The notes under the pieces are model-generated. The model did not search any database, was not told the origin of the DNA, and saw only the letters and a list, made by a program, of their open reading frames with translations. Positions 1 to 64,000 of a stretch of DNA of 64,000 nucleotides are shown piece by piece (position 1 is the first letter of the stretch; each line of letters opens with the position of its first letter). The DNA comes from Guillardia theta CCMP2712. Its lineage: Eukaryota; Protista; Cryptophyta. The DNA is taken from assembly GCF_000315625.1 (NCBI RefSeq), contig NW_005434636.1, positions 455,298 through 519,297 of the forward strand, written 5' to 3'. A program made the position numbers and the translations under genes.

Positions 1-310
1 GGAAGAAAAATGGAGTCGAATGGAGGCCAAGGCGGTGAAGGAGGGGAGGAACGAGGGAAACGGTTCTATTTTTGTGACGGAGGAAGCGGAAGTGGTTGGG
101 ATGTACGGAGAGGAGAAGAGGAGTCTATGAAGCAATGTTGATGAAAAAGAAAGAAGCGGAATTTGTTGGGGATGAGGACGGGGTGGAGACATCGGGATAA
201 TGACGGGTACATGATCACAGGGTCGCCGACCAAAGGCCACGGTGAAAGTGGTTTACAGGCCAGCCTTATACTTGTTCCTCCTGTCTCATACTTGCATTCT
301 TGGTTGCAAT

Positions 311-2486
311 ATGAAGTCGTCGGCTCAGTTGTCTCGATTGGCCGAAAGCAGTATAGGGATCACGGAGTACATCTCTGAAACGCCGGGAATCAAGGGCTCG
401 ATGAAGTACCGGTTCTCCGACTTTATCGTGCGAGAGGTCGCCATGGACAAGACGGTCGTGTGCTTGACGGATATGTCGGGCAAGCTGGAAGGAGCGCCGG
501 CGCAGGAGGTGGCAGAGGAAGGAGTTGATGGGTTCGAAAAGCTGGAATCTTTGGTCGGTAAGGAGGTGGCAGCCCGTGTAAAGACCTTGGTAGAGCAAGA
601 TGAGGTGGACGGAGCAGCTGAGATTGTCCTGGAGGCAGACGCTGACAAGGCCCATCGGACGGCCGTGCATACTTGTATCAAACAGCACTTTCCTAAGCTG
701 ACCACAGACACCGTCAAGGTTGGGAGTGACCAGAAAACTGCCGTGCGGATTTTTTCCAAGGTTGACAACTCGAAAGGAAGGCCTAACAAGCGACAGCGGA
801 GAGAGGCAATCTTTCAGGGCGCCAAGCGTGATGCCAAATTCATCAAATTTGTGCTGTACAAAGAGAACCTGGACACGATGGCTGCTGTGTCGATCATTTC
901 GAAGATGGTGAAGACGAAAGGCGGTACCTTCTCGTATGCTGGCACCAAGGACAGGCGAGCTTGCACCACACAGCTTGTGTCTGCGCATCGAGTTGACCCT
1001 TTCGTGCTGACGGACCTCAACAAGAGACTCCGAAACATCTGCATTGGAAATCTTTCTGTCTGTGAACAAACTCTTAAGCTTGGTCAGCTGTACGGGAATC
1101 GATTCCAGATCATTCTCCGCGATGTTCAAGCCAGTGAAGGCTCAATAGAAGCGCTCTGCAATTCTCTTAAGGAAAAAGGCTTCATCAACTACTTTGGGAA
1201 GCAAAGGTTTGGGACAAGTTCTATCCCCACATACTCGATTGGAAGGGAGATCTTGCATGAGGACTGGGAAAAAGCTGCTGACTTGATCCTGTGCCCACGA
1301 GACGGGGAGAAAGAAGAGTCAAAGACAGCAAGAGAGAAGTTCAAGGAACATAAGGATCCCGCAAAGGCCCTCGAAGAATTCCCCAGGTGGATGTTTGCTG
1401 AGAGGACGTTGTTGGACGTGTACAAGAAGCGAGGGATGAACTCTCATCTCAACGCTCTCCAGGCTCTGCCAAGAAACCTGCGATTGATGTACATTCACTC
1501 TTACCAGAGCTACATCTGGAACAAGATGGTCAGCGAGAGGCTCCGGATGTACGGCAAGGACAGGCCAGTGGAAGGCGATCTCGTGCTGGAGAGCAAAGAC
1601 GTGGAAAGCGAGAGCTTGTTCGACTTGGAGGGGGTGGACGAGTCGACTCTGAGCGGTGCGAATGCCTCGGAGGAGCAGGAGAGCGATCATGACAAATGGA
1701 CCAAGAGTCATCCCAAGAAGGTGCGACGACGGCTCGACTTAGCGACGACAGACTAATGTCTGCCCAGGTCAAGGTACTTGCAGCGAGCGATGTGGACAAA
1801 TACTCCATCTTCGACGTCGTGCTGCCCCTCCCCGGGGTATCGATCTCGTACCCTACGAACGAGATAGGCAAGAAGGTCGACAAACGGCTCTCGGCCGCCC
1901 CCTCTGCCTCTGACGCCTCCCCTTGCAGTACGAAGAAGCCCTCAAGGCCGATGGCCTGGACATCAACAATCTCGCCAACAAGAACAAGGAGTTCACACTC
2001 AGCGGAGACTACAGAAAGATTCTGTCGCAGGCGGAAGATTTCAGCTGGGAAACTGTGAGGACGGAGTTTGCGCTCTGCGCAACTGACACTCCAGCAGATT
2101 GACTACAAGAACCCCAAGGGCGACCTGCAGGCGACGGACCTGGAGAAAATTAAGGTAAGGAAGCTGGCATCGTAGCTCCTGCTCAGGCTGTTCAGGGGTC
2201 CTCAGACGAAGACGTCAGGAGAGCAGCAGACAAGGAGGCAGCAGCAGACGCCAAGGCTCGCAGGGCCTTGAAGCTTTCCTTCACTCTCCGGTCCAGCACG
2301 TGAGTTGCAGCCCCTCGCTCCCAACCTACTTGAGCTGACGTGCTGCAGGTATGCGACCATGTGCGTCCGAGAGCTGCTAAAGGAATACGTGGAAGAGGTG
2401 AGAGAGGGACGATACGTCCAGGGTTGACAAGAGTGCAGGCAGCATGCGGGTTAAGCTTCGAGGAGAAACCCGGCGAGAGCGAGTAA
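311..2486 (+). CDS. PUS7: tRNA/mRNA pseudouridine synthase, TruD/PUS7 family (multi-exon)
   Basis: Contains GITEY..KYRFSDFIVRE, catalytic YAGTKDRRACTTQ, LGQLYGNRFQIILR, GFINYFGKQRFG and YIHSYQSYIWN. Spliced 3' exons give IFDVVLPLPG, LSGDYRKIL and LSFTLRSSTYATMCVRELLK. First intron ~1721-1767. Confidence 0.95.
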
Positions 2487-2705
2487 GAGCATGAGAGTGG
2501 CAGGGAAAAGGGGCAAGGAGCGGAGTACGGTGAAGTTGAGGAGAGAGGAGGTGGAAAGAGTACAGCGGAAGGGAGGAGAAGATCAGAGGACGAGGGTAGT
2601 ATCAAAGTGTAAGAGATTGAGATTAACGAGATCTATTGCTGAGTGTTCCATTCACAACCCCTCGCGTTCATCCGTCCGAAGATACGGTCAACTTTGCTAC
2701 GACGT

Positions 2706-3613
2706 TCACTCGTTCCACCACTCGTTGACCTTCTTGCCCTGGTACCTGAAACACAAGTCAAGCGACAAACCCCCCGAGCGAGGGCTTACAAGATGGAGGC
2801 TACTCCCAACGTCGCTACGAGCCCTGGCAAGGCAAGTCAGACCATGACAACTCTTGCTCGCCCCCACCAGCAGGCATGAACTTCTGAGTCTGGATCGCGC
2901 GGTGTCCCATCCCCGTAGCCTGTTGGCAGGTGTCAGGAGGAGCTGTGGGGCAGCCATGGCGCTACCAGTGCGAGAGAAGAAGCCAACGCCAGGAGGTGCC
3001 CAGACTCTGCATCTCTCAACTTCAGCGAGAACGTTTGCGGTGCTCCCACTCACTGTTCTGTCCTGATTGGATGAGCAGCCCAGAGCCTGAGGAGGAGATG
3101 AGATCTGCATGACTCAAAACCGCCGCACTCACCGAGGAAGAGCGCTCCCACCGCAGAGCCCGCGATCAACGAGGCCTTGCTTCCCTTCTCTGCGTTCACA
3201 GTCAGCTCATGGCGAACATAGACTGAGCTGCATATGTCACACATGCCGCATGACAGCAGCAGAGAGCGCATGAGAGCACAGAAAAGGAGGAGGAGCATCG
3301 GGAGCAGGAGCAGCAGGAGCAGCAGCAGCAGCAGCATCGGGAGCAGCAAGAGAGGGAGCAAGAGCAGGAATAGGAGCCTGAAGAGAAGGAGAAGGAGGAG
3401 AAGGAGAAGGAGGAGGAGAGGGAGAGGAAGAAGGGATAGGGATAGAGGGAGAGGGAGAGGGAGGAGAGGGAGAGGGAGGGGGAGGGGGAGGGAGAGGGAG
3501 AGGGGGAGTGGGAGTGGGAAGAGCCATTGAATGTTCTTACTCGTCCACGCATAGATTCCTCCGGCCGTCAAGACCGCCGCCATGGTGAAGCTCATATGCG
3601 CTGATCCTCCCAT
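2706..3613 (-). CDS. TMEM14 (UPF0136/FAX-like) small membrane protein (multi-exon)
   Basis: Spliced reading: MGGSAHMSFTMAAVLTAGGIYAW..KGSKASLIAGSAVGALFLG..QKFMPAG..LVATLGVASIL..YQGKKVNEWWNE*. GS..SL.AG and KFMPAG are TMEM14 hallmarks. Confidence 0.85.
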
Positions 3614-4023
3614 TCGATAGCACAAAGGACTACCCCCACCCCCTCCTTACCCATAAGAAAGCATACCCCATAGGTTGCTCTCTCTTTACGGTGGAGTACC
3701 CCACCCCCTGCTACAGGGCCCAAGAACCGCCTGCTACCGCCCACTGGCCCCTCCTGTTGTGGTCCGGGCCAAGGCAAGAGGGGTAGGAGAGGGAGGAAGA
3801 TGAGAGAGGAGGAGAGAAGAGAACGAGAGTTGTGTCAGAGGATCGCAAGGCGAGCAAGGGAGCAGGGTCAAGATCGAGCGCAGGGAGAAGAAGCGAGGCG
3901 ATTGAAAGGCAAGCTCGCATGCTTGATTGCCCCCCAGCAAGAGATTGATAAGACCATGGAGGAAGGAAGAAGCCAAGGCCATCAACTAGATCTTGAATCG
4001 AAGATGTGAACAAGTCGGGCCAT

Positions 4024-5961
4024 ATGAAGCTCTATGGGTGTTCGTTGCAAGCATTGCTTTGCTTGGCCATCCTGCAGCTTTCGTACCCCTGGGATATTCA
4101 AGTCGCAAACAGCATTGAGCCCTCCGACAAGAGAATCCTTTCATGTCTAGCGACAAGGCTGAGAGGAGGACGAAATTCTTCCCTCCCTACTCTGATCGAC
4201 ATCAAATTTGCTCCATTCTCCACGCACTTGAACCGTCCTCCTCCTCGATCATCACCACCGCCGCCTCCTCCTCCTGCTCTTCATCCCGCTCCTCCCTCCC
4301 TCCCTCCTCCTCCTCCTCCTCCTAACACGAACTCATTGGGTTTCCTACATGTAGGAGAGCTCATCCCGCTCATCTCCTTCAAGAGTGGAAGCATGATGCA
4401 CACGCAGGCTGTTCTCAGCTTTGCTCAGCAGGGACTTATCTGGCAAGTTTTCCTCCCGCCGTCCAGCTCAGGCGCAGCTGAAGGCTCGAGAGCCACCCGG
4501 CACTGTATCCTCCACAGCTCCTATGATTCCATCACCTCCTTCGATCTTCAGTTCGAGAGGATGCTTTCTCAGCGCGAGCGCTTTCCTCTCGTCCGCATGA
4601 GCGTCGAGCTCAAGGTGCCGCCTAGAATGATGGCATGTGAAGCTGCAGGTGGCAGGAGGGTGAGCCAGCCCGGTCGGCTCATCGTCACGTGGATGAAGCT
4701 TGAGGACGCGAGCATCCTTGAGCAAAAGCTGTGCAGGATACAAGAGGAGCAGGAGAAGCAGCTAGGGAGGTCGGTGACCATGGTGCTGCCTGCGTGGGTA
4801 CAGGTGAGGCACTACTTACGCCTCCTCCTCCTCCTCCTCCTCCTCCTCCTCCTCCTTCTAGTCCTTGGTTGATGGGACTGACGAAGCCTCTACAGCTCCT
4901 GCACAACTTCCTTCCCACGTGTTTGTACAGTCCTTCCTTGCGCAAGGGGTTAGAGACAGTGGTTGTTGCGTGGATGTCGATCTCGGGCCTCTGGGCCTGC
5001 TGGCAGCTCTACCAGCATGTCGAGCTCTTCGGAGCCGCTCTGAGGCCCTTCGTGAAGGTCCTTCGGATGCGGTTCGAGTGGATCATGCAGAAGATCAACA
5101 AGACGTTCCAGACCTGGACTGACAAGTACATCCACTGGCTCAAGCCCCTTGACGTCATCCGGGACCGTCTCTTCTCCTCTGGGGCCATGAGCAGCCTCCT
5201 GGTGCGTGCTCTTCATATCCTGCATGCTTCCTGACTTGTCCATGCCAGGCCCATGAGATCTCGAGGATCTACGGGGTTGTCGCCAGCACAGCGGAGCCTC
5301 TCCTCTCCTCCGTGCAGGCCGGCATGCAGATGTTGTTGGCGTCAGTGGCCGCAAGCACGGCCTCGCTCTCTGCTGCAATCTCGCCCTATACCTCGAGCAT
5401 GTACCTGCCTGGCATAGGAGCTGTGCAGAAGAATCTAGCAAGCAAGACTTCTCTCCGAGCAGCCAACAGCATCTCCTCATACTACAGGAGCTACTCCAAG
5501 AGCTTCCAAGAAGGAGCCAAGACCCTCCTGCATCTTCTCTCGTCGAGGAAGGTGTTCTCCCCCACTCCCTCCTCCCTCCTCTTAACCTCACTCCCCCTGC
5601 TCCCTGCCGTATCGAGTGCAGTACTTGACAAGATGGGCAGGCGAGCCTTGGACAAGAAAGTCTTGCTCGTGTCGGCACCTTGTACTTCCGCATGCTCGTC
5701 CAAACATGCAGAAACCTCTGGCGGCGTCTGCCATGGTCTTCCAACGAGCAGCTCCTTGCCCCCAAACCTCCTGCAGCCACGGCTCCTCTATTAGCGGTAA
5801 ACGGCAGCATCGTCGATGGGGACTTGATGGAGTTGTGCTCCGACCGGAGCAGCATGAGCCCCAGGAGGTCGTGCAAGAGGAGCATTTCATCGCCCGACAT
5901 GTCTCCCAGGCGATCCAGGTCGATCAGTCATGGAGAGCTGCAGGTTGAGGAGAGGCTGTGA
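4024..5961 (+). CDS. Hypothetical multi-exon protein with hydrophobic N-terminus and a probable TM segment
   Basis: ORF segments at 4006-4872, 4731-5234 and 5680-5961 can be joined by GT-AG introns. No recognisable domain. Confidence 0.5.
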
Positions 5962-6074
5962 ATACCATCTTATGTCAAATGAACGTCACCAATATCAATG
6001 GCTCGTTTGATTCGTCTCTTCATTTCCGTTCAACAAGAAACCCAACAGCTCCATAGTAGTTTCCCGCTGTGCTT

Positions 6075-9000
6075 CTAAGAGAACTCCGTGGTCTCCAACC
6101 ACTCGAAGCAAAGTTGTCGCTGCCAGCAGCCGTCAGGCGGTTAATTGGCTGCTCGCATGCTCACCTGCTCCTCGCTCCATGTGCTCTTCGCGGACCGGGA
6201 GATGGAGGGTACCACCCCTCCTAACGCTCGAATGCTATCGGCCCCCTCCTCTCCGGTGCACGGCTTGATCAGGTCCTTGAGCATCGCTGCAGCAGCATGT
6301 CAGCATGGAACGAGGCTCTGAGTTCCATCACCCCGCTGCTTCTTCTCCGCCATCATCTTGCCAAGGAGCGTCTCCTGTGGGGACGTAGAGCACATCAGCC
6401 ATAGTAGAGTTCTGCCAGCAAGGAGATAACCTGAACGTAGTCAAGGTCCGCTGGGTTGATTCCGGGCAGCCGCAGGAGCTGCTGGCGCACGAGAGGAGTG
6501 ATGGTGACGAGATTCATGTAGATGTCTCTGAGAAGATGCAGCAGCGCAGCCTCTGAAGCGATGGACTGCTAGCGAATGAGGAGGATGAAACAAGGTCACG
6601 ACCGTCTCCTCTCACCTCCAAGGGGTTCGATTTCGACGTCAGTGCGAGCAGCACGATACCGAGAAGATCGCCAGCCAGCATCTGACGGGAGTTCAGGGAA
6701 GGAAGGGAACATCGCAGTCAAAGTCACTTGATGATAAGCCTCGTTCCCTCTGACGCGCGGGATGACCTTCTGAAGTGACAGCATGGCCCGAGAGGATGCA
6801 GTAGAGTCTGGCCAGATGAACGCGTTGCACATCAACTTGACAACAGTCAAGAGGGCAACTAGAACGGGAGAGTCCAGATGCACAGACCTGTACCAGCACC
6901 GGTCCAATGTCGGGGCAAGCCAAGACGAACTCGGTGAGCTCCTTCCCTTGCTGCGTCCCTGTGACGCCGCCCTGTCACGCACGTGTCATTATGGCAAGAC
7001 CCCTCACCGGCCTTGCATCACCTTGTTCGGATTATCTCCTTCAGCTTGCGCAGTACCGTTCTTCACCTCCATTAGAGCTGCTGCTGCTGCTATTGCGGCT
7101 TGACCCTGCGCGTTCAGTGTCATCATGCTGAAATCTTCCGAGTGCAGAGCAGACCTGCCCTTCATCCACTAGTGACAGGACGAGCTCCCCGACCTGTAAC
7201 AAGCAAATTCAGCCCCAGGGCTCCAAGTTTCCAAAGCTTTTCACACACTTCGCGGTGTAAGAGGCGAAGGATCTGATCAAAGATGATGTCATCCTTTTCT
7301 GTCCCCTGGCTTGCGCCTGCACTGCTTACTCCGCTATCCCTATCTTTCATGGTCTGAAGGTAAAGGTATGAGGGAGCACAAGCTCAACAACATAACCATA
7401 CTTTGTATCCACCATCCAGTCGATTCAGCAGCAAGCTCAGAAACGAGGGTAGGAAGGGGCGGAGAATCCTCATGTACAAGGCGGAGGGGCAGTTACGAAT
7501 AAGTGGCCCAACAAAGAGCCTTAGAATACTTCGCAGATGCCTATGCTCCATGGCGGGCGCGAGCCCCTGCAGCTCAAAAGTCAATCAAATCTGCAACGTC
7601 GGTGCGTATGAAGATGCGGAAATATGATCATTGTGCAAGCAGCAGTGATGATTTCAAACATGTTGGACCACTTACCAAGATATTTTCCAAGTAAGAAGGA
7701 TTTGAATTGATAACAACGTAAAACCCATCACAGAATCCGGATATAATTCCGGCCAGTTGATAGGAACCGTCCCGAACGTGACGGATCCAAGTATAAACAT
7801 CTGTTACCCGACTTTCCAAGCTGGATGGTCCCTTCTGCGTCTCAAGAGCAGCATTGCCTGCTTTTGCAAACGAGGGATCCACAGCCGCTTCGAATTCGAC
7901 TGGTTTATATAGAACCTGATCAACCATGAGATCTGTGAGCAAGAAGAAAGAACATCAGAGACCTGCCATTCTTGGGACAAGCGGGTCCGCACATCAGGCG
8001 TCCAAAGGGTGTGGATACTCTTGATGAGTAGGCTTAGGTTGGGCAGTATGGAAGAGATATGGTTGCTGATCGAATAGAGAGACCCATTCTTTGTATTCGA
8101 CGAATGGACTCCCGTGCCCATCCCTCCTCCCCCAGCCTGTACTCTTCTGCATATGCAGAGCAGAGTGATAAGCACCTGGTGGATCCGATGTCGCACCTGC
8201 CGGAGATTGTAGTAGGTTTCTTCCGAAGGAATAATCTCGCCAGCTATGCCACCTTGAACCCATGCGTGAGGATCGGACATGGCTTGTGTCAAGACCGGGT
8301 CATTCCATTCTGCGAGAGGTTGCATCATGATGCTGTCAAGGAACGCGGCCCTCTCGGCGTCGGACGGCAGAGGGTTTGAAAGGACGAAGAGCAGCTCATA
8401 AAGGTGCGAAGTTTCTTCTCCTGTCACTTGTCCACTTGAAAACAAACTCTGGACTTTGTTGTTGATCTGGTCCCTGTAAGGCAAAAGATGAGCAGACATG
8501 GCGTGCGCCAGTTTTACAATAGCTGCACTGAGCCGCCGCCGCATGGTGACCGTATCACTAAGATTCAAACTTGTCCTCAATGTATTGGATACAAAGGAGG
8601 ATTCTGACGAGATTGGGAACAAATCATAGAAATTGAGCATTTTTGAAATGATCTCGGCGCCTAATCCACTGTCCCCGCCACGCATTCGCAAGAATGGAAT
8701 CAAGACAACCAGACCCATTCTCACTATAGAAGCCATGACAATTTGTCCGTTGACATCTCTGGAAACCAAAATGCCCACAAGCATTCTGCAGGCCCCATTC
8801 ACATCGTCATTTTCATTCTGAAAATTTGCCAGAGGAACTCCAAGAATTATGTTCTCGAGCACACTCTGAAGTGCTTCAATCCTAGAGTCGACCTTCTCAT
8901 CCAAGGATTGGACCCCATTTAAAAGAAGCTCTTGGGTCTGCTGGAGGGCATTTTGCCACTGAGCTCCAATGAACATGATGCTATTCAATGGCATCAAATT

Positions 9001-10548
9001 AGCCAGCTTCCTCACGATTTCCAAAACTTTGGCCTTCACTTGACCCCAGAATTTGAAATACTCATCAAAATCCGAAAATTCTTCAACACCGCACAGATCT
9101 TCCCAGTCAGAACCAGGTTTGCAGGAGACTTTGTCTAAAATAGTCGCCATCAGGGCTTCGTGTATTTGAGGGGGAAGATTTACACCGGTTACAGCATTTT
9201 GACCATCCAAGTAATTACGCCAGAAGGGCGTCGTGATAGCTGTTATCGCAAGAGCATGATAGTTTGTGAATGATGCCATAAGGCTCAGATACCCCTCGAC
9301 TATGGTTTGCTGTGAAGAGAAGGAAGTCCAAAAATTTAGGCCAAGTTCAGTCAAGGCAACGCAGAGTCCTTTGTGAAAATCGAACTCAGTCTGTTGCAAC
9401 AAGCCGCCCTTGCAAAGTTCCAACAAGGAGCCAACGAGATTTGTTACAGCTTCATGAGGAACGTCTTTGCATTTTTTCGCACAAATTGCTTGCAAGACTC
9501 CCAAAGCTTCACCACGGAGATCAGGATTGGCCAGCAGTGCACAGATCGCTTGCAACAAACCACACTGGGCAAGAACCTGAAAAGATGAGAGTGGAGCATA
9601 TGCTTCAAACATTTTCAATGCTGCGCTGACAAGACACTTTGCTTTTTGCTTCTCGAGATCAACTGAGGACTGAAACAGAAGAAATTTTTCCTCCAAGACT
9701 TGGAAGCAGAAGGCGAACAGGCTGGCGAATTCATTGTTCAAGGCGACAAGAAGTTCGTTCCGACGAGCATCGCTGAGCTGATCTTCGTCAAACATTCCCT
9801 GAAGAACAGAGGTAAGAGGATAGAAAACAACTTCTTCAGAACAAACACCAAGGATCAATTGGAAACGGTATTTGAAAACATATCGACCATATTCAAACCA
9901 AAAAAATGAGGGCAGGTTACGGTACCTCAGCAATTCCTCGGAGCACATGTAGAACCAGTTCACAGTGCGAATCTCCCGTCCGAGACAACGAAGTAAGTTC
10001 AGCAAACAGAGAAGGCCACTGATGCGGCCACTCCCGTTTGGCAATGAGCGCAACAATCTGTTGATGTTTCAAGTCAATGGATTCGTCTTAGATTTCAAAA
10101 AAGGGAAAAGAGAGGGCAAGACAACCTGCACAGCCTTTTCTTTCAAGAATCGAGGTTCTACCAACAAATCCGTATTCCATTTGGATATGATTTCTAGTGA
10201 AACAATCTTCAATTGTGCCCTGCTGCTTGGGTCCAACGTATTCCATCGTTTCGTGATCAAGTGTTCATAAAGCTGGAATCCAAAGTGTCTCACATGATGC
10301 GGCAAAGAAGCCGATACAAGCTGCGATGCAAGGCTGTACGCTCGAAGGTCGTCAGACTTCGCACTCTCGCAGATGTTGTGGGCGAATTGACGATCATTCT
10401 GATTGGATTTTGGATCGTGCAAAATCTGCAATACAATAGAGTCATCAACTACCAAATCACGGTTGAAAGGAGGAGATCTTATGAAATCGGATAGTACATG
10501 TACCTGAAGTGCATTCACGAACTCGATCAGCTCTGGCGACTGCTCCAT
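6075..10548 (-). CDS. XPO5: Exportin-5 (XPO5/HASTY/Msn5-like karyopherin-beta), multi-exon
   Basis: Importin-beta N-terminal and Xpo1-type motifs: HHVRHFGFQLYEHLITKRWN, EPRFLKEKAVQV and, after splicing, IAKREWP. A long HEAT-like helical exon spans ~7970-9860. Confidence 0.8.
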
Positions 10549-11263
10549 GGTTTCGAAAGCACCCGTGTTGCACACAGTGTGTTTTTTTGTCTAATGTTGC
10601 AACTTTTGGCCAGGAAGAAACAATTCTATGATTGCTCGATCAAAGCCCTCAGGAAACAAACTATTGCCTCCACGCGGCAACGCTGAAGCTTCTCAATGAC
10701 TGATTGTCACCAGCTGGGTAAGAGCAAGAAAGGGGCACAGATCGGAACGAACGCACGTATAGGGGGCTTGGCTCTGAGATTATGGGAGCGGTCAAGGAGC
10801 CAAGGAAACCGAAGGAGGAGGAGAAGGTGCGGATGAGGAGAGGGAGAGAGTAGGTACGAGAGCAAGGAGCATGACTAGTCGCAGCCCCTGCCAGCCTGCT
10901 GCTACTTGTGCATTGGAGAGCGCATGCCAAGGGATCCAATCGAGTGTAATCGGGGGTAGGGGGTAGAATGATAGGAGAGACTACCCGGTGTTATGAATAT
11001 GAAAAGAGCGGGTGGTGGGGGATTATTGAGTCAACTTGGGTGGGGGTGAAGGGTGCGGGGTGGGTTTGAAAAAGATGCGACCCCCACCCCCCACCCGTAC
11101 CAGTGATAACCACCCCACTACCCTTCTCTCTGTGGCTTCCTTACTTTTACCTACTACACTACCCCCAGAATTACTTCGCATCCACCCCTACCCACCCACC
11201 CTTCCTAATGCCTGGCTAGCTGTTGTACCCGGACTGGCCTAGTTCCGACAAATTTAGTTAGGA

Positions 11264-11409
11264 CCTTGTCAGTTCGCATCGTCGGATCCATAGCCGCATG
11301 GGCCGGCGTCATCCTCTTCCAGGCGATCATGGGAAACTGGCGGCTACGTCGCATTTTCTGGGTCTCGGTGGTTCTGCGATGTGCCGGGGGGATTTTTGAC
11401 ATCCTCATC
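11264..11409 (+). repeat. Captured fragment A: inverted 146-bp copy of 56036-56181 (BT1 transporter exon plus 9 nt of intron)
   Basis: Direct reverse-complement match from ccttgtcagttcgcatcgtcgg to gacatcctcatc. ORFs 11266+ and 56179- share the same translation. Confidence 0.97.
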
Positions 11410-11410
11410 A

Positions 11411-11696
11411 TGACAGCATCGCGCAAGATACCGCTGGATGTTGAGGAATGTGCCTTGCCAACAGCAGCAGTAGAGTCTCTATTACTGAGCAAAAGATGTC
11501 AATCACAAGTCGTGTCCATGATTTCAATAGCACTGATCGTCTGACGAGTGAGGGGCTCTGCCCTTCACGACAAGGACATTCTTGCTTCCTGTTGACATGC
11601 TGCTCTGGTTGTCTTGACTGGCGTAGCTCTCGAGGTCTTGGTCGAAGGAGGAGCGGAATTTAGAGTTCAAGTATCCATACCCCCTCACCTTGGAGT
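11411..11696 (+). repeat. Captured fragment B: inverted 286-bp copy of 53402-53687 (5' part of the gene at 53353)
   Basis: Reverse-complement match from tgacagcatcgcgcaag to cccctcaccttggagt. Only two mismatches noticed, near 11566-11572. Confidence 0.97.
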
Positions 11697-11806
11697 CAAT
11701 GGGGCTGTATGAGGGTCTTAAAAAAGAAAAGTTTGTGGCTCTCGTTTCATCTAAGTTCCCGCCATTACAGACCTGCTATGGTTTCGCCAGACTAACATAC
11801 TATAAC

Positions 11807-13869
11807 ATGCCGAGGAAGAGAAAACGAATTACAGATGATTCAGACAACGGTCAAGAAATAAGTTATTCAAAACCATTCACGAGAGTCGTCAAATGTGGGT
11901 TATACTCGAGACTCAAGGTAGAGAACAGATCGATTTTAGACGTGATCGACAGATGGGTATTACATATCAGTCAGATCACATTAAGAGGCAGTATGATATT
12001 CAACTGTTTTCTGATATGGGGCAGGGATACAGGGAATTTACGATATGTAGTAGATGAAATCAAGAGAGCCAAATCGACCTTTTTCTGGAATGTTTTTACA
12101 CTTGGAATGGAACAACATAGCCGTACAGATAACAAGTATCCAACTCTACAACGTTTCTGGTCAGAGAAAAGACATCTTTTCGTTGATTTATGTAGAATTC
12201 GAGGAGACTCGCAAGCTATTGTATTCGCTGCAAATCAATATGGAACGAATTTCTACCAAGACCTGAAAGCAAATTTTACAAACCGATTGGAAAAGTTCAT
12301 TGCCGAATTCTGCAAAGGAGAGTTACATATTAACCATCAGCAAGAAATCGAAGACGTGAAGAATGTATTGTTTCAAAGGAAAGATTACGAGTTGAAGACA
12401 GAAGTGTTTAACAGGAATAATTCACAGCAGATAGGAACCTTCATCGACCATATGAAACAACTAATTGGATTATCGGGGGACGAAGATCTTTTTAGTTTCA
12501 AATATGACAAATTTGATCATAGGTTGCAGAAAAATCTGTTTGAGATAATCGAGACACACATGTTCATGTTGAAGTTCTTCGAAGATCGTGGTCTCTCGAA
12601 AAAAACATTCAAGGCAGCACCAATGTCGAAATTCGGCAGAAAACATCTAACAATCGATAATGATGTGATGTATTACATTTTGAAAGAAGCGAACAGTTTG
12701 AAACCGGGAGAAGATTACAAATCGTTCATGAGAATAGATCAAACTTTGGATAACTCTAAGAATTTCAGAAGGATTTTCGACTGTTCGAATCTGTTCAGAG
12801 ATCAGAGAGAGGAGATTACAAGTATCACGACAGACGGTGTATCGGTTTGTTTTCGATTCACGTTGATTATCAAAACAATCGATGGACTCGAACAGGAACC
12901 TTCATTGCGCACTACCAAATGGCTTGCCGATAGAAAAAGGGCTGAACGGAAATCGGCGAAGAAGATATCAATATCATACAAAGTATTACATGAAAATTCA
13001 GAATACCAAAGAGAGATCGAAGAATGTAAAAAATTGCCCAAGGGTAATTGCGATCGACCCTGGGAGGAGCGTCATTATATCGGCCGTCGAACAATTCAGA
13101 GATGATCAACAAATAATCAGAAAAAGATTTCAGTTTTCGAGAAAACAATATTATCACGAGTCACATCTGAATCGCAATAAAAAGAAAAGAAAGACGTGGG
13201 ATCAAGATATTCAATCGACATTGCACTATCTCAAGGGGTTCTCGAGTAAGTCTGGCGGCAGTCTATCAAGATTCGAAGACTATCTTCTTGCAGTTACAAG
13301 TCATTGGGAGGAGTTAACTTCGCATTATTCAAAGCGAAAATACGCCAGGATGAAATTCGACATCTACATTTCGAAACGAAAGTCAGTCGACAGGTTTATC
13401 CGTACAATGAAAGGAAAGGGAGAAATAGAACCTGTTATCGCATATGGAAATGCAAGGTTCCCGTCTACAGGACGTCGAGGAGAAAGGCCTGTACCGGTCA
13501 GGTGGATAAGAAGAAGATTCGAGAATCACTACAGAGTCGTAGATGTTGACGAATACCGTACTACCAAGTGCTGTAACGATTGTGGTTCTGAGCTCGATGT
13601 GCTTCGACGGATTGAAAATACAGGGAAAGAACCAGACGAGACCTGTAGGTTGAAAACAAGGAAAAGTGAAGTACGAGGATTGAAATTTTGCAGATCATCG
13701 AGGTAATGTCAAGTTTTGTATACTCCTGTAATTCACCTTTTCATCTAACTGTTATCGTGACAGCTGTAAAGGAAAGCCGATCAAATCCAGGGACTTGAAT
13801 GCTGCACTGAATATACTCACTTGTTTCAATGTGTTTCCTGAAAGACCGAATCACCTACGTCGCCCCTGA
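11807..13869 (+). CDS. Fanzor1: Fanzor1-type RNA-guided endonuclease (eukaryotic TnpB homolog), ~666 aa; one frameshift at ~13028-13035 and one intron at 13703-13763
   Basis: N-terminal basic NLS-like MPRKRKR; SITTDGVSVCFRF; RuvC-I VIAIDPG (D at 13056-58); IAYGNARFPSTG..PVP; rearranged RuvC-II VDEYRTTKCCNDCG (E at 13551-53). After splicing it reads FCRSSSCKGKPIKSRDLNAALNI (RuvC-III D at 13792-94), stop TGA 13867-69. Visibly AT-rich compared with flanking genes. Confidence 0.92.
13703..13763 (+). other. 61-nt spliceosomal intron in the Fanzor gene
   Basis: AG|GTAATG donor, CTAAC branch point at 13745-49, TGACAG acceptor. Removing it deletes the in-frame TAA (13704-06) and restores the C-x4-C zinc pair and RDLNAALNI. 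Confidence 0.9.
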
Positions 13870-14140
13870 GGTGAATTCAATGATTGTTGTCGCCCCCTCC
13901 CTACCCAGACTGCGTCCCTCGGGACTCGATGCCTAATTCCCTGCCTGCCTGCCTGCCCGGTGCATGCCTCCATTATGATCCGATGTTTACGACATGTGAT
14001 CATTGAAGTGACTGACTGGCATCATTTGGTAGGATTCATGTAAGGCTCCAACAACATCCGAAGACAATTTGGCAAAAAAAACAACTGCCGTTGTATGACG
14101 GAGAGTCGCGGCTCTCAATCATACGACGGCAGTTCTGTGC
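13870..14140 (+). ncRNA. Candidate Fanzor omegaRNA (guide scaffold) region
   Basis: Lies directly 3' of the Fanzor stop. Stems seen: ttcaatgat (13876-84)/atcattgaa (13999-14007) with tgtcg/cgaca; hairpin gtccctcgggac; possible pseudoknot gatgcc (13928)/ggcatc (14018); long hairpin 14083-14134. Boundaries are unknown. Confidence 0.55.
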
Positions 14141-14351
14141 GAAAACTTAGTTCGTCGTCACATCATGTCACATCATGAGGGAGAGTACCCGTGGTAGATA
14201 GATTCGTGGCGTTTATCTATTAGGAATAGGCAATCGGGTTCAATAAAAGGAAATGGCAGGGGTGGGGTGAGGTACCCACCCCATCATTGATTGGTCTAGT
14301 GGGGGTATCGGAGGGTGCTCTTGTTAAGAGCGGGGGTCCTCAACTGCCGCA

Positions 14352-16193
14352 ATGCGCGGGGTGGCGATGGTGTCGATAGGGATGCTGATTGCGATAGAGG
14401 TTGGAGGTTTCATGGCACTTGCTGCAGCCACTGCCAGTCATGCGTCCCCTCTGTTCCTCGCTCCACCTTCGTCACCTCCGTTCAAAGCTCATAATGGCTT
14501 CAATTTCCGGGAGAGAATGCTGAAACATCCGCTTTACAGCGCGTGCAAAACTGAGGGTGGAGAAGATTCTTCAAAGAGATTCCTGGGTTCGAGGAGGCTT
14601 GCACTGATTCGAAATGGCTTCAGAAAAGGGACCATGCCCCTGGACCCGCAGGTTCGTTTCCTGGGATCGAGAAGACTTGCCTTTATCATTCGAAACCTTT
14701 TGAAACCGCAGTACATCGACGCTGTCAGAGAGAATCAGACAGGGCGAATTGCGTTGGCATCGAAGGAATTTGAGGTTCAAATGGTCGAACTCAAGAAGGA
14801 CACTGAAATTGAAGATCAGACATCTGTTCAGATACTTGAAGCACCCCCGGACATAGTGCGCTCCTTCTCATTGGGAGGGGAGCATAAGTTCCAGCAAGCA
14901 AGGGAAGAGATTTACAGCCTAGCTATTCCCGTGTTCCTGGAACAGATTTCAAAGCTTGAAGAGGTTTCTTCGTGCGATGAAGTGAAAGGGCCGCTAGACA
15001 ACACAACATCCGAAGTCTATCTGGCATGGAGATGGGGCAGCAAGGATGTGTCAACCAAGATTGTCATATCTCATGATTTCCCTTCAGGATTTAGAGTTTC
15101 AACTTCAGACCATAAATTGCTTGCAGTGTCAGGGAGTTTCGTCTTCAGCCAGCAGCAGCATGGCTCATGTGCTTTGCGTTACAACTTGGACGTGGAGCAC
15201 GAGGTGACCTTGCCTCTCAACGAGTCTGCAGTTGCAGCGGCCCTGAAGCGATCGTGTACGGAGATAGCGCAGAGGAGAACTAAGACTCAACAACCAGACG
15301 CCGAGCTCCAAGTCCAGCCTTCCGTCGAAGGATCGCGTTCTCCATCCAAACCATCACCACCGAAGAGCACGAAGCATGGCGCGCACCATGACTCAGAGGC
15401 CATGTCCGTCTCAAGATCTATGACTGTACATGCACCATCCACGATATGTTTTCAGATTGCTTCTGATGTACACAGCTATCCTGAGTATCACCTCTCCGTT
15501 GCCGTGCGAAGTGATTGATGCAAGTGACAGGTGGGTTCCTGCAGTCAAGAACGTCAAGGTTCTATCAACCCTGGACGAGGTGAAGATAGGTCTTTCATCC
15601 ATGGCAATGAGAAGATAGCAGGGCAAGGCGTCTCAAGCCGAGCTCACTTTCTCGGCTCTTGGATACAGCCTGTCGTACATGGTGGACTACGATTTAGGGT
15701 GAGAGGACCCAGCAGTGCCAGTTGGCAAGGATGACCAGGGTCTGTAGCAACTCGCCGCACGCGTTCAGCTGGGACTCATTTGGGAACGGCCCGGGATCAA
15801 TCGAGGTGGCCGTGTGACCTTGAGGTCTCTGTGCTGAAACAGTTGCAGGGCTCGTATGGCTTCGAGAGCCTGGGAGAGAACACGACGAAGATACACTACA
15901 AGCTGACCATTGACCCCGGGATGAAGGTTTGAAAGATTGCCAGAGGTTGAGGCATGGTGACATCTCGAAAGGTACCGCACTTTATCAAGAGCACATTGAT
16001 GAATACGATTGCACACTCAGCCCTCCAGGTGGATATCTAGCACATGCATTTCATTCCTTGATCCATTGTGGATACTCAGGGGCTAGCGAATCGAATCAAA
16101 GACGTTGAAGGGTCCCCAGGTAACCCTCCTCCCTATTTCTTTTGTGCGAGCAGCTATCAGAGATGCTCTCCTAGATTTGCGCGTGTTCCCTGA
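14352..16193 (+). CDS. SRPBCC/polyketide-cyclase (COQ10/START-like) domain protein with signal/transit-like N-terminus, multi-exon
   Basis: Hydrophobic N-terminus followed by an S/P/R-rich stretch. SVSRSMTVHAPSTICFQIASDVHSYPE|WVPAVKNVKVL is a typical SRPBCC domain start. Confidence 0.65.
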
Positions 16194-16306
16194 CAAGAGA
16201 ACTTGTTGTACAGGGGGCAAAAAGTGGTTCTAGATGTATGAATGTAGCTTATCATTGTATCCTCATATTCTTTTTATACAGTTTATTCTTTCACCCGCGC
16301 TTTGTG

Positions 16307-17581
16307 TCATTGTAAGTCCCATGACCGGGAGATGTGATCTTTCGAGATCGTCTCAATGTTTCTTCTATTGCCAGAGAGAAAACAGCCTGAGAGATTGATG
16401 GAGGGTCGTGGCCTTGTCTTGGTCTCCCTGTCTGAGATGCGATGGTGTTTCATGTAAGGAAGGTCCCATCCCTCGACTAGAATGCCGATCAGATTCTTAA
16501 ACAGGTTCGTCTCCTCGATGTCTCCTGCTGCTGACCCCTTCACATAAATTCCTGCGCCGTTACAACCATGCACCCTGCAGAACCATGTTAGACAAGACGA
16601 CGACAGGAAGTTGTAGACAGAGAATGAAGGGATGTACCATGATTCATTGATTGTCAGTTTCGTCGCTTTACTCTTGCTTCCATTGACGAATATGCCGTAA
16701 GTTCCTGCTTTGATGTTGCATTGCCCGACTTCGCAGTGACTCCCGGCGGTTGCCAGCACGGAGATATACTTGCCATGCACAACTGAATTCAAGAGCTGAT
16801 TCCCGCGGCCATAGAAAATGATCGAAGGAGACTTTTGGTACCTCTGTCTCTGGCTGGCCTGATGCACAAACATAGAGTCCCTGATCACCCCGTTTCCTTT
16901 GAACGATACACATGCGGTTTCAAAATCACAATTTTCGACTAGGCAGCTACTGTCTTCTGCAGACAAGATACCTCCATCTCCCTTGATATCACAATTTCGG
17001 ATGATTGTGCCGTGATGTTGGCTGTGAAAGGAATATTCTACATTACTCGATTCAGCGGCTCCAGCATGACTGTTCCCAATGGTGACATTGTTGACCTCAA
17101 TGTCGTTACCGAGTGTTTGTAGGTTCTCGAGGACGACACTCTTCCTGTTAAGACCAATGATAACTGTGTTGGCCTTTATTTTCCAGCTCCCTGAGTAGTA
17201 ACCTGGGTGAAGTAGAAGTACACACTCTTGTTGACATCGAGTCATGGCATCCAAGAGCCCCTCGGTGCCTCCTCGGACTTCAACATATCGCCTTCCTTCA
17301 AATATATTCAACTTGAAATATTCCAAACATTGCCGTCTTGATGAAACGATCTCTCCTTCTCCTTCTCCTCCTCCCCCCCCCACTCGGCTTTCGCAATCCT
17401 CGGTCACCCACAGACTGCTGCTACGTCGTAGCCCGCACTCAAGGCATTTTCTCCTCCATAGCTCTTCCCCATCGCAAATCATCCTCATTCTTTGGCATGA
17501 ACATGCAAAAAGGAGCACATCTACCATGTTGCACTGCTCCATCACCTTCCCCAGCGCGTCATCGTCGAGGACCTCGAACAT
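16307..17581 (-). CDS. F-box protein with right-handed beta-helix (pectin-lyase-like) repeats
   Basis: N-terminal F-box FEVLDDDALGKVMEQCNMVDVLLFACSCQRMRMICDGEELWRRKC; LLLHPGYY; repeats such as TIIRNCDI, CLVENCDF, GIFVNG and GIYVKG. Confidence 0.8.
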   Translation of the reverse strand: MFEVLDDDALGKVMEQCNMVDVLLFACSCQRMRMICDGEELWRRKCLECGLRRSSSLWVTEDCESRVGGGGGEGEGEIVSSRRQCLEYFKLNIFEGRRYVEVRGGTEGLLDAMTRCQQECVLLLHPGYYSGSWKIKANTVIIGLNRKSVVLENLQTLGNDIEVNNVTIGNSHAGAAESSNVEYSFHSQHHGTIIRNCDIKGDGGILSAEDSSCLVENCDFETACVSFKGNGVIRDSMFVHQASQRQRYQKSPSIIFYGRGNQLLNSVVHGKYISVLATAGSHCEVGQCNIKAGTYGIFVNGSKSKATKLTINESWYIPSFSVYNFLSSSCLTWFCRVHGCNGAGIYVKGSAAGDIEETNLFKNLIGILVEGWDLPYMKHHRISDRETKTRPRPSINLSGCFLSGNRRNIETISKDHISRSWDLQ

Positions 17582-18682
17582 GGCGTTAGCAAAATCCACA
17601 CGGGGGTGTTCAAAGAGGCGTGTACGTTTCCTTAGAGGGTCTCTATAGTCAATACAAAATAGTTACTTACCATGTCTATAGTCAATTCAAAATTGAGCAG
17701 TGAGAGATGAGGGAAAAGTATAAGGGATAGAGAGGAGGAGGGGAGATGAAGACGAAGGAAGTGGAGGAGGAACAAGACAACCTAACCATTACCAAAAGTT
17801 GGGATGCTATCGGGAATATGAGCTCCTTGCACCGCGTGCATACATATATTTGATCGTTGTCGAACAACAATGCGATTGATCGTTTCTTCAAGGCAATGCA
17901 AGGCTGTTGATGTGTTTCATTTGTGATTGGGATACGACTTGTGCTGATTGAGGCAAACGGATTGATACGCAGGTAGAAATAGATGCTAAGAAACACAAGG
18001 TTGTTGCGATCCAATGGGGCTTCAAGGTCCTACTCAAACTATTTTGAAGGAATGAAATCATATGTATACTTTATTCTTGTGCGGATGGTTTGCGGACGAA
18101 CACATAAATCACATCGACTGAGGATCTCTCTTGGATCTGAGGAGGTTGAGTTCATTTGACCCATCTCCCATATCAGCACTAAGCCCGGTTGTCGATGCCC
18201 AAGTTACCAGCCTGCTCCTCTCTTGTCTGGTGGCAAACCCCCAAGATCCCCCCCGTCCTGGTCCGGCGCTGCGGTGTAACTTCAGGTCAACTAACAGAAT
18301 CAGAGGCGTAGATATTATTCTTGGTCTTTCTTGTAGGCTCAAATACGACGACCCTGGTACATCAGGTTGGTGGACGGGGTGGTGGTCGCCGCCCGTGCTG
18401 AAACTCATCATCAGTACGAGGACAATCAGGAGGACTCATGCAGTTTCAGGCGCATGTCCCTCTGACCCTGCCAGCAGCAGGAGCGGTGGGAGGTGGGGTA
18501 GGGGTAGCGGAATCTATCTTGTCGACCTCGAAAGGACCGAACACAGGGATACGGGGGTAGTGGACTGAAGTTGACAGAAGAAAAGGGGGTAGGGGGTGTT
18601 TGGTACTCCCCCCACTACACCTACTTACACGAAACGAAAACCCTCGGGCAACAAGATCCCCCTTCCTCGCACAGCGACTAAC

Positions 18683-19127
18683 ATGCTCTCTGCCGTCCGC
18701 GTCTTCCCCAGACGAAAAGCCCTCCATGGCGCCCTCCTCTTCTACAAGGGTAGCCGAGGCGTCAACCTCAAGCTCTCTACCATCCAAGCCCTCTTCCACC
18801 TCCCGCAGACTAAGGCTGCCGCCTCCCTGGTACCGATGCTGCCCTGTGTCTGACGAGGTAGCTCTGACTGGTCTACAGGGGCTGTCTCTGACGGCGTTCA
18901 AGAGCGCGCGCCGGCGGCTCGGCATCTCCCGATGGCCGTACGAGCGGAAGGCGTCTGGCGACAAGAAGATCGCTGCTGCACAGCGGAAGCCACGGCGGGG
19001 ACGGGACTCGGGGAGGACGGGGACGGGAGGGAGACAAGACGAAGACGTAGAGGACGGGACGGGGCCGCTGGATCCGGAGTGGATCGCATGGTACATGACG
19101 ACGAGCGAGGACGGGGGGCTATCATGA
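18683..19127 (+). CDS. RWP-RK domain protein, copy 1 (131 aa; exons 18683-18829 and 18879-19127)
   Basis: Removing the 49-nt GTACCG..CTGAC..CTACAG intron gives ..VFPRRKA..VNLKLSTIQALFHLPQTKAAASL|GLSLTAFKSARRRLGISRWPYERK..WIAWYM*, an RWP-RK motif. Confidence 0.9.
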
Positions 19128-20460
19128 GGAGGAGGAAGGGGGGGCAGAGAACAGATGCAAGTGGAAGGGAGGGTAGCCCCACATGCTGTCTAGAGAGAAA
19201 TCTTATTTGTAACATTATGCAATCATAGCATGAGAAGAGCATTGTGTTGAATACCACGAGGAGACATTGGAACATACAAACTTCGAGTGTAACTTAGATC
19301 ACCAGAACAAAAAGAAGGCTCGGCTTAGAAGGCAGACCGACTGCTAGTTGTTGGGGCCAAACCTTCATGCTCATATAAATCTTGAATGCATCTGTCGTCT
19401 GTCGTTAGCCGTCTTTCACGTTGACTAAGGATCTTCCACCTGAGGCTCTCGGGCCTCCGCACTCATACCTGGACCGGGCTGGTTCGGGATTCCACCATGA
19501 CTCACTGACCCGCTCAACCAAAGATCTCGTCATGGTGCAAGCTATACCATTCATCACCTGCTCAAGGCCCTTTCTTCCCTTCACTGCAGGTACGGATGGT
19601 CCTCTTCATGCTGACGCTTTGCAGGTTCTACCAGGTACTGCAGATCACAATGGAGCCACACTGACAGCAGGGAGGGAGGGATGCGCTCAAGAGGAGGTGC
19701 ATGGAGACCCCTGCGTTTCGCTGTTTGCGTGCTCGCCTGTTTCGGCAGCATCGAGCTCGGAGGTGTCTTTCCGCCCTTCTGCAGGAGACGTGCGCTACTA
19801 CTTGTTCTCCAACTCTTTATCCTACTTGTTGTGTGTGCATTCACTCCTGTGGTTGGTGTAGGGGTTTGAGCTGCCTCCTCTCATGTCCATGTGTGCATCT
19901 GGGGCGGATTTGTCTAGCCTACTTGCAGGCTACCTCCAATGCTGTACTCATCTTGTGACTGTCAGCTTTCACATTTTCACTTATCTTTGACCGTCAGGTT
20001 TAAACGTTTGTAGGCGCATTAACGATGACCCTGGCATATAAAATACCCTTTCCCTGACTAGTAAAAATGCCATTTCCCACTGTTGGCTTTCGAGGATATA
20101 TAACCTCTTGACTCTGAATAGACTTGCATGTGCAACCTCTCGGCGCTGGCGTGTCCGCCCAGAAGGATGAAGGGACTCCCCGGACGTTGCAGGGTCAGTG
20201 CGGCGTACTAAACTTGTGACCTCTTGCCATGCCGATCCCCAACACTGGCAAGTTCGCTGCCATCAGGCGCATTTCCCTCTGACCCTACCAGCAGGAGCGG
20301 TGGGAGATGGGGGACCTAACACACAGATAAGGGGGTAGTGGACTGAAGTTGACAGAAGAAAAGGGGGTAGGGGGTGTTTGGTACTCCCCCCAAAACTACT
20401 TATTAAACGAAACGAAAACCCTCGGGCAACAAGATCCCCCTTCCTCGCACAGCGACTAAC

Positions 20461-20905
20461 ATGCCCCCTGCCGTCCGCGTCTTCCCCAGACGAAAAGCCC
20501 TCCATGGCGCCCTCCTCTTCTACAAGGGTAGCCGAGGCGTCAACCTCAAGCTCTCTACCATCCAAGCCCTCTTCCACCTCCCGCAGACTAAGGCTGCCGC
20601 CTCCCTGGTACCGATGCTGCCCTGTGTCTGACGAGGTAGCTCTGACTGGTCTACAGGGGCTGTCTCTGACGGCGTTCAAGAGCGCGCGCCGGCGGCTCGG
20701 CATCTCCCGATGGCCGTACGAGCGGAAGGCGTCTGGCGACAAGAAGATCGCTGCTGCACAGCGGAAGCCACGGCGGGGACGGGACTCGGGGAGGACGGGG
20801 ACGGGAGGGAGACAAGACGAAGACGTAGAGGACGGGACGGGGCCGCTGGATCCGGAGTGGATCGCATGGTACATGACGACGAGCGAGGACGGGGGGCTAT
20901 CATGA
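20461..20905 (+). CDS. RWP-RK domain protein, copy 2
   Basis: Same 445-bp two-exon cassette as copy 1. Confidence 0.9.
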
Positions 20906-21643
20906 GGAGGAGGAAGGCGGGGAAGGAGGAAGGGAAGGAGGATACGATGGTGTAGAGTAATGATGTTTGTAACATTATGCAATCATAGCATGAAGGAGTC
21001 GGCTGAATGAATAACGCAAACATTCTTCTCGCATAGAGGAGACAATGGAACGCTTGATTGCATCTCAGAGTTGTGCAGGATTCTTGAAAGCTTAATCTCA
21101 GAGAAAGCAGCAGCTGAAAACCATAAAAGCCGATCGACCCACGGACTAGGTTGCAATCTGGACACTGAAGTGAGGACTGGCTAGGCTATTACCATGAGCA
21201 CGTCGCGATCCAGGATTGAACAAAGACGAATCTATCCCACCCTATCACGGCTGATTCTTGCATCAGGTAGGATGTACCTGTTAGCTGCATAATGATCGGC
21301 TTCCCCCCCCCTCCCCCCCCGCTCTTGATGCTCAATTAGATGTTGAACGCGTGTCGTCACTGGTGCCTACCTGTCGTAGAAGGAACTCTTGCCCAGGATA
21401 CACTGCATGGTAGTAGGAAGTAGGTATTCTGCTCCGACCTTGAGTGACACAAGGAGCAGCGGAGAGGACAACCCATCGGTCTTGAAATTTAGTTCATGAC
21501 AGAAACGGTCCCTTCGAATCCTTCGGCAGTTTCAACAAGTGAATCAGATTCCTAGATTATGTATGTCTCAGATTCCGAGATCCAAGTCCTAGATTAGCAT
21601 ATCATGTCTTTCGCATGCATTCTCACCATGGGCATCTATCAAT

Positions 21644-21743
21644 CCCCAGACGAAAAGCCCTCCATGGCGCCCTCCTCTTCTAGAAGGGTAGCCGAGGAGT
21701 CAACCTCAAGCTCTCTACCATCCAAGCCCTCTTCCACCTCCCA
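21644..21743 (+). pseudogene. ~100-bp fragment of RWP-RK exon 1 with premature TAG
   Basis: ccccagacgaaaagccc..cttctagaagggtagcc..ccacctccc, embedded in spacer DNA. Confidence 0.85.
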
Positions 21744-22155
21744 GTGAACTTAGAGACATCTATCTTCTGCTTCTCTATCTTCTTCATCCTTACTTTACTC
21801 GTGACGTTGACAATCTCTGTGTTGTGTATACAACAGAATCAGATTCCTAGATTGTGTATGTCTCAGATTACCAGATCAAGTCCTAGATTAGCATATCATG
21901 TCTTTCGCATGCATGGGCATCTGTCAGTCTACATCTGTATCGATTCATTTGTAGCAATGTCAGGGTCTAAAGGGACACGAGTGCGTGCCCTACTCTACTT
22001 GGTAGAGCATTCTACTTGGTACCAATGTTTTACTCATCCACCAAGGAGCAAGCTCACCCGGTCGCATCTCTACGCGTCCTCGTGACTGATTTTCTTCAGT
22101 TAAAACCGCCGTGTAAAACAACCTTCCCCACTTTCCTTACATCCCCGCCCCTGCC

Positions 22156-22543
22156 ATGCCCCCTGCCGTCCGCGTCTTCCCCAGACGAAAAGCCCTCCAT
22201 GGCGCCCTCCTCTTCTACAAGGGTAGCCGAGGCGTCAACCTCAAGCTCTCTACCATCCAAGCCCTCTTCCACCTCCCGCAGACTAAGGCTGCCGCCTCCC
22301 TGGTACCGATGCTGCCCTGTGTCTGACGAGGTAGCTCTGACTGGTCTACAGGGGCTGTCTCTGACGGCGTTCAAGAGCGCGCGCCGGCGGCTCGGCATCT
22401 CCCGATGGCCGTACGAGCGGAAGGCGTCTGGCGACAAGAAGATCGCTGCTGCACAGCGGAAGCCACGGCGGGGAGGACGGGGGGCTATCATGAGGAGGAG
22501 GAAGGCGGGGAAGGAGGAAGGGAAGGAGGATACGATGGTGTAG
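22156..22543 (+). CDS. RWP-RK domain protein, copy 3, with a ~107-bp deletion in exon 2 and a frameshifted C-terminus
   Basis: RWP-RK motif intact. The deletion runs between ggacgg-like repeats and gives the tail KPRRGGRGAIMRRRKAGKEEGKEDTMV*. Confidence 0.8.
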
Positions 22544-23232
22544 AGTAATGATGTTTGTAACATTATGCAATCATAGCATGAAGGAGTCGGCTGAATGAAT
22601 AACGCAAACATTCTTCTCGCATAGAGGAGACAATGGAACGCTTGATTGCATCTCAGAGTTGTGCAGGATTCTTGAAAGCTTAATCTCAGAGAAAGCAGCA
22701 GCTGAAAACCATAAAAGCCGATCGACCCACGGACTAGGTTGCAATCTGGACACTGAAGTGAGGACTGGCAAGGCTATTACCATGAGCACGTCGCGATCCA
22801 GGATTGAACAAAGACGAATCTATCCCACCCTATCATGGCTGATTCTTGCATCAGGTAGGATGTACCTGTTAGCTGCATAATGATCGGCTTCCCGCCCCCC
22901 CCCCCCCCCCGCTCATGATGCTCAATTAGACGTTGAACGTGTGTCGTCACTGGTGCCTACCTGTCGTAGAAGGAACTCTTGCCCAGGATACACTGCATGG
23001 TAGTAGGAAGTAGGTATTCTGCTCCGACCTTGAGTGACACAAGGAGCAGCGGAGAGGACAACCCATCGGTCTTGAAATTTAGTTCATGACAGAAACGGTC
23101 CCTTCGAATCCTTCGGCAGTTTCAACAAGTGAATCAGATTCCTAGATTATGTATGTCTCAGATTCCGAGATCAAGTCCTAGATTAGCATATCATGTCTTT
23201 CGCATGCATTCTCACCATGGGCATCTATCAAT

Positions 23233-23332
23233 CCCCGGACGAAAAGCCCTTCATGGCGCCCTCCTCTTCTAGAAGGGTAGCCGAGGCGTCAACCTCAAGC
23301 TCTCTACCATCCAAGCCCTCTTCCACCTCCCA
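23233..23332 (+). pseudogene. Second ~100-bp RWP-RK exon 1 fragment with premature TAG
   Basis: Duplicate of 21644-21743. Confidence 0.85.
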
Positions 23333-23746
23333 GTGAACTTAGAGACATCTATCTTCTGCTTCTCTATCTTCTTCATCCTTACTTTACTCGTGACGTTGAC
23401 AATCTCTGTGTTGTGTATACAACAGAATCAGATTCCTAGATTGTGTATGTCTCAGATTCCGAGATCAAGTCCTAGATTAGCATATCATGTCTTTCGCATG
23501 CATGGGCATCTGTCAGTCTACATCTGTATCGATTCATTTGTAGCAATGTCAGGGTCTAAAGGGACACGAGTGCGTGCCCTACTCTACTTGGTAGAGCATT
23601 CTACTTGGTACCAAAGTTTTACTCATCCACCAAGGAGCAAGCTCACCCGGTCGCATCTCTACGCGTCCTCGTGACTGATTTTCTTGAGTTAAAACCGCCG
23701 TGTAAAACAACCTTCCCCCCACTTTCCTTACATCCCCGCCCCTGCC

Positions 23747-24191
23747 ATGCCCCCTGCCGTCCGCGTCTTCCCCAGACGAAAAGCCCTCCATGGCGCCCTC
23801 CTCTTCTACAAGGGTAGCCGAGGCGTCAACCTCAAGCTCTCTACCATCCAAGCCCTCTTCCACCTCCCGCAGACTAAGGCTGCCGCCTCCCTGGTACCGA
23901 TGCTGCCCTGTGTCTGACGAGGTAGCTCTGACTGGTCTACAGGGGCTGTCTCTGACGGCGTTCAAGAGCGCGCGCCGGCGGCTCGGCATCTCCCGATGGC
24001 CGTACGAGCGGAAGGCGTCTGGCGACAAGAAGATCGCTGCTGCACAGCGGAAGCCACGGCGGGGACGGGACTCGGGGAGGACGGGGACGGGAGGGAGACA
24101 AGACGAAGACGTAGAGGACGGGACGGGGCCGCTGGATCCAGAGTGGATCACATGGTACATGACGACGAGCGAGGACGGGGGGCTATCATGA
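23747..24191 (+). CDS. RWP-RK domain protein, copy 4 (WITWY variant)
   Basis: Same 445-bp cassette; carries the gatccagagtggatcaca variant. Confidence 0.9.
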
Positions 24192-25017
24192 GGAGGAGGA
24201 AGGCGGGGAAGGAGGAAGGGAAGGAGGATACGATGGTGTAGAGTAGTAATTGAGATGTTTGCAACATGCTTTCACTCACTCCTGTTTGGTCTCAAGCGAT
24301 CAGTTGCTTTGTTTTTTGTTACATTCTTTGCGCATGGTCAAGCTTCTAGTACAAAAGTCTTGCTGGCAAAGATGAGTGGAGCCTGTGGCGACTGGTAGAC
24401 CGAGGATCACGTCGCATCTTTGTCCTGATCGCTGTAGTCGCCCCTTCCCCCCCCTTGTCAGCAGGGATCGTAACCCTTCCCTTCATCACCCCTACCTCCC
24501 GCCCCGAATTCCACATCCAACGCACTACTCAGAGAGCTTGTGTCTGTTGGAAACGGTGAAGGGACCTCACGGAAAATATCTGTCAGCTGCCAGTTGCGAC
24601 TCGAGTGGTTACATGATTATCCGGAACCTTGCGACCTCGGGATCCAGTCGCAATTTCTCCTACCCCTCCATCCTAGTGCTGTGAGAGGGGATGGTGGAGG
24701 AGGTAAATTTCGGAATTCTCCGAAGGGAGTGGAAACAGGGGAGAGAGGAGGGTGGTGGGAGGTGGGGTACGAAAATCTTGTTACCCGTGACTTGCCTTTA
24801 CCTCTCAAAGAACCTACCCCTCCCCCCCCCCCCTCCCTGCACAGTGCGTGCCCTACTCTACTTGGATGTCTATCCCCTTGTAGTAGGGGTTTTGAGAAGT
24901 TTGCGTGGATTTCTGGGTAGGGGTGGTACCAAGAGACGAGACAAGACAGCTTCTGTACTCCCACTAGAACCTAGCACAGCAGTTGCTCCGCACTCCCTCG
25001 ACATCCCCGCCCCTGCC

Positions 25018-25462
25018 ATGCCCCCTGCCGTCCGCGTCTTCCCCAGACGAAAAGCCCTCCATGGCGCCCTCCTCTTCTACAAGGGTAGCCGAGGCGTCAA
25101 CCTCAAGCTCTCTACCATCCAAGCCCTCTTCCACCTCCCGCAGACTGAGGCTGCCGCCTCCCTGGTACCGATGCTGCCCTGTGTCTGACGAGGTAGCTCT
25201 GACTGGTCTACAGGGGCTGTCTCTGACGGCGTTCAAGAGCGCGCGCCGGCGGCTCGGCATCTCCCGATGGCCGTACGAGCGGAAGGCGTCTGGCGACAAG
25301 AAGATCGCTGCTGCACAGCGGAAGCCACGGCGGGGACGGGACTCGGGGAGGACGGGGACGGGAGGGAGACAAGACGAAGACGTAGAGGACGGGACGGGGC
25401 CGCTGGATCCGGAGTGGATCGCATGGTACATGACGACGAGCGAGGACGGGGGGCTATCATGA
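25018..25462 (+). CDS. RWP-RK domain protein, copy 5
   Basis: Same 445-bp cassette. Confidence 0.9.
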
Positions 25463-26416
25463 GGAGGAGGAAGGCGGGGAAGGAGGAAGGGAAGGAGGAT
25501 ACAATGGTGTAGAGTAGTAATGATGTTTGTAACATTATGCAATCATAGCATGAAGGAGTCGGCTGAATGAATAACGCAAACATTCTTCTCGCATAGAGGA
25601 GACAATGGAACGCTTGATTGCATCTCAGAGTTGTGCAGGATTCTTGAAAGCTTAATCTCAGAGAAAGCAGCAGCTGAAAACCATAAAAGCCGATCGACCC
25701 ACGGACTAGGTTGCAATCTGGACACTGAAGTGAGGACTGGCAAGGCTATTACCATGAGCACGTCGCGATCCAGGATTGAACAAAGACGAATCTATCCCAC
25801 CCTATCACGGCTGATTCTTGCATCAGGTAGGATGTACCTGTTGGCTGCATAATGATCGGCTTCCCCCACCCCCCGCTCTTGATGCTCAATTAGATGTTGA
25901 ACGCGTGTCGTCACTGGTGCCTACCTGTCGTAGAAGGAACTCTTGCCCAGGATACACTGCATGGTAGTAGGAAGTAGGTATTCTGCTCCGACCTTGAGTG
26001 ACACAAGGAGCAGCTGAGAGGACAACCCATTGGTCTTGAAATTTAGTTCATGACAGAAACGGTCCCTTCGAATCCTTCGGCAGTTTCAACAAGTGAATCA
26101 GATTCCTAGATTGTGTATGTCTCAGATTCCGAGATCAAGTCCTAGATTAGCATATCATGTCTTTCGCATGCATGGGCATCTGTCAGTCTACATCTGCATC
26201 GATTCATTTGTAGCAATGTCAGGGTCTAAAGGGACACGAGTGCGTGCCCTACTCTACTTGGTAGAGCATTCTACTTGGTACCAAAGTTTTACTCATCCAC
26301 CAAGGAGCAAGCTCACCCGGTCGCATCTCTACGCGTCCTCGTGACTGATTTTCTTCAGTTAAAACCGCCGTGTAAAACAACCTTCCCCCCACTTTCCTTA
26401 CATCCCCGCCCCTGCC

Positions 26417-26861
26417 ATGCCCCCTGCCGTCCGCGTCTTCCCCAGACGAAAAGCCCTCCATGGCGCCCTCCTCTTCTACAAGGGTAGCCGAGGCGTCAAC
26501 CTCAAGCTCTCTACCATCCAAGCCCTCTTCCACCTCCCGCAGACTGAGGCTGCCGCCTCCCTGGTACCGATGCTGCCCTGTGTCTGACGAGGTAGCTCTG
26601 ACTGGTCTACAGGGGCTGTCTCTGACGGCGTTCAAGAGCGCGCGCCGGCGGCTCGGCATCTCCCGATGGCCGTACGAGCGGAAGGCGTCTGGCGACAAGA
26701 AGATCGCTGCTGCACAGCGGAAGCCACGGCGGGGACGGGACTCGGGGAGGACGGGGACGGGAGGGAGACAAGACGAAGACGTAGAGGACGGGACGGGGCC
26801 GCTGGATCCGGAGTGGATCGCATGGTACATGACGACGAGCGAGGACGGGGGGCTATCATGA
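26417..26861 (+). CDS. RWP-RK domain protein, copy 6
   Basis: Same 445-bp cassette. Confidence 0.9.
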
Positions 26862-27815
26862 GGAGGAGGAAGGCGGGGAAGGAGGAAGGGAAGGAGGATA
26901 CAATGGTGTAGAGTAGTAATGATGTTTGTAACATTATGCAATCATAGCATGAAGGAGTCGGCTGAATGAATAACGCAAACATTCTTCTCGCATAGAGGAG
27001 ACAATGGAACGCTTGATTGCATCTCAGAGTTGTGCAGGATTCTTGAAAGCTTAATCTCAGAGAAAGCAGCAGCTGAAAACCATAAAAGCCGATCGACCCA
27101 CGGACTAGGTTGCAATCTGGACACTGAAGTGAGGACTGGCAAGGCTATTACCATGAGCACGTCGCGATCCAGGATTGAACAAAGACGAATCTATCCCACC
27201 CTATCACGGCTGATTCTTGCATCAGGTAGGATGTACCTGTTGGCTGCATAATGATCGGCTTCCCCCACCCCCCGCTCTTGATGCTCAATTAGATGTTGAA
27301 CGCGTGTCGTCACTGGTGCCTACCTGTCGTAGAAGGAACTCTTGCCCAGGATACACTGCATGGTAGTAGGAAGTAGGTATTCTGCTCCGACCTTGAGTGA
27401 CACAAGGAGCAGCTGAGAGGACAACCCATTGGTCTTGAAATTTAGTTCATGACAGAAACGGTCCCTTCGAATCCTTCGGCAGTTTCAACAAGTGAATCAG
27501 ATTCCTAGATTGTGTATGTCTCAGATTCCGAGATCAAGTCCTAGATTAGCATATCATGTCTTTCGCATGCATGGGCATCTGTCAGTCTACATCTGCATCG
27601 ATTCATTTGTAGCAATGTCAGGGTCTAAAGGGACACGAGTGCGTGCCCTACTCTACTTGGTAGAGCATTCTACTTGGTACCAAAGTTTTACTCATCCACC
27701 AAGGAGCAAGCTCACCCGGTCGCATCTCTACGCGTCCTCGTGACTGATTTTCTTCAGTTAAAACCGCCGTGTAAAACAACCTTCCCCCCACTTTCCTTAC
27801 ATCCCCGCCCCTGCC

Positions 27816-28260
27816 ATGCCCCCTGCCGTCCGCGTCTTCCCCAGACGAAAAGCCCTCCATGGCGCCCTCCTCTTCTACAAGGGTAGCCGAGGCGTCAACC
27901 TCAAGCTCTCTACCATCCAAGCCCTCTTCCACCTCCCGCAGACTGAGGCTGCCGCCTCCCTGGTACCGATGCTGCCCTGTGTCTGACGAGGTAGCTCTGA
28001 CTGGTCTACAGGGGCTGTCTCTGACGGCGTTCAAGAGCGCGCGCCGGCGGCTCGGCATCTCCCGATGGCCGTACGAGCGGAAGGCGTCTGGCGACAAGAA
28101 GATCGCTGCTGCACAGCGGAAGCCACGGCGGGGACGGGACTCGGGGAGGACGGGGACGGGAGGGAGACAAGACGAAGACGTAGAGGACGGGACGGGGCCG
28201 CTGGATCCAGAGTGGATCACATGGTACATGACGACGAGCGAGGACGGGGGGCTATCATGA
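27816..28260 (+). CDS. RWP-RK domain protein, copy 7 (WITWY variant)
   Basis: Same 445-bp cassette; shares exon-2 SNPs with copy 4. Confidence 0.9.
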
Positions 28261-28824
28261 GGAGGAGGAAGGCGGGGAAGGAGGAAGGGAAGGAGGATAC
28301 GATGGTGTAGAGTAGTAATTGAGATGTTTGCAACATGCTTTCACTCACTCCTGTTTGGTCTCAAGCGATCAGTTGCTTTGTTTTTTGTTACATTCTTTGC
28401 GCATGGTCAAGCTTCTAGTACAAAAGTCTTGCTGGCAAAGATGAGTGGAGCCTGTGGTGACTGGTAGACCGAGGATCACGTCGCATCTTTGTCCTGATCG
28501 CTGTAGTCGCCCCTTCCCCCCCCTTGTCAGCAGGGATCGTAACCCTTCCCTTCATCACCCCTACCTCCCGCCCCGAATTCCACATCCAACGCACTACTCA
28601 GAGAGCTTGTGTCTGTTGGAAACGGTGAAGGGAACTCACGGAAAATATCTGTCAGCTGCCAGTTGCGACTCGAGTGGTTACATGATTATCCGGAACCTTG
28701 CGACCTCGGGATCCAGTCGCAATTTCTCCTACCCCTCCATCCTAGTGCTGTGAGAGGGGATGGTGGAGGAGGTAAATTTCGGAATTCTCCGAAGGGAGTG
28801 GAAACAGGGGAGAGAGGAGGGTGG

Positions 28825-28924
28825 NNNNNNNNNNNNNNNNNNNNNNNNNNNNNNNNNNNNNNNNNNNNNNNNNNNNNNNNNNNNNNNNNNNNNNNNNNNN
28901 NNNNNNNNNNNNNNNNNNNNNNNN
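28825..28924. other. Assembly gap (100 N)
   Basis: Run of n inside the array. Confidence 1.
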
Positions 28925-29114
28925 CCCCCCCTCCCCTGCACACCGCACCCCCACCCCGTTCGATGTCTATCCCCTTGTAGTAGGGGTTTTGAGAAGTTTG
29001 CGTGGATTTCTGGGTAGGGGTGGTACCAAGAGACGAGACAAGACAGCTTCTGTACTCCCACTAGAACCTAGCACAGCAGTTGCTCCGCACTCCCTCGACA
29101 TCCCCGCCCCTGCC

Positions 29115-29559
29115 ATGCCCCCTGCCGTCCGCGTCTTCCCCAGACGAAAAGCCCTCCATGGCGCCCTCCTCTTCTACAAGGGTAGCCGAGGCGTCAACCT
29201 CAAGCTCTCTACCATCCAAGCCCTCTTCCACCTCCCGCAGACTGAGGCTGCCGCCTCCCTGGTACCGATGCTGCCCTGTGTCTGACGAGGTAGCTCTGAC
29301 TGGTCTACAGGGGCTGTCTCTGACGGCGTTCAAGAGCGCGCGCCGGCGGCTCGGCATCTCCCGATGGCCGTACGAGCGGAAGGCGTCTGGCGACAAGAAG
29401 ATCGCTGCTGCACAGCGGAAGCCACGGCGGGGACGGGACTCGGGGAGGACGGGGACGGGAGGGAGACAAGACGAAGACGTAGAGGACGGGACGGGGCCGC
29501 TGGATCCGGAGTGGATCGCATGGTACATGACGACGAGCGAGGACGGGGGGCTATCATGA
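29115..29559 (+). CDS. RWP-RK domain protein, copy 8
   Basis: Same 445-bp cassette. Confidence 0.88.
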
Positions 29560-30513
29560 GGAGGAGGAAGGCGGGGAAGGAGGAAGGGAAGGAGGATACA
29601 ATGGTGTAGAGTAGTAATGATGTTTGTAACATTATGCAATCATAGCATGAAGGAGTCGGCTGAATGAATAACGCAAACATTCTTCTCGCATAGAGGAGAC
29701 AATGGAACGCTTGATTGCATCTCAGAGTTGTGCAGGATTCTTGAAAGCTTAATCTCAGAGAAAGCAGCAGCTGAAAACCATAAAAGCCGATCGACCCACG
29801 GACTAGGTTGCAATCTGGACACTGAAGTGAGGACTGGCAAGGCTATTACCATGAGCACGTCGCGATCCAGGATTGAACAAAGACGAATCTATCCCACCCT
29901 ATCACGGCTGATTCTTGCATCAGGTAGGATGTACCTGTTGGCTGCATAATGATCGGCTTCCCCCACCCCCCGCTCTTGATGCTCAATTAGATGTTGAACG
30001 CGTGTCGTCACTGGTGCCTACCTGTCGTAGAAGGAACTCTTGCCCAGGATACACTGCATGGTAGTAGGAAGTAGGTATTCTGCTCCGACCTTGAGTGACA
30101 CAAGGAGCAGCTGAGAGGACAACCCATTGGTCTTGAAATTTAGTTCATGACAGAAACGGTCCCTTCGAATCCTTCGGCAGTTTCAACAAGTGAATCAGAT
30201 TCCTAGATTGTGTATGTCTCAGATTCCGAGATCAAGTCCTAGATTAGCATATCATGTCTTTCGCATGCATGGGCATCTGTCAGTCTACATCTGCATCGAT
30301 TCATTTGTAGCAATGTCAGGGTCTAAAGGGACACGAGTGCGTGCCCTACTCTACTTGGTAGAGCATTCTACTTGGTACCAAAGTTTTACTCATCCACCAA
30401 GGAGCAAGCTCACCCGGTCGCATCTCTACGCGTCCTCGTGACTGATTTTCTTCAGTTAAAACCGCCGTGTAAAACAACCTTCCCCCCACTTTCCTTACAT
30501 CCCCGCCCCTGCC

Positions 30514-30958
30514 ATGCCCCCTGCCGTCCGCGTCTTCCCCAGACGAAAAGCCCTCCATGGCGCCCTCCTCTTCTACAAGGGTAGCCGAGGCGTCAACCTC
30601 AAGCTCTCTACCATCCAAGCCCTCTTCCACCTCCCGCAGACTGAGGCTGCCGCCTCCCTGGTACCGATGCTGCCCTGTGTCTGACGAGGTAGCTCTGACT
30701 GGTCTACAGGGGCTGTCTCTGACGGCGTTCAAGAGCGCGCGCCGGCGGCTCGGCATCTCCCGATGGCCGTACGAGCGGAAGGCGTCTGGCGACAAGAAGA
30801 TCGCTGCTGCACAGCGGAAGCCACGGCGGGGACGGGACTCGGGGAGGACGGGGACGGGAGGGAGACAAGACGAAGACGTAGAGGACGGGACGGGGCCGCT
30901 GGATCCGGAGTGGATCGCATGGTACATGACGACGAGCGAGGACGGGGGGCTATCATGA
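30514..30958 (+). CDS. RWP-RK domain protein, copy 9
   Basis: Same 445-bp cassette. Confidence 0.88.
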
Positions 30959-31149
30959 GGAGGAGGAAGGCGGGGAAGGAGGAAGGGAAGGAGGATACAA
31001 TGGTGTAGAGTAGTAATGCGAGCTGATACATGGAATAGATCAGGAGTAAGCTGCACAAGAAAATTACAAAGAAATTGTATCGAGTGCATATCAACAATTT
31101 ACTGAAAGGAATTTCTATAAGCGTGTCTGTGAAGACTGAGATCGGCAGT

Positions 31150-31500
31150 TTCAGCATGTCTAGCGTGGGACGCGGACGCCGCGGCTGTGACAGTGCTGAC
31201 CGCTGAGACGATCCGGGAGACGAGTCACCGGTTACCGAGACTGCGATTGCCGGGACTGCGGCTTGGACTTCCTGGCCTGTCATATCAGCGGCACTGCGCG
31301 CAGCTTTGGTGATGATGGAACATTGCGATTGTCCACACCTTCCTGTCTGCTCAAAATCCTCCGTGCTACCCGCACAGATTGCATGGAAAGCACGTTTACA
31401 CTGGCTACACTCTTCTAGAGGACACACTCAAAGGTGCCCAGGAAGTACCTTGCATCCCTCAGCAAACAAGCGCACATTACTTGTCACCGCAGCTGTAGCG
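31150..31500 (-). pseudogene. PHD-like zinc-finger relic
   Basis: CSQCKRAFHAICAG..RCGQSQC (C-x2-C-x4-H-x2-C..C-x4-C), preceded by an in-frame TGA at 31428-30. Confidence 0.35.
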
Positions 31501-32138
31501 GAAATAGCCAGGATGATTTTAGAGAGATAGGTTGAGGCGGAGGGGTAGTTGTACTGTTGATAAATGATAAGTAACTTTAGAGCATTGACCTTTGCTGGGA
31601 TCAGTGGCAGCATATTTCTCCTATCCAAATTTCTTAATCATTTATCAATGCCCCTGAATCTCAAATATCTGAGGCAGGCCCATGCTTTTGCCCCGTAACG
31701 CGCCAGCCTGTCAAATTTGGAACCGACTTATCATCGCTACTACCCCCAATATCACTCCTAACATCGGGGGTAGTGCTCGTGGTGGTAGGATTCGAAATTC
31801 ATGCTCTGAATATGTTTTATGATTCCTGTTCTCCGCTCTTTCGCTGCTCCCTCCTTTCCCCCATCTTTCTTTTTCTCTCTTCCCCACTCTGTGTCTACCT
31901 TCTCTTCCCTCCTTCCCTCCTTCCCTCGGTCCTGATCTCAACATTTCTACACTCCTCCACTGCGCTTCAATTCTCTTGAAGTTTACTGTTCACCTTTCCT
32001 ATATTGATCTTGGCGTCCTACCATGAATCTTTTGAAGCATAGATCGAAGCATCTCATTCGAGTTTGTAAGATTTGTGATACGGGCTGATTCAGGTTGTTG
32101 TTCATCGGCCAACCTGCACTGTCAGGCTGTAGCGAATC

Positions 32139-34469
32139 ATGCAGAAACCGTTACAAATTCCTGAGGAGTCCCTGGGCAAGGTGAGAAACATAAAGCAACC
32201 CTGAGACTATCAGGAGTTAAATTACACTCATTTGCAGCTTGTTCCTCACTATGGCATGATCTTCTTTGGAGTCTTTCAGTTCTGCGTATACCTGGTAGGG
32301 ATCATGGTATTATAATTTTCATGATCGAGTTTTTTCAGACGAATATCATCATAGAAGCGTGCGATCCCGATGGAACATATTGGTTGCCGTGGGCTATAGT
32401 CATCGCCTGTGTGGAAATCATATTCTCAATAGGTCATTCATCTTTACGAATGTTTACATTCATCCGAATCCCATCAGCCAAAACAATCTCTTTAGCTCTA
32501 ACTCATGATTTCCCAGGAATCATTGGATCAGCATACATCCGCAACTTTGTCCTCTTCTTCATTTTTGCCCTTCTGTGGTCCCTCGCCATCGTTGCTGCTG
32601 TCCTTATTTCAATAGCGTTCAGACCTGATTGCCAGCAAAATCACTACCAAGCAATCTTAGAGGTAAAATCTCTCCGTCAAGGTTGTACTTGATGATGATC
32701 CTTGCAAGGTTGGCCTTCTCATCCTTGTCGGATGCTCCTCTCCATGGATTCTTGCGTACGAGGCTATCACCATGGTCAGAGATCGCAACAGACAGTGAGC
32801 CAACTTGTGTCACGGGTGTGGCGGAGCTGACAAGATCTAGCATCTTCGTGCTGGAACAAGATATGCAAAGGGTCAAGGCAGACAACGTTCTCCAAAGCTA
32901 CGCCAACATGAGTTATCCTATCGAGCCCGTCACCAACGAGTTCGAAGTCGGTCCACCTGAGAGCTAGACTCTTGCTTGCAAAGACGGGAGGGGCTGAGGG
33001 CGCCTGAACAGGTTGTTCTTCATAGTCAGAGCAGACCAAGAAATCAAGACAGGTCCACGGGGGCCGCTATGGTCAACCAGCAAGACTGAAGCAGTAGTGC
33101 AGGAGGAAGTCGTGGGAAGGGCACATGACCGACATGCTGCTCAAGTCCGAGGTAAGAAATCTGAGTCTGCAAACCTTGGCTTCTCGACTCTGAGGTGTAT
33201 GATAACACAGAGCTTTCTGTCCATGGAACCGGCCCGGGTGAGGAAGAATCTCCCTTCTGTGACACCTGGTGACTAGTGAGTTCTCAGGTGTTGGAGTTTC
33301 TGTCCGATGACAACCTCCCAGCTGAGAACGAAGTCACGACGTTCGAGGCAGCCCTTACTTGGATGTCAGGTCATCCGTTGGCTCTCTCCTCTGACCCGCC
33401 TCACATCCCCATTCCCGTCCTCTCTGCCCCGCCTTCCTCTTTTCTGTCTTCGCACGTGCGGTGATTCTTGCTTTTGCAGCCGGAGACAGCTCTCGGCGGA
33501 GCCTTCTGGTCCCACTGATGGGGTTGCGTTGTTCCTCCTCCTTCAACCTCCTGCTGACGTCAACCCTTACATCATCGCAGCTGCGTCCGCTTCGGCCTCA
33601 TGGATCAGCAAGGTTTCGAGTACATCGCGCAGAGGTGAGATGCTTTGAGCTGGGCAGTCAGCTCATCGACACAACCAGCGCAAAGCTCGACTTCGAGCTC
33701 CAGCGCGACCCCACTGCGAAGTCCAGCTTAGCTGTTATGGTAGCTGAAGCTCTTTTAACCCGTCGATGAGGAAAGACGTGCAGGCCTGGACCGGTTTTAA
33801 GAACTTCGCACGCTACAGGCTGATGCGGTCGAGGAGCTCATGGATACCTCAGGTCCTGCTGCTTTCCCGTCCCTTCCTCTCCCCTTCCTCTTCCTCCTTT
33901 TCCTCTCGTTATTTCCCGTGCAGCAAGATCTTGTCGCCAGCAGGAATGCTCCTTCCTCTCGGTACATCTTACCATTCTTGCCTGTGATTGACTTTCACTT
34001 TGAAGCTCCATGATGCTCGAGGGCCCAACCTCCCTCCTCACCAGATCGACGCTTTCCCCCTTCACGGTCCCATTCTGCTTCCTTGAACCCCCTACTTTCC
34101 GCCCTCTCTAACTCCCCCAACCCTCTCCCTCCTTCCTCCTCCATCCCTCCTCTTCTTGAACTAATATTCATGGCCAGGATCCTCGTCAAGATCGCTCTAC
34201 TTCTCCCGGTCCTGCCACCTTCTGCCCTTCACTTCTCCTTCTCTCCCGTCTCATTTCCTTATGATCGCAGGCAAATCTCGCACGCCTCCGCCGCTTTCTC
34301 CTCGGGCTGGAACGCCACAGCAGGGAGGAGCCAGCTCCATCCTCAGGCATCCGGCCGACGCCAGCATGTCCTTCAGCGACCCCAACGCTCCTCGGGTGAT
34401 GACCCCGCGGCTGCTCAAGACAGGATGGGTGAGCTTGAGAGGACTCTGAGACGACGGGTTATGGCCTGA
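32139..34469 (+). CDS. Multi-exon protein with several N-terminal TM helices and a BACK-like segment (could be two genes)
   Basis: Hydrophobic exons at 32.2-32.8 kb. EFLSDDNLPAENEVTTFEAALTWM resembles the BTB-associated BACK motif L.SD.L.V..E..VFEA...W. Confidence 0.5.
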
Positions 34470-34809
34470 CGACCAGCAGCAGCAGGAGGAGAACGGAAGT
34501 TTTCGGCCCATCGCGTCTCCCTGGGGTGAGGGTTCTGAGGTCTACCGGTGTGCAAGTGATGAAGAATCAGGAGGATACGAGTATGGCCAAGGGCCAGCAC
34601 TGGCCTGAAGGAGGAGGGGATAAGCAGAGCCAAGGTTACCCGGAGATAGGTGAAACTCCGAAGCAACGAGGAGAAAGAAAGAGCATGAAGAGAGGAAGGA
34701 GTCGAAGATGGAGGAGCGAGTAGACCAGCTCATATTCTTCCACCTTCTGTTTGATGATAACAACATTCAGCCAGCTCGGACTGTTACTCTCCTTCTCTCC
34801 TGGTCCTCT

Positions 34810-37800
34810 CTACTCGTTGGATCGCAACAATCCGTAGACGAGGACCACGAGCACCAGGACGGCAAGAATCGACAGCGCGTGTGTCCTCCACTTGGACTCC
34901 ACAGGCGCCAGCGTCTTGAAGCTGCTCGAACTTGTCACATACCAGCCCCTCTCATAGCTCCCTTCCCCATCCTCCCCTCTGCCCTCCCGCAACTCTTGAC
35001 TCTCGTCCTCCATGCCGTGCATGCATACCTCTGCTCTTCCGTGTATCGACTGGCGCTCCCTGACTTTGTCATGGCCTTGACTCTTGCTCGATACCTGCAG
35101 ACTGATCAGGCATCTCCATCCCTTCCTTCCTCTTTCCTCCCTCCTTTCTCCTCTCCCTCCTCCTTCCTCCCTTTTCCTCTATGCCTCCTCCTTCTCTACT
35201 TGCTCCCTTCTCACTCCTCCCTCCTCACATCTACATTCTCTCTCCATCAACGCCGCTCCCTTGAACCCCTCCATTCATACACATCATCCCGCTCTCCTCC
35301 CTCCTCGCCGACCTGCAGTTGTTCTTCAACTTCATCACGGTGAAGCTCGTGTCTGTTCCTGCAAGAAACATGAGGAGAACCTTTCTCGTCGTCCTTCTCC
35401 TCCTACCTGTATATACACATTCGAAAGATCCGCTTCCTTCCGCGATCTCAAGCTGAAATGTTTCTCGCTCCCTTCCCTCTCCACCGCCAGGCGTCCAGCT
35501 CAGCTTCAGGCTAGTCCTCGTCGCCTTCTCGAGCTTGAGATCAGCCGGCACAGGAGGAGGAAGCTCTCTGCCAGCCTCTCAGTGGAAGGAGGCAACCAGC
35601 AGCGTTACCTAGACTTCTTCTTCTCCTGGATGCTCTTGAGCTGCACCAACGTCGGAAGGCTCCACGCTCCCCTTCCCACGTCGTTCTCGGCCATGACGAA
35701 AAGGTTGTAGGAGCAGCCAGGAACCAAACTCGTCACATCCGTGCTGGTCCCTGCTGGCTTTCAGTCTCCTCCACCAGCATCCTCAAGGAAAAAAAGAAGG
35801 CACCTGATCCCACATAGAGCTCCTTAGCAGCCTCCTCTTCCTCCAAGGATTGGCTGTCTCTGTTGGCGCTGCCCAGCTCCTCGGCCACCAGCTTGAAGCA
35901 TCGGACCGGGGGGTTGGCATCCTTGCAAGGCAGCCAGCTGACGCGCACCTGCGATCCCTTCACAGACACTGCAGGAGGAGCATGTCACTTCCCTCCTTCT
36001 CCCTTGTTCCCTTTTACGCTCCTCTCCACCCTCTTCCCATTCCCCTCCCATCCCGGCCCCCCTCCTCTTTCATCTCCTTTCCTCTCTCTCCCTCCTCCCT
36101 CCTGCTTCCAGACCTGTCGGGGCCGCAAGACGAGGGGGTGGCTTCAGCTTCACAGGGGCCGCTTGCTGCTGAGGCGTCTTGGCAAACACTGAGGGAGCAG
36201 GGACCCCGGGCCCGATGACATTGTGGGCTACAAGGAAGATCTCGTACTGAGTGTCCGGCGCAGCCTTGACCTTGCAGCTCATAGCCGATCCCCTCCACGC
36301 CTCCTTGGCGCCGCCAGGGGACTGCTTCTTTCCCTTCCCAGCTCGATCGTCCGCCCTGTCATCCGCCAGCTCCGCTACCAGCACAGAGTAGGAGGTGACA
36401 GGACTCCCTCCCTCGAAGGCAGGGGGAGACCACTTGACCTGCGATCTCAGTCACAACAACGAAGCAGTACGAGGATCAACAGGGGGAGGGGAGGAAAGGA
36501 CGAAGAGATGCCAGTTGCAGTCCAGCATGTGTCCGGGGAAAGAGGCTGAAGCTGGGGAAGGAGGACAAGAGGAGGAAGAGAAGGGGATCCGGACCTTGAG
36601 AGAGCTGGTCGTGACTCCCGTGAGTGTCACTGCAAGTGGAGGCCCGGGAGGCACGGCATCAGTCGTGCCGATCGCGGGGATGCTGTACGGTCCTTGCCCA
36701 GCAGCGTTCTTCGCGCACACGCGGAATTTGTAGCTGGTCCCCGGCCTCAGGCCCATCACCTCGAAGCATCGCAGACTCCCCGTGTACATGGTCTGGAACC
36801 CCGCGCTTGCTTGTAAGGAGCTCACGACCTCGAGCATCTGTAGGCTGAACTCCTCCACATCTGCTCCGTTGGTCCGCACTGGCGGCTGCCAAGAGAGCAT
36901 GACGGACTGAGAGGTGACGCGGGTGATCTCGGGGCTTTCGGGGGCCGCCGGCGCTCCTGGATCGGAAGAAAACTTGAGAGGCTCGCTCCAGTCTCCGTTG
37001 CCAAAGCTATTCATGGCCAGAACCTGTACAAGGATAAGGAAACGTCTCGTGCTCCTTCCTCCCTCCTCTCCTCACCTTCACCACGTAGATGCTTCCCGGC
37101 GAGAGCGAGTCAACGGTGAGGGGAGAGCTCTCCGTCAGCACTTGTATGGGCTCCTGGCTCGAGCCCTTGAGATGAACATACACCTTGTACAACGTGATTG
37201 GACTTCCTCCGTCCTCCTCCGGAGCGTTCCAGTGAATCGTCGCCCTCCCCGCCCCGCAGGCCGACGCCTGTGAGATAGCTGGCCTACCTGGCGGTGTGCA
37301 TGGGGTGACAAAGGTAGCCGGCAGACTGCTTGGCCCAATCCCGTACATGTTGATCGCCGACACCGAAAGGGTGATGGCAGATCCGGGAGCCAACCCCTGG
37401 AACGAGAAGCAGATCGAGCTACCCTCGTGTACGAGCTCACGAGTGCAAGATCTCCCACCATCGTCAGAGACGATTCGCTCTACCCGAAAGCTGGTGACCG
37501 GAGCTCCGTTGCAGATGTCCGGGAGCGTCCAACCTACGGTGAGCTTACCTACCTCGTTCTGCAGCACGAAGGGAGGAGGGGGAGGGCCAGGAGGAGCCCC
37601 TGCCGTGGAGATGCATGTTGAAGGGGACGGGGCGCTGGTGCCGAGAGCAGAGATGGCAACGACACAGAATTCGTACACGCAGGCAGGGAAGAGCCTCCCG
37701 ACCTCACAGACCAGCTCTGGGCCATTGTAGACGATCTCGAAGTAGCCCATGGGCATCCCGTCAAGGATCCTCCTCATTGCCACCTGATAGAGCTGTACGG

Positions 37801-39393
37801 CCGAGCCGTTGTCCTTCATGGGAGGAGTCCAAGTCAGAGTCATGCCATGTGCGGTCAGGTTGCCGGCCAGTTGGACGGGACCAGGGGGGCTCGGAGCTCC
37901 ACACACCCCGGACGCCTCCATCACGTTCGAGAATTGAGAACACCCGACAGCGTTAAATGCACGAACTCGAAACCTGTACTTCCGTCCACACACAACCGGC
38001 TTCATCAGGAACTGCTTCTCGGGCCCATTGTATTGGACGGTGAACTGAGGGGTTTCCTCTAAGGTTTCATCGACTTCCAGACTGTACCGGTTGATTGTAG
38101 TGCCCCCGTCGTCTTCCGGTGGTTGCCATGCAATCAACATCCATTCCAAGCCCACCTGGGAGACATATGGAGGAGGAGGCTGCATCGGAACGGTAGCTGA
38201 TGTGACGACACAAACCCAAGGGCTGGGCTGGCTTGCTCCATACCTATTGAACGCCCTGACTCTGGTCTGATAAGCTGTTCCCGGCTTCAAAGACTTCACT
38301 TCACACTTACAGTCTGGACTCTTGTGGACAAGCATGGCACTTCCCCATGGCACGAAAGTGTCATCGTCATCAGCACCGTCTCCCTCTAACGCTCGAAGTT
38401 CAACTTCGTACAAGTTAACAGGCGACCCTCTGGCTTCAGGAGGGGTCCATTTCAACTTTAGATGGTTTTTGCCTTTGCCGGAGACGGACGGAGCCTCTGG
38501 TCGACTCGGAGTTGTACCCGGTGACTCAATCTCGATCCCTTGGCCCTCTACGACCTTCCATTTGTTCGTTTTGATGCAGGCCACTGCTTTGTAATTGACT
38601 GCAAACCGAAAGTTTGTTACCTCTGTCTGGAACATGAGATGACCGTCAGCTGTCTTCTCGCAGCAAGCTCCTTGGCAGACAATTGTCTCTGAGTTCTTTG
38701 CCGAGCACTCAGTGAGAGCCAGGTATGTGTCAAGGGTATGACAATCCTCCGCTTGTTTCTGCTCTGCCTCTTGAACTGCCTTGACTGTTTCAGCTTGTAC
38801 TTTCCACTGAAATACAAGCCGTTCGGCGGAGGATGAGACCATTTCTGGCGAGGATGGTGGAGGAGGAGGCGCAACAGGAGCTTGAGCAAGGGCTGGAGCA
38901 AGGGCTGGAGCGACCTTCTCCTGCTTTACGACTTCTGCCGTCGAACCATTTGCTCGACTTTTGATCTTTCCATCATTCGATTCAAAAGCTTTCTCCTTCT
39001 CCATCATGTGATTTTCTTTCTCAGTGTCTGTGATGAAGCTCTCTGCATCCCGTCCCTTGTTCAATTCGCCACTCTGCTTAGGCGTCTCCTTCGGTGCGCA
39101 AAGGAACCCCTTCTTCATCCCTACAAGAGTTCACGGGTCGAGGGCTATGCGGGGACGGCCCAGAAAGCTGCTCAGAGGTCTCCCCAATGTCGATCCCTGC
39201 CTTGCTTTCCTCTTCGAGATGATCCTCCAGTTTCCTGAACGTCCGCACTTGTCGCGATTCTCAGCTGCAATGCAGCCCCACCTGATCCAGCTCGAACTCA
39301 CCCCTCCTTCTCTCTATCAGCGCTCTCTCACAACTCGCGCTCTTCCTCCTCCTCTTCTTCCCTTCTGCCGCTCCCCTACGGTTGTTGTGCCAT
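34810..39393 (-). CDS. Fibronectin type III repeat protein with C-terminal TM anchor (FNDC3-like architecture)
   Basis: Many FN3 repeats (LKWTPPEARGSPVNLYEVE, LKPGTAYQTRVRAFNRYGAS, WQPPEDDGG, YKFRVCAKNAAGQG). Ends HALSILAVLVLVVLVYGLLRSNE*. Start is approximate. Confidence 0.85.
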
Positions 39394-39476
39394 GATCCTG
39401 TGCTCTCAAAATGTGCCAGCGAACCACTCACGCTGTCGCTCAACAAACCACCCACCCCATTCCCCACATATAAATC

Positions 39477-39527
39477 ACTTAAGTAAGAAAATATTCTATG
39501 GATGGGTAATATATTTCTTACTTAAGT
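39477..39527. repeat. AT-rich inverted repeat with 14-bp perfect arms
   Basis: acttaagtaagaaa (39477-90) pairs with tttcttacttaagt (39514-27), plus an inner atatt/aatat. Confidence 0.85.
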
Positions 39528-40261
39528 AAACTTTTCTTAGCAATCATCTACTTACTTCCACCAGACCAGCCAACTTGCCTACCCGACTCAAGAGGTGCCC
39601 CACCCTACCCCGTAAGATGTGTGAATTTATGCCTGTCGCATTAAATTACCCCTACTTTTACCTTTCTGAGTACCCCCTTTTAGTACCCTACCCAGAAAGG
39701 GAAGAATAAAACACAATGAGACCACCGTCAGTTCCGATGCGAGCCCGCGCCAGTTTCGGAGCTCTCGGAGGGTAATGAGGGGGTGGGTGGAGATCGAGAA
39801 AGTGGGTAGGGGTAATACAAATCGGGGTACCATCTGTAGGGGTTGATGAAACCAATACAAAATACACGGACAAAAACAGTCCAAATTGGGGGTAGTAAAT
39901 ATCATCGAGGGGTTACAGATGTACGATTGGGGGTCATATGTAAAACGGGTGGGTGCAGGAACTCGGGGTGGAGGAGCCAAAAGCCGCGGCAAGGGGAATG
40001 GCATGAAGAAAATTTCGAGTTGTAGGAGGGAAGGAAGGAATGGTTAACAAGGAAAACACAGATATGTAGTAGGTCACAAGTTGAGCGTGATGATGGTGAA
40101 ACGAGGAGATCAAAAAGGCGGCGAGAAGGAGGACGGTTTCTGGATATGAGAGAGGGATCTGTTCAGGAGCGTCAAATTCTGCGAGAGTACGTCGGAGCTC
40201 GAGTGCTGCATTGATCGTGAAGAATCTCTTCACGAGGTGCTTCATAAGAGTTGGCATTCTT

Positions 40262-43200
40262 ATGTTCCCAGAAGTCGGATGTGTGAAATCTGAAAAACCA
40301 TGGGGTCGTTGTTGTGGTATGTATCTTGAGTTGCGAAGCAGTGCTGTGAGAGCAATCCTTAGTCAAGTTAGGTCCATTGCCAGCCATGCAGTTGCAACAT
40401 TCCTGAAAGAGCAGGATTTTTGATCTCATTCTGCCTCATAGACGAGTGAATGATTTGATTTGACATTCTTCTGCAGAAGAATCCTCACCGATTCTCCTTG
40501 GATTTGTGGCCAGTTCGGTTGCCGACATGACTGTTGGTGATTTCAACGAGCAAGTTGAGTACAGCGTCTTCTCCAACAATCCCAGGAGACCATCAGGTGT
40601 GTATCGGCTCGCCTCAAAATCTGACCATCGTTCGCGCTATACCTACATGTTGCTTGCCGCCTTGTGTGACGCTGGTTCGGAGCAGATTTCCGATGTGAGC
40701 TTTCGAAGAGTGGTCCCTGGTATGTTTTGTCTTTGGGTCTTGCACTGCTCGCATAATCATACGGTTGCAAAGGCATGCATATGTTCTGCTGAGGGCCGAA
40801 GCCTGGGTCTCACACACCCTCAAGAACGACGAGAAGAAATGTGGCATCAGGGCGGTCATAACCAAAACAGGTCGGACTTTTGCGAGGGCCGAATTCATGG
40901 TCTGAACCCGTGTGTGTGTGTGTGTAGAAACGAGAGGCCCATACACCAGGCCGTTTACTGTGTATTTTGTGCACACGAAAACCGCCTTCAAGGTCAAGAG
41001 TGTCTGCAAAAGTAGGAAACCATTGTTCACTCGAGACAGCAAATTTCTCATGCATGCTACACAGGGTTTTCAGACTTTAAAGAATTAGATGCTCAACTCA
41101 AACGAAAATTTTCTTCATTTAATATTCAATTTCCTCCGGATAAGGTTTCTGTTTGATGCAAATTCACCCTCATGGATTAAAAGCTCTGCGTTTGCAGCTC
41201 TTTAATTCAATGACACCAGAGTTTGTGAGTGATCGCAGGAAACAGCTCCAGACGTACCTCGGTAGGAATGTTTTTGCATGTATATCTCTAACATCATTAT
41301 AGATGAAGCTATGGCGGTCCCAGAAATTGCTACGTGTCGTGAGCTTCATGAATTTCTGGGAATTGGAGGCAAACATTTTTTTTCCTGGTAGTGGTACTAC
41401 ATGCTGATGTCTTTACAGAGTACAACGAAGATGTGAAGAGAGAACAAATCGAGCAAGAAAGGCGTGAGAGGAAGAAGATGCACAAGCCTGAGGATGATAA
41501 ACCCGAGACATATCTGAAGGCAAGAATTTTCAACTCACTTTTTTGTCAAAATTGATAACAATCGGTTAGATGATAGAGAAAGCTAAATTAGATGGAGACA
41601 GAGTTGCTGAAGCGCAAGGATTCAATTCACTAGGGCTTTTGTACTGCGAAAGTGGGCTGGAGTCAGAGGGTCTTCAATGCCTCGAGACAGCACTTGATCT
41701 TTGCAGATCGGTCGACCATAAGGAAGGCATGGTTGTTGCTTTGAGCAACTTAGGATGCTTGTACAATCTTCTGGAGAGCTCAGAGCATGCAATTAAGTAC
41801 TTTCAAGAATGCTACGACTTGCTCGAAGGCGATCCCATCGGGCAGGGAGAGGCTCAGATGAAGCTGAGCCTTACTTGTGCAGCCAACGGAGACAACTATG
41901 AAGCAATTGAACATTGTTTACAATGTTTGAAAATCTGCAGACAGCTGAAGGACTGGAATCGAGAAGCGTCTTGCCTGTTCACCTTGGGTAGTATTTACTA
42001 TGAAGCTGGAGAAGTGCGACAGGCTGTCGAAGCTTTCGAGCAATGTTTGGTGTTGCGCAGAAAAACTCGCGACAAGATTGGCTTGGCGGAGGCTCTTAAC
42101 AAGCTAGGCTTGACATATTGTGACATAGGATATGACCTTCGTGCGATGGACTACTTCGAGCAGAGTCTTGTCATCTGTGAAGACAACGCAGACTTGCATG
42201 GCCAGGCAGTCTGCTTGCAACATCTGGGCAATGTCTTCAAGATGCAAAAGGACAACCAGCTTGCCATTGATTTCTTTGAACGATGTTTGGCAGTCCGTCA
42301 GAAGGTGAATGATCCCAGGGGAATAGCTGATTGCTATGATAGTCTGGGGTTGGTCTATTTTGACATTGGGGATGTCGATGCAGCAATACAGCAGTATGAT
42401 CGAAGTTTGACACTTCGACGGGACACTGCTGATGTTCTTGGAGAGTGTGAATGCTACAAATGTCTAGGAAATTGCTACATGCGAGCTGAAGATATGGAAA
42501 AGGCTGTCTTGTCTTACGAAAGATGCTTGGAGATACAAAGGCAATTCAGTGAAAGTGGGCTCGTAGACACTTTAATCAGCCTGGGATTGGCTCATTTCCA
42601 CAACTCAAACCATGATGTTGCAATCAAGTGCTTGGAGGATGCATTGGACATGTTTCAGCACCTCCCCCCTGAAGATGCCAGTGCCCACTCGGGTAAGGCG
42701 GTTTGTCTGGATCACCTCGGCAATGTATACAGCAGCATAGGAAAGCCTGAGAAGGCTGTCACGTTCTACACGATGAGTCTGCGGGTCAAGAAAGACATTG
42801 GAGATATGACCGGGGAAGCACGTTGCCTCGTACGGATCGGTCTGGAATTTCTGGTGTTGGATCAGTTGAATCGAGCCTTCGAGGCCTTCACGGAAGCCCT
42901 CCACATGTTCGAACGCTTGGAGGATGACAACGGCATCTCCATTTGCTACGAAAACCTCGGCGACACATATATGAAGATGGGTGAAAAACGACAAGCTATC
43001 TTCTCCTATGATCGCTGTCTTCCAATCAAGGTAAGATTTTAGTTTGTGGATTGCAGTGACTGAGATGTATTGGAAGGTTGAGACTTGGGACAAAGTTGGA
43101 GAGGCACAGTGTCTTGACAATCTTGGCTTGGCACATCTTGCTGCCGGTGAGTGGAGACTTGCGGCAGAATATTACGAGCAGAGCTTGGCCATTTGGAAAG

Positions 43201-46200
43201 CTGAAGGAAACAAAGCTGCGATGATGCAGTGTTACGAGAACCTCGGAGGAGTGGACTTCCAACTTGGCGAACATATGCGTTCTATTGAATGCTACGTGCA
43301 ACATCTCACTCTTTCGCAAGAGATTGGCGACGGTGCAGCAGATCACGAAATTCTACTTCGTCTTGGTCTGTCCAACGCAGCCATCGGCGAGTATCAAGTC
43401 GCTTTGCAGTTCCTCCAGCAAGCGATGTCCTTTTACCAGGAACTTCGCGACGTCTCGAATCGAGCTCTGTGCCTGCAGCATATTGGAAGTGTGCAGGGGA
43501 AGATGGGGCTTCACGATGATGGAATGGCGTCTTTGAAGCAATCTTTTGACCTTCGTACTCAAATCCAAGACAAGCTTGGGATTGCCGACTGTCTTCAGGA
43601 GATGGGCTTGTTGTTTTTCAATATCAATGACTTTGCAAATGCCAAGGCGCGGTTTGAGGTGAGCCTATGAATGTGTTTGAGATATTATGTAAGAACTTTG
43701 CAGGCTGCGCAGCGTCTTTTAACGGAGACCAACGACAAGTCATCCATTTCGACGTGCACCATGCACATCGGCGCATGTTTTGCTGCATTGGGGGATATCA
43801 AGGAGGCAAAACAACACTTTCAAACAGCATTGATGGCTGTAAGATTTTCTGTTGTAATCAACACAAAAATAATTCGTCCACAGGATCCAAGCTTCAATTG
43901 GGCTGGAAAAATTGACTGCTTGAATCATCTCGGCTGTGTCCAAACGAAACTTGGCGAACAGCAAGCGATCAAGACCTTCAGTCTTGCTTTGAGCAATTTG
44001 CGTGATAAAGGAAATCGAGTTGGAGAAGCAGGTGACTTCCTTCACTGAGGTTGAAATAGTTTCTGAGAGAAGCTGCAGGAATGCTGATGCAGCTTGGACA
44101 AGCTTACGCGAAGTTGAACGATTTTCCGCTTGCATTGGAGAACCTGGAACAGTGTCTGGAAGTTCGAAAGTCTTTGAATGACAAGAGGGGACAAGCTGAC
44201 GCCCTGATGAAGCTTATTTTCATCCACAGGTACTTTTAGAGCATGTTACACTCCCCCATTGAATTGTTTGTCTACAGCATGCTCAGAAATTTCAAGCGAG
44301 CGAGAGACGCCTTCGAGGAATGCATGGCATTGAGATCAGAACTCAATGATCAAGCTGGACAGGCGGAGCTCCTTAACCTTCGTGCTCTGCTGGCAGCACA
44401 AGAGGGAAAGATCCAGGAAGGGGTGAAGCTGTATCACGAAAACTTGATGAAGCTTAAGAACGAAGGCAATTCGGCTGCGATTGCGAAGAATCTCAATAAC
44501 CTTGGAGTGTGTATGAGCTTCTGGCAAGATTACAACAACGCCATCTCACACCTGCAAGAGAGTTTAAAACAGATGAAAGGTTTGTCTGAGCCTGAGAGCG
44601 AAGCCAAAACTTTGATCAACATTGGCACATGCTATACGGAACAAAAAAATTACGACATTGCTATGGAGTGTTACGAGAAGGCCTTTGTACTTTGCAGAAC
44701 AAACGTCGAGTCTGCTAACAAGGCAACTTGCTACTTGAACATGGGGACTGTGTTTCTATACAAAAACGAATACGAGAAATCAAAGGAAGCTTTTGAAACT
44801 GCAATGCGTTACCTGAATGAGTTCAGTGATAAAAGGATGGAGGCAAGGTATGTAATAAAATGCGTACTTTGTGCTGTACTGATTTCGTTTTTTTTGCTCT
44901 CAGGTGCAGGAAAAACATTGGTATTCTCCAATTTCGAAACTACGAAACAAAGGAGGCGATCAACTCTTTCTCACTTGCTCTTACTGGCTTCAGAGAGAGT
45001 GGAGACAAACATGCTGCCTTGGAATGCCTTCAGAGCCTGAAAGTGGCCTACATTCGGTTGGGTGACGCCTTCCAGGCGGTCCAGACAGTGCATGCGATGC
45101 AGGAGACCTTCCCAGTAGTGGAGGTGCACGACATGGCAGAGGATATTTCTGCAGAAGTTCACGCTGCCCGTGGAAAGAAGGACAGAGGTGCTGAGGCGCG
45201 AGCGCTGGTGCAGCTGGCGGACGCTCAACGGGAGCTGGATGTGTCGAAGACTCTTAACAACCTGAGGACAGCATACGTGATTTTTACTAGCCTCAGTGAC
45301 AAGGAAGGGCAAGCGCGCTGTGTAACGAAACTTGCTGCCATTAAACTGACCCAAGGAGACGTTGAGGCCGCTCTCCAGAGCTACAAACAGGCGGGAAGTA
45401 TCCTGGGCGATGTCTGGCGTGAGGGATCGATAACCAGAGTCGAGCTAGGTGCGGATGTGACTGCAGGGCTGGGGACATGCTACATGTTGCAAGAGCGATA
45501 TGAAGAAGCTTCTCAGCTCTTGGCACGTGCTTTGCAGCTGTATGGAGAGCTTGGAGACGATGGAGGAAGCTTCGATATCTGCAATCAGTTGGCGATGTGT
45601 TACGCTCGACTTGGGGACACCGCACGGTGTACCGAATACCTCAGAAGAGGAATTGGAGGAGATCTGGTGGGCGATAAGGAGAATCCAGGGAAGGTAGCCA
45701 GTGCGGTGGGCATCATCGCATCTTTGTTCAAGGTAAGAGATGAACTTCGCCTTTATCGCTCAGTCTGAGTTGGAATTTTCACACGCTGACTTGTGGTGTT
45801 GAAAGGTTTGGAAGCATGAAGATGCCTTGAAGATCATCGCTCTTTACGAAGGCAATCTGGCAACCTTGAAGAATCAGAACGACAAGATGGAGGAGGTAAT
45901 AGTTGCTAATTCTCCTGCGAACTCCTCGTGTTTTCACTTAGGCTGCAGGCGAACTGTCATTGGCTTCTTGGGAACGCTTACTCCGTCATTGACCAGCTCC
46001 AACAAGCATACGACAGCTACAGCGTCTGTTATCAGTTGAGGCTCCTGCTTGGGGATGAGAAGGGCATGCAAGACGCTCTGAGGAAGAAGGGACTGACAGC
46101 TTTTCTCTGCGGCAACGCAAGAGCAGCTGAACGAGATCTAAACCAATTCCTCTCAGTCTCTCTTCAGTCGTCTTCCACGAGTGGCCAATCTCCCTCTGAA

Positions 46201-48670
46201 CTTTGCGAGCTCATGTGCACTTTGAGCTCGGCATACCTGAGGCTTGGAAGCCCTTCAAGTGCTGCTGGCGTGCTGCTTAATGCAATCAAGGAAGCGAGAG
46301 GGTACGATGACGTGGAGAGTGAAATCATGGTGATCAAGTCGTTCGGCTCGCTGTATCGGGATCTTTGGATGTCGAACCGTGCGATCGAACACTTTCAGCA
46401 GGCTTATAAGATGTGCTCTGAGATCCAAGACAGCAGGGGAGAAGCAAAGTGTCTCCTCGAAATGGGCAAGATCCACTACCGTAAGGGCAACACGCAGGCA
46501 GCCATCCAATGCATGGAGGACGCGCTGAGCATATCGCGGAATCAGACGCAGGACAGCAGCGTTGCAAGTTGTCTCATGGCCATCGGAGAAGTGCATTACG
46601 CGCAGGGAGACTTTGTGCAAACAAGGGCTCACTTCAGCCAGGCATGCCAGATTTGCAAGGAGCACTTGGACCCCCTAGGGAGGCCACAGGTCTCGCTGGT
46701 CTCTCGCTCGCCACTATGAAGCTCGGAGATTCCTACGGGGCGATAGATCAGCTGCTAGAGGCCCTCAACATCAGAAAGACTCTTGGAGACTCCAAGGCTG
46801 AAGCTGACTGCCTCCGAGAGCTTGCTAACGCCTATGCTGTACGCTATTCAATCCATCATCCTCTTCGTTTCTTTCTTGATCCCTTCCTTCCTTCAACTTC
46901 TTCTCTTTCTCCTCACTACAATCGCAGGCGATCGGAAAGCTGGGTCCTGCCAGACAGTCCTGTGAAGCAGCCTTTCAGCTGGCGGTTCAGAATGCTGATT
47001 TGCGGCAACGAGCGCAAGCTGAAGTTTTGCTGGGCACCATTCTGATCAAGGCAGGAGAGACCGAAGGAGCCATCAATCAGCTGGAGCAGGCGAAAGAGTT
47101 TCTGGCCAAGAGCATCGAGTTCGAGAACAACAGTATCTTCTTGGACCCGCACGAGCTCTCACAGGCTCTCTCAGAGCTTGCGCATGTACCGTGCGCTTCC
47201 GTTGTTGTTCAAGCTCAATGTTCTGCAGGGCTACGAGCTGGTTGGCAAGTGGGAGCGATCTGTTGACTGCCTTCAACAAGCAGAAAAAATTAGCATCTCC
47301 GTTGGCGACGCTGCGGCTCTTGCGACCTATCAGGCGAACTTGGGCCTGGTTCTGGGACTGCATTCTCAGGTGAATGTCGGATGGGGGTGAAGGGAGTGCA
47401 GTGCGAGTGACAAGGGCTGGTGGGCAGCTGCAGGAGGCGTCGCTCAAGCTGAAGGCTTCGCTCGAGGTCATGTGGTCGCCGTTACCTCAACCATTTTCTC
47501 ACATCGACTGCAGGGGAGGAAGAAGCACGGAAACCGCCTGGGAGTGGCTGAGTGCCTTCTGTCAGAGGTGGGAGGGCATCGGTGGTGGTGGGACGTGGGG
47601 CCTGGGGGTTGTTGAAAGAGTTTACGAGGAGCACTGAAGCAACAGCAGGGCATCATCGAGTACAAGCAAGGGAATGCGAAGGAGGGAATGACGAAGCTGA
47701 ACCAAGCTCTGACACACTTCAAGGTACCATGCCGATGTTCAGCGATGCTTCTCTAAAACTTTTCTTGCCTTGCCCTTGTACCTCCTCGTGAGAACAGGAG
47801 TTGCAAGACAAGCGCGCCATGGCCAACGTGTATATGCACCTGGGGATCGCATCGGGTGCTTCGCAGCAGGGGATCGTTCACTTGGAGTCCGCGCTGCTGA
47901 TCCACCGGGAGGTCAACGACCTGATAGGCGAGGCCGACGTCCTCAAGAGCATGGCTATCCTTCACGCCCGCCTCAGCAGCTCGGACGCGGCCTGCAAGGC
48001 CTGGCAGGTGAGCTAGAGCTGGGGTGCCTCCAGCGGGTGACGGTCAGCAGGATTGCCTGAACCTCCAGCGAGAGATCGGAAACCTTGCGGGAGTGAAGCT
48101 CAGCCTTTTGAGCCTCTGCTTCGAGCTCGACGGGGCCAACAAGCTGCACGACCTGCAGGTCTACTCGGGAGAACTCGAGGAGGTGACAGTGTGCCCCTTC
48201 CTGCTGCTTCCTGACAGGCTGGTACAGGTGGCGCGGAAGAGCAACGACATCGACGCTCTTGCAGCCTCGCAGTTCTTCAAGGCCCGATGCATGCGAGCAG
48301 AAACAGGTGGCGACCGACACAACAGGGCCATCGCGATGACGCAAACAGCGCTCGACCTGTGCCGGAAGAATCCTAACTCGCAGCAGTCGATAGAGATCGC
48401 AGCTGAGTGCTGCAAGTTCATGTCTGAGAACTTCAACAGCATGGGACGCGAAGGTGTTTGTCGATCCCATTGCTTCCCTTCCTCCTTCCTACCCCGCCCG
48501 TCTTCGTCTATCCTCATCTTCCTTGCAGCGTGATTCACCTTGCCCTCCCTTACATCCTCTCGAGTCCTTGCACTCCTTCCCTGCGCAGATGCTGACGTTT
48601 GGAAACAGCCGACGCGTTGCAGGCCAAGAAGGAGGAGGCAAGTTACCGGGAGCGGCTTAGGAAGCAGTGA
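40262..48670 (+). CDS. Very large PX-domain + TPR-repeat protein (multi-exon)
   Basis: PX-like exons (FTVYFVHTK, FSDFKELDAQLKRKFSSFNIQFPPDK, EFVSDRRKQLQTYL, ELHEFLGI) followed by dozens of TPR_12-type repeats (A..LNNLG..Y...G....A...YEQSL). Start is approximate. Confidence 0.85.
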
Positions 48671-48739
48671 AGCTCTCAGTTTTAGACTGTAAATTTACCA
48701 TGAAAACCTACTGGCAGAGATAGGAGCAGCGAACGCGCT

Positions 48740-49911
48740 TTAAAGATCCTTCTCGAGCCTGACAAACTGAAGTTTTATCTTGGGCTTGCCCACGTTCTGG
48801 TCCTCTGGGAACGGCGCCTGCTCGTCAATGTCAAGGCTTCACCAGCTCTGCCTCGCAAGCTCTCACCGTCTCCTCCGTCCGCTTGTAACCGCGTCGCAAG
48901 TACCAGGAGAGGATGTCGCCGCGGTTCTCGAGCACGAACATGGTTGCCTTCCTCGCCCCAAGGGCTTCCCGTGCGAACTCTGGGAGGAGAGAAGGAGAGT
49001 CAGAGAAGCAGAGGAGCAACTATGGTACCTTCTGCTGTCTGCAGCAGAGAGCTGCCGATTCTCTTGGACTGCATGTCCGGATCGACCGCAAACATGCCCA
49101 CCTCTGCCATGTCCTCCGCGACCTTCTCGACCTTGATGCATCCAACGGGTCGCCTGGCAAGCCGGTCACCCCCGACCCGCAGCAGCACAGTCAGCAGCAC
49201 TCTTGACACGATGCCACGAAGACTGTTGCCTTGGGATCTTCCAGCGCCTGCAGCATGGCTGGCATGTCGATCCTGATGCCGTCGATGAAGCGCATCTCTC
49301 CAGTCCATCCTTCCCGTCCATCCTTTCCCCGGTATGCCCAATTCACCAATCGCACGAGCTCCTCTGCCGACTCTGATGACGCATGAGAAATCTCCACGGG
49401 CTGCGAGCTCGGTTGCTCGTCCTTATCTGCCTTGTTCGTAGAGTAACCGAGAGCGTCCGCCATGGCCTTGGCGTTCTTCGCCTTCTGGAGAAACATGGTC
49501 TTGGATGTACTGCCATCCCGTCAGTCATCGCAGTCGCCCCCAGCTCCTCCTCCTCCTCCTCCTCCTCCTCCTCCTCCTCCACACCCACCCACAGCCCCTC
49601 CACCACCACAGAAACTCCTCCTTCCTTCCCCCATTCTTCCTTCCTCCCCTCGCTCCTCCTCCTCACCCCGGCGGCAGTTTAGCTGCCTTGCCGAGCAAGT
49701 CCTTGGAGAGAGACAAGTACTTCTTCCTCTTGGCTTCTCTCTCGTCCTCTCCATCGCTGGCGCTCATGGCAAACCTACGGAGCGAGCAGGCAGAGGACGC
49801 TCGCAAGACTGGGGACAGGAAGGAGGATGTAGGCATGCGCTGGAAAGCGCCTAGGATCAGCGCATGGCTGACGACCACGAGGCCTCTGAGGAGGAAGCCA
49901 GCTCTGGGCAT
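48740..49911 (-). CDS. GNAT-family N-acetyltransferase, probably plastid-targeted
   Basis: LVRLVNWAYRG..GWTGE, VGMFAVDPDMQSKRIGSSLL (motif A), ILSWYLRRGY. A putative first exon has a signal peptide plus AF motif (LILGAFQRMPTSSFLS). Confidence 0.85.
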
Positions 49912-50298
49912 TTTACTGGGGATCTAGCGCAAGAGGAGGAAGAGGAGGGAACCTCGAAGGCGGGAGGGAAGGGGAGGAGAGGGAAGGGGAGGAGAGGGAA
50001 GGGAGGGAGGGAGGGAGGGAGGGAGGGAGGGAGGGGAGGCGAAGATGTGCCTGACTGCAACGCTGATGCAACAATCAGGCGGGAGGAGGGGGATAAACAA
50101 TTGAGCGGTGTCGGGGAGACTCAACATGGCGGGGAACATGGCGGGGGCAAGGATGAGCGATCTGGATGCTGGAAGGGAGTGGGGAGGAGGGGAGGAGGAG
50201 GAGAGGGATGGGAGGAGGAGGAGAGGGATGGGAGGAGGAGGAGAGGGATGGGAGGAGGAGGAGAGGGAGGACGGGACTCGATCGCTTCAGTCGGAAGG

Positions 50299-52448
50299 TC
50301 ACGGGTTACCTAGAGCTTCCACCTTCTCCCTAAAGAGCCGCATCTCCTCCTCGCATCCCCCCACGAGACTTTGAACAAGGAAGGGATAGGCGAACTGAAA
50401 CTCCGGCCTGTGAGAGCTGAACCTTGACCTGGCTCGACCCTCTCTCTTGGGCATGCCGAAGGAGGAAGAGAGGGCGACAAGGTCTTGGTCGTCCAGCTCG
50501 ATCCCGAACTTGGCGAACACGTCCATGAGGGACTTCGCCTCCAGCAACAGGGATCTGCTTGCGTCATGCGCCTCAATCCTCTCCACCAGCTCCTCCCTGG
50601 TGAAGCTTGCGTCTTCGAGCAGCTTTCGTCTCAACCTCGCCAGCACGCCTTCGATCTCAGCTGCTCCGAAAGTTGACACTCCACCTCCCGACGCTAAGGA
50701 GGATGGTGCAGGAGCGACACTGCGAGCAGCTCTGAGGGCAGGGCCCTCGGTCTCGTTGACGCGGCTTGTGGAAGCGGCATGGAGGAACTTCATGTCCACC
50801 AGGTTGTCGTTAAGGTCCAGGACGTTGATGCTGGTGTTGCGGCGGAGGAGGTCGTGGAGGAGGAGCTGAGAAGCGTTGGTCAAGCCGTTGGCACGCAAGG
50901 AGAGGCTCGTAAGGCTTGAGTTCTCTCTGAGAGCAGAGTAAAGCTCCTTGAAACCCTCGTCTCCCAGCATGTTGTGGCTCAAGTCCAACCCTGCTAGCGG
51001 CACCGTGCTCCTCAGCAAGTCTCCGATCCTCCTGGCTCCCACGGCCGTCAGGTTGTTGTACTTGAGTACCAGCATCTGCAGACATTGATTGTCGGAGGCG
51101 ACCAAGTGCGAGCACAAGTCCTGCACAACAGCATCGCCAAGGAACATGAAGCTGCAGTCAAGGCTGGTCTGCGTCGGCGACAGCCGGAAGGCATGGTGAT
51201 GGAAGGTGTGGAGGACTGTTGTGAAATCTTCGACGTTGATGGTCAGGAAGTGGTTGTGGGTGATGACGTCATCATGCCCGTCGTCGCTGACAATCGCCGT
51301 GTCCGTCCTGAAAGCTTTTCCCTCCAGCGCTCCTCTCCCGATCAGCTCTCCTTTGTGAATGACGTGAGACAAGCAGTCGCTCCTCTCAGCTCCCGTCCTC
51401 ATGTAGATATCAACCGATCCTGCATAGTCCTCCAGGAAGGGCGAACATCCCAACAGCAGCCAAGCCTTGGATGCGAACTCCTTCTCTTTGTACAAGTAGA
51501 AGCCTTCTTGATGCGTCTCGTGGTATGCGATGCTGAAGCAATCAGAGCTTACACGAGGGTCGCAAGACGGGAGGCGTCTAACCTCGTCAGGTCTTGCATT
51601 TGCGCCTGGTTCAATCGCTGGGAGAGGAAGGCGTTGCTCTGAATGACCTCGAGAATAGCGTTTGCATCTTCGCTCGACCTTCACAAGCAGGTGAGACTAG
51701 CAACACTGAAACAACAAACCTTGTCTCCGGTGGCTTCTTGAGACGAGCTGCCAACGTCTCTACTTCACTCATGTGATGCTCTGACGTCTCTTGTGCCAGA
51801 GTGTCCGGAGCTCGTGACAGCCTGAAAGACCATCACAGACGAATCAGCTGTAGATCACAACTTAGACTACTTCTCTCCTCCGGTCTTGGACAGGTTGTCA
51901 TCGATCTTCTTCATCAGGGCTTTCGAGTCTTCATTGTCAAAGACATTTCTTGCTTCTTCCAAGTTTCTTCTCATCCTTTGTTGAAAATACTCATACTCTG
52001 TCGTCTGGCAAGTTTGTTTGGTACGTGAGTTCTTCGTTTCAATCAAGTTTTGTCGTACCTGCCCCATCTTCAAGTAAAGCCTGCAAAGGTTCTCGCATGC
52101 CTGTCTCTGATCAGCTGCGTTTAAGAACTGATCGCTGCTGAGAACTAGCAGCTTCTTGTATTGTTCGATAGAATCAAACAGCTTCCCATTGCTCTCAGCA
52201 GCTGCTGCCTTGCGTATCAGATCATAGCGTTCCTGCCTGTATCGTCGGAGCTCCGCATAGTAGGAATGGCTCCAAGAATAACTCTGGCGTTGCTTCGCCT
52301 CCGATTCATTTTCATCTTCCTCACTTCCTCCTGTTCGGTGTGCTTGGATGGCATCAGAGATCAAGTTTTCCAAACGAGCTTCTAGTTCCTCATCATCCTC
52401 GCTATCAGACACTCCGTTCACCCGCGGCTTTTCTTTCGTCGTTCTCAT
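50299..52448 (-). CDS. Ribonuclease-inhibitor-type LRR protein with C-terminal EF-hand-like region
   Basis: LQMLVLKYNNLTAVGA, LAGLDLSHNMLGDEG, LTSLSLRANGLT, INVLDLNDN; C-terminal HDASRSLLLEAKSLMDVFAKFGIELDDQDL. Confidence 0.7.
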
Positions 52449-52845
52449 GTTTCTTGCGCGACTTCTACTCTCTTCCGAGTCACAGACAGCGGCAGTGGTA
52501 GCTCCTTCCTACGGGCATGCCATGGACGAACTTCGCTTGGTGTTTAACCGCCGGTAGCATCGCGATGAGCTCACCCCAGATATTCAATTAGAAGCAAAGA
52601 AGGACAGCAACGGCCCATAGAGCACAACTCAGTGTGTCGTAGTATTTTTGACTTAACTTTGAGTAAAAAGCGGAGGAATAAGTTTCAAGGGTGGTGCCAG
52701 TAAAGAAACCCTCAAAGGGTGGGGTACCATACGGTAATTCATGGGGTACTGGGGGTGGACGGGGCCGCAGTGAAACTCACAGGAGGCGAGGTGGGTCTGT
52801 TTGACTAGATGACATGATTTGAGACAGCCGGGAGAAGTGGCCGGG

Positions 52846-53166
52846 AGCGAAGTGAAGGAGCGAAGTGAGGGAGCGAGGTGAGGGAGCGAGGTGAGGGAGC
52901 GAGGTGAGGGAGCGAGGTGAGGGAGCGAGGTGAGGGAGCGAGGTGAGGGAGCGAAGTGAGGGAGCCAAGTGAGGGAGCCAAGTGAGGGAGCCAAGTGAGG
53001 GAGCGAGGTGAGGGAGCGAGGTGAGGGAGCGAGGTGAGGGAGCGAGGTGAGGGAGCGACGTGAGGGAGCGACGTGAGGGAGCGACGTGAGGGAGCGAGGT
53101 GAGGGAGCGAGGTGAGGGAGCGAGGTGAGGGAGCGAGGTGAGGGAGCGAGGTGAGGGAGCGAAGTG
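52846..53166. repeat. 13-bp minisatellite (gtgagggagcgag)n, ~24 units
   Basis: Directly visible, with clustered variants ending cgaa, ccaa and cgac. Confidence 0.97.
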
Positions 53167-53352
53167 TGTCAAGGGAGAGATGAGAGTGCGATAGCATGAT
53201 AGGGAGCAAGAGGACACTATGACTGGGGGTTGGTAATAAGATGCTTGAGGATTGTTTATCTCTACCAAATCTTCAAACTTAACAGTGCCTCAGGTATCGC
53301 TTTCTTTCCCCCTTGGAAGAGGAGTAGTTTCAGTGCGGATGGCGGCTGAAGC

Positions 53353-54847
53353 ATGAAGGGTTTGGACCGGTCAGTCCCAGTCAGCAACGAATCAATCCGC
53401 AACTCCAAGGTGAGGGGGTATGGATACTTGAACTCTAAATTCCGCTCCTCCTTCGACCAAGACCTCGAGAGCTACGCCAGTCAAGACAACCAGAGCAGCA
53501 TGTCAACAGGAAGCAAGAATGTCCTCGTCGTCAAGGGCAGAGCCCCTCACTCGTCAGACGATCAGTGCTATTGAAATCATGGACACGACTTGTGATTGAC
53601 ATCTTTTGCTCAGTAATAGAGACTCTACTACTGCTGTTGGCAAGGCACATTCCTCAACATCCAGCGGTATCTTGCGCGATGCTGTCACGTGGTTGTATTT
53701 TGACACTTGGTCTTGTCATCGTTCAAGGATATCTCGACAGTCCCCTGCCTTCAGCTCAACGACCTCAGGTCGTCAAGGATGCTCGTCCGGGTGGAAGCCA
53801 TGAGAAAGGACCTGCGTCGCAAGAAGGAGCCTCGTTCGAGCAAGTGGACTTGAGCTTTGAGGAGGAGCCAACCTACTCTCAGTTCACCGAGGAAGAGGAC
53901 TACATGTCCATGAGCCATGCGTTTCACCGTCTGGGAGAGTGAGAGAGGATGAATTGTGGGCCTTGATGCGATGACTCCACCGTCCTCTTCGCAGGTTGGA
54001 GTCAAAGAATTTATTGCCCGAGGTCGTGTGCAACAGTTTGCTGCAAATGTTTGTTGCTTTTCAGGTAGGCACAAACACTTATGAGGATGATGATGAGGAG
54101 GAGAAGGAGGAGAAGGAGAAGGTGGTCGTGGTGGTGGAGGAGGACTCACGCCTCTGCAGGCCGATGAAGACAACCCAAACGCAGAGAAGTTGGCAAAAAA
54201 AATCCGGAGAGCCTTGGCAAGAATCGCAGAGAGCGAAAAAACGAGCCCTCCACCTTCCTTCCGAGTTGATAGCAAGACCAAGAAGCTCCTCCAGCATCCC
54301 CCTCCTCCTCCAGGCCTCCTCGACGCCCTCCCGAAGCGCACAGGAGGGTCAAGCGTGCACTCGTCGCCTCTGGCACAAAGCTTGCGAGGTCCAGGAGGGT
54401 CAAGCACAAATACATCTCCTCTAGCACAAAGTTTGCCAAGGTCCAACAGCCTCTCCCCAGGTCAGAACAGTCGCAAGTGAACCTGTTCCTTCCTCCTCCT
54501 CCTCGTCCCTTGTCCCTCGTCCCTCTTCCACTCCCTCTTCCTTGCCCCTGCTCCTGCTCCCTCCTAGCCACACGTTGATGCCTGCATCAGTGGCCAAGTC
54601 TCGGAACTCGGAGGACGAGGACGATCTCCTGCGGATGCTCAACAACAAGGACGAGGCCAAGTCGGCGCCCGGGAGCCGAAAGTCGTCGATCGCTGAGAGC
54701 CTCCCACAGTTCCAGATACTACAGAACTTCCGGCCCAAGAAGTTAATTCAAGGCGGTTCCGAGCGCTCCTTCCAGCTCGACCTCAAGCACCAGCTGGGCA
54801 AGGCGAGCCTGCGGGACCAGGGGAGCACGCAGAGTCTGTTTGACTAG
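53353..54847 (+). CDS. Hypothetical low-complexity multi-exon protein
   Basis: Chain of S/P/E-rich ORF segments separated by plausible introns. No domain recognised. Confidence 0.45.
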
Positions 54848-57800
54848 CAGAGGGCAGGTAGCAGCTCATGAAGTCCTCCCTCTTCCCCTCCGCTCACCCC
54901 ACATGCCTCACGAGGACAAACGCTCCTTTTACAGCAGAGGCGCTCTGATCCAGCATCGTCAGCTTGGTTTGAGCAGGACCAGACGGACCTGTCTGACTTG
55001 ATCGACAGATCAGACACGTTGCTCATCTCTCTCTCCCTCCTATCGCTCTCCTCCTCCTCCTCCTGCGGGGCTCCCGTGCCGCCTGCGGCACGACAAGTCT
55101 CAGTGCGATCCCCTCGTCTCCCCTCCCCCTACGAGCTCCACCGAGAAGATCGTCGGTGATCTTGAGATCTGTCGGCAGAGCGTCAACAACAGGAGGGAGG
55201 CAGCAGCTCGACCCCACCAGGGATCAAGTAGAAGGTGAGGGGGACGAGGAGAAGAGGCAGGAAGATGTGCGCGACGGCGATCAGGAGAGACAGGCCGTCC
55301 CAGCTGAAGATTACCTCACATGCTCAAGTCTGACTGACAAACTTGCTGTCTACCTGCAAGGCGCGTCTGTGCGGATGTTGAAGATGGTGATGAAGAAGAC
55401 GCCGACAGTGCGGGAGACTGGAGGCATGTTGTCAAACTTCCTCTCTAGCTGATCCCGGCTTCAATAAACCGCCAAAAATGCTTCTCACCTTGCTGACCGA
55501 AGTTCTGGAAGCCGGCCTTGAATGATGACGTCAGCACAAGCTCGAGGATGAGAGGGAGGAGGAGCGAGGAGAGGAAGGAGAGAAAGCTGCCTCACGAGCA
55601 TCGCGTAGGTCGTGGCTTCCAGGTCCTTCGCGCAGAGCTTCGAGGTGAGAACGACTGGATCCACGTCAGCTCCTCTGCTTCTCCTCGCGCTCGACGAGCT
55701 CACCGGCAGGCATGAAGTTGAGGGTATAGCAAACTTCGTAGATGATGGCGTCCCCGATCTTGCCTCCCGTCATTCGATGCAGAGAACCACAAAAAAGATC
55801 ACCATGTACATGGTCTTGTCCGATATCCCTGTCCCATCCAGTCACTCTACATCCTCGATCTCGTTCTTGTCCTTCTCTCCTCCCCATCCTTACCCCTCTC
55901 CATCCCTTCCTCCCCTCCCTCACAGAGACTCACAAGCATTCGCCCCAACCCCCTGCGTGCTCGTCCCTCCTTATCTCTTCCGTTCCTCCTCCCTCCTCCC
56001 TCCTGCTCACCAAGCCTTCGGTTCCACCGATTGACGATGAGGATGTCAAAAATCCCCCCGGCACATCGCAGAACCACCGAGACCCAGAAAATGCGACGTA
56101 GCCGCCAGTTTCCCATGATCGCCTGGAAGAGGATGACGCCGGCCCATGCGGCTATGGATCCGACGATGCGAACTGACAAGGCGTGACGAGGAGAGAAGAG
56201 GACAGGAGGGAAGAGGGAGAGGGAAGGGAGAGGGAGAGGAGGAGGGAGAGGGAAGGGAGAGGGAGAGGAAGAGGGAGAGGGGCAGTAGGAGAAGGGCAGT
56301 AGAAGAGGGTTGGCAAGTCGGGAAGATCGAGAGGGGAGGAGAATGAGTGGTACCGTAGGTGCTGTAGTAGGTGTAGTCGAAGTGAGGACCGCCAGGCACG
56401 CACTCCTCCTGCGAAAGTGTCAGATTTGATGACAGGGGGAGGAGGAGGAGGAGGAGGAGGAGGAGGAGGAGGAGGAGGAGGAGGCACCTCAGCAGTGAAC
56501 CAGTAGTCGAGCGCTCCTCCTCTGCCGATGTTTCCGTCACACAGCGCACAGAGAGTTTCAAGGCGAGGAGAGAGGAGAAAGGATGGGAAAGAAGCGACAG
56601 AGGAGAGGAGGCGGAAGATGGGTAAGGAGGTAAGGGGGAAGAAGTTTTGGGCGGAGAAAGGGAGGAAGGTCGACATTTGAACGTAGAGAGCGGCGTCCAA
56701 AAACATGAAGAGATTGCAGAGAGCAAGACGACGAGGTAAGCAAAATTGTCTGGAATAGAAACGATCAGTAGCAGCAAAAGGGTGAAGAAGAGGAGCAGAG
56801 GAGGGGAGAGAAGAGGACGAGGAAGAGGACGAGGAAGAGGAAGAGGAAGAGCGAAGGCAGGAAATCAAAGTCTCACGCCATCACACACAGGACGGCAGAT
56901 ACTGTGATGGTATAGCCGAGCTGATGGAGCGAGCGGGGTCAATCTCACAGGGAGAGCAGCTCCGGACTCACCTGCACGGCAATCTGCTTAGAGAAGTAGA
57001 GGTTGATGATCGCCTGCGAGGAAGGAGACGGTCAGCTGGCGCTTTCAGGGCAGCAGGAGAATACTTGCACTAGAGCGGCAAGGGCCATGCAGAGCGCAAG
57101 ACCTGGAGATAAGCTAGCATGTCAAAGAGGAGCAACTTGAGGAGCAGGAACGGACCGAAGAGCTTCTGGTGCTCTTTGAACTTGTTCCATCGGAACTGTG
57201 AAGCAGCGTCAGCGGAACCCAGCGCCCTCCCAGCTCGTCGCCCTACTCCTCTCATCGACGCAGGTTGTACAGGGTCGCTCAGCCAGCCGAGGGCTACTGG
57301 AATCATGACCTGCGGCATGTCAGACGACCAGGAAAAGACTGTTTGCCCTGATGCCCTTCCTTTCCTCTCCCTCTCCTGTTGCTGTTGCTGTTGCTTCCTC
57401 TCGTTTTTCAGCCGCCCATCCCCTCCCATCCTCTCCTCATCCACCTGTGCTGCTATAGGAAAGCAGATCCAGAAGATACTCGAGATGTGTCCCTTGTCCG
57501 AGATAGGGCCTGGTGAGCGATCGCGATGAGGAGGAGGCACTGAGAGGCACTAGCAGAGGATCTCCTCTTAAGTGGGGAGGGAGCGCGAGATCGTCTCGAC
57601 AAAGGAGAATGGACAGCTTAGAGCTTCTTCTGACCTGTTATCCCAGCTGCACATAAACTTCCCACATGGTAGGTCGCCCACACCCAGGTGACGATGTCTC
57701 CTCCCGTCTGAGCAGGACGTGAGCAAGAGAGGCAGCAAGGCTAGGGATACATGCGGTCGCATGCGCATCAGCTCTGCGTACTTCCCTTCGCACCTGAGAT

Positions 57801-58900
57801 TAGCCTTCAGAAAGCACCGACTCCAGCTTCCTCCTCCTCCTCCTCCTCCTCCTCCTCCTCCTCCTCCTCCTCCTCCTCCTCCTCCTCCTCCTCCTCCTCC
57901 TTACAGTAGGTCCACCACAGCAGTTTCCACGCTCGCAAGGAAGAAGAGGCAAGCAGACATGCCGGCAGAAAGCTTGAAACTTCCCAGCAAGAGGAAGCTA
58001 CAAGCCCGTCAAAGAAAGACTCGAGGAGAACTGACGTTACCTCAAAGAGCCCAGGGCGGCAGCTAGGAGGATGTAGGAGTTCTTGTGATATCCCGCCATC
58101 GGCCACTACGTGCAGAGTGACCTGAAGATCGAGGACGACAAGGGAAGGGGCAGACAAAGGAAGGAGCAAGAGAAAGGGAAAAAGGGTTCAAGTCCACAAG
58201 GACGTGGATTTGGAGGAGGCAGGCAGTACCACATCAGAGATTGTGCCGAAGAATCCTTTCATGGCGAAGGGAGTGACTGCGATAGAGCCATAGATCTGAT
58301 ACTGCCTGCCGTCCACCCCGAGCTTCTTATAGTAGGGAAGCTGAACGAGCCTGAGAGGGCGTTTCGGTCATGGAGCTGAAAAAGAAGGAGCAGCGGGGAG
58401 GAGGAGGAGGCGGAGGCGGAGGAGGTTGAGGAAGACGGACCCTGTGAATGTGTAGAGAGCTCCCTTGACGCCGAAGTAAGCTGAGGGAGAGGCAGCAAGT
58501 CAGAGTGAGCTTCTTAAAGACTTGGCGCACTACCCGACAGCAACATGACGAGAAACTTCCATCCGAAGTTCGCTTCCAGTCGCTTCATGTAGTCTGCTGC
58601 TGAGCGGAATGGGTGTGCAAGGAAGGATTTCCAGCCAGCCTGATCGATGCTCGGTCTTGAAACAAGCGCAAGTCAAGGAGGGTCAAAGGACTCGAAGGCA
58701 GTGGCACCTTCGGGGAGGCATTTCTTCCGTGGAGTCCTGCAAAACATCGTCGTCCCGCTTCATCTCAACAATCTTGACAACGGAACGGCTGATGGCAGAC
58801 AAGTCGTCAGGGGGGATCAAGATTGTCCCCTCCATCATGTTCAAAGACTCGTCCAGCTCTCGCTGTACGTACCACGTCTCTCTACCTTACGATCATGCAA
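54844..58900 (-). CDS. Folate-biopterin transporter (BT1/FBT family, MFS), many exons
   Basis: YMKRLEANFGWKFL, IGDAIIYEVCYTLNFMP, VVLTSKLCAKDLEATTYAML|AGFQNFG match BT1 signatures. Ends are approximate. Confidence 0.8.
57829..57901. repeat. (CCT)n microsatellite, intronic
   Basis: About 24 uninterrupted units. Similar tracts occur at ~4822-4855, 49544-49580 and 56438-56483. Confidence 0.95.
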
Positions 58901-59228
58901 AGCCCATGTTTTCCTCAGCTTGTACGACAAGTTGACGTCAGCTACTCCACTACCTTCTGCCTGTCTCTCCTCGTCCCCCTGATACCTGTCCTGATCTCTT
59001 CTTCTCCCTCCCCTTCCCTCTTTCTCCTCGCCCCTTCCTGCACTGTCGGGAATACTTCGATCGTCGGGAGGACGAAGTACGTGGTGGTCGGGAACTTGAG
59101 GGAAATCAGGGGGTAGTAAAGGGCACCTGGTGGGTGGTGGTGAAAATCGGGGTCAAAAGTATCCACAACGATACACAAATTGTTTCGTAAGAGTGCAAGC
59201 CCTCCGACAAGGGCCACGGGCGGGCGAC

Positions 59229-60211
59229 ATGGCGAGGGTAACCAGGGAGGATGCGACGCAGGAGAGGAGCACGAGGAGCTACCGCAGGCGCTACGATGGC
59301 AGAGTACCCAACGCTCCCTCCTGCTCCTCCAACCTTCGGTTCTACCGCAACGAGATCCCCTCCTCTCCCCATGGCGCCTTGATCGAAGTGATCCTGAACG
59401 AATGGAAGGACGACATGCGGCTGCTAGAGACCCACCATGGTTACGTGCAGTGGTTGTTCCCCATCCACGAGGAGGGGATGAACGCCAACGCGCAGGTCCT
59501 GCAGGTGCACGAGGCAGAGAGGATGAAGGCGGACCCTCAGATCCGAGAGAGGATGAAGCGCTCTTACGCCATGATGATGCGCTTCTACGGGGCTGATGTC
59601 GTGAACTTTGTGACCGGAGAGCTCAGGAGGAGCGAGAACTTCAGAGAGCGATTGAACAACCTGAATCAGAGGGCTCACAACTGGCTGCGAGTCTCAAGAG
59701 TCCTCAAGTGGCTAGGAGAGGTAAGTTGATGTCCATGCTGTCGTATCAACCCCTGACGAGAGCGGTGGGGGGGGAGCAGGTTGGCTTCGAGCACTACAAG
59801 CTGCCTCTTGTCTTCTTCCTAGCGTACGAGACGCTGGACTCCAAGCTCTTGTCAAGGTGCTCGGACTCCCTCGTCGACTTCTGGATCGGAACCCTGCGGC
59901 GAGACGGGGAGCTCGATGTCATTCTCGCCTACATCAACCGCGAGCTGTCAGCCGATGACCTGCTGCAGCAGATCCGTTCTACCTCGCGGTGCCCAGCAGA
60001 AGAAGCATCTCCCTCACCCTCAAGCTCCTCCCAGCCTCCACCTCCGAGCCCCCAACGTCCGGAAGCAGCGGCTGCAGTCGAGCAGCCCGACGAGAACCCT
60101 GGGCTGAGCAGCGCAGGCGACGACACGGCGCACAATCTGCAGGCAGACAGCGAGAACGACGGGAATCCAGTGCAGCAGGACGAGGAGACAGCTGAAGACA
60201 AGGCGAAGTGA
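59229..60211 (+). CDS. Opioid growth factor receptor (OGFr_N) domain protein; intron 59721-59779
   Basis: NLRFYRNEI..EW..LETHHGYVQWLFPIHEEGMN..HNWLRVSRVLKWLGE|VGFEHYKLPLVFFL is the OGFr conserved region. Confidence 0.9.
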
Positions 60212-60335
60212 CCTGTCTCCACTTGTTCTCTTTTGCTCCTGTCGAACCTTCACATTCATTACTTGCAGATATTTCATTTTTTGGTCTCCAATGAACCCTT
60301 GTGTAAGGAGTACTAGAGCGACTCTCATAGCAGGT

Positions 60336-63300
60336 CTATGGAGACTGCTGACGCACCCTCATGCTTTCTGTGCAGCTCTTCTCGAAGAGTTTCATCCACA
60401 CATCTTGGCTCTTGCATCGTTGTAACTTCCACTGCTCACTAGCATGACGTTGAGTTCCGCAAAGACAGCGGACAACTACCACCATCAGCAAGTTGAGAGG
60501 GGGAGTACTCCTTGTGACTGAGGAGGTTTGAGGAGCAGCCGCCGCTGAGCTAAGAGGATCTTGTTCAGTTTCTCACCCTCCAGCTGAGCTGGGGCATCAG
60601 CACATCATCCCTCGAATGCGATTCTCACAGCATGCGACATGCGCTTGCTCGATCTAGAGCTGCCGCCACAGAGGCCGTCCGGTAGCATGAGAGCAGAGGG
60701 AATCAACATAACAATACCCACAGCATGTACAGTAGTCAACCGAGGAGCGACTAAAGATATTGAGAGCTGGTTGCTGCTCGGCGGCATCATAGCATGGGTA
60801 AGTCCCTTTCACTAACAGCATCGTCAACAAAGAGCTTGACGGCCCTGCTGCTCCCCCTCACATCGAGGAGCTCCCAACGTTGTCCATGCTCGGGCTCTGA
60901 GGAAGGCTTAGCTGCCTCGTGCGGGTCAGACCTTCTCTCCATGCTGCTCGTCTCCATCAGCCTGCAAGGTGTCAGAGGATGAGAGGGAGACGAGGGACAA
61001 GACAAGCCCAACATGTGCAGGAGAAGCAGCACTTGTGGTGCCTTGATGTGAGCTGCTGAGGAGGGACTGAACGATCTTGTTGTCATTGAAAATTCCTGCA
61101 CAAGAATCGATGCTCGAATGTCAAACGTGCTCCTCCATGACTCACCGACTTGTACGATGCCGTCAGGCTGGACCTCTGACCCCCTTCCTCTGCGCTTCCC
61201 CTGCTTGAACTCTCCTTGGAAGGACGAGGTTAGGGTCCCATCCTGCCTCCACTGCTCCTCTCGTCCTATCCCGTCTTGCAGTCCCTCGACCCATTCGCCG
61301 GCATACTTGTACCCGTCTGCGTAGAGTCAGCGCAGGACGGCCAGTGCGAAAACATGGTGGCACCAGCAGATTGGAAGATGCCGAAGCCATGATACCTCTG
61401 CTCCCTCCATGCTCCATCGTAGGAAGAGCCGTCGGAGTAGACCTGTTGGAAGCGTGTTGATCTATCACTCCATTGGTCGTCTCTCCTTCTACTCACCATC
61501 TTCCCTTTCCCTAGCTTGCTCTGATCAGAGGCCCACTCCCCGCTGTATTGTGCTACCCCATCTGCTTCAACCTCCGTCCCCTCCCCGTGTCGCAACCCTT
61601 CTTTCCACCTCCCGGTGTACTTCCTTCCGTCCTGCCTGATCATCGCCTCAGTCTCTGACTCTCAGTCTTCATCACCTTCACCTCAGCGCCATGCCGAGCC
61701 CATGAGCCTTCCCGTGCTCGTACTGCCCGTGGTAAGACGATCCATCCGCAAACACTTCCATCCCTTCTCCGCTCTTCTCGTTGGCCACCCACTCTCCCCT
61801 GTACGTGTGTCCGTTAGGATGCGAGTACTCTCCATCTCCTTCCAGTCTTCCGTTGACGAAGACGCCCTTGAATTTCCCTCCATCCTTGTCTTGCAGGGTT
61901 CCTTCCCCATTCATCTCGTTCCCCTTCCACTCTCCCATGTACATGGCCCCGTCCTTGAACTCGCACTTGCCCCATCCATCACACTCGTCGTTTTCGAACA
62001 GCCCCTCATACACATTCCCGTTGGCATACTCGAACTTCCCTATTCCACTTCGCTTCCCGTTCATCCAGTCCCCGTCGTACCTGCTGCCGTCCCTGTACAA
62101 CATGACTCCTCGTCCCGCCTTGACGCCTCCCTCATTGTTCCCCTCGTACGACCTGCCGTCCTTCCAGGTGATCTTGGCTACCCCTCGCATCTTGTCTCTC
62201 TCGAAGGGCCCGATGTACGTCGCTGGTGCCCCATCCAACTCCTTGAACTCATAGGACCCTCTCGGTCCATGTCGCATCCCATGCACGAAGGGGCCGTTGT
62301 ACTCGTCCCCGTTGCGGTAGGACATCACTCCGTACCCCTCCATCTCGCCCCGCAGCCACTCCCCGTTGTAACGTCGATCGTCCTCAAAGATCATGATGCC
62401 GTTGCCATGTCGCAATCCCGCTGCGAACTCTCCTTTGTACTCCTCTAGCTCCGAAAGGACCATATGCCCTTTCCCGGCGATCTCTCCGTTCCTGCGAGCA
62501 GACGTGAAGACAAGCGATAGGACAGCAACGTCTGCACCTGAACTCTCCGGTGTACGACAGAGGTCTATCTCGCAACGTTCCTATCCCGTGCATCTTCCCT
62601 CTCTTCCACCTGCCCTCGTACTCGTACAAGGAGCCTCGGACCAGCTTCCCGTGGCCCTCTTTCATTCCTGCCTTCCATTCTCCGTGGTAGACTTCACCGG
62701 AGATTCTTGACTCCCTTCCTTGACCAGATCTTAACCCTCTCTGCCACTGTCCATCATACTCGTTTCCTGCGTCAACACGATCACTTGAGTTTCATTCATC
62801 TCCCTTCACCATATTTGTCTTCAAACTTTCCCTCGCCGTGTCTCTTTCCATTCTTCCACTCTCCCTCGTATCGACCGAACGAGAGAATTTCCATCACTCC
62901 TCGCTGATGCGGAGCCCCTTCAAGCCATTCGCCATCGTAGAAAGCCGTCTGCTGACTTTTCAAAGCAGATCCTGAGGTAAGGAGACGAGTCGTCGGTCAG
63001 GCAACTCTCACAAATCCAGCACAGCACCTATGAAGTGATTTGCTTTCAAGTCGATGTCAACCGAAGCTTGGAATTGTATCAGCTTCCCAATGCCATGCCT
63101 TTTTCCGTCTTTCAGTTGTCCTTTATACCTTTGATGACTCAGCTAGTGCAACCTCTTTTCAAATAAGTTCATACAGAGCTTTTCTTTCATGTTTCTGATA
63201 TATAAAAACATCGGGTTGAAGTTGATCGAAGTCGGAATAATCCAAGAACCACATATCATGTTTCTCCGCGTTGGCTAAGAAGTCTTTTCCTGAAATGTCC

Positions 63301-64000
63301 TGCAAACAAATCTCAGGAACAGCCTGGCGCCCTCAGGGCTCGACGTACTATCAGGTCATCAAGGCTAGCAGCGTCTTGGGTCTCTTCGATTTCATTCTTC
63401 AACATCAAGTGGCTGATCAAGTTGTCACTCACTGAGTAGCCCAGGAGAAGTCCAGCTGACCTGTTGTGCAGCTCCTCCAGCTGAGCCTCATACTCGGCGA
63501 TGTCGCCTGACTGCTCGGAGACAACCGAAATGTTGAGGAGCTTCTTCACGGTCTCGAGGCTCCTCCGAGACTCTTCGCTGAGACGAGTTGATTCCGCGTT
63601 GGCTTCTTCGATCTTGATATCCAGGTCTTTCATCTGAGAACATTATGTCAGAGTGTCTTCTTAGGTTGTCAATCTGAGGAGACAATATCTGCTGTGTCTC
63701 GAATCATAGTCTCAGTCTCATTGATTTGCCTGTTACAATCGTCGTATTTTTCGTTCACTTTCTGGAGTGTTTTCTCCAGCATTAAGAACGTCTGCGCAAG
63801 TTTCAGACCCAGCAATCTAGGAGCAATACTTGCTTGTTCTTTGTCTTGAAAATCCGTGTCCTTTTTGAAACTTTGCATTTTGATCTAGATGGCATCAATT
63901 CGACATGATTCAAGTAACTTCGTGCTTTGCAGTACCTGTGGAAGATGGGATTTACCAGCTTTGATCTTCGATGCCAAAGATTCTTTTCTTTCTTGAATTG
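60336..64000 (-). CDS. MORN-repeat protein with N-terminal coiled coil (5' end lies beyond the window)
   Basis: Many YxGxWxxGxxxGxG repeats at 61.1-63.1 kb; coiled-coil exons at 63.3-63.9 kb. Confidence 0.85.

Follow-up and report, generated by a model that had tools for sequence, protein, structure and literature searches.

The 433 bp of host sequence standing in front of a Fanzor gene in Guillardia theta are probably the scar left when a single double-strand break at the left end of one Fanzor copy was repaired with templated filler, i.e. a repair-mediated duplication. This host DNA is not cargo that the element picked up. As to the kind of repair, the form of the scar suggests abortive gap repair linked to the transposon end, a narrower proposal to which we give about even chances. 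The locus has the features of a repair-mediated duplication: the insert is copied, the donor DNA is intact, 83 bp of resident sequence are lost, and the event is a one-off with an unmodified relative. The window, which is the whole stretch of 64,000 nucleotides that was analysed (C38:455298-519297), contains both the patch and its donors (Table 1).

By direct comparison, 11264-11409 is the reverse complement of 56036-56181 at every position (146/146 identity), and 11411-11696 is the reverse complement of 53402-53687 with 283/286 identity (mismatches at 11468, 11566 and 11572). The two patch/donor pairs are the two longest inverted repeats of the window according to a repeat finder. The donors, both intact in place, lie 42-45 kb from the patch on the same contig and are separated by 2,348 bp, with the same order and orientation as in the patch. 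A whole-genome search (87.1-Mb assembly, 669 contigs) found only the patch and the two donors, and the patch is thus single-copy. The joint between its two pieces reads CCTCATC-A-TGACAGC; donor A runs on with CGTCAAT, and CACG precedes donor B. Both donors have CGT at this joint where the patch has CAT, giving a microhomology of 3 nt with one mismatch, while the outer joints are blunt (0 nt). The preliminary description had reported nearly identical copies of colinear donors 2.35 kb apart, CGT in the donors against CAT at the junction, and an insert ending 110 bp before the Fanzor ATG (at 11807), and these points were confirmed. Relative to its donors, the patch of 433 nt has three differences plus the junction base. 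Two of the changes are separated by only 6 nt, a pattern that fits error-prone synthesis. The blunt outer junctions fit ligation of a free fragment as well as they fit priming.

The donors had been described as two host genes. This is confirmed for only one of them, donor A, an exon of a BT1-family transporter (PF03092, with the match on the patch copy at 11269-11415). At donor B no overlapping ORF has a Pfam match, and the adjacent 231-aa ORF is without a homologue. The claim that the patch derives from DNA and not from cDNA also stands in part. Piece A' keeps about 9 nt that resemble the acceptor of the preceding intron (CCTTGTCAG), and the inner joint lies within the BT1 exon, off the splice sites; together these argue against a spliced RNA as the template, which was rejected, while unspliced nascent RNA is still a possible one. 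The stretch skipped between the donors would begin with GT but has no AG at its end. RNA-like runs contain about 0.20 of the sampled words of the query, in agreement with piece A alone, and no RNA reads over the patch junctions were seen in about 6% of the run.

Two tandem arrays are found in this part of the window. One has a period of 13 nt and about 36 units (52778-53245), lies about 160 bp from donor B, and is possibly a fragile or fork-stalling site near the template region. The other, between the patch and the donors (18500-31000), consists of nine units of 1.3-1.8 kb that are 92-100% identical, and an assembly gap (28825-28924) falls inside it.

Table 1. Features of the repair scar, the adjoining Fanzor copy and the donors (positions within the window).
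Feature	Position	Strand	Remarks
Left flank end TTAGGA (target TTAG + GA)	11258..11263	+	Same six bases at 14220-14225
Filler piece A'	11264..11409	+	Exact reverse-complement copy; BT1 exon in sense plus ~9 nt acceptor-like
Junction base A	11410..11410	+	Both donors G; 3-nt imperfect microhomology at template switch
Filler piece B'	11411..11696	+	Reverse-complement copy of 53402-53687, 3 differences
Fanzor element copy minus left-end nt 1-83	11697..14222	+	Right end intact (...ATCTATTA)
Private indels of the window copy	near 11727, 11752-11755, 11770, 13028, 14158	+	Relative to other copies
Fanzor ORF, split	11807..13706	+	Extra A at 13028 (A6 vs A5)
Right junction TTAGGA	14220..14225	+	Closing TTA of the element followed by GGA from the unique right flank
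Donor B	53402..53687	-	Intact; possible + strand 5' splice site AAG/GTGAGG at 53409/53410
Donor A	56036..56181	-	Intact; BT1-family transporter exon, minus strand gene

The Fanzor family of the window is a repeat of about 2.7 kb with many near-identical copies and without terminal inverted repeats. Twelve near-identical copies were found, counting that of the window, and the family has defined ends behind TTAA/TTAT. Homology of all copies to the window starts exactly at 11697 and stops at 14222. A pattern search for the segment starting at 11697 returned 13 loci, namely 11 with a canonical left terminus, a fragment on contig C63, and the window itself. Fourteen copies were used for comparison (11 near-identical genomic copies, the divergent one on C63, and two in metagenome contigs), and in 14/14 the 83-bp left end is intact directly behind TTAA or TTAT, with no foreign insert. 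In these copies the left terminus reads CCTTTAATCGAC..., with TTAA/TTAT in front of it and unrelated flanks beyond. In 9/10 copies the base after the right-end TTA is the same as the fourth base of the left TTAN, indicating a 4-bp target duplication.

Intact copies have an uninterrupted ORF of 632 aa that matches SpuFz1 (8GKH, the Spizellomyces Fanzor of known structure; E 9.7e-7, residues 375-604), and a match to the Pfam Cas12f1-like TNB family (E 0.008) falls short of the cut-off. GtFz1 has the TAM TTAAN and cuts 14-17 nt into the target, and Saito et al. describe it as having no inverted repeats and no associated transposase (PMC10432273). The TTAA/TTAT target of the window family fits this TAM. 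A perfect 8-bp hairpin (GGACTCCC/GGGAGTCC region) is located about 16 nt from the left terminus, and a TAGATA...TATCTA hairpin stands just ahead of the final TTA at the right end (14190-14222 in the window). The family resembles IS200/IS605-type ends in having subterminal hairpins without inverted repeats, but differs from them in its target duplication.

Several further observations concern the surroundings of the copies. Four of them (L010, L011, L027 and L028) have a common sequence right after the right end (AGTGGATTCCTAAACC...) and different left flanks; this could mean that they share a preferred target within another repeat, that they belong to a longer composite element, or that copies have recombined with each other. 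Private GC-rich insertions of 2-4 nt (CACG, CCAT, GCCG, CTGC and GCCA) occur at scattered positions in several of the copies L007-L012, some of them inside the ORF, and are not TTAA footprints. Motifs of the GGGGTGGGG/CCCCACCCC type are abundant in both flanks of the composite (10950-11260 and 14255-14330) as well as in the flanks of many other copies, and Fanzor copies seem to sit preferentially in GC-rich spacers of this type.

Other truncated copies were considered as second examples of filler and rejected, with no local filler in any of them. Runs of N interrupt L014/L019 and L016, a nested insertion at TTAA breaks up L018, and L015/L017 has a plain internal deletion of 171 bp. The C63 fragment, a candidate for a copy without a left end, belongs to a divergent subfamily and has a left end of its own behind TTAA.

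The window copy alone is without nt 1-83 of the left end, and the patch occupies their place. Thus, the location of the patch upstream of Fanzor, as first described, is real, but the element end that it adjoins is not intact, as the patch replaces the terminal 83 bp. The left flank ends with ...AGTTAG+GA and the right junction reads ...CTATTAG+GAATAGG, so that TTAG is kept on both sides and GA is also common to them. These sequences fit a TTAG target duplication plus a duplicated GA. With TTAG retained on both sides, the flank-side breakpoint is the element boundary to within 2 nt. On the other side, neither the right end nor its flank shows damage. At the element-side breakpoint (nt 83/84), a structural cause was looked for and rejected, as there is only a weak 5-bp hairpin there; the left-end fold has a z of -1.9.

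Compared with nine full-length copies, the window copy carries a private deletion of about 35 nt after 11727 that is flanked by GAAA, a private insertion of 4 nt at 11752-11755, two private deletions near 11770 (57 and 7 nt), an additional A at 13028 (A6 in place of A5) that makes a +1 frameshift in the nuclease ORF, and a CGT-flanked private deletion of 25 nt at 14158, the last relative to the L009-like subfamily. The microhomologies at its private indels are GAAA, AT and CGT. There are nine private indel events in the window copy compared with 0-5 in the others, and those of the window copy are also larger. Only about 5 true private substitutions were counted in 2.4 kb. Some other copies also bear independent 5' deletions. 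The additional A in the 13028 homopolymer could be a sequencing error, and the extra indels of this copy could reflect age or separate events. Because its left terminus is gone, its ORF is broken and its 3' tail is damaged, the window copy is, on its sequence, very probably immobile and non-functional. The 25-nt deletion (14158-14166) lies in the non-coding 3' tail, past the candidate omegaRNA but short of the right end. As a result of the private indels, an ATG at 11699 is in frame with the Fanzor ATG at 11807 and would add 36 codons; in other copies the spacing is not a multiple of three.

Public sequencing runs were compared with 10800-14600 of the window. A 347-nt contig from a 2011 run (X1) spans 11380-11726 with zero differences and thus includes both inner joints (A'/B' and B'/element) as well as the three patch-specific bases. 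In a 2021 run from an independent study (X3), a contig of 6,463 nt passes from the unique left flank into A' and ends 30 letters inside it, at 11293. The overlaps are of 30 letters each, one below the 31-letter bridging rule and the maximum reach of a k=31 contig into a repeat. Depth in X3 is 62-73 on the flanks versus 148 over A', and the depth of the donor B contig (106) fits a mix of single- and double-copy words. The three patch junctions are taken as real, and not as a misassembly. Both flanks of the composite (10600-11263 and 14223-14900) are unique in the genome, which rules out a paralogous empty site there.

In a related strain, the site has neither the patch nor the element. This is seen in an 803-nt contig of a freshwater metagenome run (X6), which connects 11246 with 14260 and contains neither of the two. 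Its flanks differ by about 2-8% from the window, and 109 other letters lie between the matched flanks, versus about 48 expected for a clean empty site, so that the X6 allele differs in some other way too. X6 contains the Fanzor family at about nine times the flank (single-copy) depth. Thus, the composite is younger than the split of the strains, and the presence of the family at this depth beside an empty allele indicates that family insertions are polymorphic between strains. Neither a protein search nor an exact DNA-word search of metagenome collections returned the empty-site contig.

Templated repair of a break, which was among the origins first proposed for the patch, fits these data well, given the 83-bp loss, the fill from two donors, the intact donors and the single copy. 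The scar may have arisen as follows. A break would have occurred at the element boundary or at a vacated site, and repair synthesis primed from the right flank would have copied the element from a sister or homologous copy, proceeding from right to left. Low-fidelity synthesis would have left the private slippage deletions and the homopolymer +1, and would have halted 83 nt before the left terminus. The free end would then have copied donor B, followed by donor A, before being end-joined to the left flank without overlap. We infer the break order, the direction of synthesis and the single-event origin of the scar, and assume that the transposon made the break. As the flank-side breakpoint lies within 2 nt of the terminus, a transposon-linked break is favoured over a random one. 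The combination of an intact right end, a missing left end and an excess of slippage-type indels fits abortive gap repair. Classical abortive gap repair, as seen with Ac/Ds and P elements, leaves both termini in place and removes internal sequence, whereas the window copy has lost a terminus. To our knowledge, excision has never been shown for the Fanzor family of the window.

The closest parallels are the repair-mediated duplications of the human genome, for which 1,136 events were attributed to SDSA, 20 of them with chimeric acceptors (Pace, Sen, Batzer and Feschotte 2009, PMC2671141). In 5/20 chimeric acceptors the second donor was 289-3,432 bp from the first, and one had a 3-nt overlap (PMC2671141). 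The scar in the window is similar in that hundreds of bp were copied from single-copy DNA of the same chromosome into a mobile element, leaving the donors intact. It also shares with such duplications a two-donor chimera, an overlap of about 3 nt, a deletion at the breakpoint, a duplicated exon, and an empty site in relatives. Most donors of the vertebrate cases are less than 5 kb away, with 58/1,136 on the same chromosome beyond 5 kb (PMC2671141); the present case differs in its cryptophyte host, in donors that are 42-45 kb off, and in a breakpoint that is a transposon terminus.

With regard to the breakpoint, the locus is like the filler DNA at rice DNA transposons, whose boundary breaks almost always leave deletions, filler or both (Roffler and Wicker, PMC4423477). 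In both cases the break is at the element boundary, the loss is one-sided, the fill is copied from foreign sequence, and the derivative is defective. However, rice fillers are 1-123 bp long (PMC4423477), while here 433 bp were filled in two pieces. Serial visits to templates, little or no microhomology, apparently blunt joins and nearby slippage-type indels are also characteristic of SD-MMEJ and of template switching (MMBIR/FoSTeS). SD-MMEJ usually draws on templates no more than tens of bp from the break, and it makes short insertions (PMC2943611). In the comparison with MMBIR/FoSTeS, the locus has two ectopic segments in cis together with slippage deletions, and microhomology at 1/3 patch junctions.

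A break unrelated to transposition or to Fanzor could have occurred at random near the left end of a resident copy; its repair would have deleted sequence and inserted captured or templated DNA, and the other defects would stem from independent decay. Repair-mediated duplications occur genome-wide and have been detected inside transposable elements (PMC2671141), the outer junctions of the patch are blunt, and other copies bear independent 5' deletions as well. Yet the flank-side breakpoint is no more than 2 nt from the element boundary, with TTAG kept, and an element terminus as the breakpoint has been argued to be unlikely at random (PMC4423477); in addition, the private indels of the window copy exceed those of any other copy in both number and size. 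A random origin of the break is therefore credible but unlikely.

A less probable alternative is failed homing by Fanzor itself. The site would have been vacant, either because the element had left or because the homologue was empty; a guided cut would have fallen just right of the insertion point, and copying back would have aborted before the left end. The GtFz1 TAM and its cut 14-17 nt into the target (PMC10432273) are compatible with this, as copies of the window family stand behind TTAA/TTAT, and the polarity of the scar is as if copying had come from the right-end side. A break right of the insertion point would leave on the left side not only TTAG but also the two bases with which the right flank begins, and GA does follow TTAG there, although two extra bases agree by chance in 1 of 16 cases and the target here is TTAG, not TTAA. 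Cut-and-copy is established for bacterial TnpB (10.1101/2023.03.14.532601), but guide-RNA homing has been shown in bacteria only (10.1101/2023.03.14.532601; PMC10432273), and neither excision nor homing for any eukaryotic Fanzor. A tandem right-end-TTAA-left-end arrangement, from which a guide RNA against the left end could have come, was searched for with up to 2 mismatches and gave no match. Moreover, any nuclease or a spontaneous break would leave the same scar. Failed homing is thus improbable.

Capture of host DNA by a programmed or transposon-mediated activity, with the patch as cargo, is close to refuted, whether in the form of Helitron-like capture, Pack-type transduplication or a new acquisition activity of OMEGA elements. 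The patch does adjoin Fanzor sequence and holds a host exon, and in this it resembles Helitron and Pack-type captures. Helitron and Pack-type elements carry their cargo between functional ends and multiply it along with themselves, which is what transposon capture demands; the fragment here exists once, in a copy that has lost one end. Since the left terminus, which is required for mobility, was lost, the patch is not inside a mobilisable unit. The preliminary description had put forward Helitron-like capture, and also an acquisition behaviour that would recur at the same position in other Fanzor copies. The lost terminus and the single-copy patch speak against the former, and the latter is contradicted by the canonical ends of 14/14 other copies, none of which has anything at this position; on other contigs, truncation is accounted for by assembly gaps or a nested TTAA insertion. 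It had also been reasoned that a lack of inserts in other Fanzor copies, together with templated insertions being common genome-wide, would point to a one-off repair event; the first of these is now found. Least likely is an artefact of assembly or cloning, such as a chimeric clone or a mis-join at repeats: the assembly is a draft with gaps and the 2011 reads may be related to the assembly data, but junction contigs come from two studies ten years apart, the patch-specific variants are in the reads, and depth is doubled over the duplicated piece, so the misassembly that had been raised as an alternative is discarded.

What appeared to be a new acquisition behaviour of an RNA-guided nuclease element is thus an ordinary repair scar of a known kind, and a well-resolved one: two donors and three junctions are identified, the target site is preserved, and a relative has an empty allele. 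Repair-mediated duplication, known from vertebrates and plants, operates in a cryptophyte too. Failed homing, in the improbable event that it took place here, would be the first in-genome evidence that a eukaryotic Fanzor is maintained by break-induced copying, as bacterial TnpB elements are. Breaks do occur at the boundary of a Fanzor element, and more scars at Fanzor ends, if found, could reveal how these elements are cut and copied.
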